64,000 nucleotides of DNA from an uncultured Candidatus Saccharibacteria bacterium (GTDB lineage: Bacteria > Patescibacteriota > Doudnabacteria > UBA920): NCBI GenBank assembly GCA_964384035.1, contig CAYLIB010000006.1, positions 13,336 to 77,335 of the forward strand, given 5' to 3'. Numbering within the stretch: the first letter of the stretch is position 1; every line of letters begins with the position of its first letter. The notes below the pieces were generated by a model, which made no database searches, was not told the origin of the DNA, and was given only the letters and a program-made list of their open reading frames with translations. The position numbers were made by a program, and so were the translations under genes. Of the stretch, positions 1 through 64,000 are shown in pieces.

Positions 1-1767
1 GAAGATGCGGACTTCGAGAAACATTTTGGTGTCTCTCCAACTCGAATCATCGCCGCGTTGTTAAGAAATGCTGGCGGTGGAAAACAGTCCGGTGCCAGCA
101 CGCTTACTCAACAACTCGTGACCGTGCTTAAAGTCGGAGGACTAAGCAAGGACGATAAAACTTACGGTCGTAAAATAACCGAAGCAGAAATCGCCCTAGC
201 TTGGGAAGGATACTACTCAAAGCAACAAATCTTCGAAGCTTATGGGAATAACATCTACATGGGCAACTGGGGAGGCCAGTGCATTGAAGGTTTGCGCCAA
301 GCTGCGTTCGTTTACTTCCGCAAAGACCTTAAGCAATTAAGCTGGGCGGAAGCTGCGCACTTGGCAGGAGCGATTAGTAGTCCCGGCAGGTTCTCTCCTC
401 GCGCTGTCAAAAGTGCAGAAGCAACCGAAGGCACCAAGCGTCGTAATTGGGTATTAGGAAGGCTTAAAGAACTCGGTTGGATTAGCGAAGGCGAGTATGT
501 GAAGGCGATGGGCGAAAAAACTGACAGAGAAACCTCTGGAAGTTTCGACGCCGACGCTGCTCCATACGTAGCTGGAGCAGTCGCGGCCAGGGCTAAAGAA
601 GAAAAACTCGACGCTCGGGAATTCCGTTTCGAAACCACTATCGACCCTGATATTCAGCGGTTGGTTGTGCAGGAAATTAAGAATCGCCCAGCGGGAACAG
701 ATGTTGCGGTTGTTGTTATGAGACCGCAAACCGGTGAAGTTCTGGCAGCAGCAGGTACGGGCTTTCAAAAAGTTCCCTACAACCTGCCCTTCACTATGCA
801 GCGTCAGCTGGGCTCGGCTTTCAAGCCGTTCGTCTACTCCGCTGCACTTCGCGAAGACAACAACGGTGACGGGATTCCGGACTGGACACCAGCCAGCCGG
901 TTTATGGACGAACCAAAAACCTTCGACCTAGGAAATGGGCAAACATACAGCCCGGGAAACTACGGTGACACTTACTCTGGTCAGCTTGTCTCGCTCCAAA
1001 CCGCGCTATCGAAGAGTAAAAACCCAGTAACGGTAGAGCTCTTCAATCAGCCGGGGGTCGCGAAAGGTACTTACAACATCACCAAAGATGTTTTTAAGTG
1101 GCCATCGCAAAACGGCAAGCCGACAATTGTTCTAAGTAACGCACTCGGAACAAACTTGTTTAGTGTCATTCAAGTAGCCAGGGGCTACTCTATGTTCCCA
1201 GCCGGTGGAAAGCTCCCCAACGCACAGCTAATTCGTGCGGCGGTGCATCTTACCAACGGCGAAAGGAAAGAGTTTCCCTACGCTGGGGTTCAAACCATCA
1301 ACCAAGATGAAGCTGAGCTTATGTGTCATCTCCTAGAAGGGCCACTCAAGCCCGGAGGAACTGGTGCAGTCTCAGCAGGTTTGTACGCTGGTTTGAAAGC
1401 TGGAAAGTCTGGCACCACGCAAGACAACAAGGATGCGTGGTTCATCGTTTTCTCTCCAAACCTTGTAGTTGTAGTTTGGCTCGGTAAGACAGATAACTCA
1501 CCAATGCCAAAACAAATTACAGGTGGTGGAGCAGCTTCTCCCATTGCGGTACGGATCCTCGCCGGAAGCGTAAAGCTCCGCACTCACCTAGGTGGTAATT
1601 CCTGGGGGAGTGGTAGAGGCCTCGTGGAGAGAAGCGCTTGCGGGGAAGATTTGTTTTTCCTCGAAGGAACAGAAAGCAAGGCGGGAGACTGTGAATCGCC
1701 GACAAATCCAGTAGAGGTCAAACTTCAAGAAGAAGAAAATAAGGTGCCCCTAAGGCCCCGCGAGTAG
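1..1767 (+). CDS. class A penicillin-binding protein (GT51 glycosyltransferase + transpeptidase), 5'-truncated at window edge
   Basis: Reading frame is open from nt 1 (ORF track start at 58 is a TTG). GT51-like N-part, then transpeptidase motifs SAFKP (SxxK), SKN (SxN), KSGT (KTG). Gly/Ser-rich C-tail. Confidence 0.88.
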   Translation, partial: EDADFEKHFGVSPTRIIAALLRNAGGGKQSGASTLTQQLVTVLKVGGLSKDDKTYGRKITEAEIALAWEGYYSKQQIFEAYGNNIYMGNWGGQCIEGLRQAAFVYFRKDLKQLSWAEAAHLAGAISSPGRFSPRAVKSAEATEGTKRRNWVLGRLKELGWISEGEYVKAMGEKTDRETSGSFDADAAPYVAGAVAARAKEEKLDAREFRFETTIDPDIQRLVVQEIKNRPAGTDVAVVVMRPQTGEVLAAAGTGFQKVPYNLPFTMQRQLGSAFKPFVYSAALREDNNGDGIPDWTPASRFMDEPKTFDLGNGQTYSPGNYGDTYSGQLVSLQTALSKSKNPVTVELFNQPGVAKGTYNITKDVFKWPSQNGKPTIVLSNALGTNLFSVIQVARGYSMFPAGGKLPNAQLIRAAVHLTNGERKEFPYAGVQTINQDEAELMCHLLEGPLKPGGTGAVSAGLYAGLKAGKSGTTQDNKDAWFIVFSPNLVVVVWLGKTDNSPMPKQITGGGAASPIAVRILAGSVKLRTHLGGNSWGSGRGLVERSACGEDLFFLEGTESKAGDCESPTNPVEVKLQEEENKVPLRPRE

Positions 1768-1790
1768 GTTTAAAACCTACTCTTTTTATT
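1764..1790 (+). terminator. intrinsic terminator after PBP gene
   Basis: Hairpin gtaggtt-taaa-aacctac followed by tctttttatt. Confidence 0.6.
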
Positions 1791-1862
1791 TCCCTTGTTT
1801 TTATATGGGTTTTATGGTACTATGTTACCTTATCGATTTATACAACAATTTCGGAGGTCTAC

Positions 1863-2519
1863 ATGTCAAGAAGTAAAACTGCCAAGGAGTTAACAGAACA
1901 AGCGCGATTACACCAAAAGTTGGGAGAGTATCTTGCCACGAAAGCCCTAGAAAGGGGTGAAGAGGAAAAAGACGAAGCCTACAGGAAAGGAAGAAATAGA
2001 ACAATTCTCCTTTTTGTCTGTGTGATGTTGTTTGGTGGGTTTATAGTTCGTGGTATGAGCGACTCACCAGCAGTCCCCGAAAGTAAGCAAACCCTATCGG
2101 ACGAAGTCGCCTTTACAAGTAACCAAGGTTCAAACAATATAAAAGCTAGTTTTCAAGGGGTAGAGAAGCTACCCGAAAATAAGCAGACAAATCCCTTTCA
2201 GAAGAGTTTCAAGTACAATGTTCGCCTAGACGAAGCGAATAAATTCTTTTCCATCACAATAACAAGCACTTGGCCAGAAACCGTTCAGCAGGTTCAGTTT
2301 TGGGTTTACCAAAAAAAACCTGTAGTAATTGAGATGCCTTTAAGAGTAAAAGAGTATGGTAATGAATTCGATTACGAGTTCAGATCAAGAGACATTAACT
2401 ATACCGTTGGAGGTAAGATTCTGCTTGGTCTGAAACACCTTTCAGGAGAGATTGAGTACATAGAGTTACCCACCTCAGTCTCGAGTAACGGGGAGCTTAA
2501 AGCTCATCTCCTAAGGTGA
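1863..2519 (+). CDS. hypothetical membrane-anchored protein
   Basis: GGAGG RBS 7 nt upstream of ATG. One N-proximal hydrophobic helix (ILLFVCVMLFGGFIV). No recognisable motifs. Confidence 0.6.
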   Translation: MSRSKTAKELTEQARLHQKLGEYLATKALERGEEEKDEAYRKGRNRTILLFVCVMLFGGFIVRGMSDSPAVPESKQTLSDEVAFTSNQGSNNIKASFQGVEKLPENKQTNPFQKSFKYNVRLDEANKFFSITITSTWPETVQQVQFWVYQKKPVVIEMPLRVKEYGNEFDYEFRSRDINYTVGGKILLGLKHLSGEIEYIELPTSVSSNGELKAHLLR

Positions 2520-2524
2520 ATAAT

Positions 2525-2556
2525 AGCGCAATTAAACTGCGCTTTTTTATTTTTGA
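2525..2556 (+). terminator. intrinsic terminator
   Basis: agcgca-attaaac-tgcgct hairpin then ttttttattttt. Confidence 0.6.
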
Positions 2557-2621
2557 CATCACCCAGACTTCTATATACAATTGCCTATTAATTCAAACAG
2601 GACATATATGTGGAGGGAAGT

Positions 2622-3539
2622 ATGAACTTTATTTTCAAGGGCTTGGCATTCATAGTTATTGCTCTCGGGGCATTCTGGTGTATAGGACACCAAAAAGAAA
2701 TTCTTTCTTATGTTGAGAAAGCGAGTGCGGGTGTAACAAAGCCCAACCTCGAACAGGTTGTCGAAATACGCAAGGAAGAAAAATACGAAATCGTTTTAGC
2801 AGCCGATACGATTCCAATTACTACAGTCCTTAAAGAGTTCTTCAAACGGAATATTGAAGATGTAAAAGAAGGTGTGAGTAAAACCATAAACCCTATTCGC
2901 ATCATCAAAGAAAAAATGGGAATCGAGCAGGAGAAGCAAATTTATACCGCTCCAGAAATTGGAAAGTTTCGAGTCACAAAGCAGCAGTATACTTCGCTTT
3001 CCGAGGAAGACTCAGTTGACTGGGGTCTAACCACGCAGTCGACATCTAGCTTTCCTTACTACAAACCAGCTTGGTGCGGGATCTGGGTAAAAGAAAAATT
3101 AAAACCCGAAATTATTTACTCCTGGATAAATAAAGAGGGGAAAGCTACCGAGATAGATAAATCGGTTTATGAACTTCTGGAGGAAGATGTAAATAAGACC
3201 CTTTCTCCTGGTGAGCCCTCTCTTGTTAGAAACTTCAAGACAGAACCCATAGAAAAACCCGAACCAGTAAACAAACTGGAACCACTCTATATTCAGGTTT
3301 ACTTCTATGACCCGTCAGAGCTTACCGGTTATTCTTTTCTGGGTTACAGTATTGAAAGTGCAGAAAGTCAGAAAGACAGAAAAGCCTACAAGCTTAGGCT
3401 TAACTCGGTGTTCACAGACAATACTGTATCAATAGGAAAAGGAAAGTCAGGCAAGCGTTTCGAAAAGGGTGATCTCCTTTTCGCTGGGGAAGAAGGTTTC
3501 TGGGCAAGGCTTGCAAGTGATACATCTGTAGTCAAATAA
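2622..3539 (+). CDS. hypothetical protein with N-terminal TM anchor
   Basis: GGAGGG RBS precedes the internal ATG at 2622 (ORF track start 2610). N-terminal hydrophobic segment FIFKGLAFIVIALGAFWCIG. Confidence 0.6.
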   Translation: MNFIFKGLAFIVIALGAFWCIGHQKEILSYVEKASAGVTKPNLEQVVEIRKEEKYEIVLAADTIPITTVLKEFFKRNIEDVKEGVSKTINPIRIIKEKMGIEQEKQIYTAPEIGKFRVTKQQYTSLSEEDSVDWGLTTQSTSSFPYYKPAWCGIWVKEKLKPEIIYSWINKEGKATEIDKSVYELLEEDVNKTLSPGEPSLVRNFKTEPIEKPEPVNKLEPLYIQVYFYDPSELTGYSFLGYSIESAESQKDRKAYKLRLNSVFTDNTVSIGKGKSGKRFEKGDLLFAGEEGFWARLASDTSVVK

Positions 3540-3544
3540 GTTAC

Positions 3545-3570
3545 ATCACCAACTGGTGATTTTTTTATTT
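3545..3570 (+). terminator. intrinsic terminator
   Basis: atcacc-aact-ggtgat hairpin followed by ttttttattt. Confidence 0.6.
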
Positions 3571-3598
3571 AAAAACCTCTCGTAAAGAGAGGTTTTTA
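3571..3598. terminator. bidirectional terminator hairpin (serves rpsT on minus strand)
   Basis: aaaaacctctc-gtaa-gagaggttttt. Perfect stem flanked by A5/T5. Confidence 0.6.
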
Positions 3599-3600
3599 AA

Positions 3601-3864
3601 TTATTTCATTCTGGCGATAGCTTTTGCTAGTCTGCTTTTTTTGCGATCAGCGGTATTCTTATGAATAACACCTTTCTTAGCTGCCTTGTCTAGAGCAGAG
3701 AAAGCCTTTTTAAGATCTTCTGTTATAGTGGCAGGATTCTTGGCATCAATATTTTTGCGTACTGTCTTAACCGCGACCTTTAGTTTATTTTTGGTCTTAA
3801 GGTTAGTGACTCTGCGTCTCTCAGACTGGCGCATAGCCTTCTTGGCTGTTTTAGTATTTGGCAT
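3601..3864 (-). CDS. rpsT: 30S ribosomal protein S20
   Basis: 87 aa, basic. N-terminus MPNTKTAKKAMRQSERRRVTNL matches the S20 consensus (ANxKSAxKRxxQSEKRRxxN). Confidence 0.9.
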   Translation of the reverse strand: MPNTKTAKKAMRQSERRRVTNLKTKNKLKVAVKTVRKNIDAKNPATITEDLKKAFSALDKAAKKGVIHKNTADRKKSRLAKAIARMK

Positions 3865-3955
3865 TTATGTGCTTAAACTTATAAAATTTAGTAATAAAGA
3901 ACTTTTGACTGCGACGGATAAACTATAAATTAAAACCTAAAAAATATCAAGAGTC

Positions 3956-5440
3956 ATGAAATATAAAAAAGTTGTTCTGGTTATATTAGACGGTTTCGGA
4001 TATAGCGAAGAAATTCAAGGCAATGCTATCGCCCAAGCAAAAACCCCATTTTTAGATTACTTAAAAAAGAATTATTCTTGGGGTCTCTTAGGGGCAAGTG
4101 GGGAAGCGGTAGGTCTTCCGGAGGGGCAAATTGGGTCTAGTGAGGTCGGGCACATGACTATTGGTGCAGGTAAGGTTTTGTATCAAGATCTAGTCAGAAT
4201 AACTAAAGCAATAGAAAATAATGAACTCGAAGAAAATGAGGCGGTAAAGAAAATAGCGAAACATGTTTTAAAAAATAACTCCATTTTGCATCTTGCGGGT
4301 ATGGTTAGTCCTGGGGGAGTGCATTCCCATCAGGAACACCTACACGCTTTAGTTACCGCATTTAAGAAAATAGGTGTTACTAAAATTGCTATTCACGCCT
4401 TCACCGATGGACGAGACTTGCCTCCTCAAAGTGGACACGAGTATTTAGAAGAGTTAGAAAACTTTTTAGAAAAAGAAGGCGTAGGGGCAATAGCTAGTGT
4501 ACAAGGCCGATATTATGCCATGGATCGCGATAACAACTGGGAACGAATACAAAAAGTCGAGGACGCAATTTTCCACTGTAAAGGCAACGTCTGCGAATTT
4601 AAGAAACCCTCTCAGTTATCAAGGGAACTTTACGCACAGGGACTCAGCGACGAGCACTTTGAACCACATATTATTAAAGATGCAGAAGGAAAGACAATCG
4701 GTATAGAACAAAACGATGCTATATTCTTTTTTAATTTCCGACCCGATAGAATGAGGCAAATTGTCAGTCGCGTTCTAAATCGAAAACAGGAATACAACTT
4801 AGAAATTGCAAATCTTACAGAATACGATGAAAAGTTTAAAGAGGTTCTAATTGCATTTCCTCCAGAAAAATTAAATGATACACTTTCTACAAAAATTTCT
4901 CATGCAGGCCTAACCCAAGTTCACATCGCCGAAACCGAAAAATACGCCCACGCCACATATTTTTTAAATGGAGGCAACGAAACCAAATCACCCGGCGAAG
5001 AATGGGTTTTAGTAGAAAGCAGAAAAGATATTGCCACTCACGACCAAGCTCCAGAAATGAAAGCTAAAGAAATTACAGATAAGGCAATTGAATACATAAA
5101 AAAAGGTACTAACTTTTTATTTATTAACTACGCCAATGCAGACATGGTTGGTCACACAGGAAATTTCGAAGCAACAGTTAAAGCCATCGAGGTTCTAGAC
5201 AAAGAACTCAAAAGGCTCTATGACGTTGTGGGGGAGAGTGGGGGAGTATTGGTAATAACAGCCGATCACGGCAACGCAGAAAAAGTAATCCACGAAGGCG
5301 GGAAACACACCGCTCACACAAGTAACCCAGTTCCTATTTTCATAACTTTAAAAAATTATCCAATAAAAAAAGGCGGACTTTCAAATGTCGCACCAATGGT
5401 TTACGAACTGCTCGGTATGCCTGAAACTATTCAGTCGTGA
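3956..5440 (+). CDS. gpmI: 2,3-bisphosphoglycerate-independent phosphoglycerate mutase
   Basis: 494 aa. iPGM metalloenzyme motifs (VVLVILDGFG, SEVGHMTIGAG, DGRD, ADHGNAE). Confidence 0.93.
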   Translation: MKYKKVVLVILDGFGYSEEIQGNAIAQAKTPFLDYLKKNYSWGLLGASGEAVGLPEGQIGSSEVGHMTIGAGKVLYQDLVRITKAIENNELEENEAVKKIAKHVLKNNSILHLAGMVSPGGVHSHQEHLHALVTAFKKIGVTKIAIHAFTDGRDLPPQSGHEYLEELENFLEKEGVGAIASVQGRYYAMDRDNNWERIQKVEDAIFHCKGNVCEFKKPSQLSRELYAQGLSDEHFEPHIIKDAEGKTIGIEQNDAIFFFNFRPDRMRQIVSRVLNRKQEYNLEIANLTEYDEKFKEVLIAFPPEKLNDTLSTKISHAGLTQVHIAETEKYAHATYFLNGGNETKSPGEEWVLVESRKDIATHDQAPEMKAKEITDKAIEYIKKGTNFLFINYANADMVGHTGNFEATVKAIEVLDKELKRLYDVVGESGGVLVITADHGNAEKVIHEGGKHTAHTSNPVPIFITLKNYPIKKGGLSNVAPMVYELLGMPETIQS

Positions 5441-5780
5441 TCCTTGTAAATTTCAAGTTCGACCCAACCGCATAACTACTAGAGTCATAACCGTAGTAGT
5501 AATCCAGCCTCACTTTTACGGGTTTTTGTTGGGAGATATCTTTTTCTATTTCCTTAAACATTTCAGCTTGCGGATGCTGTGGAGAGAAAAATATTGCTTT
5601 CTGCGCATCTCCAACTATTACTTTTATAATGCCCTTTGAACTTTGAACATCGCTTACCACTACTTCGGTACGGTCAAATTTTTTGGACATATTTACAAGC
5701 ATCTCAGCGCTTTGGCTATTGGCATATGAACCCAATAAACACCAAACCGCCAAAAGAATTATGCAGATATTTTCCTTCAT
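5427..5780 (-). CDS. hypothetical secreted protein
   Basis: N-terminal signal peptide (MKENICIILLAVWCLLGSYANS). Overlaps the next gene by 4 nt. Confidence 0.55.
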   Translation of the reverse strand: MKENICIILLAVWCLLGSYANSQSAEMLVNMSKKFDRTEVVVSDVQSSKGIIKVIVGDAQKAIFFSPQHPQAEMFKEIEKDISQQKPVKVRLDYYYGYDSSSYAVGSNLKFTRITTE

Positions 5781-6196
5781 ATCAAATCCCTTACTAGGTT
5801 ATTTCCTTTAAAGAGTCTTATCCTGTTAACAGGTTTAACTCTTTTGCTCATTTTCGTTCCTGGGAACCAGTTTAATCTACTCTCCTGAATCACCCCCAGA
5901 GAAGCATCAGTCAAAGAAAGAGGTTTCGGTAAGTTTATAACCGCTTCCTGTAACTCAACTCCCCACACTTCGAAATCATTAGCTGAGGTTCTGGGTATTA
6001 CTAACTCAGCATATTTCACAGCCTCTTCAACGGTATCAAAGTAAGTAATTCCGTAACCATACCGTTCTAGGAAAGGAGCCCCACTCGACCACTCTCCGGA
6101 AACAAATGTCACGGAAGCATCACCATAAGCAACGGGTGATGTTAAAAAAGTCTTGTCATCGTAATCGACAAGCTTCATGAACAATTTAAATCCCAT
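5777..6196 (-). CDS. hypothetical protein
   Basis: 139-aa ORF translationally coupled (ATGA) to the downstream gene. No motifs recognised. Confidence 0.5.
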   Translation of the reverse strand: MGFKLFMKLVDYDDKTFLTSPVAYGDASVTFVSGEWSSGAPFLERYGYGITYFDTVEEAVKYAELVIPRTSANDFEVWGVELQEAVINLPKPLSLTDASLGVIQESRLNWFPGTKMSKRVKPVNRIRLFKGNNLVRDLI

Positions 6197-6293
6197 ATTC
6201 CTCCTTGCATTCTTGAAAAAACAAAACCAGCCATATCCTACACCATTTCCAATAAAAAAAACAGAGCCTTAAAAAAATAAAAAAAGAGCAAAC

Positions 6294-6794
6294 TCAACGT
6301 TTGCTCATCACCTGAGCAGGCTTACCAAATTTTTCCAAGAAGTCTTCAGCAACTTTTTCAGCCAGAATTTTGAATCTTGCCTCACCAAATTCATACTCGC
6401 TTTTGTATTGCCGCGAGAACTCCTGGCGTGGTTTTTGTAGACCGCAGTATGTTTTAATTTTCAAATACCCAAAGTATCTCCACCCTTTTGGGTATGTTTT
6501 GCAGTCAGAGTTTTCACAGCGCTTCTCATAAAAAATTTCGACTTCATCAATTTTAGGGATGGTTTTGTTTTCACTGCTCCACCCGCTTTGATGAATTTTA
6601 TTAAGGAAAGCTTCCTTTACCGCTACTTGGTGTTTCTTTCCACCGGAATTTCCGGTAACTTCAGCCGCCCAAGTGTAAGTGTAATCTATAGCGTTCGCTT
6701 CCGGGAGGAAGCGGACGGAACAGAAAAGCGCAAACACTACCGCAGTGCAAAATATTCTTCGCATATCTTCTCGTCCTCCTAATATGTTAGCCAA
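6294..6794 (-). CDS. hypothetical secreted Cys-containing protein
   Basis: Signal-peptide-like N-terminus (RRIFCTAVVFALFCSVRFLPEANA). Confidence 0.5.
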   Translation of the reverse strand: MANILGGREDMRRIFCTAVVFALFCSVRFLPEANAIDYTYTWAAEVTGNSGGKKHQVAVKEAFLNKIHQSGWSSENKTIPKIDEVEIFYEKRCENSDCKTYPKGWRYFGYLKIKTYCGLQKPRQEFSRQYKSEYEFGEARFKILAEKVAEDFLEKFGKPAQVMSKR

Positions 6795-6930
6795 ATGGCA
6801 GAAAAATCAGATTAAAACTAGTCATTATACTTATTTTTAGTACGCTAGTCAATAACAATAAATATTCATTTTAGTAGATTTATTCCTATTTAAAAAAATC
6901 CCCAAATAAAATTTGGGTTAAAAGAGTGGG

Positions 6931-7608
6931 CTATGGTCTCCACCAGCCATCGAGGATCATTCCACACACCTGCAAGAAAGAAGCGTCCTCAGCGCGGATA
7001 AATCCGTCTTGAATTTTCACTTCCTTGCGATGGAGGAACGAACTTACTCGCTGAGCGATTTCACCAGGTGATAGTTTACTTCCTTCGTCATCTCTCGGCA
7101 TGAATACCGGTAAACTTCGAATGGCGAAGTTATTCAATCCTACCACCTTACGATGAATCACAAACGGCTCAATCCGATGCTCAGCCAGCTCATTTTCATC
7201 GTTCAGCGCTGCCCATACCTGACGTGCCGGGTAACGCATTCCAACCCTTACGACAAGTGTTCCTTTGTCGCTCCTATAGAAACAGAGCACGGCATGCTCT
7301 CCCTCATAAGGCATGGACTGGATAATGAAAGACACTTCGTACATCCGAGAATGGTTCAGGTACTTATCAATATCTCCGTCGAGTCCATAAACTTTGGGGT
7401 CAGCGGAAAAACCAGCCCCGCGGAGTGTATCAGACACTCTGCCCTCATCTAGTAGTTCGGCAAAGGCCAAAACCCTTTCGAGTCTACGTATCCAATTCTC
7501 AAGGTTTTCCCGGTCGGCTTTGGTCGCTTCGTTAAAAGGGAGAGCTGCTAGCTTTCTGCTGGCCTCTTCCAAATCAGCCAAGATATCTGCCTTCAAAAAC
7601 AAACTCAT
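6931..7608 (-). CDS. hypothetical protein
   Basis: 225-aa ORF with normal codon usage. No motifs recognised. Confidence 0.5.
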   Translation of the reverse strand: MSLFLKADILADLEEASRKLAALPFNEATKADRENLENWIRRLERVLAFAELLDEGRVSDTLRGAGFSADPKVYGLDGDIDKYLNHSRMYEVSFIIQSMPYEGEHAVLCFYRSDKGTLVVRVGMRYPARQVWAALNDENELAEHRIEPFVIHRKVVGLNNFAIRSLPVFMPRDDEGSKLSPGEIAQRVSSFLHRKEVKIQDGFIRAEDASFLQVCGMILDGWWRP

Positions 7609-7711
7609 AATCTACCTCCGTAAATTCAAAATGGATTATTAGCGTAAGTATATATTTAAGCATAAATTATTTATTCTGTCAATATTAAAAATATTTATAC
7701 TCGTTGCTATA

Positions 7712-7740
7712 TTGACTAAAAGTAAAAAATATTGTATTAT
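7712..7740 (+). promoter_or_regulatory. sigma70-like promoter (TTGACT-17-TATTAT)
   Basis: TTGACT at 7712-7717, 17-nt spacer, TATTAT at 7735-7740, about 40 nt upstream of ORF 7782. Confidence 0.4.
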
Positions 7741-7781
7741 TAAATTTACTTTTTTCAAAAAAATCGAAAAAGGAGAATTTA

Positions 7782-8180
7782 ATGCAACTCATTTCAAACA
7801 TCCACAAGGTTTTCTTACTTCACAATGGTAAGAAAGTTTCATTGAACTGCAAGAATCTGGTCGTAGATGTAGATAGAGGACTAAATTGTGAGGGAAAAAA
7901 AATCTGCCTCCGCGGCTTTGGTGAAGACTCCGCCTGGGACATTTTTTTTCTTGGACTTGAGACCGAGGACGCAACATTCGAGATAACAGAGGGGTTCCCA
8001 TACTGTCATCTGAATTTGGCGGACGGAACAGTCATTGAGTTCACCCGGTCAAATAGTAATTTACCCGTAGACGTTACAACTCACAAGGACTACGACTCTT
8101 TATGGGCAACACTACTCAGTAATTCTATGAAGTATTCGTTGTCCCCGGCGATACTTGTCGCCGTCCCAAGAGTTATTTAG
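7782..8180 (+). CDS. hypothetical protein
   Basis: 132 aa. RBS AAGGAG upstream. Followed by a bidirectional terminator. Confidence 0.5.
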   Translation: MQLISNIHKVFLLHNGKKVSLNCKNLVVDVDRGLNCEGKKICLRGFGEDSAWDIFFLGLETEDATFEITEGFPYCHLNLADGTVIEFTRSNSNLPVDVTTHKDYDSLWATLLSNSMKYSLSPAILVAVPRVI

Positions 8181-8187
8181 CAACATA

Positions 8188-8220
8188 TAAAAAAGCAGAG
8201 TCAGGCTCTGCTATTTTTTA
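8188..8220. terminator. bidirectional terminator shared by ORF 7782 and uvrB
   Basis: aaaaagcagag-tcagg-ctctgctatttttt. Confidence 0.65.
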
Positions 8221-8245
8221 TCCCTCACTAAATACAGTGTGAGAT

Positions 8246-10321
8246 CTACTTCCCCATCTTTCTCAGTTTTTTTATTTCACCCAGTTTATCTCTTAGCTTT
8301 GCCGCAAGTTCAAATTCCAAATTCTTCGCCGCCATTTCCATTTGGTCCTTAAGTTCTTCTGTATAAAATTTAAACTCTTTCTCATCCATCCTAGAAACGT
8401 CTATCGGCTTATCTGGGTCTACTGATTTGTCGTATTCCACCTTAGACCCAGCGAGTCTGTTTTCTTGAATTTTCTTTATGATAGTCTTCGGAGTAATTCC
8501 ATGCTTCTTGTTGTATGCTATCTGAATATTCCTTCTCCTTTCGGTCTCCTTGATGGCCGCGTCCATGCTACGTGTCATTCTATCTGCGTACATTATTACG
8601 TGGCCGTTTATATGCCTAGCAGCCCTTCCTATAATTTGCATAAATGCTGTTTCACTTCTAAGAAAACCTTCTTTGTCCGCATCCAGAATTGCCACTAAAG
8701 AAACTTCTGGTAAGTCCAACCCTTCTCTAAGCAAGTTAATTCCCACAACTACATCAAACACTCCAAGTCTTAAATCTCTTAGTATCTCCAGTCTATCGAA
8801 GGTTTCAACTTCCGAGTGTAAATACTGAACTTTTATGTTGGACTCCTTCAGATACTCAGTTAGTTCCTCAGACATTTTCTTAGTCAGGGTCGTAACTAAA
8901 ACCCTTTCATTCTTAGAGACCCGCTCTTTAATCTGTTCAAGAAGATCGTCAACCTGATGCTCGATGGGCTTTATCTCAATTGTTGGGTCCACTAACCCAG
9001 TCGGTCTTATAATTTGTTCCACAACAGTAGAGGTAGGTACTGTTTTCTGTTTTTTTTCTTTATGCTTTATTCTAAATTCTCTATTCTTCACAACCTCATT
9101 CTCTTCAATTGATTTTCTAATCTCATAAGCTGCTGGTGTAGCCGATACATACACCACTTGAGTTACCTTATTTTCAAACTCAGCAAAAGTTAGTGGTCTA
9201 TTATCTAATGCCGAAGGGAGTCTAAAACCATAATCTACCAGTGTAGTTTTCCTCGCACGATCACCATTGTACATGCCGTTTATTTGTGGGATTGTTTGGT
9301 GGGATTCATCCACAAACAAAATAAAATCATCCGGGAAATAATCAATAAGGGTCGATGGGGGATCACCTGCATTTCTGCCATCAATATGTCTAGAGTAGTT
9401 TTCTATACCCGCGACAAAACCAGTGTTAGATAGCATTTCTATATCGAAATTTGTTCTTTGTTCCAACCTAGCAGCTTCTAAAACTTTTCCCTGCTTTTTT
9501 AGCTCTTTAAGCCTGTCTCTTAATTCTGCTCTTATTTTTTCAATCGCTTCATGTACTTTCTCTTCCGAAGCCACAAAATGCTTGGCAGGGAAAACAGTTA
9601 TTTTATTCATCTCATCCAATATATCTCCCGTGAGCATGTCTCGTCTTTCAATTTTCTCTATTTCATCTCCAAAAAAACTCACTCTTACAACCGTATCTTC
9701 AGAAGACAAGTTAATTTCTAAGGTATCTCCTTGAATTCTGAATGTACCGCGCTTTAATTCATAGTCATTTCTACCAAACTGTAAGTCAGTCAATCTTCTA
9801 AGGAGTTTATCTCTCTTAAAACTCTTCCCAACTTCTAAATCAAAAGAAAGATTTTCGTAATCGCCCGGGTTACCCAAACCATAAATACACGATACAGACG
9901 CGACTATTAGGACATCTCGTCTTGAAAGTAAGCTCTGCGTTGCAGCATTTCTAAGTCGGTCTATCTCTTCGTTAATTTGAGTTTCCTTTTCTATAAAGGT
10001 ATCTGAACGGGGGATATAGGCTTCAGGTTGATAGTAGTCGTAATAAGAAACAAAATAATGAACAGCATTATCAGGAAAAAATTCTTGAAACTCACTCGCA
10101 AGTTGCGCCGCTAAAGTTTTGTTATGACAAATAACCAAAGTTGGTCTTTGTATCTCGTTGACTACTGCAGACATTGTGAAAGTCTTTCCACTCCCAGTAA
10201 CACCAAGAAGAGTCTGGTGTTTATTGCCAGACTCAATAGACTTCGCTAGTCCTTCTATCGCCTTAGGTTGGTCACCGGCAGGTGGCCATGGGTTTTTAAG
10301 TACAAACTTAGATTCCTTCAT
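8246..10321 (-). CDS. uvrB: excinuclease ABC subunit B
   Basis: 691 aa. Walker [11 protein letters not shown], helicase motifs, C-terminal UVR domain ([18 protein letters not shown]). Confidence 0.97.
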
Positions 10322-10422
10322 ATATCTACCATTATAGACGAAATAGTTACGGAGTAGTAGACAATATGGATATATTTCTTTAATATGTTCTTTTGAAAAA
10401 ACAATGAATTACGGAGGAAAAA

Positions 10423-11667
10423 ATGCTAAAGAATTTAGTGTTCGCGCTTATCATGCAGCTTGAGAGAGTAAAGAAGTTTACCCCTTCTCTTTCTGACTTT
10501 GAGTTAATGGAAGTATCTTTTGGTAATTTAAAAGACGCTATCGTCTGTTCGCTAAAAAAACTAGGGAAAGTTGAGTATTATCTAGTTTTCAAGCAGACAG
10601 GTAGTGGAGTCGCTCTAATATTACTTTCTAAAGACTTTAAAGCTATTGCCGGGAGTAGTTCACATACCTCCCCAAAGTTTATAGCCGAAGTAATAAGCTG
10701 TTGGTTAAGAGGGGACCGGTGCGCGGAGTCAGTGTATTCAGAAGCCGAAAGAGATTTCCTTTCTGCCTGTGAATTAATTCAAGGGGCCCTTAATGCTTCT
10801 TCTTATAACTGCAGATCTGATGTTTTAGTTGCTAATAAGGATGAGTCTTCGGTCAGTTGCGTTATGGGAGTTGGTAAGAGTATCCTCGTCTCAGGGTTTA
10901 ACTTTATACATAACAACTTTTTCTTTTCCAAAGGTAGAGAAGGCACAAAGAGCTTTGAATCTTTTTCTGGTTTGGTTGGTGCTATCTCGGAAGAGGCAGA
11001 GAATCAAGTCAGTATTCCGTTGTCTACGCAACTTACGCCAATGGCGCCTTTCTACCTGCAAGCCCTTCACGCGGTTTGTGGTAACAAAAGTATTTTTCCT
11101 GACATGGAAATTAACTGCACCGTAAGAAGTGAGACAGGGCTTTGGGTTGCAAGACTTCAAAAGGTTTCTGGAGGGGTAGATTCTAGGGTTATTCTACGTA
11201 TACCTCAAAATTCAAGTCACACCCTCGAATTTCTGACGAAAATAGGCAAAGAGGATCATTATGGACCGGTAAGAAAATCTGCATTTCAGAACTCAGCTCA
11301 ATTTTTTGCAGAGTTTACTGAACTACTTATTAATCCCGGTTGCTTCCCCTCAAGAGCAGATCTTCCGGAGGAAATAATCGCAAAGATGTTAGGCGAGAGT
11401 CTGAATGCAATACTCGGATACTCTTATGGCAATCTTCCACTGCAGAATTCCGAGGGTCGCTTTGTGGAAACTAAGTACTTTCCAAGGATAGACCTAGGTA
11501 GTTCTCAGGTATTCCAGGAACAAGATAATGAGCATCACCTCACCTATGCAACAACCGAATCCCGCTGGAAGGTTATGAGTGTAAATGCACGGGACGCAAG
11601 TGTTCCTAAAATACACCCTGACCTGTTTTCTGCCCATATCGACTGGTTAAGCAGGGTTCTAGGTTAG
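10423..11667 (+). CDS. hypothetical protein
   Basis: 414 aa. GGAGG RBS. No recognisable domain. Confidence 0.55.
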   Translation: MLKNLVFALIMQLERVKKFTPSLSDFELMEVSFGNLKDAIVCSLKKLGKVEYYLVFKQTGSGVALILLSKDFKAIAGSSSHTSPKFIAEVISCWLRGDRCAESVYSEAERDFLSACELIQGALNASSYNCRSDVLVANKDESSVSCVMGVGKSILVSGFNFIHNNFFFSKGREGTKSFESFSGLVGAISEEAENQVSIPLSTQLTPMAPFYLQALHAVCGNKSIFPDMEINCTVRSETGLWVARLQKVSGGVDSRVILRIPQNSSHTLEFLTKIGKEDHYGPVRKSAFQNSAQFFAEFTELLINPGCFPSRADLPEEIIAKMLGESLNAILGYSYGNLPLQNSEGRFVETKYFPRIDLGSSQVFQEQDNEHHLTYATTESRWKVMSVNARDASVPKIHPDLFSAHIDWLSRVLG

Positions 11668-11670
11668 TAA

Positions 11671-11699
11671 AGTAGCAATAATGCTACTTTTTTTATTTT
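11671..11699 (+). terminator. intrinsic terminator
   Basis: agtagca-ataa-tgctact followed by ttttttatttt. Confidence 0.65.
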
Positions 11700-11726
11700 G
11701 CGTATCTTCTTGATAATATAAATTAT

Positions 11727-13181
11727 ATGAAACCTTACGAATATGAACCTTCTGTTTCCAATGAGCCTCAGCAAGCACACTTAGGTTTCAGGGAACAGAA
11801 GTTGCTGGCCGCCCTACGAAATAATGACCCTAGCTTTTTAGCTATCTCTCAAAAAGAACACCCAAACTGGACGCTAGATACAGAAAATATAGAATACGTA
11901 TTGGATTTAATTCAAACAGGGCGTATCACTGAAGAGCATATTATGGAATTAGTGAGTAACATAAAAGTCAGCGAAGAGCTAGATAAGGCCCAAGAAAGTG
12001 ATCACTTTATAGATTTATGGAAAAATCTTGAGTCCAAAGCCGAAAATTTAAGAAAACAATACAGAACTTTTCTCACCTTTGGTGCTTATAAAAACCATTA
12101 CGACAAAAAATTCAGTAAAGAGGAAGAAGGTCAGGTAAAGTTAATAAAAGAACTTTTGGAAGACAGGGATAAAATAGAGCATGAAGCCTGTAAAGAGTTT
12201 TTCAATAAATACCCCACTGCGTATCAAGCTAGGGAACTGGCAGATGCATTTTTAGAGAAACTCAATGGAAGGATTAGCGAGGTAAAATTTAAACTGTACG
12301 AAACAAGTCTGGAAGAATTTCTAAATGACATATATGGTTCGCAGTACACATATACAAAAATAGCCAAACAAATTTTAAAATCCTATGGTCCCAAAGAAGG
12401 GGAGATGTCAAATGCTGTTGAAAGACAGGAGTTGCCAAAAGGGGTATTTGTTAAAAATACGGTAGAGTCTCCATACAAAGCCACAGGGTTAAACGGCCCA
12501 ATAGCAGCCTGCTCAGATATAGGCGGTAGGAGTAAATATAAAGAGAACCAGGACCGTACAGTCTTAAACATACGAGGTAACGGCTTTGGTGTAATAGATG
12601 GGGTTGGTGGTAGAGAAGAAGGTGAAAAAATGGCGGAGATAGCCGGAAGGGGAATTAATGAGTGGCTAGAAGGGAACAAGGATTCAGTGACCGCTCTTAC
12701 CGATGCGGCGTTCAGTATGAAAAATTATGGATCCGAACCCCCTGCAGCCTGCATGATAGGTGTAAAAATTGAAGAAGGAACACTAAATTACATTCAAGCT
12801 GGAGACGTAAAGCTGGTGGTTTATAACAAAGAAGGCGGTGTTGTATATGAAAGTATCGATGAGGTAGATAGTAGAGGAGTAGTTACAAATGCAATAATTG
12901 CAGGTGAAAAAGCGGAGCTAACCCAAAAAAGCATACGTTTAAATATAGGGGACACCATTGTAGTAGCTTCAGATGGGTTGTATAAGTTTCTAGAGAAAGC
13001 GCATCCAGGTAATTCACTTAAGGTAATAGGGGATAAAGTAAGTGCTTTAAAAGATCCATCCGAAATTCTTACACATATCGGTACACAAGCAAAAGATGAA
13101 ATGGAGACCTACTCTCAGCAAAGAGGACGCGATCTAGGAGATAATATTTCTATAGTTGTTTACAGAATTGAGCAAATCTAA
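11727..13181 (+). CDS. protein with C-terminal PP2C-type Ser/Thr phosphatase domain and unknown N-terminal domain
   Basis: C-terminal half carries PPM motifs: NQDRT, VIDGVGG (cf. DGHGG), ACMIGV, VVASDGLYKF (cf. ASDGLWD). Confidence 0.65.
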   Translation: MKPYEYEPSVSNEPQQAHLGFREQKLLAALRNNDPSFLAISQKEHPNWTLDTENIEYVLDLIQTGRITEEHIMELVSNIKVSEELDKAQESDHFIDLWKNLESKAENLRKQYRTFLTFGAYKNHYDKKFSKEEEGQVKLIKELLEDRDKIEHEACKEFFNKYPTAYQARELADAFLEKLNGRISEVKFKLYETSLEEFLNDIYGSQYTYTKIAKQILKSYGPKEGEMSNAVERQELPKGVFVKNTVESPYKATGLNGPIAACSDIGGRSKYKENQDRTVLNIRGNGFGVIDGVGGREEGEKMAEIAGRGINEWLEGNKDSVTALTDAAFSMKNYGSEPPAACMIGVKIEEGTLNYIQAGDVKLVVYNKEGGVVYESIDEVDSRGVVTNAIIAGEKAELTQKSIRLNIGDTIVVASDGLYKFLEKAHPGNSLKVIGDKVSALKDPSEILTHIGTQAKDEMETYSQQRGRDLGDNISIVVYRIEQI

Positions 13182-13197
13182 AAATACCAATAAATCA

Positions 13198-13232
13198 AAA
13201 GAGCATTCTAGAATTTAGAATGCTCTTTTGAT
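13198..13232 (+). terminator. intrinsic terminator (weak U-tract)
   Basis: agagcattct-agaattt-agaatgctct then tttgattctt. Confidence 0.45.
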
Positions 13233-13323
13233 TCTTGAGATTTTTAGCTCCAGTATTTTCTGAATTTGCAAAGTTAGAGACCGTAAAGTAATCTTATCTT
13301 CCAAACACCAAAGGAGGTTGGTT

Positions 13324-13890
13324 ATGTTAGATCCATATGAACTCGAAACATATCATCATTTAAATTTTGAAACAGATACTGCCAATGCCACTTACATGCC
13401 TGTCATCGTCCTCACTGGAGTGGTTATGATGGGGCTCGTAATTCTAGGAGAGATTGTATGGCAAGTGGCTTGCTTAGTCTCTGCATCAGGAGGAGTATTA
13501 AGTCCTTATTCAGCAGAACTGGTGCATTTCACCCAAATGCTTTCGCTAGTCGCAATTTTAACCTTCTTCTCTGGCGTCGGATTCTGGGCGCATCTCGAAA
13601 CCACGGTACATAAGAACGCTGCAGAGATCAGAAGTATAGAAAAGCGAGCAAAGTTAGTAGATACATATGAGCAGAGAAAATTTACTAATCCTTTAAGAAA
13701 ACTTTCTACACCACTAACGAATAGCTTAATGGCTCTATGTTATCTGTTTACTCTTGGGTTTCTTATGTACAGAGTGAATACATACTGGCAGAATGCCTGG
13801 ATACCCTGGACCACTCTTGTTGCCCTAACCGGATACACGGTTTTCGTTTTATTCAAAGTTCGTCAGTATGTAGAGAGCTTTCAAAAATAA
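13324..13890 (+). CDS. hypothetical integral membrane protein
   Basis: AGGAGG RBS 6 nt before ATG 13324. Four or more hydrophobic helices. Confidence 0.6.
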   Translation: MLDPYELETYHHLNFETDTANATYMPVIVLTGVVMMGLVILGEIVWQVACLVSASGGVLSPYSAELVHFTQMLSLVAILTFFSGVGFWAHLETTVHKNAAEIRSIEKRAKLVDTYEQRKFTNPLRKLSTPLTNSLMALCYLFTLGFLMYRVNTYWQNAWIPWTTLVALTGYTVFVLFKVRQYVESFQK

Positions 13891-13906
13891 GCTTCGCAAA
13901 TTCCTT

Positions 13907-15187
13907 TTAAGGGATTTTTTTTATTATTTCCTTATACTTTTGCGCGCTTGGTCTAACGGTTCTATGCATATTAATTCTGTCCACCTCAACTAGTCCAAAC
14001 TTTGGCCAGAATCCTTTATCCCATTCGAGGTTATCAAGTAAGGACCAATAAAAATATCCCCTTACATCTATCCCTTCTTCTCTAGCCTTCATAATCTGAC
14101 TAATATGATCCTCGATTGCTTTGGCTCTTATTCTATCCCTACTGTCAGTCACTCCATTCTCGGTTACTATCATTGGTATATGGTATCTTCTCCATGCTAT
14201 CTCCATAAATTTTCTAAGGCCTATTGGATAGACTTCCCAACCCATATCTGTTTTTTCGCCTGGACCAGGTACTTGTTTGAACCAATCTACTATCCCTCGA
14301 GTATAATACTGTACTCCTATGAAATCTAAATTACCCACGAGCTTGTCTAGAAACAACCAATTAGCTAAATAGTGACCCAGCTTTACCGTAAGCCTGTTGA
14401 CTAGTTTATTTTCGAAAGCTTCCAAATAAAAACCAGCGTGCGGTATGCCCACAAAGGCGTCTTCCTGATAAGTATGTATAAGTTTGTACGCTTTATTATG
14501 CGCTATCGCAAAATTTTTCAGTACCTTATACGCAGCAATAGGGTTCTTTTTATTTGGGGGGTATTCACCTGTAAGGTAACCCCCGCCAAGGCTCATAATC
14601 GGTTCATTTAGAGTCATCCAGTGCTTAACTCTCCCCCGGTAAGTCTGTACCATCCTCTCTACAAATCTTAAGTAATAATCTACTGTTTTACTATTTGACC
14701 AGTCACCTATATCTCTAATCCATAAAGGGTTCGTTCTATGCCATAGAGTTACCCAGGGGGTTATTCCCACTTCTTTCAGCTTGTCTAGTACTTCAAAGTA
14801 ATGCTGTATTTCTCTTTCGTCCCATTTACCTTCTGTGGGTTCTATGCGGGACCATTCAATAGAGAAACGGTAAGCATCAACACCAAGAGATTTCATAATC
14901 TCAATGTCTTCTATAAATTTATTGTAATGATCAGCCGCATTTCCAGAAATATAGTTTTTAGGATCTGTTGCTTCAGGTTCTATCGCTTCCCAATCTGGTA
15001 CCACTTTTTCAAACTTATGAGCAGACTCTTTAGCTAACCTATTAGCGTTCTTCAGTTCCCACGCACTCCAGTCATTAGTATTCCCGCCTTCCACTTGATG
15101 GGCAGCGGTAGATACTCCAAAAATAAACTTCTCTTTTTGTCTATTTATTTGGTTCTCACTTTGTTGTTGAATAACTTCTTCATTCAT
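13907..15187 (-). CDS. GH1 family beta-glucosidase
   Basis: FIFGVSTAAHQVEGG N-motif. Catalytic acid/base TLNEP and nucleophile ITENG. Confidence 0.9.
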   Translation of the reverse strand: MNEEVIQQQSENQINRQKEKFIFGVSTAAHQVEGGNTNDWSAWELKNANRLAKESAHKFEKVVPDWEAIEPEATDPKNYISGNAADHYNKFIEDIEIMKSLGVDAYRFSIEWSRIEPTEGKWDEREIQHYFEVLDKLKEVGITPWVTLWHRTNPLWIRDIGDWSNSKTVDYYLRFVERMVQTYRGRVKHWMTLNEPIMSLGGGYLTGEYPPNKKNPIAAYKVLKNFAIAHNKAYKLIHTYQEDAFVGIPHAGFYLEAFENKLVNRLTVKLGHYLANWLFLDKLVGNLDFIGVQYYTRGIVDWFKQVPGPGEKTDMGWEVYPIGLRKFMEIAWRRYHIPMIVTENGVTDSRDRIRAKAIEDHISQIMKAREEGIDVRGYFYWSLLDNLEWDKGFWPKFGLVEVDRINMHRTVRPSAQKYKEIIKKIP

Positions 15188-15238
15188 AACTAGAGTATAA
15201 GGCTATTCTGGAAATTAAGAAATAAAAAAGCTCCATTT

Positions 15239-15634
15239 TCATGGAGTAATTTTACTAAACAATCTTGTCGTTGCCTGTATCAGAGTAGGACTTAGGTTAT
15301 GTATTGAATACTGAAAGATCTCATAACCCACGCCTAGCAGTACAGGTAAAACGAATGCGATAAAGAAAATAAAAAGGGCAAATCTTTTTGTAGAAGTATG
15401 GTCTAATTTTTCAAAAAGTTGAGCTTTTAAAGAAGCATTCTCTTCTCGCAATTTTTCAAAACCCTCGAGTTTGTTATGTAGCTCAGCATTCTCTTCGAGG
15501 GTTTTTATGGTAAAAATGAATGTTTGCAAAAGCAAAAAAGATTGTGGTAGGTTCGGGGTTTGCGGAATCGTATCCTCGCCCCAAGTCGTACTAGTTTTTC
15601 GACGTCCTTTGGTATCTGTCCGTCGCTGGCTCAT
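15239..15634 (-). CDS. hypothetical coiled-coil / C-terminal TM protein (doubtful)
   Basis: 131-aa ORF. Overlaps a spurious 5' extension of the ABC gene ORF. Weak support. Confidence 0.3.
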   Translation of the reverse strand: MSQRRTDTKGRRKTSTTWGEDTIPQTPNLPQSFLLLQTFIFTIKTLEENAELHNKLEGFEKLREENASLKAQLFEKLDHTSTKRFALFIFFIAFVLPVLLGVGYEIFQYSIHNLSPTLIQATTRLFSKITP

Positions 15635-15745
15635 ATGTATTCCTTCCTTAGAAATTTTTTGCCAATTTCAGGGCATTCAATTGACCATGCATACTATCCA
15701 ATGTCTATTTGCTTGTCAATAATATTTTCGGGTTATAATAACCCT

Positions 15746-16690
15746 ATGGAAAAAGTTATCGAAGTTTTAGACCTAGAAAAAGAGTACATCCAAAAAAACA
15801 GTATTTTTGGTGTCAAAAAAGTCTTTAAAGCATTAAATAAAATCACCTTCTCTGTTATGAAAGGGGAAGTATTTGGTATTCTTGGTCCTAATGGGGCAGG
15901 AAAGACCACCACTTTAGAAATACTGGAAACCCTTAGGGAAGCAAGCGCGGGAGGTGTAAGTTTATTAGGTTTAGATATTAATAAATCTGCAGGTGAAATC
16001 AAAAAGCGTATAGGTGTACAACTTCAGGAAAGCGGTTATTTACACAGCATTACACTTAGTGAGCTCTTGGTCTTATTTGCTTCAATTTACAATAAAAAAA
16101 TTGACCCAATGCAGATGCTTCATTTTGTCGGGCTTGAAGACAAAGCAGACGAAGTGGTAAAAAACCTTTCCGGTGGACAGAAGCAGAGATTTACAATTGC
16201 CAGTTCATTAGTAAACGACCCAGAAATATTATTTTTAGACGAACCCACCACCGGTCTCGATCCAAGAGCGAGAAGAGATCTTTGGGAGCTTATAAAAGGT
16301 ATCCAGAAAAGGGGAGTAACTATAATCCTAACTACACATTATATGGAAGAAGCAGAATTTCTTTGCGATCGTGTAGCTATTATGGACAAAGGAAAATTAG
16401 TTACAGTAAGTGAACCAAAGAATCTTATAAACAATCTTGCTAGTACGACCCAGGTATCGTTCCTAACTCAAAGTATCTTAAATGATGATTTTTGGAAATC
16501 TATTCCACAGGTGTTAAAAGTTCACACAAACAGTCCAAAAATTATTTTAGAAATAAGCAGCTTAGACTGCTTAGGTTCTATAGTCGATCTGCTCAAAAGA
16601 GGAAACGTTCCTTTTAGCTCGTTTACAGTAAAAACAGCTACTCTTGAAGACGTTTATCTACATTTAACCGGTAAAGAATTCGAAATCTAA
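15746..16690 (+). CDS. ABC transporter ATP-binding protein (ABC-2 exporter type)
   Basis: Walker A GPNGAGKTT, signature LSGGQKQR, Walker B ILFLDEPT. True start is the internal ATG 15746 (MEKVIEVLDL), not 15560. Confidence 0.9.
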   Translation: MEKVIEVLDLEKEYIQKNSIFGVKKVFKALNKITFSVMKGEVFGILGPNGAGKTTTLEILETLREASAGGVSLLGLDINKSAGEIKKRIGVQLQESGYLHSITLSELLVLFASIYNKKIDPMQMLHFVGLEDKADEVVKNLSGGQKQRFTIASSLVNDPEILFLDEPTTGLDPRARRDLWELIKGIQKRGVTIILTTHYMEEAEFLCDRVAIMDKGKLVTVSEPKNLINNLASTTQVSFLTQSILNDDFWKSIPQVLKVHTNSPKIILEISSLDCLGSIVDLLKRGNVPFSSFTVKTATLEDVYLHLTGKEFEI

Positions 16691-16691
16691 A

Positions 16692-17435
16692 ATGTCATTT
16701 ATCCAACTTTTCAAAACTAATTTAAGAATGATCTATAGGTATCCTCAAGCACTCTTCTGGATACTTATTATGCCCTTAGGTTTCTACATAATTCTATCTC
16801 TATTCAAAATAGAAAAGTTTATTTCGCTTCCGACCACATACTCAGAGTTTCTACTCCCGGGTTTAATAGCTCTTACTATAATGCAAAATGGTATATATGG
16901 GTTAGCATATTGGTTGGTAGATTTAAGAGCACAAGGAGTAGTTAAAAGGTTTTTAGTAACTCCTATTAATCCGATTACTCTAGTCCTAAGTGTTGTAACT
17001 GCTCGTACAATAATCGCCTTTGCTCAGGTTTTGTTGCTTACCCTAGCAGGAGTATTATTCTTCGATGTGCACGTTAATCTTAACATTATTCCAATTCTAT
17101 TTTTTGTAATTTTAGGCAGCCTTGTCTTTTTACTAGTTGGTCTATTTATTTCTACACTAGCAAAAAGTTACGATGTGGCCGCTCCAATAACTGCTCTCTT
17201 CGGGTTACCCATGACTTTTCTGGGAGGTGCTTTCTATCCAGTGGAATCGATGCCGAGAGCGCTAAATATAGTCGCTCATATCTTACCGATAACATATTTT
17301 TCTCATTCACTAAGAACCCTCTTCCTCAATCCTTTTTCATTAAACGACATATGGAAAGATTTCATAGTACTCTCTGCTTGGCTTATATTCCTGCTGGTTT
17401 TGGTTTCGTGGCGATTCAAATCTGAAGCAAAATAA
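16692..17435 (+). CDS. ABC-2 type transporter permease
   Basis: 247 aa, six hydrophobic helices. Starts 1 nt after the ATPase stop. Confidence 0.75.
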   Translation: MSFIQLFKTNLRMIYRYPQALFWILIMPLGFYIILSLFKIEKFISLPTTYSEFLLPGLIALTIMQNGIYGLAYWLVDLRAQGVVKRFLVTPINPITLVLSVVTARTIIAFAQVLLLTLAGVLFFDVHVNLNIIPILFFVILGSLVFLLVGLFISTLAKSYDVAAPITALFGLPMTFLGGAFYPVESMPRALNIVAHILPITYFSHSLRTLFLNPFSLNDIWKDFIVLSAWLIFLLVLVSWRFKSEAK

Positions 17436-17439
17436 AAAT

Positions 17440-17486
17440 AGACGTACTCACATTTCCAAAAAATAAATGAGTACGTCTTTTCCTTT
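17440..17486. terminator. bidirectional terminator
   Basis: agacgtactca-(17 nt)-tgagtacgtct followed by tttcctttat. Confidence 0.5.
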
Positions 17487-17840
17487 ATGGGGACTCTTAC
17501 TTAGATGTTCTGTTAACCTGCTTCTACTTTTATCAGCAGCAATTACTTCTTCATCGGCAATCGCAAGCCACGTATTCCCGTAAGTATGGTGAAGCATGGT
17601 AATATTTGCGTCTAGCCATTGTCGGTTAGATAATTTCACTTTTGCCCTTCTTGACGAAGGAAAGCTTTTGTATAAACCGATAATTACAATCGATAGTAAA
17701 GCTATTAATATCAATAAACTGTTCACCAAAAATACTATTTTACCTAGTACGGCAAGAAAAGTTAGGTTCACAAGCAGCGCTATTAATAGCATATATCCTG
17801 CCACGCGGATCTTGTATTTCATAATTACCTCCAAGTTCAT
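17448..17840 (-). CDS. hypothetical membrane protein
   Basis: Two N-terminal TM helices. Last gene of the mur-tsaB minus-strand operon. Confidence 0.5.
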   Translation of the reverse strand: MNLEVIMKYKIRVAGYMLLIALLVNLTFLAVLGKIVFLVNSLLILIALLSIVIIGLYKSFPSSRRAKVKLSNRQWLDANITMLHHTYGNTWLAIADEEVIAADKSRSRLTEHLSKSPHKGKDVLIYFLEM

Positions 17841-17846
17841 CGAATG

Positions 17847-18212
17847 TTACAAAGCTGGTTTGTTATATTTTACGTTTATTTTCCCTGTCGTTCTAACTCT
17901 AATTAATTCACCCCGATTATTTGGTATTTTATTAGAATCAATAAAGACAAAAGGTATATTGAGACCCTTAGAAATCCCTAGAATTATACTCGCCCCTACT
18001 CGAGTGCCCGTAAAAGAACCTGGTCCCGAAGCACAAACTACTTTTGTGAGTTTATTTTTATCTGCGCCCAAAAAGTCCGATAAAAACTTAAGTATCGTGT
18101 TGCTTTCAGAGTGGGGGAGCGAGATATTTTGTTCTCTAATAATTTTCCCTTCAACAGAAATTAAAGAAAATTCCACCTTCCCCCAAACAGTTGTATCTAA
18201 AAATAAAATCAT
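17847..18212 (-). CDS. tsaB: TsaB-like (short form) t6A-biosynthesis partner protein
   Basis: N-terminal ASKHA fold with the diagnostic ASGPGSFTGTRVG (GPGSFTGLRIG) motif. Only 121 aa. Start overlaps the Mur ligase stop (ATGA). Confidence 0.6.
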   Translation of the reverse strand: MILFLDTTVWGKVEFSLISVEGKIIREQNISLPHSESNTILKFLSDFLGADKNKLTKVVCASGPGSFTGTRVGASIILGISKGLNIPFVFIDSNKIPNNRGELIRVRTTGKINVKYNKPAL

Positions 18213-19540
18213 AAACTTTTTACTTGTAACTCATGTCTTACTACTTCTCTCTCATCCCACGCAATTCGTTTATCTCCCGGTAATACTAAAAACTGCTCGC
18301 TACCCTTACCAGTAAATAAAATCGTATCGTCTGTTTCTGCTATTTCTAAAGCGTGTTTAATCGCCTCCCTACGGTCCAAAACTATCTTAATACTTGTTAC
18401 CTTTAACTCTTTACTTGCCACTTGAGAAATTCCTGCTCTTATATTATTAGCGATTTCGAGTGGGTCGCTATTATATACATCATCATTAGTAATAATAATT
18501 GTATCGGAGTATTTTGCCGACAGCTCGCCAAATTTAAACCTTTTTGAGATATCCCTGTGGCCACCTGTAGAACCAAAAACATGAATTAGTCTACCTTTTG
18601 TGCTTTTTCTTACACTTGGCAAAACCTCTTCGAAATGTTTAGGTTCACATGCATAGTCAACAATAATTCTTATATCGCGATCATTGAGGATTTCCTCCAT
18701 CCTACCCGGAACACCCCTAAAATCTTCCATTGCCTTTGCTGCTCCTCCCAAATCAACTCCCAGCATATTTGCAGTTGCAATCGCTAGTATTGCGTTATAT
18801 ACGCTAAACTCTCCCTGTGTAGATAGTGGAAAATAGGTATCTTGCATCTTAAATCTCTTTTCAATATCACTCGAAACTTCTGCTACTGTAAATATATTCA
18901 CCTTACCCAAATATTTACTTGCTTCCTTAATACTCACCCCAAAATATTTATCGGTTTTAAAACCCAAAAAATAGTCAGCATAGGAGTCATCTAAATTCAC
19001 CCCGATCATTTTTTCTTTCATGAATTCCTTATGTGGGTGTTTAGAGAGTGAAGCAAAAAGTCTTCCCTTCGCTTTTTTATAATTTTCGAACCCACCATGG
19101 GCTTCTAAATGTGCAGGTGACAAATTAGTAAGTAGGGCAACATCAAAATTTATTCCCAGATGTCTATTCTGAGCAAGACCTTCAGAAGTTGCCTCTATAA
19201 TTGCATACTTACACCCTGCCTCAACCATCAAAGAGAGTTGCTTCTGAAGAAGTCGCTCATTAGGCATGGAAAGACCGTGCTTATTTAGCTGCGGTATTTC
19301 CCCATAAGAATAGTTGGTTGTGGTAATAAAGCCAGTCTTGTTGCCGGTAGCATTTAAGATATGGGCTAGTATATTTACAGTGCTAGATTTTCCTGCTGTC
19401 CCCGTAACGCCTATTACTATAAGCTTGCTGCTAGGGAATCCATATTTTCTACTTGCTATTAAAGATTGGGTTGCATGATAAAAAGGCCTCATTTTTTTAA
19501 TTAAGCCCTCAGGGAGTACTTTTTTAAGAAGTTTTTTCAT
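18209..19540 (-). CDS. Mur ligase family protein (MurE-like UDP-MurNAc-tripeptide synthetase, N-terminally short)
   Basis: P-loop IGVTGTAGKSST. DYACEP resembles MurE DYAHTP. Only about 45 aa precede the P-loop. Confidence 0.72.
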   Translation of the reverse strand: MKKLLKKVLPEGLIKKMRPFYHATQSLIASRKYGFPSSKLIVIGVTGTAGKSSTVNILAHILNATGNKTGFITTTNYSYGEIPQLNKHGLSMPNERLLQKQLSLMVEAGCKYAIIEATSEGLAQNRHLGINFDVALLTNLSPAHLEAHGGFENYKKAKGRLFASLSKHPHKEFMKEKMIGVNLDDSYADYFLGFKTDKYFGVSIKEASKYLGKVNIFTVAEVSSDIEKRFKMQDTYFPLSTQGEFSVYNAILAIATANMLGVDLGGAAKAMEDFRGVPGRMEEILNDRDIRIIVDYACEPKHFEEVLPSVRKSTKGRLIHVFGSTGGHRDISKRFKFGELSAKYSDTIIITNDDVYNSDPLEIANNIRAGISQVASKELKVTSIKIVLDRREAIKHALEIAETDDTILFTGKGSEQFLVLPGDKRIAWDEREVVRHELQVKSL

Positions 19541-19603
19541 ACCTATAGTTTATATGAATTTCTGGAGACTTGCATAATATTTATATAAGACTATAATAAG
19601 TTT

Positions 19604-19718
19604 CTCTCAGGAAGTCCTGAGAGAGAAGGGGATTATAAACCCACCGGTATCCATAGTGGTTCAGATTGTGAATCCTAGTGGGTGACCTAAATTCGGCGGA
19701 TACCGGTGGTCTTTTTTT
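19604..19718 (+). ncRNA. candidate small RNA, antisense to flanking minus-strand genes
   Basis: Putative promoter TTGCAT-16-TATAAT (19570-19597). 5' hairpin tctctcagg-aagt-cctgagaga. 12-bp perfect stem ccaccggtatcc/ggataccggtgg (19641-19652 / 19698-19709) followed by tcttttttt. Confidence 0.3.
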
Positions 19719-19756
19719 CTCTTCCCAAGAACGCAAAGTTCTTGGTTTCTCTTACT

Positions 19757-19786
19757 AAAAAGCTCTTCTGAATGGAAGAGCTTTTT
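19757..19786. terminator. bidirectional terminator
   Basis: aaaaagctcttc-tgaatg-gaagagcttttt. Confidence 0.6.
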
Positions 19787-19789
19787 CAA

Positions 19790-20380
19790 TTATTCAAGAG
19801 ATATTTTAAGTTCAGGTTTTGTGTGTCTATTTATTTCTCTATCTCTTTCTCTTAGTACCTTTAGTAGCTTGGCTACTAATTTTTTAGGGTCAGTATCAAA
19901 AAATACATCCTTTTGACCTCTTTTGCTTACCGCAAGGATATGTCTTATCTCGCTAGAGGTTCCACCAGTATCCTCAAGTACTCCTATAGGTTTTTTATCT
20001 TCAAAGGCGATAGTAAATTCATTCAACGTTCCAACCCTGCCACAAATTTCTATCACAGCATCCGCACTTCTGGTAAGAAGTAAGTTTCTACCTGAGTAAT
20101 CAAATCCTGTGTAAATAATTAAATCCATATTTGTAGTAGGTAGGCGGTATGTGTTTACATGTTCACGCTTGGTAGAAGCGGGGGAGAGTCCAATGCTCAT
20201 TCCCTTGCCTTTCTTCGCACCCCTAGTAGCCCACTCTGGGATCCCAATAGTCGCTCCAGTTAATAGGATTGCTCCCTGCTTAGCAATCTCATAGCCAACT
20301 TCATAAGCTTTCTTAAAAGCCCCCGTTGGGCAATTGTCTACAGCCGAACCAGATACGCAAATTTTAAACTTTTCTTTCAT
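19790..20380 (-). CDS. LOG-family / TIGR00725-like Rossmann-fold protein
   Basis: KICVSGSA ... AILLTGATIGIPEWATRGAKKGKGMSIGL pattern typical of the LOG/YgdH (lysine-decarboxylase-like) family. Confidence 0.55.
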   Translation of the reverse strand: MKEKFKICVSGSAVDNCPTGAFKKAYEVGYEIAKQGAILLTGATIGIPEWATRGAKKGKGMSIGLSPASTKREHVNTYRLPTTNMDLIIYTGFDYSGRNLLLTRSADAVIEICGRVGTLNEFTIAFEDKKPIGVLEDTGGTSSEIRHILAVSKRGQKDVFFDTDPKKLVAKLLKVLRERDREINRHTKPELKISLE

Positions 20381-20383
20381 ATT

Positions 20384-21298
20384 TTAGTTCAACAATTTAT
20401 TAATTTTCCGCAAAATCTTATATACATTATACCAAACTGGTCTCAGGACTATATCGTATGCTCCCGGGTATTCAATTTGTCTACCCCCGAAACCCAACTT
20501 AAATCTCACAAAACCCGGTGTCTCGCCACTCGCTGTCTCTATTCCCCAAAAGTCATATTCTCCTGCACCCTCATTTTTAGCTTCCTGTATTGCTGTCCAG
20601 TGCATTAAGTACGGCGCCATTATATTTTTATGCAATTCGCTTGAGCCGCCAAAAAGATATGTTCTCGTACCCTCGTAATCTATAAATAAACCGCAAGAAA
20701 TAAGTCGGTCTTCATAATATGCACCCAGTAAAGAAGCCTTCAGTGCACTATCTGGAAGAGTAGAAAAAAAAATAATTAATTTTTTGTAATAATCCTCACC
20801 GTAATCTTTGTAACCTTGCCGTCCGGCTGTTGCAGCAATAAGCTCACATCCGGCGTTTATGTCTTTCATGCTCTCCACTCTCACACCATGCTTCTGCGCA
20901 ACTCGAATGTTGTACCTAGTTTTATTATGCATCTCAACTAGGAGCTGCGTTTCGCTTTTCCCTAAATCTAAAACGAGCGTCTTCCCTGGTTGCACGTTTC
21001 GTACCTTCCTCGCTCCCTGAGGTATTCCTTTTACATCCATCGGCTCAATTCTAAGAAAAACACATTTCCCCATGTCCTTACTTGGAACTTGTAACTTGCT
21101 AATTTCAACTAGCGCGTTCACGCGCGGTACATACCAGTAATAAAAATCTCTTTTAAGTGAATGTTTTATTGCGACAAAAGGTTCGAAAATTACTTCTCTA
21201 CCTAAACTCTTTTGGAACTCCCCCCACTCCTTAGATTGTAAAAAGCTTTTAAACATACAAGTAGAATAACCTAAATTAAAAAACAAACCTACTATCAT
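20384..21298 (-). CDS. FemAB-family peptidoglycan interpeptide-bridge aminoacyltransferase
   Basis: FLQSKEWGEF, KTRYNIRVAQKHGV, YLFGGSS...MAPYLMHW...YDFWGI match FemABX conserved blocks. Confidence 0.7.
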   Translation of the reverse strand: MIVGLFFNLGYSTCMFKSFLQSKEWGEFQKSLGREVIFEPFVAIKHSLKRDFYYWYVPRVNALVEISKLQVPSKDMGKCVFLRIEPMDVKGIPQGARKVRNVQPGKTLVLDLGKSETQLLVEMHNKTRYNIRVAQKHGVRVESMKDINAGCELIAATAGRQGYKDYGEDYYKKLIIFFSTLPDSALKASLLGAYYEDRLISCGLFIDYEGTRTYLFGGSSELHKNIMAPYLMHWTAIQEAKNEGAGEYDFWGIETASGETPGFVRFKLGFGGRQIEYPGAYDIVLRPVWYNVYKILRKINKLLN

Positions 21299-21355
21299 TA
21301 ATCGCGGCCGCGAGGGAGACTAGTAGGTAATAAAAAACCCCAAGCTAAACTTGGG

Positions 21356-22117
21356 TTAAAAAAGTGCTTGGGATAGAGACAGAATGTCTATTTTCGAAAG
21401 TTTGGGAAATTCTTCAAATAATCTACTCTCCACAAGAGTGTGTAATTCATTCACAAAATTCCTCTCTTTAAGTTTTTCAAAAGCCTCGTCGTCTATACCT
21501 GGATCCTTACTCCTGCTGAGTTTGTAATCATCGCTAAGTTTCAAACCTTCAGGAGTGCTGAATACCTGCAGAGAAAGACTCGCGGCTTCTTTTGTAATAG
21601 CAACACGTTTGTCATTACCCTGCCCTACAAACCTATCAACGGCAATTCCCATGGTTAGCTTGAGTTTCTTGCTTGTCGAGAAGCCGGTGATCTCTCCAAT
21701 TTTGCCCTTTTTAATCCAAGCCCCAAGTCTGTTAGCTGTAAGCACGGTGTCGTCTCTAAGACCAATCCAAAGTTGGGAAAACCTGGATTCTGGAATGAGT
21801 CTTGAATCCTTAAAGCCCCCTGACTCTATAAGCTCACCATATATTGGGCTGTTCTTATAAGTCTCGTAACCTGAGGGGGTTATTCTAGCCGAGCGGTTAT
21901 GTAAGTGCTGGTGGGTCGCTTGTATACTCCATTTTCTTTCTTGGTTTTGTGTTAGAACAGATCTTTCAAACACCAACCAGTCATTATAGTCACTGTCTAA
22001 CAGGCATCTAAAAGTAAAAAGTGGTCCGACATGATTATTCTGGGGAAAGTAATTCACGCCCCGAGTCATAGCCGAGAACCATTCGTCCTTCGCGTATTCA
22101 ATTCTAATAGGCTTCAT
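21356..22117 (-). CDS. hypothetical protein
   Basis: 253-aa ORF. No recognised motifs. Confidence 0.5.
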   Translation of the reverse strand: MKPIRIEYAKDEWFSAMTRGVNYFPQNNHVGPLFTFRCLLDSDYNDWLVFERSVLTQNQERKWSIQATHQHLHNRSARITPSGYETYKNSPIYGELIESGGFKDSRLIPESRFSQLWIGLRDDTVLTANRLGAWIKKGKIGEITGFSTSKKLKLTMGIAVDRFVGQGNDKRVAITKEAASLSLQVFSTPEGLKLSDDYKLSRSKDPGIDDEAFEKLKERNFVNELHTLVESRLFEEFPKLSKIDILSLSQALF

Positions 22118-22175
22118 CTCCCCTCCGAATATTTACAAAAAAGTGAAATAACTACGCATTGCAGATCTTGTTTCA

Positions 22176-22294
22176 GTTTGTGCGATTTTTTATATTTTTT
22201 CTGGAGGATCTCTTGAAGGAATCAGGCTTTGCCTGTTCCTGCTCAAGGCGTCCGTGACGGGACGATGTAAGAAAAAAATATAAAAAATCGTGCA
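22176..22294. repeat. inverted-repeat element (about 22-bp AT-rich arms, GC-rich 75-bp centre)
   Basis: Arm tgcgattttttatattttttc (22181-22201) versus reverse complement at 22269-22294. Centre contains hairpin cgtcc-gtgac-gggacg. Confidence 0.6.
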
Positions 22295-22342
22295 AAATGG
22301 AGCAAAATATGCGATGCCATTCATCATTGTGAACGAAGAGTA

Positions 22343-22900
22343 CTACTTTTTCCTCAGGTATTGAAGAGCATGTTTTATCTGCTCCTTGGTTGAGAGTCCA
22401 GGTGGAATATCTGATGATGCTTGAGTAGCTTCCCTGGTGTTATACCCGAGTGCAATAAGAGCATCGAAAACCTCGCTGGTTGAGCGAGTAGAATTTGCGT
22501 TTAATATTCCTACTTTATTTTTTAGTTCTAAGATTATTCTTTCAGCCGTCTTTTTGCCTACACCGGACATACGAGTAAACATCGCACTATCCTGACCGGC
22601 GATTGCGGATTCAAGTGTTGGTACAGTAGCTGCGCTCATTATCGCCAATGCAGACTTTGGTCCGACTCCGCTTACAGTAAGTAAGAGTTCGAAAAACTGC
22701 AAACTCGCAAAAGAGGGGAGTCCGTATAGGCTTTGGCCGTCATCGCTAACTTTCATATAAGTATAAAATTCAATCTCATCACCAATCCTTTTTTCCATCA
22801 TCTCTGGTGTTGTAAAAACTTTATAACCAATACCAAAATTTTCTACTATCAAGTACCCTAGAGTTTTTTCAAGCACTCTACCTTTTAAATAGCTAATCAT
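22343..22900 (-). CDS. ruvA: Holliday junction DNA helicase RuvA
   Basis: MISYLKGRVLEK...GYLIVEN.GIGYKVF start. HhH motifs (LLTVSGVGPKSALAI, MSGVGKKTAERI). Start chosen at the internal Met. Confidence 0.88.
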   Translation of the reverse strand: MISYLKGRVLEKTLGYLIVENFGIGYKVFTTPEMMEKRIGDEIEFYTYMKVSDDGQSLYGLPSFASLQFFELLLTVSGVGPKSALAIMSAATVPTLESAIAGQDSAMFTRMSGVGKKTAERIILELKNKVGILNANSTRSTSEVFDALIALGYNTREATQASSDIPPGLSTKEQIKHALQYLRKK

Positions 22901-22944
22901 AAAATTAGTATACGAGTAACGCGAAAAATAAAAAACCCTCACAG

Positions 22945-23445
22945 TTAGTTAGATCTGTGGGGTTTAATGATCGTCATTCTAAAGCCAAATTTCACACCTT
23001 CTTCTCTTCGGAATGGGGTATTTGATCTTTCTCTAAGTCTGAACGTAGGACTGAGGTACATGTTAAAGCCTCTCATCCAATCAGGATGGCCGAGTAGGTT
23101 TTTCATGTTGAAATTTAGTTTTGTCTTGGGCCGGTCATAAGCATGAACCAATTCCGAAGGGTCGTTCGTTATAACATACGGATGAGCAACCGATACCGAG
23201 AAGAACCGGCCAAAATCATGATGCTCTTCCGGGTAGTAATTAAACGGCAAAATTTTCTGCTGAAACAGGTTTATTTGGAAAAACGGGTTCCCAGAGGTTT
23301 TGGGCAAGGTGAATGTCTTCAAGCCATATTTTTCGGCAAGATTAATATTCTCCTGCGGCGTTTTGGTGGGTGTCGTTGCTTCAGTCTGCGCTAGGGTAGG
23401 AAAGCCAAACAACAGCATCCCCAACGTAAAAATTAGTTTTTTCAT
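22945..23445 (-). CDS. hypothetical secreted protein
   Basis: AGGAGG RBS before MKKLIFTLGMLLFGFPTLAQT signal peptide (start 23445). Confidence 0.55.
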   Translation of the reverse strand: MKKLIFTLGMLLFGFPTLAQTEATTPTKTPQENINLAEKYGLKTFTLPKTSGNPFFQINLFQQKILPFNYYPEEHHDFGRFFSVSVAHPYVITNDPSELVHAYDRPKTKLNFNMKNLLGHPDWMRGFNMYLSPTFRLRERSNTPFRREEGVKFGFRMTIIKPHRSN

Positions 23446-23529
23446 CCGCAATCCTCCTATTTTGTATTCGGGCACTTGAGTCCTTTATATCTTATACCTA
23501 AAAAATAAGCAAAATCTAGTCAAAAATAC

Positions 23530-23558
23530 TTGACAAACAGGACTTGACAGGATATACT
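23530..23558 (+). promoter_or_regulatory. sigma70-like promoter for rpoB (TTGACA-17-TATACT) with about 235-nt leader
   Basis: Consensus -35 TTGACA 23530-23535 and -10 TATACT 23553-23558. A second TTGACA lies inside the spacer. Confidence 0.45.
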
Positions 23559-23794
23559 CTCAATTAGCAAAATAAATAGTTTCTCCGAATAGATTTTATT
23601 GGCCTTTTTCTTTTGTGCAAAACTCAAGGAAAAGGCCCATTTCCGTCTATAGAAGCCCTATTTATCAACTACTAGCTACCCGACGCGCACGACTTTTGTC
23701 CCCCCATCCCACAATGCTAGGTTTAAATCAAGTTAAACCAACCATTAATTTAGTCCTCTAAAGCTAAATGCTGTAAAGGACAGGGAAAAGGCAA

Positions 23795-26700
23795 ATGTCT
23801 AAGGCTATCAAGGGTCTCGAGCTGGTCCAAGGGTCTTCGCGTAATCCACGCAAGTTCTACACCAGACTCCATGAAGTGGCAGAAATGCCCAACCTTATAG
23901 AAGTTCAACTCAACTCCTATAAGTGGTTTTTCGAAAAAGGTCTAAAAGAGTTACTAGAAGAAATAAACCCAATCAAGGACTTCACTGGAAAAAGTCTTGA
24001 GCTTTTTTTTGGTGATTATTTCTTCGATAAACCAAAGTACGATGAGGTTACGGCGAGAGATCGTAATACAACTTACGAAGCTCCTCTATATGTATCAGCG
24101 AAATTAGTTAACAAGGTAACTGGTAAAACCAAAACCCAAGACGTATATTTCGGTGATTTCCCTCTCATGACTCCAAGAGGTACTTTTGTAATCAATGGAG
24201 TAGAACGTGTTGTTGTTAATCAACTCATTAAGTCACCAGGTGTATTTTTCTCCTCAGAGCCAGCGAGGGGTAAAAACTGGTATGGTGCAAAAATTATTCC
24301 AAACCGCGGAGCTTGGTTAGAAATAGACACCGACAACGCCGGAGTAATTGGAGTAAAGATTGACCGCAAACGACGTATCCCAGTAACAGCGCTCTTACGT
24401 GTTTTTGGTTTATCAGAAAATGCCGAAATAATTGAGGCATTCAAAGATGTCGACACAGACCCCGACACAAAATATATCTTAGCTACATTAGACAAAGACG
24501 CTTCTCATAACGCCGACGAAGGTTTCAAAGAAGTTTACAAAAGAATTCGTCCTGGTGACCTTGCGACAGTAGATAACGCTCGCTCACTTATCACAGCGAT
24601 GTTCTTTAATTTCGAGAGATATGACCTTAGCGAAGTGGGTCGTTATAAATTCAACCAGCGCTTAGATATAGACCAAGAAAATGAGTCCCGCCTTCTTTCC
24701 AAAGAGGATTTAGTAGCGGTTATTAAAGAAGTTATTCGTTTAAATAATACCCAGTCCGGAGCAGATGATATTGACCACTTAGCAAACCGACGCGTGCGCG
24801 CAGTAGGGGAGCTTATTCAATCTCGTTACCGTGTTGGACTTGCTCGTATGGTTCGTATTGCAAAAGACCGTATGTCTCTTGCCGATCTCGAAACCGTAAC
24901 ACCTGCTCAACTTATTCACGTTCGACCTATAGTAGCTGCTATGCAAGAATTTTTCTCTTCTTCACAGCTTTCACAGTTCATGGACCAAACCAATCCTTTA
25001 GCTGAGCTTGAGCACAAGAGAAGATTATCTGCTATGGGTCCTGGTGGTCTTTCCCGTGAACGTGCAGGTTTTGAAGTACGTGACGTACACCGATCTCACT
25101 ACGGTCGTCTTTGTCCTATTACTACGCCTGAAGGTCCAAACATCGGTCTTGTTGCTCACTTGGCAACTTATGCTCGTGTAAACGATTACGGTTTTATCGA
25201 AACTCCATACAGGCTTACTAAAAAATTCGTTAAAAATGACGGAAAAGCCGCTATCGGTGAAGTTTCAGTCTTTACCCTAAAAGACAACAATGACGAAGTT
25301 ATTGTAGAAGCAGGTGACGAAATCTCTGAAGGTGCAGCAAAACGTCTTGCCAGCGTGGAAGGTATTTCCCAAATTAGAATTCGACCGGAAGTTATGGATA
25401 AAGTCGAATACCTCGATGCATTCGAAGAAGAAAGACTAACCATCGCTCAAGCAAATATAGAAATAGACGATAACGGGCACTTTATAGAGAAACGCGCGAG
25501 CGTCCGTGTCCATGGGACTCCTACTCTTGCTGATACAGATGAAATCGATGCTGTCGATGTATCTCCAAAGCAAATTATTTCTGTAACTACATCTTTAATT
25601 CCTTTCCTAGAACATGACGATGCGAACCGTGCTCTCATGGGTTCTAACATGCAACGTCAGGCTGTTTCTTGTATCAAGCCTGAAGCTCCTATTGTAGGAA
25701 CAGGTATGGAAGCTAAGGCAGCTCGCGATTCTGGTCAAATGATAATCTCAGTTGAAGACGGAGAAGTTTCCGCTGTCTCCGGTGATCTCATTGTAGTTAC
25801 CAACGATGCAGGTAAAAAGAGAGAGTATAAACTCAACAAGTTTATTCGTACCAACAGTGGTACCTGTATAAACCAAATTGTTCGCGTAACCAAAGGTCAG
25901 AAGGTTAGAGCCGGAGATATGCTTGCCGATGGCGCTAGTATGGAACAAGGCGAACTAGCTCTCGGACAAAATGTGCTTGTGGCTTTCATGTCATGGGAAG
26001 GTGGTAACTACGAAGATGCTATCCTTATTTCAAAACGACTTATTGAAGACGATCGTTATTCCTCTATTCATATTGAAGACTTTAAAATAGATGTCCGTGA
26101 TACCAAATTGGGTCCTGAAGTTGTAACAAGAGACATACCAAACGTAGGTGAAGAAAAACTTAAAGACTTAGACGAATCCGGTGTTATTAGAATCGGGGCA
26201 TCTGTAAAAGCAGGGGATATACTTGTTGGTAAAATTACTCCAAAAGGAGAAACCGACTTAACTCCGGAAGAAAAACTTCTTCGTGTAATCTTCGGTGAAA
26301 AATCCCGCGACGTTAAAGACACCTCACTTACTCTTCCACATGGTGAATACGGTAAGGTTGTAAACATTCGTGAGTTCAGAAGAGAAGCAGGCGACAAACT
26401 CCCAAGTGGCGTTATTCGCTCTATACAAGTCTCAGTAGCAGTTCTAAGAAAAGTCCAAGTTGGTGACAAAATGGCAGGAAGACACGGAAACAAGGGTGTT
26501 ATTTCCAGAATCGTTGCTGTAGAAGATATGCCTTTCCTGGCCGACGGTACTCCAGTTGATATTATTTTGAACCCTCTCGGTGTTGTGAGTCGTATGAACC
26601 TCGGTCAAATCTTGGAAACCCACATTGGTATGGCAGCAAGAAAACTTGGTATCAAAGTCGCTACTCCAGTTCTAGATGGTATCCCAGAATCTAAAATTAA

Positions 26701-27271
26701 AGAGTTATTAGGTGACGCCGAGATTCATTCATCTGGTAAATCTAGACTCTACGACGGTAAAACAGGTGAAATGTTCGACGAACCTGTAACAGTTGGTGTT
26801 GCCTATATTATGAAACTTCACCACTTAGTAGACGACAAGATGCACGCACGTTCTACCGGACCATACTCGCTTATTACTCAGCAGCCTCTCGGTGGTAAAG
26901 CTCAATTCGGTGGTCAAAGATTTGGAGAAATGGAAGTTTGGGCACTTGAAGGTTATGGTGCAGCGCACACACTACAAGAAATGCTCACCATAAAGTCCGA
27001 CGACGTTATAGGTAGAAGCAAGACTTACGAAGCTATCGTTAAAGGTGAAACTATAATGAAGCCGAATATTCCAGAATCCTTCCGCGTGCTCATTAAAGAA
27101 CTTCAGAGTCTTATGCTCGATGTAGAACTCATCGGTGAAGACGGTAAGATCATCGCAATGACCGAAGAAGAAGCGGCGGCTCAGACTCCAGTCCCACCAC
27201 CCCCAGTACTCTTTGAGGACGAACCAACCCCTGCGGATAAAAAACGCAAAAAAGATAAGAAGTCTAAATAA
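23795..27271 (+). CDS. rpoB: DNA-directed RNA polymerase subunit beta
   Basis: 1158 aa. Canonical beta blocks ([38 protein letters not shown]). Confidence 0.99.
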
Positions 27272-27491
27272 CTAATAAAGGTCGAGAAAACTAGTAATAC
27301 TTAATTCAAAAGGAGAGGATTTCAGATTTGTCCGAGTTCTAGGAGCAGTCGAGTACTGAGCGCAAGCGTAGTCAATCTACGGTTGAGCGAAGCACGGAGA
27401 CTGCGACAACGAAGTCGGACAAAAGCCTCCCTGGAAGTTCGAGCTTCGCTTGAGCTGCCAGGGAGGCGGTCTGGAATCCGTAACGTAATTT

Positions 27492-30400
27492 ATGTTAACT
27501 CAAACTGAAGAATTCAAAGGTGTAAAAATAAAACTCGCTGGACCAAGCCAAGTGCTTGCTTGGTCTCACGGAGAAGTCACCAAGCCGGAAACAATTAACT
27601 ACCGTACCCAACGTCCAGAAAAAGATGGTCTGTTCGACGAAAAAATATTCGGTCCTATAAAAGATTGGGAATGTTATTGTGGTAAATACAAGCGTATTCG
27701 CTACAAGGGTGTTGTCTGCGATAAGTGTGGTGTAGAAGTAACCAAGTCTTCTGTCCGTCGAGAGCGTATGGGTCACATTAAGCTTGCTGTGCCAGTCGCC
27801 CATATCTGGTTTCTTCGCGGTGTTCCTTCAAGACTTGGTCTAATCTTAGATCTTGGCGTGCAAGAGCTAGAGAAGGTAGTCTACTTCGCTTCCTATATTA
27901 TTACTGCTGTAAATGAAGAATCTAGAATAGCTACTCTTGATCAAATAGAACAAGAATTTAAGTCAAAGAAAAAAGAAATCGAAGTTCGTTATGAGTCCCT
28001 TATCGGCAAAACCAGAAGTTCCATGCAGGATCCTACTGGTAAAAAAGATAAGGATCTAGTCGCAGCAGAAATCGACACCGAAATAACCAGACTCAAAGAT
28101 CTCTGGCAGAAGGAAGTCGACGCGTTAGAAAGTATTCGCGATCAAGCAAGAAGCGAACTTAAATCTATCAAGAAATATCAAGTTATCTCTGAGCTTTCCT
28201 ATAGAGATTTATCTCTTAAGTATGGTCCTGTGTTTAAAGCAGGTATCGGTGCAGAAGCTCTAAAAGGTTTATTGGAAGAAATTAATCTTGAAGAACTCGC
28301 AGTAGAGCTCGAAGCTCAATTTAAAAACCTCGAAGGTCAAGCAGCTAAAAAGGCCCTACGTCGCCTTAAGCTCGTAAAGTCTTTTATTCACTCAGGTATC
28401 AGACCAGAGTGGATGCTTATGTATAATCTTCCAGTTATCCCACCAGACCTCAGGCCAATGGTTCAGTTGGACGGTGGACGTTTCGCAGCTTCCGACCTTA
28501 ACGATTTGTACCGAAGAGTAATAAATAGAAACAATCGTTTAAAGAAGCTTCTCGAGATCAACTCTCCTGAGGTTATTACCAGAAACGAGAAGCGTATGCT
28601 TCAAGAAGCTGTCGATGCACTTATCGATAACTCTATCCGTCATGGAAAAGAAGTTACGGCTTCTACTGGTCAGAAGAGAAAACTTAGATCTTTGGCAGAT
28701 ATGCTTAAGGGTAAGCAGGGTCGTTTCCGTCAGAACTTACTTGGTAAGCGTGTCGACTACTCAGGTCGTTCGGTTATTGTGGTGGGTCCTGAACTCAAAC
28801 TTCACCAGTGTGGTCTTCCAAAGAAAATGGCTCTCGAACTCTTTAAGCCATTCGTAATTTCCAAACTTATTGCCCGTGAGTACGCTCACAATGTTCGTAG
28901 TGCTAATCGTCTTATAGAGCAGGGGAGAAATGAAGTTTACGATATTCTAGAAGAGGTAACGAAAGATCACTATGTATTACTTAACCGTGCTCCTACCCTT
29001 CACAGACTTGGTTTCCAGGCATTCCAACCAGTTCTCATAGAAGGTAAAGCTATTCAGCTTCATCCAATGGTTTGTGCGGCTTTCAATGCTGACTTCGACG
29101 GTGACCAAATGGCTGTGCACGTTCCACTTACCGACCTTGCACAAAAGGAAGCAAAAGAAATTATGGTTTCCGCTCATAACTTGCTAAAACCAGCATCTGG
29201 GGACCCAGTTATGACACCAGATAAAGACGTGGTCGTGGGCTGTAACTATATTACGACCATGCGAGAAGGTCTTAAGGGTGAAGGAAAAGTATTCTCAGAC
29301 ACACAGGAGGCAGTTCTTGCATACAATAATGGATTTATCAATATACAAGCTCGCATTAAAGTAAGAAACGAAGCTGGTGAGATTATAGAAACCTGTGTTG
29401 GTCGTCTTATTTTCAACAAGATCATTCCATCCGAAATGGGTTTCAGAAATGAGAGATTCGATAAGAAGAAGCTTCAAGCTTTAGTTCGCGAAGCATATCG
29501 TCTCTATGGTTCTACTGTTACCGCTAATCTCATCGACGAGATAAAGCGAACAGGTTTTACCTACATAAAGAAATCCGGTATCTCATGGGGTATGGACGAC
29601 CTTCGTGTGCCTGATGCTAAATATGATTTACTTGAGAAAGCAGATGTAGAAGTAGAGCAAACCTACGATCAATTCAGAGAAGGTCTTCTCACGGAGGAAG
29701 AACGCGTAGGAAGAATTATCAAAATCTGGGCAAATACCAGTGAAAAAATCGCGAAAGACGTTGAAGGTACTGTAGAAGAACACTCTTCTGTGAATTATAT
29801 CTTCATGTCTGGTGCCCGTGGCTCACTTTCTCAAATAACACAGATGTCTGGTATGAAAGGTTTGGTTGTTAACCCATCGGGTGCTGTTATTGAGCTTCCT
29901 TGTCGTGGCTCCTTTAAAGAAGGACTTGGTATTCTTGAATACTTCATCTCTACTCACGGTTCACGTAAAGGTATGTCTGACACCGCTCTTAAGACAGCTG
30001 ACGCGGGTTACCTCACAAGGCGTTTAGTAGACGTTGCACAAGATATAGTTATAAACGCAGAAGATTGTGGAACCGACGATTACGATGTAGTGACGTTGGC
30101 AGATTCAGAAAAAATGAACAAAGCATTCGACAGACGTTTGTTCGGTCGTGTTGCCGCTGAAACAGTCAAAGACAAAGATGGTAATGTAATAGTAGAACGA
30201 AATCAAGGTATAGATGACGAGCAAGCAAAGATGATTGCCGATAGTGGTATAGAGGCTATGAAGTGCCGAAGCGTTCTAAAGTGTCGCCTTACCCGTGGTA
30301 TTTGTATGCTCTGTTATGGTTACGACCTTGGTTTCAATAAAATGGTAGAACTTGGTTCCGCTGTCGGTATCGTAGCTGCACAGGCTATCGGTGAACCTGG

Positions 30401-31448
30401 TACTCAGCTTACAATGCGTACCTTCCACACTGGTGGATCCGCTTCTGTAAAAGATATTACCCAAGGTCTTCCTCGTGTCGAAGAGCTCTTCGAAGTTAGA
30501 GAACCAAAGGGTCAAGCTACTTTAGCAGAAATAGACGGTGTAGCCTACATTACCAAGCCAAACAACAAGGAATATATCATCCGCATCGAAGGTGCTACCG
30601 CCGAAAAAGATGTTTATCATATTACTGGTGGGGTACACTCCGCCATTAAAGACGGTGAGCACATTGCTGTTGGTGAAACTCTCTTCATTAGCGGTGAAGG
30701 TAAGCAGGTTAAAGCAGAAAACGCAGGTATAGCTAAGGTAGAGAAAGACAAAATCTCTGTTATCCACGAAGGTGACTCTGTCTGTGAATATGTAGTCCCA
30801 GCAGCCTTTACTCTTCAAGTAAAAGAAGGCGACCTCGTTACCAAAGGTCAAAGACTCACCGAAGGTAACTTGAACCCAGTTCAAATTATGGCTCTTCAAG
30901 GAACTGAAGCTGGTCAAAAGTATATCGTTGAAGAAGTACAAGATATCTACGCTTCCCAAGGTCAAAACATCCACGATAAACACATAGAGGTTATCGTAAG
31001 ACAAATGTTTAGCAAGATGCGTGTTACAGAGTCCGGAGACAGCAACTTGATTGTCGGAGATATGGTAGACAAATCTCGCTTAAGAGACGTGAACGACAAG
31101 CTTGTAGCTAAGGGTCTAAGACCAGCAGATGCTGAACAGCTCCTCATGGGTATTACTAAGATCTCCCTCAATACTGACTCCTTCCTAGCCGCTGCTTCCT
31201 TCCAAGAAACCACCCGTGTTCTTATCGAAGCCGCAGTCACAGGAAAGACTGACTTCTTAAAGGGTCTTAAGGAAAACGTTATCATTGGTAAACTTATCCC
31301 AGCCGGTACCGGTTTCAAGCACCGCCAAATTTATTCCATTAACGAAGACTTAGAGAACATTGTAAGTATCGTTGGTGAAGAAGGTGGTGACCCAGTCCCA
31401 GTCTCCGCTCCAGTTTCCGACTCCGAAGAATCCTCCGAGAACGAATAG
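27492..31448 (+). CDS. rpoC: DNA-directed RNA polymerase subunit beta'
   Basis: 1318 aa. Zn-finger [20 protein letters not shown]. Catalytic [12 protein letters not shown]. Confidence 0.99.
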   Translation: [1318 protein letters not shown]

Positions 31449-31458
31449 TAGTGTCAAT

Positions 31459-31487
31459 AAAAAACTCCCCATATTGGGGAGTTTTTT
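31459..31487. terminator. terminator 1 after rpoC
   Basis: aaaaaactcccc-atatt-ggggagtttttt. Confidence 0.7.
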
Positions 31488-31491
31488 GATT

Positions 31492-31530
31492 AAAAAATCC
31501 CCGAAAGAATGAATCTTTCGGGTTTTTATT
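31492..31530. terminator. terminator 2 (tandem, bidirectional)
   Basis: aaaaaatcccgaaaga-atgaa-tctttcgggttttt. Confidence 0.65.
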
Positions 31531-32278
31531 TTGCACTTTTCAATTCAAGCACGGGGTGTATTTCCCAGAGGCCCTGGACCGGACTGTCTTGAAGACTTTG
31601 TCCATTTTCTTTTCCCTTCACACCTCGGCCACCGTCAGACTTGCATAGATCTGCTGAATCTTTGCGTCTATGGTGCGCATCCAAGAAAAGGTAGCCACTA
31701 ATTTCAGCCAGTGGGGGATTCTTAAAAAAGTAACGCTTTGAGACTTGAGTTCTTCTGTCTCCTGTCTCCTTGTTACTAACCCTTCCTCCATCAGCAAGGA
31801 GTAATGCTTCAAAGTTTTGGCGAGCTAAGCAGTAACTTGCTCCGGGTGGAATCTCCACGATAATCTGAGGATTGCTAGTTGACCACTCAGGTCGCTCCGC
31901 GACCTGGATATGGTAATCGTTATCTTCCTCAGATTTAACAAGGAGTATGTGCGCTTTTATTTTCACGAAAAGGTGTTCAGACTCGTGCGCCGCATCTTGG
32001 GGAAATTTATCACGCAGTAAGGATTCATATCTCCTTCCGCATAACATACTAAACCAGTCTGAAACGGTTAGCACATTTCCACCATTAGCTTTTTCATAAG
32101 AAAGCCCAGGAGGACGAAGTTTCACTTCCTCACGGTCCGAACCGTCGTATTTCAGCTCGCAACTTTTGTCGCTAAAGTTGTCTTGGGATTGTGATTGAGT
32201 AGTATTTTGTGTGGCACTTTTGCAAGCGGTATTCAGCAAGCACGGCAAAAGAAAAAGAATCAAGAAATATTTCTTCAT
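31526..32278 (-). CDS. hypothetical secreted protein or lipoprotein
   Basis: Signal peptide MKKYFLILFLLPCLLNTAC (lipobox-like). Rest unrecognised. Confidence 0.55.
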   Translation of the reverse strand: MKKYFLILFLLPCLLNTACKSATQNTTQSQSQDNFSDKSCELKYDGSDREEVKLRPPGLSYEKANGGNVLTVSDWFSMLCGRRYESLLRDKFPQDAAHESEHLFVKIKAHILLVKSEEDNDYHIQVAERPEWSTSNPQIIVEIPPGASYCLARQNFEALLLADGGRVSNKETGDRRTQVSKRYFFKNPPLAEISGYLFLDAHHRRKDSADLCKSDGGRGVKGKENGQSLQDSPVQGLWEIHPVLELKSAK

Positions 32279-32343
32279 GTGATCCCTCCAAAAAGTTTTA
32301 GAAATTTAGCTCACAGTATATCCCAAAAATTCCGCTTAGTCAA

Positions 32344-34980
32344 TCATCTCCGTTTGGAACTGATAGCTTTTCTAATCTCTTCAATCCAAATAATTGAAGA
32401 AGCAATTAGCAATAGAGCCACCCACTCATTAAAACTAATAGGCGTGGTTTTTAAAATTCTATTAAAGAATGGGGTATAAAGTGCTAGTACCTGAAGCCCT
32501 ATTACTATCAAAGTAGCACTAATTAACCACGGATTACTGAAAGGGTTGGCTCTAAAAATAGACGTATTTCTATCTCTGCTAGACCAAGCTCTAAACCATT
32601 GGAATACCGAAAGGAGAGTAAGGGTTATGCTATATGCATGAACCAAATCTGATTTGTAAAAATAATTGAATACTAATACAGAACCTATTGCTATTACACT
32701 CGCATGTAATGCGATTTGTTTAAATTCGCTTCTGCCTATTAATTTTTCTTTATTCCTTGGCTTGCTAAGTAAAAGATTGTCTTCTTTTTTCTCTAGTCCT
32801 AATGCGACTGTCATAAAACCATCCGTTACAAAGTTCAGCCATATTATTTGCACAGGGAGAAGGGGTAAGGGAAGACCCAGAATGAGCGTAAGTGTTATTG
32901 TCAGTGCCTCCCCAGCATTTGTAGAAAACAAATACATCAAGACTTTTTGAATAGTTTTAAATATATTCCTTCCTTCTTCTACTGCAGCGACAATAGAACT
33001 TAGTTTGTCGTCTAAGAGAATCATATCCGAAGCCTCTTTGGCCACCGAGGTGCCGGTAATACCCATTGAAACTCCAAGGTCAGCATCCACCAAAGCTGGA
33101 GCATCGTTAACCCCATCCCCGGTCATCGCGACTATGTCTCCTCTTTTTCTATATAGTTCTATTATCTTAAGTTTATGTTCGGGTGTTATTCTTGCGAAGA
33201 CTTTTATTTTAGAGAGTAAAGAGTGTATTTTACCTGTGGGCAATTCCAAAATTTCATCTCCAGTCATAACCAGATCGTTGTCCTTTAAAATACCAGCCTT
33301 CTTTCCAATGGTTTCTGCTGTTATTTTGTTGTCTCCCGTAATCATTACTACCGAGACCCCAGCTTTCTCTAGCATACTAACCATTTCCGGTACCTCGGTG
33401 TGAAGCGAGTCCGAGAGTCCGTAAACACAACAGAACTCCATTTTAGGCATTTCATTGCTCAGTTGTAACTCACTGTCAGCTTTATAAGCTCCAACAAGCA
33501 CGCGAAGGCCAAGAGTGGAGAACTCTTTTATTTTTCTCAGAATAATTTCTTTTTCCGACGCCTCCAGATCGCAAAGAGGGAGTATCGCTTCACTTGCCCC
33601 TACAGCCAAAATGGATTTACTATTCCCGAGCCTAACCACCACAGCACGAAACCTCTTTTTATAATCAAAAGGTATTTCACTAAGAATTTTGGTGTGGGGG
33701 AGTAGGGTTTGTTTGGTCAGTCCAAGTCTGTTACCAAACACAACCAGTGCTCCTTCCGTAGGGTCTCCGAGTACTTTATAACGCCTTTCTTCCTCTGAAT
33801 AAATTACCGACGCCTTGTTGCAAAGGGCTGCAATAACCGCGCTATTTTGTAGTGCAGGCTCAAAAGTATTTTTAATTTTTTCTCCATCCAGTCTAATCTC
33901 AGCTTCTGGGTTATACCCCTCACCACTCACTGTAAAAATTTTACCTCCACAGAAAATTTTTTCTACTTGAAGTTCATTTCGCGTAAGTGTTCCAGTTTTA
34001 TCACATGCAAGTATATTTGCCTCTCCCAGAGATTCAATCGCTCGAAGTTTCCTAATGAGTGCATTACGTTTGCTCATTCTATAGACTCCAGCAGCAAGTA
34101 CGAGGGTAATAGCAACCGGTAGTCCCTCAGGTATTATGGAAACCGCGAGAGAAACTACTACCTTAAACATAAGAGCAGTTTCCAAGCCCCGTATTTCTCC
34201 AATCACAAATAATAGAACAGAAAATATACCTATAATCCAGAGAAGTTTCTTAGACAAAACTTCTATTTGCTTCTGCAATGGGATCTCGGTCTGGTTTAGG
34301 GGTATAGTCTTTGTAATCTTTCCTATTTCAGTCCTAAGCCCAGTTGCTGTTACTACAGCTGTCGCATAGCCAGAGGTAATATTAGTCCCTCTGAAAACCA
34401 TATTACTTTGTCCAAAAATTGCCGTTTCATCCTTCAATGCTCGGTTATTCTTAAATACCGATATAGATTCACCGGTCAGAGCTGCTTCAGAGACTCCAGC
34501 GTTACCGTCTATTAACCTAGCGTCTGCACTCACTTTATCTCCCTCGCGAAGTATAAGAATATCTCCAGGTACTAGCTCTATATCCTGCACCAATTCTTCA
34601 ACTCCTTCGCGAATTACAGTAGCCTCAGTGGTTACTAATTTCTTTAAGGCTTTTAACGTATTTTGCGCCTTACCTTCTTGAATACTTCCAATCACAGCGT
34701 TCACTAACAAAACCGCTAAGATGGTTAAAGTATCCGTCATTTCTCCAAGAAGCCCAACTATAACACCAGCCGCTAAGAGCATATATATAAAGGGATCCTT
34801 GAACTGACGTAAAAATACAACAAACAAAGACTCATCTTTTTCCTGAGCTAGTTCGTTCAGTCCGAAATGTTTTCTTCTTTTTTCTACTTCAAATTTATCT
34901 AAACCATTTTTGTCGGTTCTCAGTATTTTTAAACTCTCTTCAGTAGATTCCAAAGCAAAATTTTGTTTCTCGTCATTCAT
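32344..34980 (-). CDS. P2-type cation-transporting P-type ATPase (Ca2+/Mg2+ class)
   Basis: PEGLP, DKTGTLT, TGDN, GDGVNDAPAL motifs. 878 aa with about 10 TM helices. Confidence 0.92.
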   Translation of the reverse strand: MNDEKQNFALESTEESLKILRTDKNGLDKFEVEKRRKHFGLNELAQEKDESLFVVFLRQFKDPFIYMLLAAGVIVGLLGEMTDTLTILAVLLVNAVIGSIQEGKAQNTLKALKKLVTTEATVIREGVEELVQDIELVPGDILILREGDKVSADARLIDGNAGVSEAALTGESISVFKNNRALKDETAIFGQSNMVFRGTNITSGYATAVVTATGLRTEIGKITKTIPLNQTEIPLQKQIEVLSKKLLWIIGIFSVLLFVIGEIRGLETALMFKVVVSLAVSIIPEGLPVAITLVLAAGVYRMSKRNALIRKLRAIESLGEANILACDKTGTLTRNELQVEKIFCGGKIFTVSGEGYNPEAEIRLDGEKIKNTFEPALQNSAVIAALCNKASVIYSEEERRYKVLGDPTEGALVVFGNRLGLTKQTLLPHTKILSEIPFDYKKRFRAVVVRLGNSKSILAVGASEAILPLCDLEASEKEIILRKIKEFSTLGLRVLVGAYKADSELQLSNEMPKMEFCCVYGLSDSLHTEVPEMVSMLEKAGVSVVMITGDNKITAETIGKKAGILKDNDLVMTGDEILELPTGKIHSLLSKIKVFARITPEHKLKIIELYRKRGDIVAMTGDGVNDAPALVDADLGVSMGITGTSVAKEASDMILLDDKLSSIVAAVEEGRNIFKTIQKVLMYLFSTNAGEALTITLTLILGLPLPLLPVQIIWLNFVTDGFMTVALGLEKKEDNLLLSKPRNKEKLIGRSEFKQIALHASVIAIGSVLVFNYFYKSDLVHAYSITLTLLSVFQWFRAWSSRDRNTSIFRANPFSNPWLISATLIVIGLQVLALYTPFFNRILKTTPISFNEWVALLLIASSIIWIEEIRKAISSKRR

Positions 34981-35091
34981 ATTAGGGTACTACCATTGTA
35001 TCAATAAAGTAATCAGCGGGGTATTGAAATATTTTGTTAAAAATGTTAATGTGCGCTTTAAATTTCTGAAAATTTTATAGAGGAGGTGTCT

Positions 35092-35346
35092 ATGAAAGAA
35101 ATAGTAATATGTTCAGCCGTAAAGTTATCAGACCAGAGAATCATTCACTGTCATAGGCATTCAGACGGAATCCTCGTTGCGAACCAAGTACATAAACAGA
35201 AAGTCATCGAACAGGGTTTTGTGACTTCTACTGGGCGCTACGTAGATCGTACTGAGGCTTTTCTCATTCAAGAATCGGCTGGTATCCCATCAAAAAGCAA
35301 AGACGGCTATCGTGGCCGTCTGCTCTTTAGCGAAGATCTCTATTAG
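35092..35346 (+). CDS. hypothetical small protein
   Basis: AGGAGG RBS. 84 aa. Followed by terminator ctccac-cta-gtggag-ttttttatt (35352-35375). Confidence 0.5.
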   Translation: MKEIVICSAVKLSDQRIIHCHRHSDGILVANQVHKQKVIEQGFVTSTGRYVDRTEAFLIQESAGIPSKSKDGYRGRLLFSEDLY

Positions 35347-35358
35347 TTATCTCTCCAC

Positions 35359-35778
35359 CTAGTGGAGTTTTTTATTATTATAAGAAAGTAGTATTTCTAA
35401 TGCTTTCCTTCCTATTCTAGGTAATGTCTCTATTTCACTAGCTTTAACAATCACCACACCCTTACCTTCATGTAATTTACCTAAATCTATTTCTAGCCCT
35501 TCATAAGAGAAAACTGAAACATCTCTCGCTATTTCACTTCTCTCATCGTTCGATACAAAACTTTCAAAATACTCTAGCTTACTTGGCTCAATTTGAGCAT
35601 CTAATTCTTCCATAAGTTCCCGAGCGATCGCCTGTTCAGCTGTTTCTCCTTCCTCAATTGTCCCGCCAAACAAAGCTATCTCATCAGGATCTATTATATC
35701 TGGTTTATCGTCCCGATCTTGTAGAATAAAATTTCCATCTATATCGGTTAGTATTGCGATTACACTTTTATTTTTCAT
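35359..35778 (-). CDS. NUDIX hydrolase
   Basis: Nudix box GGTIEEGETAEQAIARELMEEL. Confidence 0.8.
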   Translation of the reverse strand: MKNKSVIAILTDIDGNFILQDRDDKPDIIDPDEIALFGGTIEEGETAEQAIARELMEELDAQIEPSKLEYFESFVSNDERSEIARDVSVFSYEGLEIDLGKLHEGKGVVIVKASEIETLPRIGRKALEILLSYNNKKLH

Positions 35779-38515
35779 TTTGTATTGTTTTAGGCCATTC
35801 TTGTACCATTATTAATTCGCTCCTTACTAGTCCTCGCTCAAATAGTAACCCCCAAATATACTCGGTTACAAATGGCATGAAAGGGTGAAGTATTTTTAAG
35901 ATATGTATTAACACATGAAGTAAAATCCTCTTTGTATTGTTAGCTAATTCTGGATTTTGCATTTGCACTTTACTTGTCTCTATATAAATATCTGCAAATT
36001 CATGCCAGGTGAATTGGTATATTTCCTGTGCCGCTTCGTGTAGCCTAAAACCTTCTAGGTGAGAAGTAACTGCAGTAATAGTCATATCTAGTTTTCGAAG
36101 TATCTCTGTATCCGCCTCAGTTTTTACCTCCCACTTCCAATCACTCTCCTCTACATTCTGCATAATGAACCTGGAAATATTCCAAAGTTTGTTTCCAAAA
36201 TGCTTCATACCTTTTATTTTATCCTCGGCGAGAGGTATATCTGTTCCAGCAGACGTGGAAAATACTAAAGCAAAACGTAGTGCGTCAGTTCCATAGGTGT
36301 CTATAACACCAAGTGGATCAATAATGTTTCCTTTGCTCTTGCTCATTTTCTGTCTATCCTTGTCTCTTACAAGACCATGTAAATATACTGTTCGGAAAGG
36401 AACTTCACCTACGTGATAAGTCGACATAAGGATCATACGTGCAACCCAGAAGAACAGAATATCGTAACCAGTTTCCAGTACATCTGTAGGGTGAAAAGTT
36501 TCTAGATCAAAAGTTTCATTAGGCCAGCCAAGAGTTGAGAACGTCCAAAGGCCTGAACTAAACCAAGTGTCTAAAGTATCAGGATCGCGGATCAAGTTTT
36601 CACCCGTAGGCTCTTTCAGTAAAAAATAAGATACAACAGAACCATTTGGTCTAATTCCTACGCGCTCTCTTGCCGCTACAAATTCATCTTTCTTTTTACC
36701 CTCTAGAACCGCTTGTATGACTATATTTGTAATGTTGTGGCCAGCAATAAGAATAGGGCCTTCCGTCTCTTGTTTTAAGGTTTCTATAAATTTTAAAACT
36801 CTAACTTCTAAGGATTCTAATTTCTCACCAGTTCCTCTCTTTATTGCTTCAGCAAAAGGGTTGGGGCACTCCTCGAGGCTTAAATTTCCTACATCACCTT
36901 TATCAAACTCCCTCATATCATCGTTAAAGACTATATCATTTTCATTAAGTCCTATAATTTCGGCAACAATCTTAGCAGTTTGAGTAGATCGAATTAAGCT
37001 AGATGCATAAATTTTCTTAATACCTCTACCCTTTAATTTCTCTCCTAATTCTCTCGCCTGATCCTCACCCTTTTTGGTTAGGGGAGTGTCCCCGGAGGCA
37101 ATTCCAGAAGCATTGCTCTCACTCTCTCCGTGTCTAGCAAAAATAATCTCCACCTCTTTTGGTAAATGAATATTTTTTTGCTCGTCATACCAAGCAGGAA
37201 TTTGGTGTCCAAATAATATTTGTCTAGAAATACACCAATCCCTAAGGTTATCTATCCAGTGGAAATATATTTTCTTAAAGTGATCAGGAATTATTTCAAT
37301 CTGCCCACTCTCCACCACATGTCTCATGCAGTGTTTAAGGCTAACTAATTCTCCATCTTTTATTCCTGGTATCCCGTCTCCTTTAAATCGAAATGGCTTA
37401 TTCACATCTATAAACCACTGCTCACGAATTTGAGGTTCTATTATTCCACCTCCACGAGAATTAGTAGCAATTCTGTGGTTATAATTCTCGTCTATTTTTT
37501 CTACTAAACCTTTAGCTTGTAGCTTTTCTATAAGCATTGGTCTAGCTTTCTTAATGTGTTGGCCCGCAAGTTCTCCTGCTATTGGGAGTAATATACCTTT
37601 AAGATCGATAATCTGCTCTATATCCAAACCGTGTCTCTGGGCAATTTCATAGTCCACCGCGTCATGCGCTGGGGTAATGGTCATTACACCCGTACCAAAT
37701 TCAGGGTCTGCAGCTGTATCTTTAATAATCGTTGCGGTAACTTTGCCATTTATCCATTCAACTTCTATTTGTTGTCCATGTTTGTATTCAGCGTAACGAG
37801 CATCTTCAGGATGCATTACTACATACTTATCTCCAAACTTAGTTTCGGGTCTGGCTGTACCAATGGTAAATGGTCCATACTTTAAATAGTAAAAACTAGT
37901 TGTTTCTTCTTTCCATTCTATTTCATCGTCGCTCACATTTGTTTGTAGTTTCGGGTCCCAGTTTACAAGTCGGTTACCACGGTAAATAAGACCATCCTCA
38001 TACATTCTCTTAAAAGCAGTATTTACCGCTGATACTTTCTGTTCGTCAAGGGTATAAGAAAGCCTACTCCAATCTGTAGAAGCACCCATTCTTTTTATTT
38101 GTGACAAAATAGTACCCTGCGAAGATAGGGCATAGTCATTCACCAATTTCACAAACTCTTCTCTAGAAAAGTCGTGTCGTGTTTTGCCTTCTTTTTTATA
38201 CAAATCAGTTTCTACTTTTGCTTGAGTAGCTATCGCCGCTGAATCTGTGCCAGGTACCCATAAGGTCTTGTAACCTTGCATTCTCCTGAAACGGATTAGT
38301 ATATCCTGAATTGTTAAAAACAATGCATGTCCAATATGCAAAACACCAGTCACATTTGGTGGAGGCATGGTAATGGTATAAGTAGGCGCATTATCAGGCT
38401 TGCCCTCCATAGCTTCAGCGGAGGAGGGATTAAAATACCCTGAGTCTTCCCATTTTTTATAAATATCTGCCTCTGCAGAAGAGGCATCGTATGCTTTCGG
38501 TAATTCTTGGTTCAT
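35768..38515 (-). CDS. valS: valyl-tRNA synthetase carrying an inserted histidine-phosphatase (RHG) domain
   Basis: PPPNVTGVLHIGHA (HIGH), WCISRQ, KMSKSKGN. About 180 aa between IPAWY and DTLDTWFSS hold ARHGESESN...IYASSLIRS...AGHNIT (PGAM/histidine phosphatase signature). Confidence 0.88.
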   Translation of the reverse strand: MNQELPKAYDASSAEADIYKKWEDSGYFNPSSAEAMEGKPDNAPTYTITMPPPNVTGVLHIGHALFLTIQDILIRFRRMQGYKTLWVPGTDSAAIATQAKVETDLYKKEGKTRHDFSREEFVKLVNDYALSSQGTILSQIKRMGASTDWSRLSYTLDEQKVSAVNTAFKRMYEDGLIYRGNRLVNWDPKLQTNVSDDEIEWKEETTSFYYLKYGPFTIGTARPETKFGDKYVVMHPEDARYAEYKHGQQIEVEWINGKVTATIIKDTAADPEFGTGVMTITPAHDAVDYEIAQRHGLDIEQIIDLKGILLPIAGELAGQHIKKARPMLIEKLQAKGLVEKIDENYNHRIATNSRGGGIIEPQIREQWFIDVNKPFRFKGDGIPGIKDGELVSLKHCMRHVVESGQIEIIPDHFKKIYFHWIDNLRDWCISRQILFGHQIPAWYDEQKNIHLPKEVEIIFARHGESESNASGIASGDTPLTKKGEDQARELGEKLKGRGIKKIYASSLIRSTQTAKIVAEIIGLNENDIVFNDDMREFDKGDVGNLSLEECPNPFAEAIKRGTGEKLESLEVRVLKFIETLKQETEGPILIAGHNITNIVIQAVLEGKKKDEFVAARERVGIRPNGSVVSYFLLKEPTGENLIRDPDTLDTWFSSGLWTFSTLGWPNETFDLETFHPTDVLETGYDILFFWVARMILMSTYHVGEVPFRTVYLHGLVRDKDRQKMSKSKGNIIDPLGVIDTYGTDALRFALVFSTSAGTDIPLAEDKIKGMKHFGNKLWNISRFIMQNVEESDWKWEVKTEADTEILRKLDMTITAVTSHLEGFRLHEAAQEIYQFTWHEFADIYIETSKVQMQNPELANNTKRILLHVLIHILKILHPFMPFVTEYIWGLLFERGLVRSELIMVQEWPKTIQNEK

Positions 38516-38521
38516 AATTTT

Positions 38522-39031
38522 TTACTTGGAGTCTATAAAATTTAATTTATTGGAATTTTTAAAGGATATGTAAATACCCGTTATTGCAGTAAATAGACCT
38601 AACAACCAGATAATATTACTAATCTCTTTTGCATGAGATAGTTGTCCTAGCATGAACAATAAATTATTCCAGTCATGACTATCAGTGTCGCCAGTAATTA
38701 AAGGCAATTGCATTCTTAGTGCGTCTCTAGCATAAACCGAAACATTAAAAAGATTTATACTTAACCAACATAAAGTAATTCCTGCAGAAAATTTTTGTTC
38801 CTTAAACCAAAAATAAAAAACAAAAATTAGCGGTAGTAAAACTTGTAGCAAACTTCCACCGAGAATAGTTAAAAAGTTGCCAAAAGGGGAGAAGATCACA
38901 TGACCAGCCTCGTGTACTATTAAATTTACCGAATCTATAAAATGCCAATCCGCACTAGAAAATGCGTAAAAGAATATATAAAGACCCATTACCGAAGCTG
39001 TTATGTATTTAGCTAATATTTTCTTGTCCAT
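38522..39031 (-). CDS. small polytopic membrane protein with HExxH motif (putative membrane metalloprotease)
   Basis: Start at the internal Met with GGGGTG RBS. HEAGH within a TM region. Five or more hydrophobic helices. Confidence 0.5.
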   Translation of the reverse strand: MDKKILAKYITASVMGLYIFFYAFSSADWHFIDSVNLIVHEAGHVIFSPFGNFLTILGGSLLQVLLPLIFVFYFWFKEQKFSAGITLCWLSINLFNVSVYARDALRMQLPLITGDTDSHDWNNLLFMLGQLSHAKEISNIIWLLGLFTAITGIYISFKNSNKLNFIDSK

Positions 39032-39260
39032 AAAATAAAACACCCCAAATGGGTGTCTACGTGCCATCTCTGGCGGTACCAACGTAAAATTACTTAATTG
39101 TGTGTTGTTACGGACACACCGTCGGGTTCTATAGGTCTATAGACTTTCTTCCCGAAGCCTGGCTATTATATAGTCATTCGTAGTGACAGCTACGACTAGC
39201 TCTTAAGCGCATAATAGCCTATGTACTAGGCTAAAGTCAAAGTAAAAATCGGGGGTTTAT

Positions 39261-39749
39261 ATGAATAACAGTTCTTTACCATTGGATGAGTTGAAGAAGA
39301 AGGGTAGGGATATTACTTCCCTTAAGTTAAATTGTATAGTTTCTCTTTTGGGATGTATTACTTCTGTATTTGTTTTTTTAAATACTTTAATAATATTTCC
39401 TATCGGAGATTCTGGTAAGCTGGAAATTTTCCCTCTTCTGAGCCTGCTTATAGGCACTGGGGGATTCAGTATGAGTATGATCGCAAGTGTTATCTGGTAC
39501 TCAGCCTTTGTGTCGCTCATCGAGAAAAACCCTGACTGGAGGCATCTCCTCAAGTATGGCAAAAGTGATCTTGGTATCATAGGAGCAATAGGTGTAGTAG
39601 TGGTAATTTTTGGTTTGCTTATTTCTTGGTTTATACCTTCGATCGGACTCACACTATTACTTCTTAGTACTGCCTTGGTAGTCTTTTTGGTTGGTTACCT
39701 GATTTATCTGCTAAACACCGAGTTAGAACGAAGAAAAATCCATGCCTAA
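39261..39749 (+). CDS. hypothetical integral membrane protein
   Basis: Four TM helices. Terminator atgcc...ggcat-ttttttt at 39743-39770. Confidence 0.55.
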   Translation: MNNSSLPLDELKKKGRDITSLKLNCIVSLLGCITSVFVFLNTLIIFPIGDSGKLEIFPLLSLLIGTGGFSMSMIASVIWYSAFVSLIEKNPDWRHLLKYGKSDLGIIGAIGVVVVIFGLLISWFIPSIGLTLLLLSTALVVFLVGYLIYLLNTELERRKIHA

Positions 39750-39829
39750 AATATCTGGGCATTTTTTTGTAACATTTTTATCCTAATTTGCGTTATATTA
39801 TATTCAAGACTATTAAACAACGGTGCTTT

Positions 39830-40945
39830 ATGAAAAAAATTCTAGTTTATTTAGTATTTTGTGCATTTCTAATTACTAGCTTCCCTGGATTGGGCAAAGC
39901 AATCGTGATTCAGCTTCCAAAAGCAAAAATTACGGCACCTTCCACAGGGGAGGTTTGGTATACAGGGCAAGTATATAAAATAGTTTGGGATGCTGGCTCC
40001 ACTTACAATTCGACGAGCGTGAGTATATCCCTAAACAATGCTAGTTGTTTAAACTCTTACTGTATCGCCCTTGCTCCCTATCAAATTGCAACTGAAGCAA
40101 AGAATACAGGAGTCTATGAGTGGAAGATTCCTACTGATATAGGCTCATACTTCAAAGGTAAGCAGTATATTAGCGTTTCACCGAATTATTCCGAGACTAT
40201 TAATAGTGGAATATTCACAATCAGTGATTCGGATACCAAACCCCCCGTACTAGAGTTTGGGATTTCAACAAAGAGTGATTTAAAAGGTGAAGTGGGAAAA
40301 TATTTTTCTGCCTCCTTCTTAGGAAGCGGTGGGTCACTCCCATATACTTGGTCACTTTCAGGTAGTATTCCCGAAGGTTTTCAGTTAATGGTGCCCCCAG
40401 CACCCCTTTATTGTCCTTTGCCAGATTGTAAAATAAGTGACCCCGCAGATATTCTACTTGTCGGCATACCTAAAGTTGCAGGTAATTTTAAAATAAAATT
40501 AACCCTCAAAGATGCAAATGGTAGGTCTATTACCTCGGAATATAATTTGGTAGTGTCTGAGAAACAAAATGGACAAGATAATAACAGTATTGAGTCAACT
40601 ACTCGTCCCGCATTGCCAACTAGAGTAATTAAGATCGACGGAGACCCCACGGTTTATTTGGTGACCCCAAGAGGAAAGCTGGTACCACTTCCTTCGGTCG
40701 CAGCTCTTAATTCAAATGGGTTTAAATTTTCAGATATAAAAGTTATAGAATCACAGAATCTAAACCGTTCTAGTACCCTCTATATAAGACTTAACGGAAA
40801 TGGGCGTATTTACAAACTCGAAAATGGAAAACGTCGTCCAATTACTTCACCCGCATGGACCAATTTAGGAGCTCCCGCAGAAGACATTGTTGACCTAAAT
40901 ACCACAACCTTCTACTCCTTCAAGCTCGGCGCGACAATTTACTAG
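39830..40945 (+). CDS. secreted protein with putative Ig-like (He_PIG/cadherin-like) domain
   Basis: Signal peptide MKKILVYLVFCAFLITSFPGLGKA. GSGGSLPYTWSLSGSIPEGFQL motif typical of the 'putative Ig' domain. Confidence 0.55.
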   Translation: MKKILVYLVFCAFLITSFPGLGKAIVIQLPKAKITAPSTGEVWYTGQVYKIVWDAGSTYNSTSVSISLNNASCLNSYCIALAPYQIATEAKNTGVYEWKIPTDIGSYFKGKQYISVSPNYSETINSGIFTISDSDTKPPVLEFGISTKSDLKGEVGKYFSASFLGSGGSLPYTWSLSGSIPEGFQLMVPPAPLYCPLPDCKISDPADILLVGIPKVAGNFKIKLTLKDANGRSITSEYNLVVSEKQNGQDNNSIESTTRPALPTRVIKIDGDPTVYLVTPRGKLVPLPSVAALNSNGFKFSDIKVIESQNLNRSSTLYIRLNGNGRIYKLENGKRRPITSPAWTNLGAPAEDIVDLNTTTFYSFKLGATIY

Positions 40946-41006
40946 TTAACATTTCATGGTAATAAACGCTATACTACAGTATGGTGTTTATTATTAATAA
41001 GAAAAT

Positions 41007-41498
41007 ATGACTTCGAAAGAATTTTTCATAAAAATGATGGAAGATGAGCTTCCTCGTTTCGAGCGTTTCGTAAATGCAGTACCTAAAGACAAAATAGACT
41101 ATGTACACCCAGATGATCCTAAAGGTAGTAGTGCCATTAAAGTATTAGCTGGAATGGGAGGGTCAGCCTCTACTTTCGCTGGATTGTTAAAGGAAGGAAC
41201 TGTGGATTTTTCGGCAGTCGACTGGGCAAAGTTCTCTAGTTTCGATTCAGCAAGAGACGCACTAGTCGGTGGATTGAGGGAATCTATAGAGGTCGCAAAA
41301 GAAATATCAGATGATGTGTGGGAATCAAAAGCACAAATGTTGATGGGGGAGAAGGTAGAGTGGGAGACAGAAAAACCAATTATGATGATGGGTCTTTTAA
41401 TGGATCTAGTGCATCACAGAGGCCAGCTCTCAACTTATATTCGACCGATGGGTGGTCAAGTCCCATCAATATACGGACCTAGCGGAGACACTCAATAA
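41007..41498 (+). CDS. DinB/YfiT-superfamily protein
   Basis: C-terminal LVHHRGQLSTYIRPMGG (metal-binding His pattern of DinB_2). Confidence 0.5.
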   Translation: MTSKEFFIKMMEDELPRFERFVNAVPKDKIDYVHPDDPKGSSAIKVLAGMGGSASTFAGLLKEGTVDFSAVDWAKFSSFDSARDALVGGLRESIEVAKEISDDVWESKAQMLMGEKVEWETEKPIMMMGLLMDLVHHRGQLSTYIRPMGGQVPSIYGPSGDTQ

Positions 41499-41500
41499 TT

Positions 41501-41537
41501 AAAAGCCACTCTTATTTTAAGAGTGGCTTTTAATTTT
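41501..41537 (+). terminator. intrinsic terminator
   Basis: aaaagccactctt-atttt-aagagtggctttt. Confidence 0.65.
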
Positions 41538-41604
41538 CCCCAACCAAATTTTTAAAAAATGTATTAATATTTTAATACAGTAGCTTTAGATAGGAGGAAA
41601 TAAA

Positions 41605-41940
41605 ATGCTGCAACCCCGTTTGCCTAAATACATGGAAAGAATGAAGGTGGTAACAGACCCTAAGAATGGTAGGGTTTCGCTCCGCTCATTAGATGACAAG
41701 GAGCGTTTCATCCTTCCACCCATGGCAATGCTTAAAGTAAGGATTTGCGGACAGTCTAATGAGGGTTATCCGTTCACCAACCCGACTTTAGCTATTTACG
41801 ATACGCAAATACCCGAGAAAACAATTCTTGAGGATCATATGGAAAAAAGAATAATTTTTATAGACTCTCAAGAAGAAATAAAATTTGAATTCCTACCTCC
41901 AGGAACCCAGTTGGTATTAATGCCTAAAAATTGGCTTTAG
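41605..41940 (+). CDS. hypothetical protein
   Basis: AGGAGG RBS. 111 aa. Confidence 0.5.
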   Translation: MLQPRLPKYMERMKVVTDPKNGRVSLRSLDDKERFILPPMAMLKVRICGQSNEGYPFTNPTLAIYDTQIPEKTILEDHMEKRIIFIDSQEEIKFEFLPPGTQLVLMPKNWL

Positions 41941-41957
41941 TCTAACTGGTTTTTTAT

Positions 41958-43028
41958 TTAGTATATTTCCCAACCACTGTCAGCGCGTACTTCCTCAGGT
42001 TTAATGGTTTTAACCCCTTTTCTCAAATTCATATAGGCAGCGATCCCAATCATGGCCGCGTTGTCAGTACATAGCTCCATCGGTGGAACAAGAAATTCTA
42101 AATTATTTTTCTCGCATGAGCTACGTAATGAGTCGCGAAGTCGTTTGTTAGCAGATACACCACCAGTGAGTGTGATAGTTTTAGCGCCAAATTTTTTAGC
42201 AGCTTTTAAGGTTTTTTGGGTTAGTACATCAGAGACGGCCTCCTCGAAAGCTAAAGCAATCTCGGCTTTTTTAAATTTCTTATTATCCTTTAGAAAATAC
42301 AAAACAGAAGTCTTTAGTCCAGAAAAAGAAAAATCAAAGTTATCTTTATTGAGAAGGGGTCTAGGGAAAGTTATTTTGGTTGGGGCGGATTTGGTGGCTA
42401 ATTTAGAAATCTCTGGTCCCCCCGGGTAGGGGAGTTTAAGCATTCTAGCAACTTTATCAAACGCTTCCCCGGCAGCATCATCTATGGTGTTTCCTATAAC
42501 TTTGTATTTCTTTTCAGATTCAATATTCACCAGCATTGTATGTCCACCGCTAACTACAAGCGCCATGATGGGGTATTTTATTTCATCCACATTAACCAAT
42601 TTATCTCCAATTTTTCTACCTAAAGCGGAATACATGTGCCCTTCCATGTGGTTTGTAGGAACCATAGAGATGCCAGTAGATACAGCTAAACCCTTCGCGA
42701 ATTCAGTACCCACCAGAAGACTCGCTATTAATCCAGGACCAGTAGTTGGGGCAATGTAGTTAATATCTTTGAGTTGCAAGCTTGCATCAGATAATGCTTT
42801 ATCTACTACGCTAGTAATATTTTCTAAGTGCGCGCGAGCAGCAATTTCAGGGACTACACCACCAAACTTAGAATGTTGTTGAATTTGTGAATTTACTACA
42901 CTGGATACGACACTGAAATTTGGGTTCTTAGATTTTAGGTCGCAATTAAGGACAGCTGCCGCAGTTTCATCGCAGCTGGTTTCTATAGAAAGAATATTTA
43001 CAAATTTATTAAGCATTTTTGGCTTCAC
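41958..43028 (-). CDS. tsaD: tRNA N6-adenosine threonylcarbamoyltransferase TsaD
   Basis: HMEGHMYSA and VSGGHT metal-binding motifs, SGGVSAN. Kae1/TsaD family. Confidence 0.9.
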   Translation of the reverse strand: MKPKMLNKFVNILSIETSCDETAAAVLNCDLKSKNPNFSVVSSVVNSQIQQHSKFGGVVPEIAARAHLENITSVVDKALSDASLQLKDINYIAPTTGPGLIASLLVGTEFAKGLAVSTGISMVPTNHMEGHMYSALGRKIGDKLVNVDEIKYPIMALVVSGGHTMLVNIESEKKYKVIGNTIDDAAGEAFDKVARMLKLPYPGGPEISKLATKSAPTKITFPRPLLNKDNFDFSFSGLKTSVLYFLKDNKKFKKAEIALAFEEAVSDVLTQKTLKAAKKFGAKTITLTGGVSANKRLRDSLRSSCEKNNLEFLVPPMELCTDNAAMIGIAAYMNLRKGVKTIKPEEVRADSGWEIY

Positions 43029-43632
43029 GTTTACTTCCTTTCAATATAAATCCCCATATAACACTACTAAATAGAGTTCCAAGAACAATTATATAAATGA
43101 TATTTCCAGTTAAGGAGTGAATATACTCCCAATTACTTCCAAAAATATAACCGATTAAACAATTCATGCCAACCTCTGCCACCTCGCCAAAAAATTCAAA
43201 AAATAAATATTTATAATACGGATATTTCCCTAGTCCTGTAAGAATGTTTACCGTTGGAGCAACTGCTGTAAGAAACCTGCTCATGAAAATTGTTATAAAA
43301 GGGTGCTTTTCAAAGTTTTTTTCAATTGCGGTAAATTTGGGAGAATAAAGCATTCTTTTAAAACCAATTTTTTCTAAAACCGGCCTACCAAATTTATTAG
43401 CAATAAAGTAACCGCTGTTGTCGCCCGCTACGTTCCCGGCTACTCCCACTATAAATACCAACCAAGGTTCCATGTATCCCTGGACCGCAAATGCTGTAGC
43501 AGCCATGAGCATTGTCCCTGAAGGTAGGGGGAGAAGTAGTGCCCCGGCATAGGTAATTAAAAAAATAGCTAAGTACTTATATGTAAGGACATAAGCTAAT
43601 AGATTATCTAAGGATAAGATTGAGAGATCCAT
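43009..43632 (-). CDS. DedA / VTT-domain membrane protein
   Basis: FMSRFLTAVAPTVNILTGLGK resembles the DedA signature. Five TM helices. Confidence 0.6.
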   Translation of the reverse strand: MDLSILSLDNLLAYVLTYKYLAIFLITYAGALLLPLPSGTMLMAATAFAVQGYMEPWLVFIVGVAGNVAGDNSGYFIANKFGRPVLEKIGFKRMLYSPKFTAIEKNFEKHPFITIFMSRFLTAVAPTVNILTGLGKYPYYKYLFFEFFGEVAEVGMNCLIGYIFGSNWEYIHSLTGNIIYIIVLGTLFSSVIWGFILKGSKREAKNA

Positions 43633-43634
43633 AT

Positions 43635-44000
43635 TTATTTCCCCGATCTTTTATATTCTCTCACCGCATTTCTAATCTGAGAGATCACTTCTTTCTCGGA
43701 AACTTTTCTATCTTTTGCAAAATTAGAGATAACTAATTTTGGGTATCTTGTATCATCGATAGCGAGACTCTTTTCAAGGAAAGAGGAGGGGATATTAAAT
43801 ACAGTATTTACATACTCAAAAGTCATCCAGGGTCTAATATCGCTCGAGTGACTCTTTGTCATCTTTCTGATAGATAACCCTTCTTTATGTAAACCTCTGT
43901 ATTCATGTATCGTTTTTGCACAAAAAATTACAATTACCGCAAAAAGTCCAAGTATTACCACGACTTGCCATTTTTTAAGTTTTTTAAACCAATTTCGCAT
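43635..44000 (-). CDS. hypothetical single-pass membrane protein
   Basis: N-terminal TM helix (VVVILGLFAVIVIFCA). Confidence 0.5.
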   Translation of the reverse strand: MRNWFKKLKKWQVVVILGLFAVIVIFCAKTIHEYRGLHKEGLSIRKMTKSHSSDIRPWMTFEYVNTVFNIPSSFLEKSLAIDDTRYPKLVISNFAKDRKVSEKEVISQIRNAVREYKRSGK

Positions 44001-44052
44001 AATTGTTTTTTAAAGTTTTACCACCAGACTTTACTAAGATAACTTTTAATTC

Positions 44053-44082
44053 AAAAAAAAACCAGTGTATCTCTACACTTGG
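44053..44082 (-). terminator. intrinsic terminator for the 44073 gene
   Basis: On the minus strand: ccaagtgta-gaga-tacactgg followed by TTTTTTTT. Confidence 0.55.
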
Positions 44083-44777
44083 TCGCACCAAAGTTCATAT
44101 GCGTGTCTATAAGTTTGGTCAGTATAATTTCCTAAAAAGGTTCTACGTTCAGGTTTATATAACCAAACCGACTCTCTTTTAGGTTTTCTTACCCACGCAA
44201 ATGGTGGTCTTTCATACCAAACAAAAACCTCCATCGTTGGTATGTTATCCGGGTTATCATAAATATCGATTCCCTCAATAAAATATTGACCGTGTTCCAG
44301 GAATTCCGCATTCGCAGCTTTCTTAATAAGTCCACCTATGCGGTTCCTGGCACTCACCTTTACCTTTGGGTATTCTCCACCTTTTGTCTGAATGATGTTC
44401 CTGCCGAATGACCTTCTGCCTACAATCAGGATTACTTCTCCAGATCTTTCAGCAAAGTCTCGACCTTTTCCGTATATCAGTTCAGAGAGAATTGGATTTA
44501 AATACAGAAGGTTGCTCAAATCATTACTCTCTTCTGTATCTATATACCAACCAACTCCTAATTCTATTTCCTCCTCTTCATTTTGGTAAGTGTTTCTCTG
44601 CTCTCCGTAATAGCTTCGCACCAATCCTGGTGACGGGGGTCTATGCATGAATCGCTTACCTCCAACTGTTTTATGTGTTGCCCCACGCAACACAAGCGAT
44701 TCTAATTCATTTTTTAATAATTGTCTATCTCCTTGACATTGAGTGATAATTAAGTTAAATTCCTTTTTCTCATACAT
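44073..44777 (-). CDS. hypothetical protein
   Basis: 234-aa ORF. No motif confidently recognised. Confidence 0.5.
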   Translation of the reverse strand: MYEKKEFNLIITQCQGDRQLLKNELESLVLRGATHKTVGGKRFMHRPPSPGLVRSYYGEQRNTYQNEEEEIELGVGWYIDTEESNDLSNLLYLNPILSELIYGKGRDFAERSGEVILIVGRRSFGRNIIQTKGGEYPKVKVSARNRIGGLIKKAANAEFLEHGQYFIEGIDIYDNPDNIPTMEVFVWYERPPFAWVRKPKRESVWLYKPERRTFLGNYTDQTYRHAYELWCDQV

Positions 44778-44800
44778 AGTAATAAATCGAGGAGGTACAT

Positions 44801-45067
44801 ATGGGAGAGCGCTTACGTAAGCTCAGTGAAGCTGAGGCCATAAAATTTATTATGGACAATACAGGATACAAAACCTGTCAACATATCGAGGGTTTGGGGT
44901 TACTAAAACAACCCGACGGTGCGATCTATTTTCTTGAGAGCGAAACCTGGGAAGGCGAAGTTCTAAGTGATAAACTTCTATGTGCACCATGCGGGCATGC
45001 AATAGAAGATCAATATGAACCAATTAGGCTCTTTAGTCTTTCAAAAATAATGAGAGAAGGATATTAA
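44801..45067 (+). CDS. hypothetical small protein
   Basis: GAGGAGG RBS. 88 aa. CxxC-like CAPCGH. Confidence 0.5.
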   Translation: MGERLRKLSEAEAIKFIMDNTGYKTCQHIEGLGLLKQPDGAIYFLESETWEGEVLSDKLLCAPCGHAIEDQYEPIRLFSLSKIMREGY

Positions 45068-45097
45068 AAACCGATACAACTGTATCGGCTTTTTTAT
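45067..45097. terminator. bidirectional terminator
   Basis: aaaaaccgataca-ac-tgtatcggctttttt. Confidence 0.65.
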
Positions 45098-45105
45098 TTC
45101 GGAAG

Positions 45106-46278
45106 TTATAATATCCTATATCTATGCATTTTATAAATTACAAGTATAGAAAGTAGTCCAAAGAAAGATCCAGCAACCACAAAAGCATAACTAAAAGAGA
45201 AGTGGTCATTCAGATAACCTATTAAAGGGCCAACTACAGCGAAGACTAAGCGCATTATTAGCCCAGACAAAGAGAGTATTGTTGCTCGAATATCTTCCGG
45301 TGTTTTTTTATTTATATAGTCTCTTAGAACTGGCATGTTAAGCCCTCTAACAAAGTAGGGTATAAACATTATTCCTATTCCAGCTAAACCCGGAGTATAT
45401 GCCAACCCAAAAAAACTAATAGCTAGAAGTGGCATTAATAGAATCAAAGTTTGTTTCCTGCCAAGTTTTCTTTCAATTTTCTCCGCGCTAGCAGAAGTAA
45501 TAGCCGACGCAAACTGTAAAGTCGCCCAAATAATTCCAAACCAAGCAATTGCTATTCCCGCAGCCTCAAACCTAGGTTGAATGAACCAAATAAAAGTAAT
45601 ACCAGCAGATGAAACCACGGCTGAGTAAATGGTTAACCATTTAATTTCAGTATGGTCTACAAGTCCAAACTTAATGGTTTTAATGAGTGTTTTGAATTTA
45701 CCCGCAGTTGTTTCCATTTTCTTCCTAGTCGGTTCTACAAGAGTAAGTGCTACAGGTACAGCGCAAAGTGCTGCCAATGCCTGAATGTAAAGAGGGAAGC
45801 GAAGGCTAACAAGAGCCAAAAATCCACCAAGCACGCTCGCAGTTCCCTCACTCAAATTCCAAGTAGTGTTCATCCTACCTTCTCGTTTAGTGTAGGTTCC
45901 AGTTTCCCCAATTTGAGCTAGCGTGTCGTAAAGCATTGCCGAGTCCGCACCAGACATAAGTGCTGTACCCAGAGCTAATAGTATTTCCGCTAAAAGGAAG
46001 CTTCCAAAGTTATAAGATACGGAATAAAAACCCCACGCAGAAGCCCAAACCAGCATTCCTAAGACGATAGCAAGTTTTCTGCCATAAGTGTCTGCAATCA
46101 ATCCCGTAGGGATCTCTAGGATAGCAAGTGCAATCCCAAAACAAGCCTGAAGCACTAGCACTTTCCCCACACTGAGACCGTTACTCTGGTAAAAAGGCAC
46201 TAAAATAGGCACCGAAAGTAAAAACCACCTAAGCGCCTGAATCACATACAGCTTCCAAATATTATTTTTGATATTCAT
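45106..46278 (-). CDS. MFS transporter
   Basis: 390 aa, 12 predicted TM helices. MFS-like loop motif GLIADTYGRK. Confidence 0.75.
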   Translation of the reverse strand: MNIKNNIWKLYVIQALRWFLLSVPILVPFYQSNGLSVGKVLVLQACFGIALAILEIPTGLIADTYGRKLAIVLGMLVWASAWGFYSVSYNFGSFLLAEILLALGTALMSGADSAMLYDTLAQIGETGTYTKREGRMNTTWNLSEGTASVLGGFLALVSLRFPLYIQALAALCAVPVALTLVEPTRKKMETTAGKFKTLIKTIKFGLVDHTEIKWLTIYSAVVSSAGITFIWFIQPRFEAAGIAIAWFGIIWATLQFASAITSASAEKIERKLGRKQTLILLMPLLAISFFGLAYTPGLAGIGIMFIPYFVRGLNMPVLRDYINKKTPEDIRATILSLSGLIMRLVFAVVGPLIGYLNDHFSFSYAFVVAGSFFGLLSILVIYKMHRYRIL

Positions 46279-46347
46279 ATACTATATAGTAACAAATACA
46301 GAAACGAAGGGGTGGTGCTGTATGTCTAAAAGCATAGAACCTCAAAG

Positions 46348-46376
46348 TTTACCTACTCCACATATACTGCTAATAT
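46348..46376 (+). promoter_or_regulatory. candidate promoter (TTTACC-17-TAATAT) driving the riboswitch-like leader
   Basis: -35-like 46348-46353, 17-nt spacer, -10 TAATAT 46371-46376. Confidence 0.3.
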
Positions 46377-46384
46377 AAATTACT

Positions 46385-46551
46385 TACAAAAATCAAAAAC
46401 TTCCCCCAGGGAATTCCGGTAAGATCCCGGAGCTGTGCCGCAACCGTAATGTCCGCCTTAGGCGGAACAAGTCGGGTCGCTGAGAGAAGTTAAACAGTTT
46501 CCCGAGCAGGACAAATTTAAAAAAACTTCTCGGGAAAGGGGAGTTTTTTTA
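46385..46551 (+). promoter_or_regulatory. cobalamin-riboswitch-like leader with terminator/antiterminator expression platform
   Basis: cAGGGAAuuCCGGUAAGAUCCCGGAGCUGuGCCGCAACCGUAA matches the Cbl core (GGGAA...GGUGnAAnUCC...GCnG.CCCGCnACUGUAA). P6-like hairpin UCCGCC-UUAG-GGCGGA. Degenerate B12-box-like AAGUCGGG. Mutually exclusive pairings gagaagtt/aacttctc versus tttcccgag/ctcgggaaa. GGGGAG RBS then T7 then ATG. Confidence 0.5.
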
Positions 46552-46552
46552 A

Positions 46553-48697
46553 ATGCAAACCACTGAAACACAATCTACTCAAGCAGAATACCTAGACCCT
46601 GAAAACCCCGAAGGTGTTGTATTTAATCCTGACGATTTTCACAAGCCAGAAGCTATAAGTCCAGAAAAAACCAGCCAGCAGGAAACTCCCGATCAGATAG
46701 TAAACCTGGCTGGTAATTCTCTTGGTCAGGAGTACTCTATATTACACCTTCCTGATTCTAATTTCAGCGGAAGGTACGACGAAGAAACAGACGACATTCA
46801 CTATGAACACAACAACACTACTCTGAAGACTTTTAATATTGGAGGTAAAGAAGACTATAATACGCTCATTCGAGAACTAATTACAGAAGGAGTTGTTTTT
46901 AGAAAATCTGAAGACGAGAAATACGCAACGGCGTGGGTATACGATTTTAATTCAAAAGAGGTGAGGAGTTATGTGCTCAAAGCAGCGCCAAAACCAAAAT
47001 TTGAATATAGTTTTGGTAACGAGGATGACTACACAGCAAACTCAGAAACGGGCGAAGAGCAAATTACAATAAACCTGACTGAACTATTTAAAACAGAGGA
47101 TTCAAATGCTTTGCAAACAGAACAAAAAGCAGAGAGTTTTTTTTCGGTTGCAAGTCTAGCATCTATATTTACCAATAAAGAAAATGAAACCGCTTCTCCA
47201 CAAGAAACAAGTACAGTAGATACTGTTAAGAATATTTTTATTAATACATCAAGGGTAGAAGCTGAGAAGGAGCCAGAAAAAAATTGGCAAAAACTAATCC
47301 AGATAATTTACGAAGAACCAAAATCCATGGAGGCTACTTCTGCCAGAATAGAAGGACTTGAAGAAGATAAGGCAGTGGTTAAGCAAGAGGTAAGGAAAAC
47401 GATTCTTACGCAGTCTGTTGAACCAAAAGAAGTTGTATTAAGAAGTCCTCGTACTGATTCGTCAGAGAAAGATGTTCCCGTTGAGATAAATCATGTGTAT
47501 CCAGAAATAGTAGAATTTGTACATTCCCAAAAAGTGGAATCTGTACAACCACAAACCCCAGAGTCTTTTGAAACTGTCATAGGAGAAGAGGCAGATGGTA
47601 TAGAGGAAGTAGAAAGCATGGTAAACAAAGAGGAAAGTCATCTTAAAAATGAGGTTATTCAGCAAAGGGCAGATATCCAAACACCAGAAACTTTTGTGGG
47701 TACAATATCAGAACCAGTAATCGAGATAGCTTCAGAAGTACAAGACCCCGTCAATTCCACGAAAGTCTCTCTCAAGGAGGGCCCCTCTATTAATCGGACA
47801 CCGGAACTCAAGGAAGATTTTACAGTGGATATTGTGCACAATTTAAAACAAGAAGTTGTGGAATCCGTCAGAAGAATAGAAAGTACCCAAAGCCAATTAG
47901 TTATTCGTCCCGAGGTGCTTACAGAAGAGATTTCGCAGGGAGATAAATTAGAAGAGTCGGTCAAATTGCCAGATCCAAGAAAAATAGAAGATGTTGTGCT
48001 CAAAAAGGAAGTCCTTAATGCTGTTGTAGTAGACGAAATAGTAGAGCTTAAAACATCAGAGCCGACAGAATTACAAAAAACAGAATTTGAACAACCAACT
48101 GAAACCATCGTACAGCAAGCCTTAGAGCAATCCTTTGAAGAAATGACTATCGCAGAACAAAAGCTTACTGAAAAAGATGAAAAATATACGGTTCTGGAAG
48201 TTCTAGAACAAGAAGTAAAACCCCCAATCGAAGCTTTATCCAAAGATTTAAGTCTTAAAGGTGTTACTAAGGTAATCATTCCGGAAGCCAGTACAACCCT
48301 AAATCAAATAAAGCCAAATCAAATAAAAATAGAGGAGGGCTTAGAAAAGCGAACTGAATCATTACACCCTCTTCAAGTCCACAAAGAAGAAGTTATTGTT
48401 AAGCAAGAAGATCTGTTAAGTAAAAGCAATCAAGATATTAAATCTCCTAAGTCAGAAGGAATTACTCAAGAGATATTTATAGGCAGTACGGTTTCGCTCC
48501 AGGTCGAAGACAAGCCCAAAAAAATACCAGAAGTTAATTTAGCAAAAGAAAAAAAACCCGATGTTTCGAGGACTGTCTATATACAAGAAAATTTCCGAAG
48601 AAGATTTTCAGGGGTGGGGGATGTCCAGCAAGAGTCATTTACCACAGTAAATTCTCCGGTGCTAGACTCAAATCTAGTAGCAGAAGTAAGTTCCTAA
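46553..48697 (+). CDS. hyper-acidic low-complexity (E/V/Q/T-rich) protein, predicted intrinsically disordered
   Basis: 714 aa. No TM helix or signal peptide. Long E/K/V/Q-rich degenerate repeats. First gene after the riboswitch-like leader. Confidence 0.6.
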   Translation: MQTTETQSTQAEYLDPENPEGVVFNPDDFHKPEAISPEKTSQQETPDQIVNLAGNSLGQEYSILHLPDSNFSGRYDEETDDIHYEHNNTTLKTFNIGGKEDYNTLIRELITEGVVFRKSEDEKYATAWVYDFNSKEVRSYVLKAAPKPKFEYSFGNEDDYTANSETGEEQITINLTELFKTEDSNALQTEQKAESFFSVASLASIFTNKENETASPQETSTVDTVKNIFINTSRVEAEKEPEKNWQKLIQIIYEEPKSMEATSARIEGLEEDKAVVKQEVRKTILTQSVEPKEVVLRSPRTDSSEKDVPVEINHVYPEIVEFVHSQKVESVQPQTPESFETVIGEEADGIEEVESMVNKEESHLKNEVIQQRADIQTPETFVGTISEPVIEIASEVQDPVNSTKVSLKEGPSINRTPELKEDFTVDIVHNLKQEVVESVRRIESTQSQLVIRPEVLTEEISQGDKLEESVKLPDPRKIEDVVLKKEVLNAVVVDEIVELKTSEPTELQKTEFEQPTETIVQQALEQSFEEMTIAEQKLTEKDEKYTVLEVLEQEVKPPIEALSKDLSLKGVTKVIIPEASTTLNQIKPNQIKIEEGLEKRTESLHPLQVHKEEVIVKQEDLLSKSNQDIKSPKSEGITQEIFIGSTVSLQVEDKPKKIPEVNLAKEKKPDVSRTVYIQENFRRRFSGVGDVQQESFTTVNSPVLDSNLVAEVSS

Positions 48698-48700
48698 AAA

Positions 48701-50368
48701 ATGATCACAGAGTTCGAAAAATTTACATATTATGACCTAAGGTTAGAAGCCGAAAGTGGACGACTTCCTAAAATTACTGGAAGAGAAGACGAGGTCTCGC
48801 GTTTGCTCAGAATAATTTCCAGTACCCTGGGTAGGCACAGTATTCTTGTTGCCGAAAGTGGGGTAGGGAAGAGTTCTATTATTTTCGGTTTAGCCGAACG
48901 TATTGCTCGTACTGGTTGGAGAAAAGGTTTGCCTGTGGCTATGCTTGAACCAAACTCCGCATCTCGTATTGGTCTGCTGAGAGAGGCAGGTTTAGGTCCG
49001 TATTTAAGAGCATTTGAATCGCTGACGAGGGGGGTAATTGTCCTCGATGGTTTTGGCGAATGGGTTTATGAGCAACCCAACTCTCTTTCAAATTGGAACA
49101 GTCTCATAAAACCCCTTCTAAATCTAGATGAAGTTTCTCTCATACTCGCTATGCAACCCAAAGAGTTAGAGTGGCTCAAGGTTCATAAAAGTCATTTTGT
49201 CGCACGGTTTCAAATTGTGAACATCGATCCTCTCCCTATGAAAGATTCACGAACAGTATTAATAAATACTGCTAAGAGGCTAGAGAATGAAACCCTAAAA
49301 ATAGAGGCAAGCGCTATTGAAGCAGCTTTAAATTTACCCGAAAGATTTAAAAGGTTGGGTCCATTACCTAAGTCAGGTATGGCTCTTTTGGACGAAGCGG
49401 TTACAGAGTTAAGGATTAATCCGCTATCTTTTAAATTTAATAAGGTGAATCATGAAATCATAGAAAGAGTAACAGCAAGTAAACTTCATTTACCCTTAGC
49501 AAAAGTAGCAGCAGAGGATATTGCGCGTATAAAAAGTTTGCCCGAGGTTTTAAAGAAGAGTGTTCTTGGTCAAGATAAGGCTATTTCAGAAATAGCTGGG
49601 TTCATTCAGAGATCCAAGTTAGGTTTAAGAAACCCAGATAGACCCCTGGCATCATTCTTGTTACTAGGACCCTCTGGTGTAGGTAAGACCGAAACAGCTA
49701 AGACTCTATCTGACATAGTTTTCGGTGGTACGGGTTTTCTAAGACTCGATATGTCAGAGTTCGCGGCAGAACATAGTGTAGCGAGGTTAATTGGTTCACC
49801 TCCTGGTTATGTAGGGTATGATGTTGGGGGTCAGTTAACAACTCATCTTGAATCACACCCGCATTCCTTAATACTTTTAGATGAAATAGAGAAAGCTCAT
49901 CCAAAAATTTTCGACATATTCCTTCAGGTTCTAGATGATGGACGCCTAACATCAAGTCAGGGAGTCGTAATAGACGCAACCCAATGTATATTTATAGCCA
50001 CCTCTAACCTAGCAGTGGATGAAATCCTAAAAGTAGAGAATTCGGATACAGCTGAATACTTAAGTACTAATATTATTCCTGAGCTTCAAAAGTTCCTTAG
50101 GACGGAATTCTTGAATCGTTTCGATTCTTTAGTTGTTTTTAAGAAACTAAGCGAAGAATCACTAGTTCAGATTGCCTTAAAGGAAATTACTAAAATGGAA
50201 GATCGGTTTAAGAATAAGGGTATAAAATTTAAAGTCGATCCTGTTGTCTTAAAGTCAGTAGTTGCCTCGCAGTCAGACCCACGTTTTGGGGCTCGTCCAA
50301 TAAAACGTCTAGTAGAGAAAATTTGCGAAACAGCAGTAGTAGATAGTTTATTAAATTCAAATCAATGA
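48701..50368 (+). CDS. Clp/Hsp100-family double-AAA+ protein lacking N- and M-domains, with degenerate D1
   Basis: D1: GESGVGKSS Walker A, but Walker B is VIVLDGFGEW (Glu to Gly). D2 intact: GPSGVGKTE, LILLDEIEKAH, sensor ATSN, GARPIKR. Strong similarity to ClpA/ClpB D2 (SVARLIGSPPGYVGY, QVLDDGRLT). Confidence 0.85.
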   Translation: MITEFEKFTYYDLRLEAESGRLPKITGREDEVSRLLRIISSTLGRHSILVAESGVGKSSIIFGLAERIARTGWRKGLPVAMLEPNSASRIGLLREAGLGPYLRAFESLTRGVIVLDGFGEWVYEQPNSLSNWNSLIKPLLNLDEVSLILAMQPKELEWLKVHKSHFVARFQIVNIDPLPMKDSRTVLINTAKRLENETLKIEASAIEAALNLPERFKRLGPLPKSGMALLDEAVTELRINPLSFKFNKVNHEIIERVTASKLHLPLAKVAAEDIARIKSLPEVLKKSVLGQDKAISEIAGFIQRSKLGLRNPDRPLASFLLLGPSGVGKTETAKTLSDIVFGGTGFLRLDMSEFAAEHSVARLIGSPPGYVGYDVGGQLTTHLESHPHSLILLDEIEKAHPKIFDIFLQVLDDGRLTSSQGVVIDATQCIFIATSNLAVDEILKVENSDTAEYLSTNIIPELQKFLRTEFLNRFDSLVVFKKLSEESLVQIALKEITKMEDRFKNKGIKFKVDPVVLKSVVASQSDPRFGARPIKRLVEKICETAVVDSLLNSNQ

Positions 50369-50595
50369 AGATTCAAGAGCAAATAGAGAAAGAGTTCAAA
50401 GAAGCTCTGTTAAACATAAAACCGTATGTAAGTTTAAAGTGGTTACAAAAGGTAGAAGCAAGATTTAAATCTCATAAAGAAGAGCTGGATTTAATAGAAG
50501 CAGGTGAAGAAATACGTAGACATAAGAAATCACAATTCTCAGAGATTCTACCCCCTCAGTATTTTGAGCAAATATTTATGAAAAAAAATGATTGA
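50365..50595 (+). CDS. hypothetical small helical protein
   Basis: 76 aa. Start overlaps the upstream stop (ATGA). Stop overlaps the next gene's start. Confidence 0.5.
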   Translation: MKIQEQIEKEFKEALLNIKPYVSLKWLQKVEARFKSHKEELDLIEAGEEIRRHKKSQFSEILPPQYFEQIFMKKND

Positions 50596-51904
50596 AAAAT
50601 CTGTACTCATCGGAGAAAACGTTTTTAGAAATAATACCACCCCTATTCGCTATAAAGACGCAGACAGGCTTAGGCATATGTATATGGTAGGCAAAACAGG
50701 GTCCGGGAAATCCAGTCTCTTTTTGCAAATGTGCTTACAAGACATATTAGCTTTCAAAGGGGTCTGCTTCATAGACCCCCACGGCGATGCGATTAACTGG
50801 CTTCTTTCAAGAATTCCAAAAGGAAGACTGGAAGACGTTGTGGTTATTAAACCTGGAGATGTAAATTTCCCAGTAGGGCTAAATTTACTAGAAGTCTCCG
50901 CAGGAGAAAATAGTAGTTTTTTGGTGAGTGAACTCATCAATATTTTTTATCGTCTGTTCGACCCAGAAAAAACCGGTATCATAGGTCCCCAATTCGAACA
51001 CTGGCTCAGAAACGGAGCGCTTACAGTAATGGCAGACCCAAACGGAGGGACGCTTTTAGAAATTCCCAAACTCTTTTCCGACAAGAAGTTTGAAAGCTAC
51101 AAAAGACAGTTCATAAAAGATCCGCTCGTTATGGAATTTTGGCAATCCCAGATGTCTAAGACGTCAGATTTTCACCGAAGCGAAATGTTAAATTACTTTA
51201 CTTCAAAGTTTGGCCAGTTTATGGGAGTGGAAACCTGCAGGAACATAGTTGGTCAAACCAACAGCACTATAAATTTTCAGGAAATTATAAATAAAGAAAA
51301 AATATTACTAGTTGACCTAAGCAAAGGCTCACTTGGTGAGCTCACGAGTAAATTTTTAGGCTTAGTACTTCTTGCAAAGCTCCAGTCCGCCGTGCTAAGT
51401 AGAGCACAGATAGGGGAGGGTGAAAGAATTCCCTTTTATTTATACGTAGACGAATTCCAAAATTTTACCACCGACACATTTCTTTCCATGCTGGCCGAGT
51501 CTAGAAAATATGGCCTAGCTGTTCATGTTACCAATCAGTATATTACCCAGTTACCCGAAGCTGTCCGCAAGGCAGTTCTAGCTAGCGTGGGTACGACTCT
51601 CTCTTTCCAAGTCGGTGCCGAGGATGCGGAGATTCTTTTACCGGAATTTTCACCTTTCTCGCTAGAAGACCTAACCAACTTACCAGCAAGAAATTTTCTA
51701 CTAAGACTAATGGTGGACGGTAGGACCACAGAAGCTTTCTCCGGCCAGACCATTAGCCACGACACCCTGCTTTCAAAGCATCTTGCTTTCAGTGAAGAAG
51801 AAACCGTCCCACAAGAACTAGTTCTAGAAGCATCAAGATTAATGCACTCCACTCCTGTAGCCTTGGTGCAAAAACAAATCCTCTCCCGTCTAGGTATAAA
51901 TTAG
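50588..51904 (+). CDS. AAA_10/DUF87-type P-loop ATPase (TraG/VirD4/HerA-FtsK superfamily)
   Basis: Walker A MVGKTGSGKSS followed by FIDPHGD. Walker B-like FYLYVDEFQNF with RKYGLAVHVTNQYITQL (TraG-D_C-like block). No TM segment. Confidence 0.75.
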   Translation: MIEKSVLIGENVFRNNTTPIRYKDADRLRHMYMVGKTGSGKSSLFLQMCLQDILAFKGVCFIDPHGDAINWLLSRIPKGRLEDVVVIKPGDVNFPVGLNLLEVSAGENSSFLVSELINIFYRLFDPEKTGIIGPQFEHWLRNGALTVMADPNGGTLLEIPKLFSDKKFESYKRQFIKDPLVMEFWQSQMSKTSDFHRSEMLNYFTSKFGQFMGVETCRNIVGQTNSTINFQEIINKEKILLVDLSKGSLGELTSKFLGLVLLAKLQSAVLSRAQIGEGERIPFYLYVDEFQNFTTDTFLSMLAESRKYGLAVHVTNQYITQLPEAVRKAVLASVGTTLSFQVGAEDAEILLPEFSPFSLEDLTNLPARNFLLRLMVDGRTTEAFSGQTISHDTLLSKHLAFSEEETVPQELVLEASRLMHSTPVALVQKQILSRLGIN

Positions 51905-51957
51905 TCTTGTAAAATTATGAGGAAATACATACATTTAGTACTAGTAAAGGAGGACTT

Positions 51958-52128
51958 ATGGGTTTCGATCTATCATGGACTCATGTGGAAAATCAACTTC
52001 TGCGTGAGTTGGTCAAACAATACTTGGGCTATCTATTGCTCGGACTCGTAGGAGTTGTTGTGGGGTTATTACTAGTAACCCTAGTAAAGCTCTGTTTATG
52101 GCTTTATGCTTTCAACTTAATGTGCTAA
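51958..52128 (+). CDS. 56-aa hydrophobic peptide (candidate modified-peptide precursor or small membrane protein), not in ORF track
   Basis: AAGGAGG RBS 6 nt upstream. MGFDLSWTHVENQLLRELVKQYLG followed by Leu/Val/Gly-rich core ending LMC. Own terminator immediately downstream. Confidence 0.5.
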   Translation: MGFDLSWTHVENQLLRELVKQYLGYLLLGLVGVVVGLLLVTLVKLCLWLYAFNLMC

Positions 52129-52147
52129 ACAAAGCACTTTTTTATTT
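52122..52147 (+). terminator. attenuator-like terminator directly after the small peptide gene
   Basis: gtgct-aaacaa-agcac followed by ttttttattt. Overlaps the stop codon. Confidence 0.5.
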
Positions 52148-52215
52148 GCCCAGTTATACTTATAATCCATAGGTTAGGGAACCACAGTACTTTTCAAAAT
52201 TCAAGGAGAAAAACA

Positions 52216-53586
52216 ATGAAGATAGCGCTCATTATGTCGCACGGGAAAGTCCATGGTAAAAACGGAATTTTCCAAAAAGCTCTGCGTTACGCTCCGCTCA
52301 CTCTACCTACACTGGCAGCTCTCGTACCTGAAGAGCTTAAAGCGGAAATAACCATCTATGACGAAGGCGTCGAAGATGTAAGCATAGACAAAATTGATGC
52401 AGACATTGTCGGGCTCTCATGTATAACGGGGATAGCTTACCATGTCTACGAAACCTCTGCTCGGCTAAGACAGCGAGGAATTAAAACCGTAATTGGTGGA
52501 TTGCACGCAACACTCTGTCCGACAGAAGCAATGAATTACGCAGACTGTGTTATAACCGGTTTTGCAGAACGAACGTGGCCACAAGCTTTAAGAGATTTTA
52601 GTAATGGTCAGCTTAAAAGTCGTTACGACCAAGAGCAGCCATTCAAATTCGAAGGTATACCAATACCAAGGCGTGATCTCTTAAAGAAAAACGCCTACAT
52701 CACTATGAATACAATTCAGGCAACCAGAGGGTGCTACCAAAAATGCGACTTCTGTGTGGTGCCCAATGCATGGGGGAGTTTCTGGTCCAGACCCGTTCGC
52801 GAAGTCATCGAAGAAATCGAAAAGTTAGACAAAGGTCCATTTCTGTTTCTCGATCTTTCACCAAACGAAGATCCCGAGTACCTAAAGAAGCTCTACAAAG
52901 AACTCATCCCTTTGAAACGCATTTGGGGTGGTCTTGCGACCATCGAAATCTCACGAGATAAAGAACTTCTGAATCTCGCGAATAAAAGTGGTTGTCGCGG
53001 TCTGCTCATTGGTTTCGAATCAGTAAACCAAGAGACTCTTCGTTTGATGGGTAAAGGCAAGCTTAATGTAGCCGACCAGTACTATGAAGACGTAAAGCGT
53101 CTACACGGCGCAGGTATCGGAATTAATGGTTGTTTTGTTTCGGGGCATGACGGAGATGACGAAAGTTGTTTTGAAAGAACGTTAGAATTCGTGGATCGTG
53201 CAAAAATCGACCTACCTCGATTTTCAATCGTAACGCCTTTTCCAGGGACGGCACTTTATAACAAACTCAAGAGTCAAAATCGTTTGCTAATGGATGGTGT
53301 TTCTGGGTGGCAACATTACAACTCGCAAGAAGTAGTCTTTAAGCCCATTGCCATGACACCCGACCAACTACTCGCAGGTCACCAGTGGCTCTGGCGGGAG
53401 GCATATCGTCTTCCTGTTATAGCCCGTAGGTTCTTAGGTTCACCGGCGCTTCACACCGTAATGGCTTTAAAGCACGTTCTGCCAGCCAATATGGCGTACA
53501 GGTTCTTTGCTGACAAATTACCAGAACTAATGATGACCACCTGCGAAACCCCCTCCACCTCCCTCCCCCTGCTCCTGTCCCAGTAG
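52216..53586 (+). CDS. class B (N-terminal B12-binding domain) radical SAM enzyme, paralog 1
   Basis: B12-binding-like N-domain. CYQKCDFC (Cx3Cx2C). Shared blocks LIGFESVN and TPFPGT with the other two paralogs. Confidence 0.85.
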   Translation: MKIALIMSHGKVHGKNGIFQKALRYAPLTLPTLAALVPEELKAEITIYDEGVEDVSIDKIDADIVGLSCITGIAYHVYETSARLRQRGIKTVIGGLHATLCPTEAMNYADCVITGFAERTWPQALRDFSNGQLKSRYDQEQPFKFEGIPIPRRDLLKKNAYITMNTIQATRGCYQKCDFCVVPNAWGSFWSRPVREVIEEIEKLDKGPFLFLDLSPNEDPEYLKKLYKELIPLKRIWGGLATIEISRDKELLNLANKSGCRGLLIGFESVNQETLRLMGKGKLNVADQYYEDVKRLHGAGIGINGCFVSGHDGDDESCFERTLEFVDRAKIDLPRFSIVTPFPGTALYNKLKSQNRLLMDGVSGWQHYNSQEVVFKPIAMTPDQLLAGHQWLWREAYRLPVIARRFLGSPALHTVMALKHVLPANMAYRFFADKLPELMMTTCETPSTSLPLLLSQ

Positions 53587-53721
53587 TATTGAAATTAAGC
53601 ATAGTGAGGGGTGGCGCGGAGGCGGATCCCTTAAGTAGCGCGCAGTGCATCCGAGCACTACTTAAGGTGCCGCAGTGACAGGACCCCGGTGTATTAGAAA
53701 TGGATGTGAAATGGAGATTAG

Positions 53722-55107
53722 ATGAGAGATTCATTTAAAATAACGCTTATCGTTCCGCACGTTGGTCGTAAAGACCCAACCAACTTAAAAGAGTATGTAA
53801 GAACTTGGCAAATGCCGAGTCTCACTATGCCCATCCTCGCGGGTCTCACCCCAAAAGACGTCGAGATTAAATTCTTCGACGAACGCGTCGAGTTCATAGA
53901 CTTCGAAGACAAGACTGATCTCGTAGCCATCACTGTCGAAACATTCACTGCCAAGCGCGCCTACGAAATTTCTGCAATCTACAAAGCACGCGGCACACCT
54001 GTCGTTATGGGTGGCTACCACGCTATGCTAAAACCCGCCGAAGTTTCGCACTTCACAGACGCGTGCATTATAGGTTTTGCAGAAAGTATCTGGCCACAGG
54101 TAGTTAAAGATGCACGCAGTGGAAAGCTACAATCCGTCTACGAGAGAAGCTCTTCAAGCCCCGTAACTTTCGGTATGCCGGACCGCAGAATTTTAGGTAA
54201 GAAAAATTATTTACCTTTGGTGCTCTCAGAAACCGGCCGCGGTTGTCCGCACTCCTGCGGTTTTTGCAGTATTACCTCTGCAACTAAAGCAACCTACTGG
54301 CCTCGGCCCGTAGACGAAGTAGTAAAAGATTTGGCGGAAGCGAAATCTATCGGCATTGGAAGTGACGTCTTCCTCATAGACGACAACATCGTCGGTAATC
54401 CCCGTTACGCTAAGGAACTTTTTACCGCGTTAAAAGATTTGCGTATCCGCTGGTTCAGTCAGGGTACGCTAACTATGGCGCGCGACAAAGAACTTCTAAA
54501 GCTAATGGCCGAAAGTGGATGTATGGGAGTACTAATTGGCTTCGAGTCTGTAAACGAAAAAACTCTTAAGAGCTTCGGAAAAGATTTTAATATTCCGCTC
54601 TTAAGAGATATGAAAGAATCCGTAAAAAGAATCCACGACTTTGGAATCTGCATTTACGGCACTTACATTTTCGGTTACGACGAAAGCCTGGAAGACATTC
54701 TCGCGACCGCACATTCGGCCGAAGACCTAGAGCTTTTTATGGTCGCCTTCAACCATATGATTCCTTTCCCAGGGACTAGGTTGTTTAAGGAACTAGAGGA
54801 TTCTGGGCAACTTACCGACACCGAGTGGTACCTCGATCCCAGTTATCGTTTTGGCCAAACACCCTTTACACCAAAACTCCTCTCACCTAGAGAACTTCAC
54901 GACGCCTGTATTCAAGCAAGGAAGCATTTCTACCGCTATACAAGTATTCTGAAGCGCAGTAGTAACTGGAAGGGGAACCTAACCACTCCCAGCAAAGCTC
55001 TTCGCTATTTCATAATCAACTACCTCCTTCACCGCGAGGTAGGGGAGAAAGATGGCCTACCCTTAGGTAATCTGCCAGCAAGACCGCAATTACTGGCTCC
55101 CGCGTAG
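53722..55107 (+). CDS. class B radical SAM enzyme, paralog 2
   Basis: GRGCPHSCGFCSI (Cx3Cx2C). N-terminal B12-binding-like domain. LIGFESVNEKTL, IPFPGTRLF. Confidence 0.85.
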   Translation: MRDSFKITLIVPHVGRKDPTNLKEYVRTWQMPSLTMPILAGLTPKDVEIKFFDERVEFIDFEDKTDLVAITVETFTAKRAYEISAIYKARGTPVVMGGYHAMLKPAEVSHFTDACIIGFAESIWPQVVKDARSGKLQSVYERSSSSPVTFGMPDRRILGKKNYLPLVLSETGRGCPHSCGFCSITSATKATYWPRPVDEVVKDLAEAKSIGIGSDVFLIDDNIVGNPRYAKELFTALKDLRIRWFSQGTLTMARDKELLKLMAESGCMGVLIGFESVNEKTLKSFGKDFNIPLLRDMKESVKRIHDFGICIYGTYIFGYDESLEDILATAHSAEDLELFMVAFNHMIPFPGTRLFKELEDSGQLTDTEWYLDPSYRFGQTPFTPKLLSPRELHDACIQARKHFYRYTSILKRSSNWKGNLTTPSKALRYFIINYLLHREVGEKDGLPLGNLPARPQLLAPA

Positions 55108-55131
55108 CCAAAACTACGCGGTTTTTATTTT
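55100..55131 (+). terminator. intrinsic terminator after rSAM paralog 2
   Basis: ccgcgtag-ccaaaa-ctacgcgg followed by tttttatttt. Confidence 0.55.
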
Positions 55132-55180
55132 CCCAAATAATCTATATAATATGTGTCATCGAAATAAGGAGGAAATATTT

Positions 55181-56296
55181 ATGTCCAAATATGCTTTTGA
55201 AATTGCGGATGAATCTCACGAAAGTGGGTTAAGAGAAATTTTGAGACAAACAGAAATGCCTGGTAATATCTCACTCTCATTTAGGAGAGAGCCAAATTTT
55301 TTCATTGCTGAAAAAACCGGCAACATCTCAAGTGATGTAGTGGCTGTTAGGGATCTCGATAAAAATAAGCTGGTAGGAGTAGGTGCAAGATCAATACGAA
55401 AAAACTATATAAGAGGTAAAGCAAGTAACATCGGGTACCTAAGTGCTTTAAGAGGGTTACCTGAAATCTTAGGCGGAACGCTTTTGGTCAGAGGTTTTCG
55501 TTACCTAAAAAATCTTCATAAAAAGGGAGAAGTTCCTTTCTACTACACGACCATTTTAGATGAAAATTCCTGGGCAAAGGAAATGCTCACTAGTAAGCGT
55601 TGCGGACTCCCAGTGTACGAAGATCAGGGTATATTAGTAACGCATATGCTACCTCTATATAAGAGACGTTGGAAGCAAAATAATACTCCAGGATTAAATA
55701 TAGTAAGAGTCGGTAGAGTGCCTTACCTCATTCGGCAGGTGTACGAAGTAGTTAACGAATTCAATCGTTACTATGATTACTCGGCTGTAGTGAGTTTTGA
55801 TTCTCTTAGGTCACCTGAACAGTTTTATCCAGGGTTCTCTACAGAAAATCTATTCGCAGTATTCAGGGACGGTCTCATTACTGCTACGCTCGGAGTGTGG
55901 GATCAATCCAATTTCAAGCAAACCGTAGTAACTGACTACAAGGGGTTCTTGAGTTATTTAGCCCCTTTGTCTAGTTTAGGCTCAAAACTCGGTCTAATGC
56001 CGGAATTGCCGAAGATCGGCGGGTCATTTCCTATTCTCTACGCCTGCTTTGTTACTTTAAAACAGGGATATGAGGCGGATATGGCAGTTTTACTGTCCGA
56101 GGTATTGCGACTATATTCAAATCAAGGTTATTATTATTTGCTTGCTGGGAGTCCAAAAGGCAGTCCTGTTGAAAAAATATTCGAATCACAAGAATCCTTT
56201 AGGATCACCAGTACGCTTTACAGGGTTTACTGGGAAGAAGACGCTATCTTTCTTCCAAAAACTCTGGTTCCATATCCGGAAATTGCAACGCTTTAA
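55181..56296 (+). CDS. hypothetical protein (possible GNAT-like fold, weak)
   Basis: AAGGAGG RBS before ATG 55181 (ORF track 55151). 371 aa, no confident motif. Confidence 0.55.
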   Translation: MSKYAFEIADESHESGLREILRQTEMPGNISLSFRREPNFFIAEKTGNISSDVVAVRDLDKNKLVGVGARSIRKNYIRGKASNIGYLSALRGLPEILGGTLLVRGFRYLKNLHKKGEVPFYYTTILDENSWAKEMLTSKRCGLPVYEDQGILVTHMLPLYKRRWKQNNTPGLNIVRVGRVPYLIRQVYEVVNEFNRYYDYSAVVSFDSLRSPEQFYPGFSTENLFAVFRDGLITATLGVWDQSNFKQTVVTDYKGFLSYLAPLSSLGSKLGLMPELPKIGGSFPILYACFVTLKQGYEADMAVLLSEVLRLYSNQGYYYLLAGSPKGSPVEKIFESQESFRITSTLYRVYWEEDAIFLPKTLVPYPEIATL

Positions 56297-56318
56297 ACTT
56301 AATAGGAGGCTACTGAAA

Positions 56319-57035
56319 ATGGCAATAGAGCATGCACGAGTTCTTACTTCGTCACTCTTGAGGTGCGATAGAAGAAAAATGTTCAGTCTCATGGAAGAGT
56401 GCTATTTGGGTATGAGCTGGGTTGAATTCAATCGGGACCTCGCCGAAAAAGACGAAGTAATGATACTCAGCGAAGAAGGGGAGATAGTTGGATTCTCTAC
56501 ATTGGTCACTTTTGACTTTTTAGTCGGTGAACAAATTTGTACAGCCCTTTTTTCTGGTGATACCGTCGTTAGTAAAGATAAGCGAGTCAATATTGGTTTT
56601 GCAAAGGAAATTGTTTCCTACTTCTATCAGAACATAGACTTGGGAAAAAATACTCCTGTCTATTGGACTCTCATAAGCAAAGGATGGAGAACTTTCAGAA
56701 TTCTGCCTTTTCTCTTCAGAGAGTTCTATCCAAACCCCTTTGCGAAAATTGAGAATTCGAGGCTAAAAGAAGTCAGGGATGCATTCGGAAAACACAAATA
56801 CCCGAAGTACTATAAGGAGAGAACCGGTTTAATCCAGTTTCCTACACCAGTTCAAAGACTTAAACCGCGGTCAGATGAAGCAGAATGCAATAGGGATGAT
56901 CCGTATGCAAAGTTCTTCTTCGAAAAAAACCCTGGATACTTAAACGGAGATGAATTAGTTTGTGTAGCAGAAATAAGTATCGAAAACTTCACCCGCTCCA
57001 CCATTAAACTCTTAGGCGATAAATTGCATAAGTAG
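56319..57035 (+). CDS. hypothetical protein (possible GNAT-like acyltransferase, weak)
   Basis: AGGAGG RBS before ATG 56319. ORF track 56070 is a spurious upstream extension overlapping the previous gene. VMILSEEGEIVGFSTL...VNIGFAKEI pattern is GNAT-like. Confidence 0.5.
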   Translation: MAIEHARVLTSSLLRCDRRKMFSLMEECYLGMSWVEFNRDLAEKDEVMILSEEGEIVGFSTLVTFDFLVGEQICTALFSGDTVVSKDKRVNIGFAKEIVSYFYQNIDLGKNTPVYWTLISKGWRTFRILPFLFREFYPNPFAKIENSRLKEVRDAFGKHKYPKYYKERTGLIQFPTPVQRLKPRSDEAECNRDDPYAKFFFEKNPGYLNGDELVCVAEISIENFTRSTIKLLGDKLHK

Positions 57036-57039
57036 AGAT

Positions 57040-58668
57040 ATGAGAAAAATAACGCACTCCGCTATCTTTGTAAGCTGTTATTCAGCGTACAAATCCTGGG
57101 TAGCTAAAACCGCCTCTGTTGAAAATTCCCAGCAGAGGCTTTTATTTTCTATCCTAAATAAAAACAGAAATACCGTTTTTGGAAAAAAGTTTGGTTTTGA
57201 AAAAATACAGAGCATTAAACACTTCCAAGATCAAGTATTCCCACAAGTTTATGAAGACCTTGAGAGTTATATCAAGCGCATGCTTTCAGGAGAAATAGAA
57301 GTGCTTACCGGCGAGAGGGTGCTTCTCTTTGAGCCCACAAGTGGATCAGTATCTGCCTGCAAATACATACCTTATACAAAAGGTTTGCGACAAGAATTTC
57401 AAGCTGGTATAAAGCCCTGGTTATATCTTCTTTATCGTGACTACCCGTCTATCCGCAGTGGCGTACATTACTGGTCTATAAGTCCAAGAGTAACTAGAGG
57501 GCTCACCCAAGGAGGTATTCCCATTGGCTTCGAGAAAGATACCGAATATTTAGGATTACTCTCGCGTGTATTTCTAGATAGAGTTATGGCTTTACCAGGT
57601 GAGGTCACGCATGTTCCTCACATCGAGAACTTTCGCTACCTAACATTGTTATTCCTGCTATCGCATAAGGATCTGACTTTTATATCCCTATGGAATCCCA
57701 CCTTCTTAAAAATTCTTCTCGAAGCCCTCGTTGACTTTAGAGAAAGTTTCATAGAAGACATAAAGTCAGGTTCGTTAAACCCACCTGTAAAGTTATCAAA
57801 AACTCTTAAGGATTATTTTCTTTGGAAATTAAACTTTTGTCGTAGAAGGTCTGTCGAAGTAGTATCTCTGCTTCGTGAGAATCAAGATCCTTATTCCTTA
57901 GCAGGCGCACTCTGGCCTAAGCTATCCCTGATTAGCTGCTGGTCAGACGCAAATGCAAAGGATCAAGCAATAAAGCTTCAAAGAAAATTTCCTTACACAC
58001 CTTTTCAACCAAAGGGTTTAATTTCTACCGAAAGTTTCGCAACATTCCCATATCCTGGTTTAGAAGGAGGAGTGCTTTCTCTAGGTTCCCATTTTTTCGA
58101 ATTTGAGAAGAATGGAAAATACTTCTTGGCCCATGAGATCAGTCTAGGTGAGACTTACTCGTTAGTTGTTACTACAAGCGGGGGACTATATCGTTACCAA
58201 ACAAAAGACCAAGTTAAAATTACGGGGTTTCATAATCAGTGCCCCTCTATGGTTTTTGTTGGTAAAGAAGATTCCATAGTAGATCTAGTTGGTGAAAAAC
58301 TTTCTGAGGGCTTCCTGGTAAAAGTTATGGATGAATTTTTAAATAAATATTCCATAGAACCAGAATTTTGGATGGTCTCGCCGAACCCCATTGGTAACGG
58401 GTATTGTTTGTTTATCAAATCCACTGAAATTCTTCCCGTGAACCTCGCTCTAGAGATAGACATTAAGCTTCGTGGAAGTTTTCACTATTCTTATGCAAGA
58501 ACTTTGGGACAGCTTGAAGAGTTCAAGGTGGTAGCATTGGATAACAATATCAATCCTTCGAAACTCTATCTTGAAACCTGTACGAAACTAGGACAAAAAT
58601 TAGGAGATATCAAACCCAGAAGGCTTCATCAAAGTAATGTATGGTATAAAGTATTTAGTGCAACCTAA
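57040..58668 (+). CDS. GH3-family (acyl-acid amido synthetase-like) adenylating enzyme
   Basis: N-terminal pattern FGKKFGFEKIQSIKHFQDQVFPQVYEDLESYIKRMLSGEIEVLTGERVLLFEPTSGSVSACKYIPYT matches the bacterial GH3 (PF03321) N-region (FGKKY..I.T...FQ..VP...YED..PYI.R...GE...L......F..SSGTT...K.IP). Confidence 0.6.
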   Translation: MRKITHSAIFVSCYSAYKSWVAKTASVENSQQRLLFSILNKNRNTVFGKKFGFEKIQSIKHFQDQVFPQVYEDLESYIKRMLSGEIEVLTGERVLLFEPTSGSVSACKYIPYTKGLRQEFQAGIKPWLYLLYRDYPSIRSGVHYWSISPRVTRGLTQGGIPIGFEKDTEYLGLLSRVFLDRVMALPGEVTHVPHIENFRYLTLLFLLSHKDLTFISLWNPTFLKILLEALVDFRESFIEDIKSGSLNPPVKLSKTLKDYFLWKLNFCRRRSVEVVSLLRENQDPYSLAGALWPKLSLISCWSDANAKDQAIKLQRKFPYTPFQPKGLISTESFATFPYPGLEGGVLSLGSHFFEFEKNGKYFLAHEISLGETYSLVVTTSGGLYRYQTKDQVKITGFHNQCPSMVFVGKEDSIVDLVGEKLSEGFLVKVMDEFLNKYSIEPEFWMVSPNPIGNGYCLFIKSTEILPVNLALEIDIKLRGSFHYSYARTLGQLEEFKVVALDNNINPSKLYLETCTKLGQKLGDIKPRRLHQSNVWYKVFSAT

Positions 58669-58698
58669 ACTGCAACCAGATTGCAGTTTTTTTTATTT
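58667..58698 (+). terminator. intrinsic terminator after GH3 gene
   Basis: aaactgcaa-ccagat-ttgcagttttttttt. Confidence 0.65.
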
Positions 58699-58745
58699 CT
58701 GGGATAATTAAACCGCTGTCCATAAAAAATCAAATAGGAGGAAAT

Positions 58746-60095
58746 ATGCACGTAACTTTTATCGTTCCGCAAATCGGAATGCCCACTAACAAGAAGTATC
58801 TCAAGTCATGGCAAATGGAACCACTGGCTATAGCTATCCTTGCTGGGCTTACCCCCAAGGACATTCAGGTGTCATTCTTCGACGAACGAATAGAGCCAAT
58901 AGAGTTAAATAACAAAACTGATCTAGTCGCAATAACTTGCGAAACCTACAACGCCAAACGCGCATACGAGATATCTCGCATGTATCACACTAGAGGTATT
59001 CCCGTTGTTTTGGGTGGTTATCACCCAACTCTACTTCCCGAAGAAGCAATGCAGTACGCAAGTACAATTGTTGTGGGTCCTGCCGAAGACTGTTGGGAAA
59101 AAGTTTTAGAAGATGCCCGCAAAGGAGAGCTTAAAAGAGTTTACGCAAGAGATAAGTCTCTTCCGATGCGATTTGGTATCCCAGATAGAAGTATCTTCAA
59201 AAAAAAGTCCTATTTCGGAATTCACTGTGTAGAAACGAGTAGGGGATGCCCTCTCTCTTGCGACTATTGTTCCATTACCGCAGTCAACGGCGGAAATTTC
59301 TGGCGGAAACCCGTAGATCAACTAATCGAAGAAATAAAAAACCTTCGTACAAAAAATGTCTTCTTCATAGACGATAACTTTATCGGGAATATACGTACTG
59401 CTAAAGAAGTTCTAAAAGCGCTTATTCCTCTAAATATTCGCTGGTTCTCTCAGGCTACTATAAACGTAGTCAGAGATAAAGAAATTCTGAGACTTCTCGA
59501 GAAAAGTGGATGTGTGGGTTTATTAATTGGTTTTGAATCTACCAATCCTAATACTCTCATGGGAATGGATAAGCCAGTAAATATTAAAGCAGGAAGTTAT
59601 GGTGATGTTATAGAAAGACTTCATAGAAAAGGTATAAGTATCTATGGGGCATTTATTGTCGGTTACGATAATGACCAAGAAGGAGACTTCGATTCCGCAG
59701 TGGATCTTGCCATAAAAAATAGACTTTTTATGTCGGCCTTCAACCATCTCGTACCCTTTCCCGGCACAAAGCTATACAACAAGCTCGAAAAAGAGGGCAG
59801 GCTTTACTATCCAAAGTGGTGGTTAGATCCAGCATTTCGTTTCGGCGACGCTCCCTTCGAACCCCAAAACTTCACCCCAGCGCAATTAAAAGAAATTAGT
59901 CTGGAAGCTAGGCAGCGTTTCTATGAAATTGGTTCAATCTGGAGGAGGCTTTATAACTGGAGGGTTTACAGAAAGCGTCCCAAGATGCTCTATCCTTATT
60001 TGCTTATGAATTTTTTACTCAAAAACGAAGTTACTAAACGCCAAGGCTTCCCCTTGGGTAAGCACAATACCTACCCCCAACCTCTTTTTAAATAA
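58746..60095 (+). CDS. class B radical SAM enzyme, paralog 3
   Basis: SRGCPLSCDYCSI (Cx3Cx2C). B12-binding-like N-domain. LIGFESTNPNTL, VPFPGTKLY. Confidence 0.85.
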   Translation: MHVTFIVPQIGMPTNKKYLKSWQMEPLAIAILAGLTPKDIQVSFFDERIEPIELNNKTDLVAITCETYNAKRAYEISRMYHTRGIPVVLGGYHPTLLPEEAMQYASTIVVGPAEDCWEKVLEDARKGELKRVYARDKSLPMRFGIPDRSIFKKKSYFGIHCVETSRGCPLSCDYCSITAVNGGNFWRKPVDQLIEEIKNLRTKNVFFIDDNFIGNIRTAKEVLKALIPLNIRWFSQATINVVRDKEILRLLEKSGCVGLLIGFESTNPNTLMGMDKPVNIKAGSYGDVIERLHRKGISIYGAFIVGYDNDQEGDFDSAVDLAIKNRLFMSAFNHLVPFPGTKLYNKLEKEGRLYYPKWWLDPAFRFGDAPFEPQNFTPAQLKEISLEARQRFYEIGSIWRRLYNWRVYRKRPKMLYPYLLMNFLLKNEVTKRQGFPLGKHNTYPQPLFK

Positions 60096-60176
60096 AGGAG
60101 GTTATTTTATTGACTTAATTTATATAGAGTGGTATCTTGTCGTATCCACGACGCTACAATTTTTGGAGGATTAAAT

Positions 60177-60929
60177 ATGTCAGATAAACACGCCGATTTA
60201 CTTGATTTTCTAGCGGAAATCAAGGACGATCCTGAAATGAAAGCACATTTAGCCAACAGAAAACCGACGATAATCTTGGTTGGTCTTTCTGGGAAATCCT
60301 GCCTCGAAGTAATTCAAGCAAACAAGGAAGCAGGCATTCACTCTACCGTTGTTGTTTATAATGACTCTTTGCGTGAAGACTTGGCAAACTCGTTAGGATT
60401 GAAGTCGTTGACTTCGGGGCGAGACAGGGTTAGTGGGGGAGAATTGGTTAAAATCAAGACTTTCCCCGTTACAGAAACTCCTAATTATCAGTGGACGTCC
60501 GAATTAGTAGACCCCGGTGAATTCAGAGTCGCTGGAATTGTATTTGCAATTGCCAAGTATGATCCCGCGAGCCGCTGGGATGATGCAGGCTATTATCTGA
60601 ATCGGGACAAGCCTCAGTTCGAAAGAATACCTGCCTGGTACATCCATCAGGTTTTAGCGGATTCTTTGGGTCTAGCAATAACACTCGTAAACGCCTATTA
60701 CGATGAACTCACAGAAAGTGATAGTTTCATATTAGTAGGCCAAGATAGCAAAGACGAAACAACCCAAATACAATTCGTCACTGATTTCCTAGGTACTGTA
60801 GTTGCCGGCTACTTTGGTGGTCTATTTATGTATTACGGGGCTGATAAAGTTGATGTGCAGAACAACGAAACGGAAGCCCTGCAGTCAATAGAGCACCTAA
60901 GGAAGGCTGTTATTGAATCGAAAAAATAA
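60177..60929 (+). CDS. hypothetical protein with Nif11-like N-terminal segment
   Basis: GGAGG RBS before ATG 60177. ADLLDFLAEIKDDPEMKAHLANRK...EVIQANKEAGIH resembles the Nif11 leader-type domain (LKAFLEKVKxDxxLQEKLKAA...VVAIAKEAGF). Confidence 0.5.
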   Translation: MSDKHADLLDFLAEIKDDPEMKAHLANRKPTIILVGLSGKSCLEVIQANKEAGIHSTVVVYNDSLREDLANSLGLKSLTSGRDRVSGGELVKIKTFPVTETPNYQWTSELVDPGEFRVAGIVFAIAKYDPASRWDDAGYYLNRDKPQFERIPAWYIHQVLADSLGLAITLVNAYYDELTESDSFILVGQDSKDETTQIQFVTDFLGTVVAGYFGGLFMYYGADKVDVQNNETEALQSIEHLRKAVIESKK

Positions 60930-60958
60930 AAGACACAACTATGTGTCTCTTTTTATTT
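60927..60958. terminator. bidirectional terminator (convergent genes)
   Basis: aaaaaataaaagacaca-actat-gtgtctctttttattt. Confidence 0.65.
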
Positions 60959-62126
60959 GCCCGTCATATCTAATACCCACACTTGTCATTTCCTTACGAG
61001 AGACCCCAAATTTTATCGACTTTATAAATAAGTATAAAAAAATATACGGAAGCATAATGGCTGGTAAGGGGTCATTGATTTTAAAGATAACATCCTTACC
61101 GTTTATGAAATCATTTAGCCATAGCTTTAAACCATTAATATTCCTTACTTTTCCGAACAAATAAAAGATCATCATTAACTTTATCTGTGGAAACTTGCTT
61201 GTTTTTTCTATTATTAATCCTTTCTTTCCGGTATAAATAGAGTTAGCAAAAATTTTAGGTTTTTCGAAAAATAAATTAATACCACTTGTAGGTCTTGGAT
61301 TGCATTCAATCGGGTATAATTTACCCATCTCATTTTCTATGAAATCAAAGCCAAAATTCCCGGTTAAATTAAGTTTCTTGCCAATAAGTTCTATAGTACG
61401 AAGTACGTTTTTATTTTCAACGGCACGGTAAAGAAAATGAGCCCCAAATTTTAGATGGTAAGGTGAACTATAAGTTACATGATTTAACATTTCACCATTT
61501 TGAAAACAACTATAAGAACAGAATTCCTTCCCCGCTATAAACTCCTGAACCACCCAGGGATTGTCTGGGCCTATATTCAGACCGGAAACATTGCTTATGG
61601 AATCCACCTTTCTTACATAAGCACCAAATCTAGAATAAACAGGTTTAATAAACAACTCATGAGTAGTACTGCTTAAAACATCTCTCATCTGCCCCACACT
61701 TTCTACAAGAATTGTTTTCGGAGTATTTACACCCAATGATCTCGCATACTCTATAAAAGTAAATTTATTATGTAATAAATTCAAAGTCTCTATTGTAGAA
61801 CAAAATAGCTCGCACCCCAAAGGCAGTCTGTCCTTGAAACTAGCCAAGTAAAAAATCTCTTCACACACAGGCACTATTAGATCAATGTTTTTTTCCTTAA
61901 CTAAGTTGCATATAAACTTTTCATAACCAACTAAATCCGTTGAGGGTGGGGGAGTAGTTATATACTCATAAATATTATTTGAAAAACTAACAAGTGTATT
62001 TTTAATACAGTCAGCACCAAAAACCACATAACCCGCTTCCCTAAAAAGCCTCGTCACCCCCAAAGCCACCGGCGACCTCCCTCCAGTAATCAAAACCCTT
62101 CCCCGTTGCCCAACCCCGAAACTCAT
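60939..62126 (-). CDS. ATP-grasp family ligase
   Basis: N-terminal RVLITGGRSPVALGVTRLFREAGYVV (pre-ATP-grasp Rossmann). Central ATP-grasp-like region (VVQEFIAGKEF, ECNPR). Confidence 0.6.
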   Translation of the reverse strand: MSFGVGQRGRVLITGGRSPVALGVTRLFREAGYVVFGADCIKNTLVSFSNNIYEYITTPPPSTDLVGYEKFICNLVKEKNIDLIVPVCEEIFYLASFKDRLPLGCELFCSTIETLNLLHNKFTFIEYARSLGVNTPKTILVESVGQMRDVLSSTTHELFIKPVYSRFGAYVRKVDSISNVSGLNIGPDNPWVVQEFIAGKEFCSYSCFQNGEMLNHVTYSSPYHLKFGAHFLYRAVENKNVLRTIELIGKKLNLTGNFGFDFIENEMGKLYPIECNPRPTSGINLFFEKPKIFANSIYTGKKGLIIEKTSKFPQIKLMMIFYLFGKVRNINGLKLWLNDFINGKDVIFKINDPLPAIMLPYIFLYLFIKSIKFGVSRKEMTSVGIRYDGQIKRDT

Positions 62127-62160
62127 GATTTTGTCTTTTAATTAGAATTAATAGTAGCAG

Positions 62161-62247
62161 GTTATCGGGAAGAATATTTTCTCCAGATGCGACTTGAGGG
62201 GAAGGGCCCCCTCCGGAGCAGATGGAGAAAATATTCTTCCCAATAAC
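62161..62247. repeat. large imperfect palindrome (24-bp arms, one mismatch) with GC-rich core in a divergent intergenic region
   Basis: gttatcgggaagaatattttctcc (62161-62184) versus ggagaaaatattcttcccaataac (62224-62247). Centre has gagggg-aagggcc-ccctc. Confidence 0.65.
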
Positions 62248-62312
62248 CGACATTAGAGTAGTTGCATCAAAGTAAGTCAAAATCTATACTACTACCAAAG
62301 TAAATTATACAT

Positions 62313-62828
62313 ATGAACGAACCAAAAAAACTATATAGAGTAAAAGAAGGTCAAACAATCGCCGGTGTAGCAACTGGCCTAGCAAGGTATTTTAACGTAG
62401 ATACCGTTTTAGTGAGAGTGGTATTTATCGCTTTAGTCTTCGCTGGTGGTAGCGGAGTATTGTTATATATCATTTTAGCAATAATCATTCCAGAAGAGCC
62501 TAAATCTACCACCTCGCATACAAGTAGTACTAACCATGAAGTAAACTCTGATACCGTAAAAGAGTTCGTAAATTCCGTAGGGGATAACGCCCAAAAAATT
62601 GCAGAAGATATAAAAGAGAGAATCAATCAAAATACATCGACAAATTCCCAAGGGGAAACCGAAAAACAAAATACCACAAGAAATATAGTAGCTATGGTTA
62701 TTATTGCAGTTGGTGTTCTTGCGCTATTCAATTCTATAACCGGATTTCATTTGTTCCGCTGGGAACTTTTTTGGCCTATAGTATTAATTTTTATTGGTGG
62801 AATAATTCTCTTCAAGAAAGGACATTAG
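62313..62828 (+). CDS. PspC-domain membrane protein
   Basis: LYRVKEGQTIAGVATGLARYFNVDTVLVRVVFIALV is the PspC domain. Two TM helices. Confidence 0.75.
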   Translation: MNEPKKLYRVKEGQTIAGVATGLARYFNVDTVLVRVVFIALVFAGGSGVLLYIILAIIIPEEPKSTTSHTSSTNHEVNSDTVKEFVNSVGDNAQKIAEDIKERINQNTSTNSQGETEKQNTTRNIVAMVIIAVGVLALFNSITGFHLFRWELFWPIVLIFIGGIILFKKGH

Positions 62829-62829
62829 T

Positions 62830-63117
62830 ATGTCAGGGTTCCCAGTAAAAAAATACCATTCAGCAGGTCGTTATTTCCTAGGACTTATAATAATTTTTTT
62901 TGGACTGGCTAGCTTGCTTGAGAAGTTAGGGTATATAAATTTAGCACTCTGGAAGAAAGAGTATTTTTTACCCATTTTAACCATCTATATTGGGCTGAGT
63001 ATGCTAGGCAAGGGTAAAAAGTTTTCTGACCCCTTAGGCATTATTCTTGGCCTCGGTGTTATTGCCATTCTCTTGCATGTTTTAACAGGTGGAAGTTTCT
63101 GGTCTAAATTTTACTAG
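62830..63117 (+). CDS. hypothetical small membrane protein (PspC-associated)
   Basis: 95 aa, three hydrophobic helices. Starts 2 nt after the PspC stop. Confidence 0.5.
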   Translation: MSGFPVKKYHSAGRYFLGLIIIFFGLASLLEKLGYINLALWKKEYFLPILTIYIGLSMLGKGKKFSDPLGIILGLGVIAILLHVLTGGSFWSKFY

Positions 63118-63179
63118 ACAGAATTCGCTAGGGGTATTATCTTAAATCTCCAAACAGATTCTAAAACCAATGGAGGCAT

Positions 63180-63656
63180 ATGCAAGAATTACCTTTAGAT
63201 CCTGCAAACGCAGGTCCGTTCACTCAACCTTTCCTTACACTTACTTTTGTGGATGGAACTCGTTGGCATATAGACGTAGGTGGGAATTTAGACCCATACA
63301 TTGTTGGATACTCTCGAATTCTTAAAATTTACGAGAGCCTCACGGAAGATGAAAAAAGCCAAAAAGGAGTAGATTCACTTTTCAGCGAGGGGGTAAATTG
63401 GCTAAGCCGAGCAACACCGCTACTCCTCAAAATGATAGATGATTTAGCACGTATTAACCCCTGTTACACTGTCTCGTCAGTCTACTCTTATACAGGTACA
63501 GCTGGTCCCGGTTTTATTTTGAGACAGGGTGCATTCTTCAAGAGATTCGATCTCAGCCCAAAAGTACCTCATCCTATCCCTATACGTATTGGAGATAGGG
63601 ACGTTAATGAATACCTGCTGAGACTCGGATTTCTATCATTCCAAGACAAACAATAA
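63180..63656 (+). CDS. hypothetical protein
   Basis: GGAGG RBS. 158 aa. Terminator agacac-tacc-gtgtctgttttttt at 63654-63681. Confidence 0.5.
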   Translation: MQELPLDPANAGPFTQPFLTLTFVDGTRWHIDVGGNLDPYIVGYSRILKIYESLTEDEKSQKGVDSLFSEGVNWLSRATPLLLKMIDDLARINPCYTVSSVYSYTGTAGPGFILRQGAFFKRFDLSPKVPHPIPIRIGDRDVNEYLLRLGFLSFQDKQ

Positions 63657-63809
63657 AGACACTACCGTGTCTGTTTTTTTATGCATCCTTAAATTTCAGG
63701 TACAAGCTATTAATAGAAGATTCGCCCATACTTAGAAAAGCATCAGACAAAAAGAATTACATCTTCTCCTCATAAAAATTATCCAAAATAAAAAAGACCC
63801 TATCAGAGT

Positions 63810-64000
63810 CTAGAAAATAATTAAGATATTGGCATGAATTCCAAAATCTTCGTAAAGTCTAGCACCGCTGGGTTCTCTCAGGCCACCATCGCTATGTAAT
63901 TCATACTGCTCAGAAGATATTCGTAGTTTACCTTCGATATCAGTCACGCCACCAACCACTCTACAAGATGTCATCCCGCATTCTCTTATAATTTTACTTA
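63810..64000 (-). CDS. possible 3' end of a minus-strand gene running off the window (unknown)
   Basis: Open frame on the minus strand from the window edge to TAG at 63810-63812 (...VVGGVTDIEGKLRISSEQYELHSDGGLREPSGARLYEDFGIHANILIIF). Confidence 0.25.
   Translation of the reverse strand, partial: SKIIRECGMTSCRVVGGVTDIEGKLRISSEQYELHSDGGLREPSGARLYEDFGIHANILIIF

Follow-up and report, generated by a model that had tools for sequence, protein, structure and literature searches.

Results

The valS gene and its synthetase parts

The window, that is, the whole stretch of 64,000 nucleotides analysed here, holds a single open reading frame for a class Ia aminoacyl-tRNA synthetase: a valS gene on the minus strand (35,768..38,515; all features below lie on this strand), which encodes 915 amino acids followed by a TAA stop in one uninterrupted frame and carries a histidine phosphatase domain inside it. 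The gene was taken from the listing of open reading frames and named from two NCBIfam valS equivalogs, NF004349 (873.4 bits, cut-off 704) and TIGR00422 (821.7 bits, cut-off 612.1), each of which matches in two stretches with a break at residues ~454 and ~633. Judged by these families, the frame is a bona fide valS, the housekeeping valine--tRNA ligase. Rfam and tRNA scans of the window gave no match.

The N-terminal part of the synthetase (residues 1-452, 37,160..38,515), delimited with Pfam tRNA-synt_1 and with alignments to the structures 1GAX and 1wka, comprises the first Rossmann half, the CP1 editing domain, CP2, the WCISRQ motif and the first strand of the CP3 hairpin. Within it lie the HIGH motif (residues 60-63, 38,327..38,338) and WCISRQ (residues 427-432, 37,220..37,237); tRNA-synt_1 spans residues 18-469, and the alignment with the ValRS editing domain solved on its own (1wka/1wk9, E ~1e-18) spans residues 210-333. 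The C-terminal part (residues 635-915, 35,771..36,613), delimited with the 1GAX alignment and Pfam Anticodon_1, continues with the second CP3-hairpin strand, the DTWFSS motif (residues 649-654, 36,554..36,571), the second Rossmann half with KMSKS (residues 723-727, 36,335..36,349) and the anticodon-binding domain, where Anticodon_1 covers residues 802-911 (E=7.7e-29). Both HIGH and KMSKS, the class I signatures, are thus present. With these motifs, CP1 editing and anticodon binding all represented, the synthetase is complete and should have kept the charging of tRNAVal.

Canonical bacterial ValRS typically carries a C-terminal coiled-coil tRNA-binding arm (Val_tRNA-synt_C, PF10458). No Pfam match to this arm was found in the valS frame, whose product stops 4 residues past Anticodon_1. 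Insert-less ValRS of 719-750 aa from Patescibacteria likewise have no C-terminal coiled coil, which makes its absence a trait of the lineage and no bar to the identification of the gene. The closest structural match to the whole protein is the ValRS of T. thermophilus (1GAX/1IVS; Foldseek E=3e-59, TM 0.70/0.74), and the alignment with this canonical enzyme is split at its residues 427 and 445: residues 2-427 of 1GAX align to 4-453 of the query, and 445-706 to 640-908. Between them T. thermophilus has only ~17 residues (428-444) at the tip of CP3, where the query has a 182-aa enzyme domain. The query also differs from it in having no coiled-coil arm, as do other short Patescibacteria ValRS, and no zinc cysteines at the CP3 hairpin, which in 1GAX binds zinc through two CxxC knuckles.

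A histidine phosphatase domain within ValRS

A first-pass annotation of this DNA, made from the sequence, had proposed a branch-1 (RHG, PGAM-like) histidine phosphatase of about 180 residues inserted in frame between WCISRQ and DTWFSS, at 36,611..37,153 (residues 455-635). Profile matches, the split alignment to 1GAX and a predicted structure with its fold search all bear this out, and alignment against three insert-less ValRS (P0005, P0009, P0012) now sets the limits slightly differently, at residues 453-634 (182 aa, 36,614..37,159), and places the insertion point exactly between the two strands of the CP3 hairpin. WCISRQ and DTWFSS lie 222 aa apart in the query and 41 aa apart in most ValRS from related Patescibacteria, which gives ~181 extra residues. 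The flanking WCISRQ, IPAWY and DTLDTWFSS blocks are where they had been reported, and the strong match to PF00300 (His_Phos_1; residues 457-612, E=6.9e-26, 91.6 bits against a cut-off of 21.7) is well outside what chance would give and is accompanied by one to the A2 profile (residues 453-638, 202.8 bits).

The three phosphatase segments singled out at first sight, ARHGESESN (with R461 and H462), IYASSLIRS (R509) and ILIAGHNITN (H593), are present and belong to a full set of catalytic residues: the RHG motif R461-H462-G463 (37,127..37,135), N468 (37,112..37,114), R509 (36,989..36,991), the acid E536 (36,908..36,910) and the second histidine, H593 (36,737..36,739), with which G563-E564 (36,824..36,829) is listed. 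In the insert alignment R461, H462, G463, N468, R509, E536 and H593 are invariant or at least 90% conserved, and the series R, H, N, R, E, GE, H is (nearly) invariant across inserts that share 19-56% identity with that of the query. The whole signature is intact in the query and in 49 of the 69 embedded copies. Sequence profiles of the insert match CobC, PhoE and iPSP1 in the PDB with E-values of ~1e-34 to 1e-37, and the domain is, on these grounds, a complete branch-1 histidine phosphatase of the small PhoE/CobC/PspA-like kind. It falls short of the cut-off of every subfamily equivalog in NCBIfam, scoring 59.6 of the 162.9 bits set for CobC (TIGR03162), 66.9 of 225 for the archaeal dPGM (NF038349), 52.9 of 350 for PspA (NF045917) and 33.1 of 74.5 for SixA (TIGR00249), so that a substrate is not transferable to the insert by homology.

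Structure and insertion site

AlphaFold2 models of the insert alone (pLDDT 95.5, pTM 0.91) and of the full-length protein (pLDDT 90.2, pTM 0.87, with 85-98 in the insert region) are both confident. In a Foldseek search of the PDB with the insert, an alpha/beta/alpha sandwich, the best 50 matches are all members of the histidine phosphatase superfamily; among them 9mmh, 4ij5/4ij6, 1tip, 6s2q and 6e4b reach E-values of 1e-11 to 1e-13 and TM-scores, normalised to the query, of 0.65-0.81. Structurally, the insert comes closest to HFP, a phosphatase of the riboflavin pathway (9MMH), the phosphoserine phosphatase iPSP1 (4IJ5), the alpha-ribazole phosphatase CobC (6NRU, 6E4B, TTHB049) and PhoE (1EBB/1H2E), which share with the insert the superfamily fold, the R-H-G/N/R/E/H constellation and, at 177-211 aa, a similar size. 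All four are free-standing, whereas the insert is embedded within another enzyme.

The phosphatase occupies the tip of CP3, the zinc-hairpin subdomain, which is a variable surface element between the two Rossmann halves. The earlier placement in the catalytic core is refined accordingly: the domain lies on the surface hairpin and outside the catalytic pocket. The first and last beta-strands of the phosphatase run straight on from the two strands of the hairpin, so that it folds as an autonomous globular module on the surface of the enzyme. In other lineages the same tip holds Zn ribbons or an unrelated insert of ~120 aa. ASCH is a predicted RNA-binding fold, and its assignment to this alternative insert was set aside, since a single sub-threshold match leaves it a weak lead. 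The WCISRQ-type motif directly before CP3 lines the pocket for the tRNA CCA end in yeast IleRS (PMC7955072), so that the phosphatase could be near the tRNA 3′ end.

Distribution in ValRS and IleRS

Assemblies from NCBI, JGI, ENA and Logan contain no fewer than 33 independent protein clusters with the same architecture, on contigs of up to 0.5-1.4 Mb, and 6 of the 79 GTDB species loci have an insert-bearing valS. Relatives do have the insert, then, and PF00300 matches it, contrary to the two outcomes that the first-pass annotation would have taken as refuting it. In other ValRS and IleRS the phosphatase is present in one to four copies, located in CP3, before WCISRQ or after KMSKS. The carriers include ValRS with a coiled coil (P0130, P0140, P0170, L007, L008), and the majority of short Patescibacteria ValRS are insert-less. 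In a few carriers, the P0259 cluster and P0129.2 (signature RHNR[S/A]EN), the Glu and the second His have been lost and the domain kept, which hints at a role free of catalysis in some lineages. By best matches, embedded copies are for the most part closer to one another than to free ones. This mutual similarity, and the fact that the domain recurs specifically in these two synthetases, at three sites and with as many as four copies, argue for a functional tie to them rather than mere hitch-hiking. A word-index search for homologues with the insert alone returned 5 free-standing matches and missed the ValRS copies; it took an exhaustive search of representatives to find these. In NCBI sources, some of the carrier proteins are labelled merely “class I tRNA ligase family protein”.

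The sister group of the query clade consists of ValRS that have no insert (77-83% identical in the core), and the two share the synteny valS-P-type ATPase(-rpoC). Because these sister orthologues occupy the same chromosomal locus without the insert, the phosphatase is accessory to tRNA charging, and we take CP3 to be a permissive loop common to ValRS and IleRS. A Nudix gene lies downstream of valS; it was considered as a general functional partner and rejected, as a homologue occurs only in the closest relative, L005, among loci L001-L089. No toxin or kinase gene adjoins valS in the loci examined, PADLOC defence-system models do not match the insert, and the gene neighbourhoods of free-standing homologues, one of which was inspected in detail, give no functional cue.

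Selection and origin of the insert

Within the insert pN is 0.31-0.33, far below a pS of 0.7-0.8 that is itself saturated, which points to purifying selection; the insert is nonetheless ~3.5x more relaxed, that is, faster evolving, than the ValRS core, and synonymous sites have reached saturation in pairs that lie further apart. A 93%-identical orthologue, L005, comes from a separate MAG. Relative to it, a sliding profile of identity along the query shows a recombination tract of ~1.7 kb, with 95-100% nucleotide identity inside and 55-90% in the flanks, which covers the insert and ~1.1 kb of ordinary valS. A dS against L005 that came out 14-fold lower in the insert than in the core was considered as a sign of insert mobility and dismissed, since the tract also spans ordinary valS. 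Similarity among inserts is uncorrelated with similarity among ValRS cores (Spearman ~0), carriers are patchy on the core tree, and the embedded copies form ~20 embedded-only clades in a rough and weakly resolved NJ tree.

The closest free relatives are stand-alone histidine phosphatases of ~181 aa from Patescibacteria, Berkelbacteria and Nanoarchaeota, which score 146-158 bits against the insert profile and are 24-47% identical to the embedded copies compared (best pairs with P0134 and P0142). They have the same length and motifs as the insert, but are encoded by separate genes. It is from such phosphatases, abundant in Patescibacteria, that the insert most probably derives. Embedded domains are net acidic, as the free ones are, and their charge gives no hint of RNA binding.

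Discussion

Aminoacyl-tRNA synthetases are among the most conserved enzymes, and extra domains on them are well documented in eukaryotes. A phosphatase embedded in ValRS or IleRS, however, is described nowhere that our full-text literature searches reached, and no solved structure of one was found; as far as these searches go, no bacterial class Ia synthetase has been described, or its structure solved, with a complete second enzyme set into the connective-polypeptide region of its catalytic core. The initial judgement of the arrangement as highly unusual holds for the searched literature and for solved structures, but not for metagenomic sequence data, where it recurs in ValRS of Patescibacteria and in IleRS as well. 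A related case, by its name, is the NCBIfam exception family ileS_w_GNAT, another class Ia synthetase with an extra enzymatic domain; that domain is of the GNAT (N-acetyltransferase) fold and not a histidine phosphatase, and the query scores 184 bits against its cut-off of 1999.

The valS of this genome is probably, if only just, a bifunctional gene, whose product bears a tethered and mechanistically independent phosphatase in a loop that is permissive in ValRS and IleRS, with a small phosphorylated metabolite or nucleotide as its substrate. Nucleotides of the ppGpp/Ap4A type had been put forward as candidates by the first-pass annotation. To go by the conservation of its residues, the insert would be a catalytically active phosphomonoesterase using the usual mechanism of the family: His462 would attack the phosphorus to give a phospho-histidine intermediate, with the phosphate held by Arg461, Arg509, His593 and Asn468 and with Glu536 as the general acid/base. 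The generic character of the domain fits this reading, for it reaches the cut-off of no specific equivalog, is as acidic as its free counterparts and matches no defence model. What weighs against the reading is the specific recurrence in ValRS and IleRS, the mutual resemblance of embedded copies, the possible closeness of the module to the tRNA 3′ end and the lineages that keep the domain after losing the Glu and the second His.

Several other explanations have to be weighed against this one. That an assembly chimera or a frameshift joined a phosphatase gene into valS might be suspected of any window from a metagenome-type genome, but the frame runs on through both junctions, which fall where an insertion makes structural sense, at the tip of a hairpin, the whole protein is modelled with confidence, the orthologue L005 comes from a separate MAG and four data sources supply no fewer than 33 more clusters of this architecture, so that an artefact is effectively already refuted. 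It is very unlikely, too, that the domain is a selfish or mobile in-frame element, or a neutral insertion harmless in a permissive loop, which spread between valS alleles by homologous recombination through their conserved flanks. The lack of correlation between insert and core similarities, the patchy distribution, the embedded-only clades and the recombination tract shared with L005 would all fit such a spread. However, the tract is not specific to the insert, the NJ trees are weakly resolved, and the deep conservation of catalytic residues, with pN well below pS, speaks for selection on enzyme function. Neither are there features of an intein or other self-splicing element, which was rejected for want of a Hint-type Pfam match and from the junctions (K453 on one side, L633-K634 and then E635 on the other). 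Quite improbable, in our view, is a pseudo-enzyme, a non-catalytic module that binds phosphate or tRNA or stabilises the synthetase, perhaps offsetting the missing coiled coil of short Patescibacteria ValRS. The query does have no Val_tRNA-synt_C, the insert evolves faster than the core, and in the P0259 cluster and P0129.2 the domain persists although the acid Glu and the second His are lost; yet the query and most embedded copies retain the full catalytic set despite their divergence, inserts also occur in ValRS with a coiled coil, the more numerous insert-less short ValRS are presumably functional, and the domain is acidic. The regulatory pseudo-enzyme suggested by the first-pass annotation is thus disfavoured for the query copy, and may apply to a minority of other lineages.

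A different function for an active domain, possible but rather unlikely, would be that of a repair or immunity module, in which the tethered phosphatase removes in cis a phosphate that blocks aminoacylation and so restores a chargeable tRNA or an active enzyme. Pyrophosphorylation of tRNA 3′ ends by toxSAS toxins and phosphorylation of the KMSKS-loop serine of GltX and TrpS by HipA/HipT kinases provide the precedents, and the candidate targets would be a 3′-phosphate, 2′-phosphate or 3′-pyrophosphate at the tRNA CCA end, or a serine in the KMSKS loop of the synthetase itself that a Hip-type kinase has phosphorylated. That the domain recurs in two synthetases which are sisters, ValRS and IleRS, with one to four copies distributed over the CP3, pre-WCISRQ and post-KMSKS sites, agrees with such a role, as do the best matches of embedded copies to each other, the patchy accessory distribution typical of conflict-related functions, the weakly ASCH-like CP3 insert of relatives and the lining of the CCA pocket by the CP2-CP3 linker motif in yeast IleRS (PMC7955072). 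Against it stand the net acidic charge, shared with free homologues, the lack of any PADLOC match and of an adjoining toxin or kinase gene in the loci examined, and the closest characterised homologues, which are small-molecule phosphatases; moreover, a need confined to ValRS and IleRS is left without explanation. The specific proposal that a phosphatase beside the CCA pocket and the KMSKS loop strips inactivating phosphates from the tRNA 3′ end, or from a synthetase phosphorylated by a kinase toxin, we hold to be improbable; were it true, the synthetases of the Candidate Phyla Radiation (CPR) would be self-healing, and an aminoacyl-tRNA synthetase with a second, phosphate-directed “editing” would represent a new principle.

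Whatever the embedded domain does, the arrangement is no one-off: within the Candidate Phyla Radiation both ValRS and IleRS show it repeatedly, several sites are used, as many as four copies occur, and the catalytic residues are usually kept. One consequence concerns annotation, since in NCBI sources some of the carrier proteins have just a general class I ligase name. If the phosphatase is autonomous, CP3 would offer a naturally permissive place at which an essential protein can display whole enzymes, which would serve protein engineering and help to explain how genes fuse in reduced genomes. If it is instead coupled to the tRNA or to the state of the synthetase, these ultra-small symbiotic bacteria would possess a level of translational quality control, or of resistance to toxins, that is new.

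Domain architecture of the valyl-tRNA synthetase

The valS gene (35768..38515, minus strand) is a single, uninterrupted ORF of 915 aa, and the window holds no other class Ia synthetase ORF. Its product exceeds the cut-offs of the NCBIfam valS equivalogs (873.4 bits with a cut-off of 704, and 821.7 bits with one of 612.1), with a match broken into residues 7-454 and about 633-910, and the Pfam tRNA-synt_1 match likewise falls in two stretches (E=6.6e-130). The HIGH (60-63) and KMSKS (723-727) motifs, an editing domain matching 1wka and an anticodon-binding domain (Anticodon_1, 802-911) are all present. Canonical bacterial ValRS, and some of the insert-bearing ones, end in a coiled-coil tRNA-binding arm (PF10458), whereas Pfam finds none in the window protein, whose C-terminus is encoded at 35771..35785 (minus strand), nor in insert-less Patescibacteria ValRS of 719-750 aa. 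Apart from this coiled coil the sequence-based tests for the valS family are positive, and from its sequence the synthetase part looks complete. The gene occupies a housekeeping locus; the window and relatives with an insert-less valS have the gene order valS, P-type ATPase, rpoC/rpoB in common.

Between the two synthetase parts lies a match to His_Phos_1 (PF00300; residues 457-612, E=6.9e-26, 91.6 bits with a gathering score of 21.7). The first-pass annotation had proposed an in-frame histidine phosphatase domain at what are ORF residues 455-635, and the Pfam match, the split valS match and the continuous ORF bear it out; the motifs it named (ARHGESESN, IYASSLIRS and ILIAGHNITN, flanked by WCISRQ...IPAWY and DTLDTWFSS) are all in the protein. 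Alignment with three insert-less relatives (P0005, P0009, P0012) delimits the domain to residues 453-634 (36614..37159, minus strand) and places the insertion point exactly between the two strands of the CP3 hairpin. The proposed comparison with canonical ValRS agrees: residues 4-453 and 640-908 correspond to residues 2-427 and 445-706 of the Thermus thermophilus enzyme (1GAX), so that a foreign segment replaces the hairpin tip between the WCISRQ...IPAWY and DTWFSS blocks. In 1GAX this hairpin holds zinc by means of two CxxC knuckles. By the naming used for the sister enzyme IleRS it is the CP3 element, variable and with or without zinc, which forms the link from CP2 into the second Rossmann half (PMC7191050).

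In most of the best 120 homologue clusters, 41 aa separate WCISRQ from DTWFSS; zinc-ribbon variants have 45-67 aa here, phosphatase-bearing ValRS 216-235 aa, and four proteins whose insert is unrelated 162-166 aa. A CP3 insert other than the phosphatase, of about 110-130 aa and in some cases flanked by CxxC knuckles, occurs in further Patescibacteria ValRS (P0030, P0046, P0080, P0088; loci L014, L017, L020, L061), and a scan of these four proteins gave a single ASCH match, below threshold (PF04266, E=0.0044). In P0039 and P0053, which have precomputed PF04266 matches, some 120 additional residues lie downstream of DTWFSS.

Fold, family and catalytic residues of the insert

AlphaFold2 models the whole protein with a pLDDT of 90.2 and a pTM of 0.87 (85-98 in the insert region), and the insert alone with 95.5 and 0.91. 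In the whole model the first (453-461) and last (627-634) beta-strands of the insert adjoin the hairpin strands, the geometry expected for a domain inserted in a loop. Foldseek comparison of the insert with the PDB gave, among the matches listed, exclusively structures of the histidine phosphatase superfamily: HFP (9mmh), the phosphoserine phosphatase iPSP1 (4ij5/4ij6), fructose-2,6-bisphosphatase, GpgP, CobC, PhoE and TTHB049. A profile built from 20 inserts has sequence matches to CobC, PhoE and iPSP1, with E-values of about 1e-37, and sequence, catalytic residues and fold all agree with PF00300 branch 1. The insert falls far under every NCBIfam cut-off for the CobC, archaeal dPGM, PspA and SixA equivalogs and, judged by its sequence, is a generic small branch 1 histidine phosphatase.

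Both halves of the protein thus belong to well-known families. Their combination was found neither described in a full-text literature search nor among solved structures in PDB sequence and fold searches; the best structural match of the whole model is 1GAX, and a phosphatase-type extra domain is described for none of the 50 PDB matches listed, all of them ValRS, IleRS or LeuRS. Source databases name the insert-bearing proteins “valyl-tRNA synthetase”, “valine--tRNA ligase” or just “class I tRNA ligase family protein”, and the nearest precedent in concept is the NCBIfam family “ileS_w_GNAT”.

The catalytic set of the window insert (R461-H462-G463, N468, R509, E536, G563-E564 and H593) is intact; among inserts otherwise 19-56% identical to it, each position is either invariant or conserved to at least 90%. 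The full signature is retained in 49 of 69 copies embedded in synthetases, as against 130 of 148 free-standing relatives. Among the exceptions are one cluster (P0259/P0276-P0281) and the second copy of P0129, which keep the domain, with the signature RHNR[S/A]EN, but have lost both its acid Glu and its second catalytic His; these are possible pseudo-enzyme lineages. Within the clade of the window protein and loci L002 and L003, pN of the insert is 0.31-0.33, well under a saturated pS of 0.68-0.81, a sign of purifying selection that acts on the insert about 3.5 times less strongly than on the synthetase core (dN 0.11-0.13).

Distribution among ValRS and IleRS

The insertion is real. As the suggested survey of relatives revealed, at least 33 of the best 120 homologue clusters, from NCBI, JGI, ENA and Logan, share the ValRS plus PF00300 architecture (52-93% identity). 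Contigs that carry such genes are as long as 0.5 Mb (P0011) and 1.37 Mb (P0170). A scan of GTDB species representatives found the insert at 6 of 79 loci, including a second MAG whose orthologue is 93% identical (L005, CAYSUI010000003.1) and MAGs labelled Moraniibacteriota and Magasanikiibacteriota; a Kaiserbacteria protein is also among the homologues. Several GTDB loci (L007, L012, L035, L048, L056 and others), with ValRS 50-69% identical to that of the window, come from MAGs titled “uncultured Gammaproteobacteria”, “Bdellovibrionales” or “Saccharibacteria”, submitter labels that look unreliable.

When 1.84 billion representative proteins were searched exhaustively with the insert, 7504 matched at E<=1e-3, and the long proteins among the best 150 are mostly class Ia synthetases. 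Single CP3 copies occur in ValRS with the coiled coil (P0130, P0140, P0170). Public ValRS and IleRS with two to four copies also exist (P0126, P0127, P0129/P0275, P0137, P0139, P0145, P0248, P0132): two in tandem at CP3 (P0137), one at CP3 and one upstream of WCISRQ (P0127, P0129/P0275), four in a ValRS fragment (P0126), and two each in the IleRS P0145 and P0248, which exceed the ileS equivalog cut-off of 621 bits with 857 and 830 bits; both carry the domain at CP3, P0145 additionally downstream of KMSKS. Three incomplete proteins (P0132, P0139, P0266) have ileS as top NCBIfam match, under the cut-off.

The best matches of embedded copies are usually other embedded copies, which in a rough NJ tree form about 20 embedded-only groups rather than one clean clade, the window insert lying within the largest (n=18). 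Insert-bearing and insert-less proteins are interleaved in the ValRS core tree, the nearest relatives of the window clade (P0005, P0009, P0010, P0012; 77-83% core identity) are insert-less, and insert and core similarity are uncorrelated (Spearman ~0), so that several gains, losses or recombinational transfers are needed. The probable source, on sequence grounds, is a very large Patescibacteria family, found also in Berkelbacteria and Nanoarchaeota, of histidine phosphatases that stand alone as proteins of about 181 aa; with the insert profile they reach 146-158 bits. At L088 (882-2013) two adjacent genes, for 181 and 191 aa, each encode a stand-alone His_Phos_1 protein, and free-standing proteins with two (about 410-430 aa) or three (P0144) of these domains exist; tandem duplication thus seems a general habit of this subfamily.

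Recombination within valS and neighbouring genes

Compared with L005, dS is 0.053 in the insert and 0.74 in the rest of valS, pooled. Mobility specific to the insert was considered and rejected, since a sliding profile shows 95-100% nucleotide identity over about 1.7 kb of mid-valS (~36530-38230) that includes the insert together with about 1.1 kb of ordinary valS, with flanks 55-90% identical. This tract is a recent homologous recombination inside an essential gene, and it illustrates a route by which inserts could move between alleles.

A Nudix hydrolase ORF (139 aa, 35359..35778, minus strand; PF00293, E=7e-12), which weakly matches PDC-S07, a candidate family of PADLOC, has an 11-nt overlap with the valS stop; among the compared loci, only L005 has a homologue downstream of valS. 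A predicted membrane ORF of 186 aa upstream (38522..39082, minus strand) and a downstream segment with an 86-aa ORF (~35038-35337), both without Pfam match, have no counterpart in L005.

Possible roles of the embedded phosphatase

The window ValRS would be a bifunctional protein, its phosphatase acting by the standard phospho-histidine mechanism with His462 as the predicted nucleophile, Arg461, Arg509, His593 and Asn468 binding the phosphate, and Glu536 as putative acid/base. Among the rival explanations, an assembly artefact is effectively excluded by the recurrence of the same architecture across the NCBI, JGI, ENA and Logan assemblies, and conservation of the catalytic residues argues against a selfish or neutral insertion. 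A pseudo-enzymatic or structural role, the regulatory form of which the first-pass annotation had offered as an option, is disfavoured for the window copy by its complete catalytic set, but is plausible for the degenerate lineages that have lost part of this set. All three rank below functional coupling of the phosphatase to translation, the main rival, which we nonetheless regard as rather unlikely: in its favour, recurrence of the domain is specific to ValRS and IleRS, where it occupies three sites and comes in multiple copies, and the WCISRQ-type linker directly before CP3 lines the pocket for the tRNA CCA end in yeast IleRS (PMC7955072). A self-healing synthetase, endowed with a phosphate-directed repair activity, seems quite improbable. 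Among toxins that add phosphate, toxSAS act on the 3′ end of tRNA, and HipA/HipT on the serine in the KMSKS loop of class I synthetases.

The ValRS of this organism is intact, and its CP3 hairpin bears a histidine phosphatase that is folded and conserved, a domain that close orthologues do without. We lean towards regarding this insert as an accessory, mechanistically autonomous phosphomonoesterase, because it is acidic and of generic sequence character, approaching no equivalog cut-off; its site would be a permissive loop common to ValRS and IleRS, since CP3 also takes zinc ribbons and another insert of ~120 aa.

Follow-up and report, generated by a model that had tools for sequence, protein, structure and literature searches.

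The leader RNA at 46398-46554 (+) of a 64,000-nt stretch of DNA, the whole of which we call the window, is very probably a real, compact cobalamin riboswitch of the class II type together with its expression platform, and with the same confidence we take it to act in cis, controlling the four-gene operon at 46553-51904. This assignment draws on sequence comparison and predicted folds, and B12 is the presumed ligand. The leader appears to be a new member of a known riboswitch class, and the conserved cargo that it precedes looks new; in the literature on cobalamin riboswitches in Patescibacteria, in the ultra-small bacteria of the candidate phyla radiation (CPR) and in Saccharibacteria, we found no description of this element.

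The leader is the first regulatory handle that we could find on a conserved CPR operon that ends in an “orphan” VirD4-like T4CP homologue, and if its ligand is B12, expression of that operon should respond to B12. Reviews of Patescibacteria genetics seek riboswitches as expression tools (PMC11665869), and a natural, compact, putatively ligand-repressed element that is native to Patescibacteria is a candidate for this use.

Orthologous leaders and family assignment

Orthologous leaders were found via protein, by tracing homologues of gene 4 of the operon to their contigs, and not via the RNA. The same leader stands before the operon in 12/12 readable loci (the window, L003, L006, L124, L125, L127 and L129-L134), and its conservation spans at least four named CPR lineages (Saccharibacteria, Magasanikbacteria, Doudnabacteria and Wolfebacteria). 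Gene order is identical in 11 of these 12 loci, the exception being L006, where the leader comes with a first gene of 615 aa that is unrelated, and the VirD4-like gene is longer and apparently encodes a membrane segment at the N-terminus. From eight operon leaders, with the window left out, we built a covariance model (R1). On the 64-kb window it gives a single match, at 46401-46513, with 94.4 bits (E=1.5e-21), inside the 87-109 bits of its own training sequences; it likewise detects Rfam-certified riboswitches of RF00174 and RF01689 that stand ahead of cobT- and nrdD-type genes.

Among the eight independent leaders, 93.5% of cells pair and compensatory changes occur in 16 of 27 pairs, a degree of covariation matched by 0/500 shuffles, with slid controls at 31-53%. 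For 11 leaders, including the window and with the pseudoknot counted, 96.7% of cells are paired and 16/25 pairs are compensatory; among the changes are one from G-C to A-U in the L5-L13 kiss and one in P5. Covariation supports P1, P4, P5, P3/6 and P13 of the predicted structure and, through few independent events, the proposed L5-L13 kissing loop.

The best Rfam family for the leader is RF01482 (AdoCbl), which in a 401-nt search scored 45.3 bits (E=2.7e-7) with a match that covers 46386-46519 end to end. The gathering score is 50 bits for RF01482, 4.7 bits above the leader, and 31.5 bits for RF00174, whose result on the window also falls below its cut-off; a search of the whole window at the gathering threshold gave no match. 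Weak non-Cbl matches in the leader, to a ylbH leader (22.5 bits) and several miRNA models, cover the terminator hairpin only; we regard them as fortuitous, owed to a long stem flanked by A/U. One of eight operon leaders reaches the gathering score, the shortfall being due mainly to hairpin inserts in L4: L130, which has no such insert, passes RF01482 at 67.0 bits against the cut-off of 50, and for the L003 leader Rfam returned plant miRNA models only, owing to a palindrome of ~160 nt inserted in its L4.

The initial annotation had proposed a cobalamin riboswitch, perhaps a short or atypical variant, ahead of a non-transporter operon. This reading is supported: the RF01482 and R1 matches are far beyond chance, and the genes behind the leader encode no known B12 transporter or enzyme. 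The annotation had also stated that the absence of an Rfam Cobalamin match above the gathering threshold would speak against the proposal, and the window contains none (45.3 versus 50 bits). We consider this threshold too strict, because of the 67.0 bits of L130, the 94.4 bits obtained with the window left out of the model, and the strong covariation. Rfam cut-offs miss most members of this CPR lineage of class-II cobalamin riboswitches, so surveys that depend on gathering scores probably undercount the riboswitches of Patescibacteria.

Aptamer architecture and known relatives

In the R1 alignment, the 5' strand of P1, AACUUCCCCCAG (46398..46409, +), faces the 3' strand CUGAGAGAAGUU (46480..46491, +), part of which is GAGAAGUU (46484-46491), over 12 positions that form 10 pairs and two C-A mismatches; in L003 both mismatches are C-G pairs, and eight of nine P1 pairs show compensatory changes across 11 leaders. 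P1 runs straight into the conserved junction GGGAA (46409..46413, +), which is invariant in 11/11 aligned leaders and fits the consensus of both RF01482 and RF00174. The next two helices are read from the alignments to RF01482 and R1. P4 (46414..46431, +; U414-A431, CCGG/CCGG) carries a 7-nt T-loop-like L4, UAAGAUC, and has compensatory changes in 3/5 pairs. In most orthologues L4 is interrupted by a hairpin 13 to about 190 nt long, and such inserts are common in Rfam-certified members too (for example L073 and L111). P5 (46434..46442, +) consists of U434-A442, which becomes A-U in L134, and G435-C441, with UGCCG at 46436-46440 as loop L5.

The P6 arm is closed by a 3-bp helix between CCG (46444..46446, +) and CGG (46473-46475), the middle pair of which is U-A in six, C-G in three, A-U in one and G-C in one of 11 leaders; in a degenerate pattern scan, this pair had matching Y/R in 19/19 riboswitch-like matches. 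P6 itself (46450..46469, +) is a simple hairpin, UGUCCGCC-UUA-GGCGGAACA, of 8 bp with one bulged A and a 3-nt loop, whose core is UCCGCC-UUAG-GGCGGA. A hairpin folds at this position in every orthologue, with differing sequences, as judged by per-sequence folding in a region where the MAFFT alignment is out of register. J6/3 contains a “B12-box”-like AAGUCGGGUCG (46469..46479, +) that fits the RF01482 consensus AAGUCAGGUC, begins with AAGUCGGG at 46469-46476 and keeps AG.C.G invariant across leaders. Beyond P1 lies the P13/L13 hairpin UUUCC-CGAGCA-GGAcAA (46498..46514, +), with CGAGCA at 46503-46508 as loop L13.

Every string quoted in the initial annotation sits in its place, for instance GGGAA at 46409-46413, UUCCGG-UAAGAUC-CCGGA at 46414-46431 and CUGUGCCGCAACCGUAA at 46433-46449 (+), and its P6 hairpin, B12-box-like AAGUCGGG and assignments of the RBS and U-tract hold. 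The covariation in homologous leaders that it had expected of a genuine aptamer is seen for P1, P4, P5 and the helix closing the P6 arm, P6 being supported by per-sequence folds.

A kissing loop between L5 and L13 is proposed from the pairs U436-A508, G437-C507 and C438-G506. UCCCGAGCAGGA is invariant in 10/11 operon leaders, and the UGC/GCA kiss is 100% pairable in 11 leaders. L134 combines an L5 of UACCG with an L13 of CGAGUA, which turns a G-C pair of the kiss into A-U, a compensatory change; a second one occurs in L037, outside the operon-leader set, so that independent events are few overall. The terminal kiss pair is mismatched in L074 and L114, and the CGAGCA loop also follows Rfam-certified Cbl riboswitches.

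We assessed membership against the cobalamin riboswitch clan CL00101 (RF01482 / RF00174 / RF01689). The junction and loop nucleotides of the clan are present in the leader (GGGAA, the GGU...AUC(C) T-loop in L4, GCCGC.AC.GUAA and AAGUC.GG), and in 11 leaders, aligned position by position to RF01482 and R1, their columns are invariant or nearly so. The leader has the simple P6 hairpin of class II and lacks both a P7-P11 extension and P2.

Among the three families, the likeness is closest to RF01482 (“AdoCbl”), which we take to be class Cbl-IIb, first described in the eut locus of Enterococcus and Listeria: shared features are a long P1, the GGAAG junction, the P4 T-loop, a tiny P5, the CUG/CAG helix, a simple P6, AAGUCAGGUC and, on the 3' side, a hairpin whose loop contains CGAG. 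Differences from RF01482 are that L4 carries the insert in most CPR members, L5 is UGCCG, the cargo of the window leader is not eut, and the leader is predicted to act in cis on a terminator/RBS before an ORF rather than within a trans-acting sRNA. With class I RF00174 (E. coli btuB, T. tengcongensis), the leader shares the core GGGAA, GGU..AUCC T-loop, GCCGC.AC.GUAA and AGUCAGG and, as proposed, the L5-L13 kissing-loop logic, and certified members with identical CUGUGCCGCAACUGUAA and CGAGCA strings are detected by R1; however, P2, P7-P11 and the ...GACCUGCC 3' end of the B12 box are missing from the window leader. RF01689 (“AdoCbl-II / AdoCbl-variant”), presumably class Cbl-IIa of the marine env8 type, has a short class-II aptamer in which the loop of the regulatory hairpin kisses L5 and the RBS lies in the 3' strand, an arrangement also seen in L006, L134 and L038. 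R1 matches an RF01689-certified example at L077 6389-6447; for the window and for L130, other clan members score better than RF01689. In the window, by contrast, the RBS lies outside P13, in a second hairpin that would be reached via a relay in which the L13 region competes with the 5' half of the terminator.

Expression platform and rival explanations

Upstream of the aptamer, a candidate promoter can be read from the sequence at 46348..46376 (+; TTTACC, a 17-nt spacer and TAATAT, 8/12 consensus matches), which a promoter scanner placed below threshold; in orthologous leaders, clear TTGACA-N17-TAnAAT promoters occupy the corresponding position. Transcription would start near 46383-46386.

Downstream, the minimum-free-energy fold contains a terminator or RBS-sequestering hairpin at 46515..46554 (+), in whose core AAAAAAACUUCUC (46519-46531) pairs with GGGGAGUUUUUUU (46538-46550) around the loop GGGAAA and which can be extended to 17 bp. 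It encloses the Shine-Dalgarno sequence GGGGAG (46538-46543), U7 (46544-46550) and the AU of the AUG start codon. The ATG of gene 1, at 46553, lies 2 nt (AA) past the U7 run; the initial annotation had correctly placed GGGGAG and the T7 tract before the ATG but gave the spacing as three nt. A hairpin with a U-run directly precedes gene 1 in 9/9 orthologues tested, and L003 (GCUUCUC/GAGAAGC) differs from the window by compensatory changes in the terminator stem. The stem is weak, with 3 G-C, 1 A-U and 2 G-U pairs alongside seven further A-U pairs in which the U-run meets an A-run; a simple terminator scanner did not list the hairpin at 46515/19-46550/54, and the termination efficiency of the predicted 46515..46554 structure is uncertain.

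The switching segment CUCGGGAAA (46529..46537, +) either sits in this hairpin or pairs with UUUCCCGAG (46498-46506, +), which comprises the P13 5' strand and a portion of L13 (UCC-CGAGCA-GGA), to give an anti-terminator. The UUUCCCGAG/CUCGGGAAA duplex, between the L13 region and the 5' half of the terminator, has an energy of -15.8 kcal/mol, with 0/500 shuffles as good, and the transcript folded up to 46537 adopts this anti-terminator helix (-13.8). Likewise, AACUUCUC (46524-46531, +) is an alternative partner of GAGAAGUU in P1, with -10.8 kcal/mol when this pairing is enforced. The initial annotation had described two mutually exclusive helices; both exist, but both are anti-terminators, and the helix with which they compete is a third one, the terminator/RBS sequester at 46515-46554. 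The state with P13 plus the terminator (-19.3 kcal/mol) and the anti-terminator state (-18.5) are within 1 kcal/mol of each other. The L13 region is likewise complementary to the terminator in L003, L127, L131 and L132; in 4/9 orthologues (L124, L125, L129 and L130) the match is not significant. By sequence and fold, the platform is of the intrinsic-terminator type, a hairpin with U7 that is exclusive with an anti-terminator.

These elements suggest the following model. Binding of B12 would stabilise P1 and the L5-L13 kiss, making UUUCCCGAG and GAGAAGUU unavailable; the freed CUCGGGAAA would then join the terminator/RBS-sequestering hairpin as AAAAAAACUUCUC pairs with GGGGAGUUUUUUU, and the hairpin with its U-run would terminate transcription and also bury the Shine-Dalgarno sequence and start codon, turning the operon OFF. 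Without B12, nascent UUUCCCGAG would pair with CUCGGGAAA/AACUUCUC once the latter has been transcribed, and in the lineage of the window the 3' strand of P1 would pair with CUCGGGAAA/AACUUCUC as well; with CUCGGGAAA/AACUUCUC occupied, the terminator or sequester could not form and the operon would be ON. We infer both the direction of the switch and its mode (termination versus translational control).

The ligand need not be the one that the fold implies, as variant riboswitch classes with altered ligands are known in other families. A cobalamin-riboswitch fold of changed specificity, for another corrinoid form or for a non-corrinoid ligand relevant to the unusual cargo, would account for a cargo unrelated to any known B12 gene, for scores under the Rfam cut-offs in the window and most orthologues, and for an L5 of UGCCG in place of the RF00174 consensus CCCCCG. 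We nevertheless consider it unlikely: the same UGCCG and CGAGCA loops occur in Rfam-certified riboswitches before cobT-like (L073, L111) and nrdD (L077) genes, every junction nucleotide common to RF01482 and RF00174 is retained, L130 scores 67 bits on RF01482, and we know of no non-corrinoid variant of this fold.

The sub-threshold score, the two C-A mismatches in P1 and the ~160-nt palindrome inside L4 of L003 could also be signs of decay, leaving a riboswitch remnant or a constitutive attenuator/terminator leader that senses nothing any more. Compensatory changes and conservation in at least four CPR lineages and 12/12 loci make this very improbable, as do the intact 7-nt L4 of the window, a score as high as those of the training sequences and the presence of L4 hairpin inserts in certified members (L073, L111). 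Slightly less credible still is a trans-acting small RNA like EutX/Rli55, in which termination in response to B12 would determine if a longer regulatory RNA arises, in place of cis control over the downstream ORF. RF01482 is the best Rfam family, its founding members from the Enterococcus and Listeria eut loci presumably act in trans, and a terminator does follow the aptamer; yet gene 1 starts 2 nt past the U-run and has its Shine-Dalgarno sequence and start codon overlapped by this terminator, and in L006, L134 and L038 the 3' strand of P13 supplies AGGA as a Shine-Dalgarno sequence 5-10 nt from the AUG, a standard cis arrangement.

The operon and its B12 context

The conserved operon comprises a big acidic protein without a Pfam match, a ClpB-like AAA+ protein, a small protein and a VirD4-like ATPase. 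Gene 1 (46553..48697, +) encodes a 714-aa acidic protein with no Pfam, NCBIfam or PADLOC match that, from its composition, looks largely disordered. Among 5.8 billion proteins its only homologue is in L003; residues 1-215, used in an exhaustive HMMER search, yielded two weak repeat-type matches and no real remote relatives, a scan of genome contigs returned one locus, and its N-terminus weakly resembles gene 1 of L124. Gene 2 (48701..50368, +; 555 aa), the second gene in loci with the canonical order, is a ClpB/ClpA/ClpV-like AAA+ ATPase, and gene 3 (50365..50595, +) encodes a small 76-aa protein, with an ORF of 75-105 aa at the same place in other loci. Gene 4 (50588..51904, +; 438 aa), the last of the operon, is a soluble VirD4/TraD/HerA-like ATPase and T4CP homologue, with >2,200 homologues at 55-65% identity that their sources name as Patescibacteria proteins. 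On inspection, the four sequences have no obvious membrane segment, and none belongs to a known family of B12 synthesis, transport or B12-independent isozymes, so the identity of the ligand cannot be cross-checked from the cargo.

An anti-phage defence operon was considered and rejected: the PADLOC matches of gene 2 (PDC-M37B, DolB) and gene 4 (mad8, HerA) reflect generic AAA+ and HerA-FtsK domains, and conservation at 55-65% identity, in fixed synteny and in different CPR phyla, points to a core function and away from a mobile defence island. Patescibacteria hold 5,713 VirD4 homologues in 2,918 genomes, mostly far from virB4, and these orphans have been suggested to be exapted for another function (PMC12102498). 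Gene 4 is one of them; whereas the terms “riboswitch”, “ClpB”, “AAA+” and “operon” are absent from that paper (term search), gene 4 here ends a conserved four-gene operon under a cobalamin-type riboswitch.

The initial annotation had seen support for B12 sensing in three B12-binding radical SAM genes downstream. The genes are real (52216-53586, 53722-55107 and 58746-60095), but a 312-nt gap holding a weak terminator-like site separates them from the operon and the cluster is absent from the other operon loci read; the conserved partner of the leader is the four-gene operon directly downstream, not the radical SAM genes. The leader kept in 12/12 CPR loci would itself tie the operon to B12 supply. 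Possibly, though we would not call it likely, this Patescibacteria-wide ATPase module, with its fast-evolving acidic protein and a ClpB-like protein that would be an unfoldase, is a hitherto unrecognised core member of the B12 regulon of host-dependent bacteria, ON when B12 is scarce, in which case the riboswitch would use B12 as a read-out of host supply. The module could serve in obtaining corrinoid from the host or in compensating for a stalled B12-dependent enzyme; if, for example, a ribonucleotide reductase were left without its B12 cofactor, the module could provide deoxynucleotides or DNA. The latter role would fit L133, where three genes come after the operon: nrdR, one for an RNR large subunit that has a TSCPD domain and that we read as class II, and one of the cobO/btuR family. 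In L078, a riboswitch of the leader's type precedes a gene without known function, followed by ORFs that we read, from N-terminal sequences only, as nrdR and nrdJ.

A metagenome scan yielded seven proteins without Pfam matches behind short Cbl-type riboswitches (L006, L038, L043, L048, L055, L078 and L083). Motifs seen by eye as shared among them and with gene 1 were discarded, BLASTP, phmmer and a family HMM finding no significant similarity among the seven or to gene 1. L006 is the exception among these loci in having a VirD4-like gene downstream.

A cobalamin-type leader and its clan membership

The intergenic region of interest is bordered on the left by an MFS transporter gene that runs divergently on the minus strand (45106-46278) and on the right by gene 1, a 714-aa ORF (46553-48697, plus strand). 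The window has a G+C content of 40%, and it is chromosomal DNA with rpoB, rpoC, valS, uvrB, murE and a PBP gene. The initial annotation had read the DNA upstream of 46553 as a cobalamin-riboswitch-like leader, possibly a short or atypical variant. All the strings it quoted are in place there; only the spacing from the U7 run to the ATG needed correction, being two nucleotides and not three.

At gathering thresholds, Rfam 15 gave no match in the full 64-kb window, an outcome that formally speaks against this reading. However, when 46250-46650 was searched under an E-value threshold instead, the best match was RF01482 ('AdoCbl', cobalamin clan), which scored 45.3 bits (gathering score 50; E=2.7e-7), with model positions 1-149 aligned end to end on 46386-46519. 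As this match is sub-threshold yet highly non-random, we sought evidence independent of Rfam's cut-off.

We aligned eight leaders that had been found via protein only (L124, L125, L127, L129, L130, L131, L132 and L133), removing L4 hairpin inserts by hand beforehand and annotating P1, P4, P5, a 3-bp helix, part of P6 and P13. In this alignment, 93.5% of cells are paired and compensatory changes occur at 16 of 27 pairs, a level attained in none of 500 column shuffles; slid controls give 31-53%. The covariance model built from these leaders, with the window excluded, has a single match in the window (46401-46513, plus strand; 94.4 bits, E=1.5e-21), scoring within the range of its training sequences (87-109 bits). 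The model also recovers Rfam-certified cobalamin riboswitches of the RF00174/RF01689 type (L085, L032, L077, L073 and L019). Furthermore, L130, the sole orthologue without an L4 insert, exceeds the RF01482 gathering score at 67.0 bits. Given the model match, its training-range score, the recovery of certified riboswitches and the L130 result, the leader belongs to the cobalamin riboswitch clan, and together with the covariation the match and L130 uphold the short or atypical reading. The lineage deviates a little from the seed and in most cases has an L4 insert, which is why Rfam misses the window's leader, as well as 7 of 8 operon leaders tested.

Adding the window, L003 and a more distant Wolfebacteria leader (L134) gave an 11-leader alignment with 96.7% of cells paired and compensatory changes at 16 of 25 pairs. 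In the 3-bp helix, the middle position is filled by U-A, C-G, A-U or G-C, and P6 varies in sequence and length across all leaders while folding into a hairpin in each.

Metagenome contigs were also scanned with a degenerate core pattern, GCCGCNACYGTRA...AAGTCRGG, which yielded 19 riboswitch-like loci along with many chance matches in GC-rich coding DNA. Thirteen of the 19 reach the RF00174 or RF01482 gathering score, and in all 19 the pattern's free Y and R pair mutually (U with A or C with G). Many of these loci, including certified ones before cobT-like and nrdD genes, have a small 3' hairpin with the loop CGAGCA, which is the L13 regulatory loop; its counterpart in the window is UCC-CGAGCA-GGA (46500-46511). 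On one short metagenome contig (L005), a LOOT RNA (RF03000, 84.2 bits; 1046-1166) precedes an RF01482-type riboswitch (1584-1709) by ~420 nt. The first ORF after the short Cbl-type riboswitches of seven scan loci (L006, L038, L043, L048, L055, L078 and L083) encodes 290-615 aa with no Pfam match in any of the seven, and these proteins show no significant pairwise or profile similarity to one another; those of L043 and L048 both have a zinc ribbon (CxxC...CxxC) at the C-terminus and terminate in DF[VI]AGLL.

Aptamer architecture, L4 inserts and a probable L5-L13 contact

On the plus strand, P1 pairs 46398-46409 with 46480-46491 over 12 positions, two of them C-A mismatches that are C-G in L003. 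The junction GGGAA (46409-46413) is followed by P4/L4 (46414-46431, 7-nt loop UAAGAUC), P5/L5 (46434-46442, L5 being UGCCG), the 3-bp helix (CCG 46444-46446 with CGG 46473-46475), which encloses P6 as a simple hairpin (46450-46469), and J6/3 (46469-46479, AAGUCGGGUCG). With neither P2 nor a P6 extension, this is a short class-II architecture. The RNA is RF01482-like, of a class already known, with a lineage habit of L4 hairpin inserts.

At this position in L4, small hairpin inserts of 13-30 nt are present in L124, L125, L127, L129, L131, L134 and L006. Three are much larger: a ~160-nt near-perfect palindrome in L003 (3715-3875), which accounts for spurious plant-miRNA Rfam matches there, ~125 nt of inverted repeats in L132 (about 1752-1880) and a ~190-nt insert in L133 (about 1870-2030). 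These may be MITE-like insertions or tolerated expansions.

L5 (UGCCG) and L13 (CGAGCA) are invariant in 10 of the 11 operon leaders, so most are uninformative on a kissing interaction. In L134, L5 is UACCG and L13 is CGAGUA, turning the proposed G437-C507 pair into A-U; one P5 pair also changes from U-A to A-U. Outside the operon set, L037 offers a second compensatory change (AGCCG with CGAGCU), and L074 and L114 have a mismatched terminal kiss pair. From these comparisons, a UGC/GCA kiss between L5 and L13 appears likely, if under-sampled.

The expression platform

Three alternative helices, all on the plus strand, contest 46519-46537. Helix (i) pairs UUUCCCGAG (46498-46506) with CUCGGGAAA (46529-46537); helix (ii) pairs GAGAAGUU (46484-46491), the P1 3' strand, with AACUUCUC (46524-46531); and helix (iii) pairs AAAAAAACUUCUC (46519-46531) with GGGGAGUUUUUUU (46538-46550), extendable to 17 bp (46515-46554) and including the SD, the U7 run and the first two AUG bases. 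P13 plus helix (iii) folds at -19.3 kcal/mol, compared with -18.5 when helix (i) is enforced and -10.8 when helix (ii) is; the transcript up to 46537 folds into helix (i) (-13.8). The helix (i) duplex itself (-15.8 kcal/mol) is equalled by none of 500 shuffles. L003, L127, L131 and L132 likewise show significant complementarity of the L13 region to the 5' half of the terminator; in L124, L125, L129 and L130 it falls short of significance.

A hairpin and U-run immediately precede gene 1 in all nine loci tested, and the terminator stem differs between the window and L003 in a compensatory manner (ACUUCUC/GGGGAGU versus GCUUCUC/GAGAAGC). L006, L134 and L038 have no second hairpin; there, the SD is the P13 3' strand AGGA itself. 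The common logic would be that expression is shut off by whatever keeps L13 and P13 in position. We infer the direction, with bound B12 giving OFF and its absence ON, and likewise the split between termination and RBS masking. The leader quite probably functions in cis as a B12-responsive OFF switch. In L124, the public annotation places the start of gene 1 at 175, which falls within the riboswitch, just past P1 but still ahead of L13 and the terminator; the true start is likely the ATG at 253, directly after the terminator U-run.

A conserved ATPase operon and its B12-linked neighbours

What was not expected is the set of genes behind the leader, and how well it is conserved: in every case examined, a cobalamin-type riboswitch is tied to a CPR-wide ATPase operon. 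Gene 1 codes for an acidic protein of low complexity, apparently disordered over most of its length, that matches no family, an orphan whose one homologue (63% identity) is in a Ca. Saccharibacteria MAG (L003). Gene 2 is ClpB/ClpA/ClpV-like, gene 3 encodes a small protein, and gene 4 (50588-51904) a soluble VirD4/TraD/HerA-like ATPase with no obvious membrane anchor. Gene 4 has >2,200 homologues at 55-65% identity, the named sources being Patescibacteria (Magasanikbacteria, Wolfebacteria, Doudnabacteria, Colwellbacteria, Paceibacterota).

Nine gene 4 homologues were traced to contigs, with DNA for eight, and the operon layout is identical in every traced locus: a large Pfam-less gene (670-1,020 aa), a ClpB-like AAA+ protein (~555 aa), an ORF of 75-105 aa and the VirD4-like gene. 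The leader lies upstream of the operon in 12 of 12 loci with readable upstream DNA, including the window, L003 and L006. L006, unlike the protein-traced loci, was picked up by the RNA pattern scan; its first gene (615 aa) is unrelated, and its downstream VirD4-like gene is longer and 40% identical. A PaaX_M-domain small protein gene is found directly upstream of riboswitch and operon, on the same strand, in L125 (1734-2225), L130 (2070-2591) and the further CPR locus P0092. The L130 contig also has a group I intron (RF00028, 72.8 bits; 14227-14532).

A survey of 2,918 Patescibacteria genomes found 5,713 VirD4-like T4CP homologues, most of them distant from virB4, and suggested that they had been exapted (PMC12102498); the terms 'riboswitch', 'ClpB' and 'operon' are all missing from its text. 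Our literature search returned no paper linking a cobalamin riboswitch with CPR bacteria.

The initial annotation had also argued from three B12-binding radical SAM genes downstream. These genes are real (starting at 52216, 53722 and 58746), but their cluster does not adjoin the operon in the other loci studied, and this is therefore not the conserved association. The cluster (52216-62126) also holds a GH3-family amido synthetase gene (57040-58668), an ATP-grasp gene (60939-62126, minus strand) and several Pfam-less ORFs, and resembles a small natural-product or modification cluster. Between it and the operon is a gap of 312 nt that contains a weak terminator-like site (52122-52137).

B12-linked genes recur beside units with such a riboswitch. 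Downstream of the L133 operon (8537-12833) lie nrdR, a putative class II RNR large subunit gene with a TSCPD domain, and a CobA/CobO/BtuR-family gene. In L078 (1276-3729, minus strand), the riboswitch precedes a 437-aa protein with no assigned family and a C-terminal zinc ribbon; judging from N-terminal sequences only, we read the next ORFs as probable nrdR and nrdJ. Elsewhere in the window, the valyl-tRNA synthetase (35768-38515, minus strand) has an unusual architecture, with a histidine-phosphatase domain inserted at residues ~455-616. The best matches of this insert are to the phosphoglycerate mutase/alpha-ribazole phosphatase (CobC) family, all under curated cut-offs, and its apparent resemblance to CobC is of interest in view of the B12 theme.

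Follow-up and report, generated by a model that had tools for sequence, protein, structure and literature searches.

A minimal Clp/Hsp100 protein with a degenerate first AAA+ ring, encoded in a conserved four-gene operon of Patescibacteria beside a T4CP-like ATPase

In the Clp/Hsp100 protein ClpA, the first AAA+ ring (D1) mainly supports assembly and the second (D2) does most of the unfolding. In NSF (D2), PEX1/PEX6 (D1) and p97 (D1), too, one ring binds nucleotide for assembly and the other is the motor. The M-domain is required by ClpB for coupling to DnaK and by ClpC for binding to MecA. A classic handle for Clp-type pores is a tail of the form hydrophobic-x-A-A-COOH, a C-terminal signal that is read by ClpX and ClpA. 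Some Hsp100/AAA+ ATPases do not pass substrate to a protease and instead serve a single machine for secretion or translocation, namely Plasmodium HSP101 in PTEX, ClpV (TssH) in the T6SS, and EccA, with EccC, in type VII secretion.

A second ATPase family enters the present comparison. According to a 2025 survey, VirD4-like T4CPs occur in 2,918 of 3,035 CPR genomes, for the most part at a distance from T4SS genes; in Patescibacteria only 148 of 5,713 lie near virB4, and their role has been left open (PMC12102498). We found in the literature no specific report of a link between a Clp protein and a T4CP in CPR, or of an unfoldase of a patescibacterial T4SS. Here we describe an operon in which the two kinds of ATPase are encoded together, located in a window of 64,000 nucleotides, which is the whole stretch of DNA that was analysed.

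The operon consists of four genes on the forward strand. In the window these encode an acidic protein of 714 aa (46553..48697), a short Clp/Hsp100 protein of 555 aa (48701..50368), a helical protein of 76 aa (50365..50595) and a soluble ATPase of 438 aa with a TrwB/VirD4/Cag-beta fold (50588..51904). The junctions are tight (+3, -4 and -8 nt), the start of the third gene overlapping the Clp stop codon by 4 nt and its end overlapping the fourth gene by 8 nt. The same order is found elsewhere, with an acidic protein of ~500-1000 aa, the short Clp, a helical protein of 75-110 aa and a soluble T4CP-like ATPase of ~426 aa. The Clp gene, a small ORF and the T4CP-like gene lie on one strand at 29/29 GTDB Patescibacteria loci, and a Clp gene of ~553 aa lies directly upstream of the T4CP-like gene at all 56 metagenome loci that were located from the T4CP side and had enough upstream DNA. 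The first-pass annotation had called the pairing of a Clp protein with a TraG/HerA-like ATPase unusual; the pairing is real, but it is better described as part of a strictly conserved operon. This obligate pairing is the foremost indication of what the operon does.

The surroundings of the operon are housekeeping genes. In the window it stands among rpoB/rpoC, leuS, tsaD, murE-like and PBP genes, and at other loci it is flanked by DsbA/B, RNase J and MFS genes. RpoB assigns the window to Patescibacteria, but to no particular class. Neither virB genes nor clpP occur among the flanking genes scanned, and nothing in this context points to a mobile element or to defence. The scan of the window ORFs gave no T6SS genes, VirB and relaxase genes are missing both from the window and from the conserved neighbour families scanned, and no integrase, nuclease or toxin domain is present. 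Rfam and tRNA scans of the window detected nothing. The operon is followed by an ORF of 56 aa (51958..52128, forward strand) with a single strong TM helix. Seen only in the window lineage and in a relative whose Clp is 85% identical, this ORF is not conserved family-wide and may be a fifth gene specific to the lineage. A terminator-like hairpin after this ORF (52122-52137) was the one informative result of the promoter/terminator scan. In Southlakia, the one genetically studied patescibacterium, the Tn-seq tables do not contain the module in the form seen in the window: its T4CP-like proteins are differently built (921-1019 aa), and its Clp-like proteins are not adjacent to them.

The Clp ORF lies exactly where the first-pass annotation had placed it, and it can be taken as full length, because the upstream ORF is unrelated and the length of ~553 aa is kept by orthologues at 85 other loci. 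A frameshifted fragment of a longer gene is thereby ruled out, the upstream ORF stopping 3 nt before the Clp ATG. Two tandem AAA+ modules, with a Clp-type D2 (Pfam AAA_2, E 7.9e-51, aa 314-476) and a ClpB_D2-small lid (E 5.1e-13, aa 483-553), place the protein among class-I Clp/Hsp100 proteins. An AlphaFold2 monomer model (pLDDT 90.7) superposes across both rings on ClpC, ClpB and ClpA protomers taken from hexameric cryo-EM structures, with query-normalised TM values (TMq) of 0.81-0.86, and on the strength of the sequence and the model the protein is predicted to form a hexamer. The best sequence score is to T. thermophilus ClpB (E 3e-86), and the HSP101 structures 6e10 and 6e11 are also among the matches. 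Scores against the NCBIfam equivalogs fall well short for ClpB/Hsp104 (TIGR03346, 365.3 bits against a cutoff of 1232.1), ClpA (TIGR02639, 355.3 against 993.15) and ClpV/TssH (TIGR03345, 313.2 against 884.95). Thus the protein is, with good support, a minimal class-I Hsp100 made up of two AAA+ modules only.

In overall anatomy the closest counterpart is E. coli ClpA from which the N-domain has been deleted (6uqe, 1ksf), which likewise has two AAA+ modules and no middle domain and is collinear with the short Clp throughout. HMMER aligns aa 12-550 with residues 7-552 of 6uqe, and also with ClpA 170-720, query residue 6 falling on ClpA residue 170; because the protein begins at the D1 core and is collinear in this way, there is no M-domain insertion. 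The alignment to ClpB splits in two, leaving ClpB ~396-468 unmatched in the query. No Pfam match to Clp_N (PF02861) was found. The absence of both domains, as noticed in the first reading of the sequence, is therefore borne out. ClpA shares with the short Clp the conserved D2 Walker A and B motifs, GYVGY pore loop, sensor-1, sensor-2 and Arg finger, and its fold (TMq 0.82-0.85); unlike ClpA, the short Clp has no Clp_N, no IGL ClpP-docking loop and, in D1, no Walker B Glu, pore-loop Tyr, sensor-1 or Arg fingers. With ClpB it shares the lack of the ClpP loop, and ClpC and ClpB give its best Foldseek matches (TMq 0.81-0.86); it differs from ClpB/Hsp104 and ClpC in having neither a coiled-coil M-domain nor an N-domain, and in its degenerate D1.

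The D1 module (aa 1-245; 48701..49435) is degenerate and fast-evolving, as indicated by identity comparisons and by a search with D1 only. Its Walker A motif (aa 51-58; 48851..48874) keeps Lys57 and Ser58, as first thought; the motif reads AESGVGKS, with Ala for the first Gly, and the string GESGVGKSS given earlier is absent. At the Walker B motif (VIVLDG; 49034..49051) the sequence VIVLDGFGE begins at aa 112, Asp116 is kept and the catalytic Glu is replaced by Gly117, which aligns, as VIVLD-G117, on the ILFID-E of T. thermophilus ClpB (the Glu of its IDE). The HMMER alignment to this protein has no register shift that would supply the Glu from a neighbouring position; Glu120 was considered for this role and rejected, since its column reads R49/E17/S17/Q11/A8 in 120 homologues. 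The decay extends beyond what had been recognized, to the Walker A Gly, the pore loop (ASRIG in place of AKYRG, with loss of the Tyr), sensor-1 (LAMQ in place of GATT) and both Arg fingers (ARF in place of RRF, and elsewhere in the family mostly L/S/H/F/N). A catalytically competent D1 would be expected to have DE at Walker B, Thr at sensor-1, RR as Arg fingers and KYRGEFE in the pore loop, a combination that the short Clp lacks. We infer from sequence and model that D1 is hydrolysis-incompetent; with its P-loop and Mg-binding Asp retained, it most likely binds nucleotide and would serve as an assembly or scaffold ring. In this the D1 of the short Clp, which keeps the P-loop and has lost the hydrolysis residues, would resemble NSF D2 and PEX1/PEX6 D1; unlike NSF, PEX1/PEX6 and p97, which belong to the classic AAA clade, the short Clp belongs to the Clp/Hsp100 clade.

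The degenerate D1 is not peculiar to the window gene, and it marks a large subfamily of Patescibacteria proteins of ~550 aa. In the 120 homologues used for conservation counts, the column of the Walker B Glu is D51/N39/G14/S14/E1, so that D, N, G or S is found in 119/120, and the motif hhhhD-x-F-G occurs family-wide. G54, G56 and K57 of Walker A are invariant, and its first position is G91/A23/S6. Canonical Clp proteins from non-CPR loci keep the Walker B DE, and separate Clp proteins of canonical length are present in other CPR lineages. Degeneration of D1 is the defining state of the subfamily and no one-off decay. When 1.84 billion representatives were searched with D1 only, just 3 matches reached E<=1e-30 and 59 reached E<=1e-10. 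Family members share on average 38% pairwise identity over D1 and 65% over the D2 large domain, and the window Clp shares 29% and 60%, respectively, with other members, so that D1 looks relaxed and D2 constrained.

All of the D2 motifs reported initially were found, these being GPSGVGKT (aa 323), LILLDEIEKAH (aa 390), ATSN (aa 433) and GARPIKR (aa 530). Walker A (GPSGVGKT; 49667..49690) is invariant in 120/120 homologues, as are D394 and E395 of Walker B (LILLDEIE; 49868..49891). Pore loop 1 (GYVGY; 49805..49819) aligns with the GYVGY of ClpB, and its substrate-gripping Tyr370 is kept in 119/120. Sensor-1 (TSN; 50000..50008) is invariant in the homologues, and the homologue alignment also locates the Arg finger (N472-R473; 50114-50119) and sensor-2 (GARPIKR; 50288..50308). 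This near-invariant ring would be the only motor of the protein. The helix-loop-helix that follows sensor-1 (aa 437-466, LAVDEILKVENSDTAEYLSTNIIPELQKFL) does not contain the ClpP-docking tripeptide [IVLM]-G-[FLIM], which is likewise absent in 117/120 homologues (h-G-h is seen in the other 3/120), in agreement with the earlier impression that no ClpP loop is present.

Between the Clp and T4CP-like genes, a protein of 75-113 aa with a YFEQ motif is encoded at every locus examined, its conserved C-terminal motif being ...vLdPqYFEQkF. It has no match in Pfam, NCBIfam, PADLOC or PHROG. The fourth protein has the T4CP fold, a nucleotide-binding domain plus an all-alpha domain, with Walker A GKTGSGKS (aa 35) and Walker B YVDEF (aa 286). 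Its AlphaFold2 model (pLDDT 89.8) matches TrwBdeltaN70 in Foldseek (E 1.8e-12, TM ~0.6), Cag-beta in the Cag-beta/CagZ complex 8dol (TMq 0.67), HerA and DotL. Sequence similarity to TrwB is marginal (phmmer E 0.086; Pfam TrwB_AAD_bind 20.7 against a cutoff of 20.5). The family numbers 2222 matches at 55-65% identity, with invariant catalytic residues. Like TrwB, VirD4, Cag-beta and DotL, the protein combines these two domains with intact Walker A and B motifs; unlike them, it has no TM anchor, does not lie beside virB4, a relaxase or a T4SS, and is always paired with a Clp. About 24 aa precede the position that is paired with TrwB residue 49 in the alignment, and the protein has no TM-typical hydrophobic segment that could be an N-terminal anchor; the highest KD19 window (1.62) starts at aa 44, right after Walker A in the nucleotide-binding core. 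We take the VirD4-like T4CPs counted in CPR genomes (PMC12102498) to include this family, which would make the same counts applicable to it.

The first gene encodes a putative dedicated client. The 714-aa protein has a pI of 4.6 (142 D+E versus 78 K+R), no TM segment or signal peptide, and no Pfam, NCBIfam, PADLOC or PHROG match. An acidic ORF of 490-1020 aa with 15-29% D+E is found immediately upstream of the short Clp wherever upstream sequence is present, and these proteins are mostly unalignable between loci. What many of them have in common is the C-terminus: 44 of the 68 unique C-termini at the orthologous position end in AA and 54 in A, versus 6 and 47, respectively, among 650 ORFs that were taken from these loci as background. 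The consensus is LNGITL[KR]IAA, with variants such as LKIAA, ELAA and KMAA, and thus the proteins typically end in hydrophobic-x-A-A-COOH, as does the ssrA tag of tmRNA (...YALAA-COOH). Unlike the ssrA tag, this tail is genetically encoded rather than added by tmRNA. For a comparison of the two kinds of tail, all fetched CPR loci were scanned with ARAGORN, which detected no tmRNA. The tail is missing in the window lineage, because the window copy ends in ...NLVAEVSS and its closest outgroup (locus L167) in LSVTL. The window protein is connected to the AA-tailed group by a weak phmmer match (7e-5) that runs through this outgroup (the edge L167-L142). Single linkage at E<1e-3 joins 49/57 of the N-terminal regions, the window group hanging on one edge; profile-profile comparison (hhalign) of the window group with AA-tailed proteins is weak (E 0.006 and 0.12); an HMM seeded from the window group gained only one further locus (L089, E 0.031), and an iterative HMM from the N-terminal seed did not spread to further members. 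Together, these sequence comparisons weakly support homology between the window protein and the AA-tailed group.

The reading that we favour, and to which we would give about an even chance, is that the short Clp is a non-proteolytic, D2-driven threading motor for the acidic client, acting together with the T4CP-like hexamer. It is translationally coupled to its acidic, small helical and T4CP-like partners. The D2 pore would engage the C-terminus of the acidic partner, a long, largely disordered protein with an ssrA-like tail in most lineages, and the short Clp would thread or extract this protein without degrading it. The T4CP-like partner, a soluble ATPase, presumably of the hexameric type, with a T4CP/FtsK-HerA fold, could either receive the polypeptide from the Clp ring or itself be remodelled by it, and the small helical protein might be an adaptor or regulator. 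A stand-alone unfoldase or remodeller, distinct from a ClpAP component and from a ClpB-type disaggregase, had already been proposed from the sequence, and the absence of an N-domain, an M-domain and a ClpP loop, together with an intact D2, supports it: without these three elements, the short Clp is no partner of a protease, nor is it a disaggregase that works with DnaK. Since it cannot dock ClpP, the outcome of tail recognition is probably not degradation. Like the inactivity of D1, the identity of the tail binder and the destination of the client are inferred, and the tail may have other readers, such as the T4CP-like ATPase or another protease (FtsH or ClpXP, for example). It is also not obvious why a disordered client would need an unfoldase, and the lack of the AA tail in the window lineage speaks against this reading.

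An extension of this idea, which we offer more tentatively, is that the four genes constitute a Patescibacteria-specific protein-translocation pathway, in which the Clp would sit coaxially on the T4CP hexamer in the place of ClpP and a polyanion gripped by its tail would pass through both rings. The acidic protein might then be delivered to the patescibacterial T4SS, to another envelope channel or to some other non-degradative fate; the export route is conjecture, because the operon encodes no membrane component. Pairing of an AAA+ ATPase with an ATPase of the FtsK/HerA superfamily is known from the T7SS. Unlike PTEX, the T6SS and the T7SS, the operon has no membrane pore, sheath or T7SS components nearby and its partner is a soluble protein of T4CP fold, and in HSP101 and ClpV the N-domain is retained and D1 is active, whereas the short Clp has no N-domain and a degenerate D1.

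Other explanations of the operon deserve to be weighed. The short Clp might remodel or recycle the T4CP-like hexamer, in the way that ClpV acts on T6SS sheaths or NSF on SNAREs, for example by stripping the small helical protein, as a CagZ-like inhibitor, from the all-alpha domain; the acidic protein would then be a cargo of the T4CP or a DNA-mimicking ligand, and no client of the Clp. In the Cag-beta/CagZ complex a small helical protein regulates the coupling ATPase (PMC9886983). Such a role would fit the obligate synteny of Clp, small protein and T4CP, the structural match to Cag-beta in 8dol (TMq 0.67), and an acidic composition (pI 4.6) that an FtsK/HerA-type translocase might take for nucleic acid. 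Yet the ssrA-like AA-COOH tail, a handle for Clp-type pores, sits on the acidic protein, and no similarity of the small helical protein was detected, either to CagZ or to another family, which leaves the proposal doubtful, if worth keeping in mind. We consider it unlikely that the short Clp is a plain housekeeping Hsp100 or ClpP partner whose neighbourhood is a conserved accident. Its best sequence matches are indeed ClpB, ClpA and ClpC, and core proteins often survive in minimal form in reduced genomes; however, it scores far under the equivalog cutoffs (365 versus 1232 for ClpB and 355 versus 993 for ClpA), it has no ClpP tripeptide, M-domain or N-domain, other CPR lineages have separate Clps of canonical length, and the synteny holds at 85/85 loci, with overlapping stop and start codons, at a Clp identity of only ~40% between lineages.

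The inactivity of D1 may likewise be questioned, as hydrolysis might be sustained by a non-canonical residue, such as Glu120 here, three residues past Gly117 and four past the Walker B Asp116, or Asp117 in relatives. Asp is present at position 117 in 51/120 family members, in which it might, by analogy, permit slow hydrolysis; DD Walker B motifs of DnaA-type AAA+ proteins allow such slow hydrolysis, and the P-loop Lys is invariant. Neither position, however, is conserved as a catalytic residue would be (R49/E17/S17/Q11/A8 at 120; D/N/G/S at 117), and the trans-acting Arg fingers and sensor-1 are lost too, which makes an active D1 quite improbable. We give still less credence, and very little in all, to the view that the four genes serve in anti-phage defence or belong to a mobile element, as a module of the type that joins a HerA-like ATPase to an AAA+ effector. 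In PADLOC, Clp D2 has matches to PDC-M37B and DolB, whereas mad8 (6e-13) and HerA match the T4CP-like protein, and there are PHROG matches to phrog_4871 and phrog_5156, but all of these cover generic ATPase domains only. The flanks are housekeeping genes, there is no integrase, nuclease or toxin domain, and T4CP homologues in 2,918/3,035 CPR genomes (PMC12102498) are far above the frequency of any accessory defence system.

Finally, we consider what a tail-directed threading motor of this kind would mean. For the AAA+ field, the short Clp offers a natural single-motor class-I Hsp100, and a system for examining the contribution of a D1 ring that, as predicted, binds nucleotide without hydrolysing it; it may also be a first example in which the partner of an Hsp100 is an FtsK/HerA-superfamily ring instead of a protease. 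Much of bacterial diversity belongs to Patescibacteria, which are ultrasmall episymbionts, and the machinery by which they interact with their hosts is poorly understood. Among their orphan T4CPs, one highly conserved class always travels with a short Clp, a small helical protein and an acidic protein, which suggests that the operon encodes an undescribed protein-handling machine and gives the question of the orphan T4CPs the form of a specific hypothesis, whose parts are a client, a tag, a motor and a partner ring. If the four genes do form a translocation pathway, the role of the orphan T4CPs that abound in these episymbionts would be accounted for.

The main result of this analysis is the gene neighbourhood of the short Clp, the 555-aa product of an ORF at 48701-50368 (+) that the window's ORF listing confirms. 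Four ORFs lie head to tail, encoding a large acidic protein (46553-48697 (+), 714 aa), the short Clp, a small protein (50365-50595 (+), 76 aa) and a T4CP-like ATPase (50588-51904 (+), 438 aa), with junctions of +3, -4 and -8 nt. The order is kept on one strand in all 29 GTDB Patescibacteria loci with a short Clp, where a large protein (630-970 aa where complete; too diverged for BLAST clustering with its counterparts) precedes a Clp of ~553 aa, an ORF of 75-113 aa and an ATPase of ~426 aa. When metagenome contigs were scanned in reverse, with a profile of the 426-aa ATPase, the short Clp lay directly upstream in 56/56 loci having at least 2.3 kb of upstream sequence, and its 3′ part was visible in 14 shorter contigs. 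The pairing with a TraG/HerA-like ATPase, which the first-pass annotation had called unusual, is thus real but recurrent. Outside the operon the neighbours are housekeeping genes with no relation to it (DsbA, DsbB, RNase J, MFS, response regulator), a PaaX_M-like regulator upstream in 8 loci being the exception, and no VirB genes occur among the operon-flanking genes of the examined loci. The short Clp is obligately coupled in an operon to three partners: a soluble ATPase of the T4CP fold, a small protein of helical type, and an acidic protein whose C-terminus is usually an AA tail.

The short Clp itself is a two-ring Hsp100 core that combines a P-loop-only first AAA+ ring (D1) with an intact second ring (D2). 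Pfam gives strong Clp-type matches over D2 (AAA_2, 7.9e-51; ClpB_D2-small, 5.1e-13), gives generic P-loop matches only over D1, and bears out the reported absence of Clp_N; scores lie far under each NCBIfam equivalog cutoff (ClpB, 365 vs 1232; ClpA, 355 vs 993; ClpV, 313 vs 885). Against solved structures, residues 12-550 are collinear with residues 7-552 of N-deleted ClpA (6uqe) and also with ClpA 170-720; the protein therefore starts at the D1 core and has no middle-domain insertion, in agreement with the earlier claim that the M-domain is missing. An AlphaFold2 model (pLDDT 90.7, 48 homologues as input) matches ClpC, ClpB and ClpA protomers from hexameric cryo-EM structures over both rings, at query-normalised TM 0.81-0.86. 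The motifs quoted for D1 Walker B (VIVLDGFGE, aa 112) and for D2 (GPSGVGKT, aa 323; LILLDEIEKAH, aa 390; ATSN, aa 433; GARPIKR, aa 530) are present. The D1 Walker A had been mis-transcribed as GESGVGKSS, which is absent from the protein; it reads AESGVGKS (aa 51-58), so that the first P-loop Gly is replaced by Ala, and Lys57 and Ser58 are kept. Alignment to ClpB places G117 of VIVLD-G on the Glu of ILFID-E, confirming the Glu-to-Gly replacement in Walker B.

Family columns were read from an alignment of the 120 best homologues, all of 529-593 aa. Their residue at the D1 Walker B Glu is Asp (51), Asn (39), Gly (14), Ser (14) or Glu (1), the hhhhD-x-F-G motif at this site is found across the whole family, and the D1 P-loop G-x-G-K-[TS] is invariant. 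The D1 pore loop (KYRGEFEE), sensor-1 (GATT) and Arg-finger pair (RRF) of ClpB are unconserved among them, and read ASRIG, LAMQ and ARF in the window protein; all three are retained in canonical Clp proteins of non-CPR genomes in the same scan. D2 proved fully intact, as first described, with Walker A, Walker B, GYVGY, TSN, NRFD and GARP invariant or nearly so in 120/120. Mean pairwise identity in the family is 38% in D1 versus 65% in the D2 large domain (29% and 60% for the window protein against other members), and a search with D1 only, across 1.84 billion representatives, returned just 3 matches at E<=1e-30. On these sequence grounds, the 'dead' D1 is the defining state of a subfamily, and not a private accident of the window gene. 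Glu120 was considered as a shifted D1 catalytic residue and rejected, its column being unconserved (R/E/S/Q/A), and the gene did not prove to be a frameshift fragment of a longer one.

The subfamily belongs to Patescibacteria/CPR. The nearest species-level genome (85% identity) and every other full-length relative of the short Clp are Patescibacteria/CPR MAGs, among them Doudnabacteria, Paceibacterota, Nomurabacteria, Parcubacteria, Falkowbacteria, Wolfebacteria and others. In Dojkabacteria and WS6 the Clp is longer (734-779 aa) and has no T4CP neighbour, and Southlakia epibionticum (Saccharimonadia) has T4CP-like proteins of 921-1019 aa whose genes do not adjoin its Clp-like genes; given these exceptions, the module in its present form is widespread in Parcubacteria-type and related classes, and we do not claim it as pan-CPR. 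Two of the longer Clp proteins, of 749-779 aa, have a degenerate D1 Walker B (Dojkabacteria / WS6 loci L033, 9443-11692, and L035, 9341-11680), with F-I/V-E-G instead of D-E and the Arg fingers lost too, so the short subfamily is not the only group of CPR Clp proteins in which D1 has decayed. Another compared locus, L042, encodes a 708-aa Clp (8750-10876) with a Gly/Thr/Asn low-complexity insert (GGTGNGGTGNGG...) directly after D1 Walker A, and the small protein and T4CP-like genes still follow it. Three loci with the Patescibacteria-type module (L013, L014, L020) carry the NCBI title 'uncultured Gammaproteobacteria bacterium', and many 'uncultured Candidatus Saccharibacteria' labels look generic; such MAG taxonomy labels appear unreliable.

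The window RpoB (23795-27271) shares 78-82% identity with over 100 CPR ('Patescibacteria group') sequences. Compared with it, identity to comparable relatives is 40-47% for the window Clp and 56-65% for the T4CP-like ATPase, and the acidic protein has lost its AA tail; judged from these comparisons, the whole module evolves unusually fast in the window lineage. The operon sits among chromosomal housekeeping genes (PBP1, iPGM, UvrB, Mur ligase, FemAB, RpoB, RpoC, P-type ATPase, LeuRS, TsaD). The LeuRS-like protein (35768-38515 (-), 915 aa; class-I aminoacyl-tRNA synthetase, tRNA-synt_1 and Anticodon_1) carries an unusual insertion, a histidine-phosphatase domain (His_Phos_1, aa 457-612, E 6.9e-26). 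Directly downstream of the operon, a run at 52216-62126 may be a biosynthetic island: it contains three radical SAM ORFs (52216, 53722, 58746; two with a B12-binding domain match), a GH3-family adenylating enzyme (57040-58668), an ATP-grasp protein (60939-62126 (-)) and several neighbours without a family match, with GC elevated towards the 5′ end (0.44-0.46 over 52-56 kb, versus 0.37-0.40 over 56-62 kb and about 0.39 in the flanks). In 8/29 genome loci (L017, L018, L023, L028-L030, L042, L045), the acidic gene is preceded, ~0.5-3 kb upstream of Clp, by the gene for a ~160-aa protein with a PaaX_M (Cas2-like) domain (E 1e-20), which may be a dedicated operon regulator.

The T4CP-like ATPase has marginal Pfam matches (TrwB_AAD_bind, TraG-D_C, DUF87), and HMMER aligns it weakly, though collinearly, with TrwBdeltaN70. 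Its family (2222 hits) is unusually conserved, members being 55-65% identical to the window protein, with Walker A GKTGxGKS and Walker B YVDEF invariant. The AlphaFold2 model (pLDDT 89.8) matches TrwBdeltaN70 (E 1.8e-12, TM about 0.6) and also Cag-beta, DotL and HerA, which predicts a coupling-protein fold, all-alpha domain included; unlike the coupling protein TrwB, the ATPase has no N-terminal transmembrane anchor. Its match to phrog_5156 (E 6e-42), a phage-protein profile of 824 positions, falls in the profile's C-terminal half; this domain arrangement resembles that of the long Southlakia proteins. According to a 2025 survey, 2,918/3,035 Patescibacteria genomes encode VirD4-like T4CPs, of which just 148/5,713 lie near virB4, and its authors considered them possibly exapted for other functions (PMC12102498). 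We infer that the present family makes up a major part of those counts. The survey speaks of a single t4cp homologue, as non-essential (PMC12102498), versus two long T4CP-like proteins in the Southlakia tables, where SEML1_0142 (1019 aa) scored essential and SEML1_0293 (921 aa) non-essential (PMC10633639 supplementary tables).

The small protein between the ATPases belongs to a real conserved family with the C-terminal motif ...vLdPqYFEQkF, with no match in Pfam, NCBIfam, PADLOC or PHROGs. The acidic protein (pI 4.6 in the window copy; D+E 15-29% across loci) gave no transmembrane segment, signal peptide or family match, and diverges so fast that most copies are unalignable. The C-terminus, in contrast, is conserved: an AA ending occurs in 44 and a terminal A in 54 of the 68 unique proteins encoded at this operon position, with the consensus L-N-G-I-T-L-[KR]-I-A-A-COOH, against a background of 6/650 AA ends among other ORFs of the same loci. 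This tail resembles the ssrA tag (...YALAA), which is recognised by ClpX and ClpA pores. An important caveat is that the window copy ends ...NLVAEVSS, and that of its nearest outgroup locus, L167, ...LLSVTL. Sequence comparison links the window copy only weakly with the AA-tailed proteins (a single phmmer edge, 7e-5; hhalign E 0.006-0.12), and position, size and composition are stronger arguments than sequence for placing it there.

There are several possible scenarios for what the module does. A role for the short Clp as a housekeeping chaperone or as a partner of ClpP is disfavoured: the protein lacks interface motifs for ClpP, DnaK and adaptors alike, and synteny holds in 85/85 loci. In particular, the ClpP-docking tripeptide that ClpA, ClpC and ClpX carry in the helix-loop-helix after sensor-1 (IGL, VGF or IGF) is absent, as first noted, from the short Clp and also from 117/120 relatives. 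A defence or mobile module is likewise disfavoured by the gene context and by matches limited to generic domains. Residual D1 catalysis is conceivable in relatives with Asp at position 117 but unlikely, since Arg fingers and sensor-1 are lost as well. The analysis supports and extends the original reading of a stand-alone unfoldase or remodeller.

In such an unfoldase, D1 would bind nucleotide and keep the hexamer together, and D2 alone would pull the substrate. Rings that hold hexamers have precedent in NSF D2 and PEX1/6 D1, and ClpA D1 serves assembly. The client may be the co-encoded acidic protein, gripped by its C-terminal tail, with threading or extraction, not proteolysis, as the outcome; the T4CP-like ring would be the receiver of the polypeptide or the target of remodelling, and the small protein an adaptor or regulator. 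That the short Clp remodels the T4CP rather than threading a client is a serious alternative. Hsp100s dedicated to translocation machines include Plasmodium HSP101 (PTEX) and ClpV (T6SS), and type VII secretion pairs an AAA+ protein with an FtsK-like ATPase; these are the closest functional analogies. A 56-aa ORF (51958-52128 (+)) comes right after the T4CP-like gene, and a terminator-like hairpin (52122-52137) follows it. The ORF encodes a single strong transmembrane helix and might serve this lineage as a membrane tether for the module. It is kept solely in the window lineage, including the relative with the 85% identical Clp, and the operon has no membrane component, so that any export route is conjecture.

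We found no literature on the short Clp subfamily or on its link to orphan T4CPs. The short Clp represents an undescribed Hsp100 subfamily, and its conserved four-gene context lifts it above a mere degenerate paralogue.
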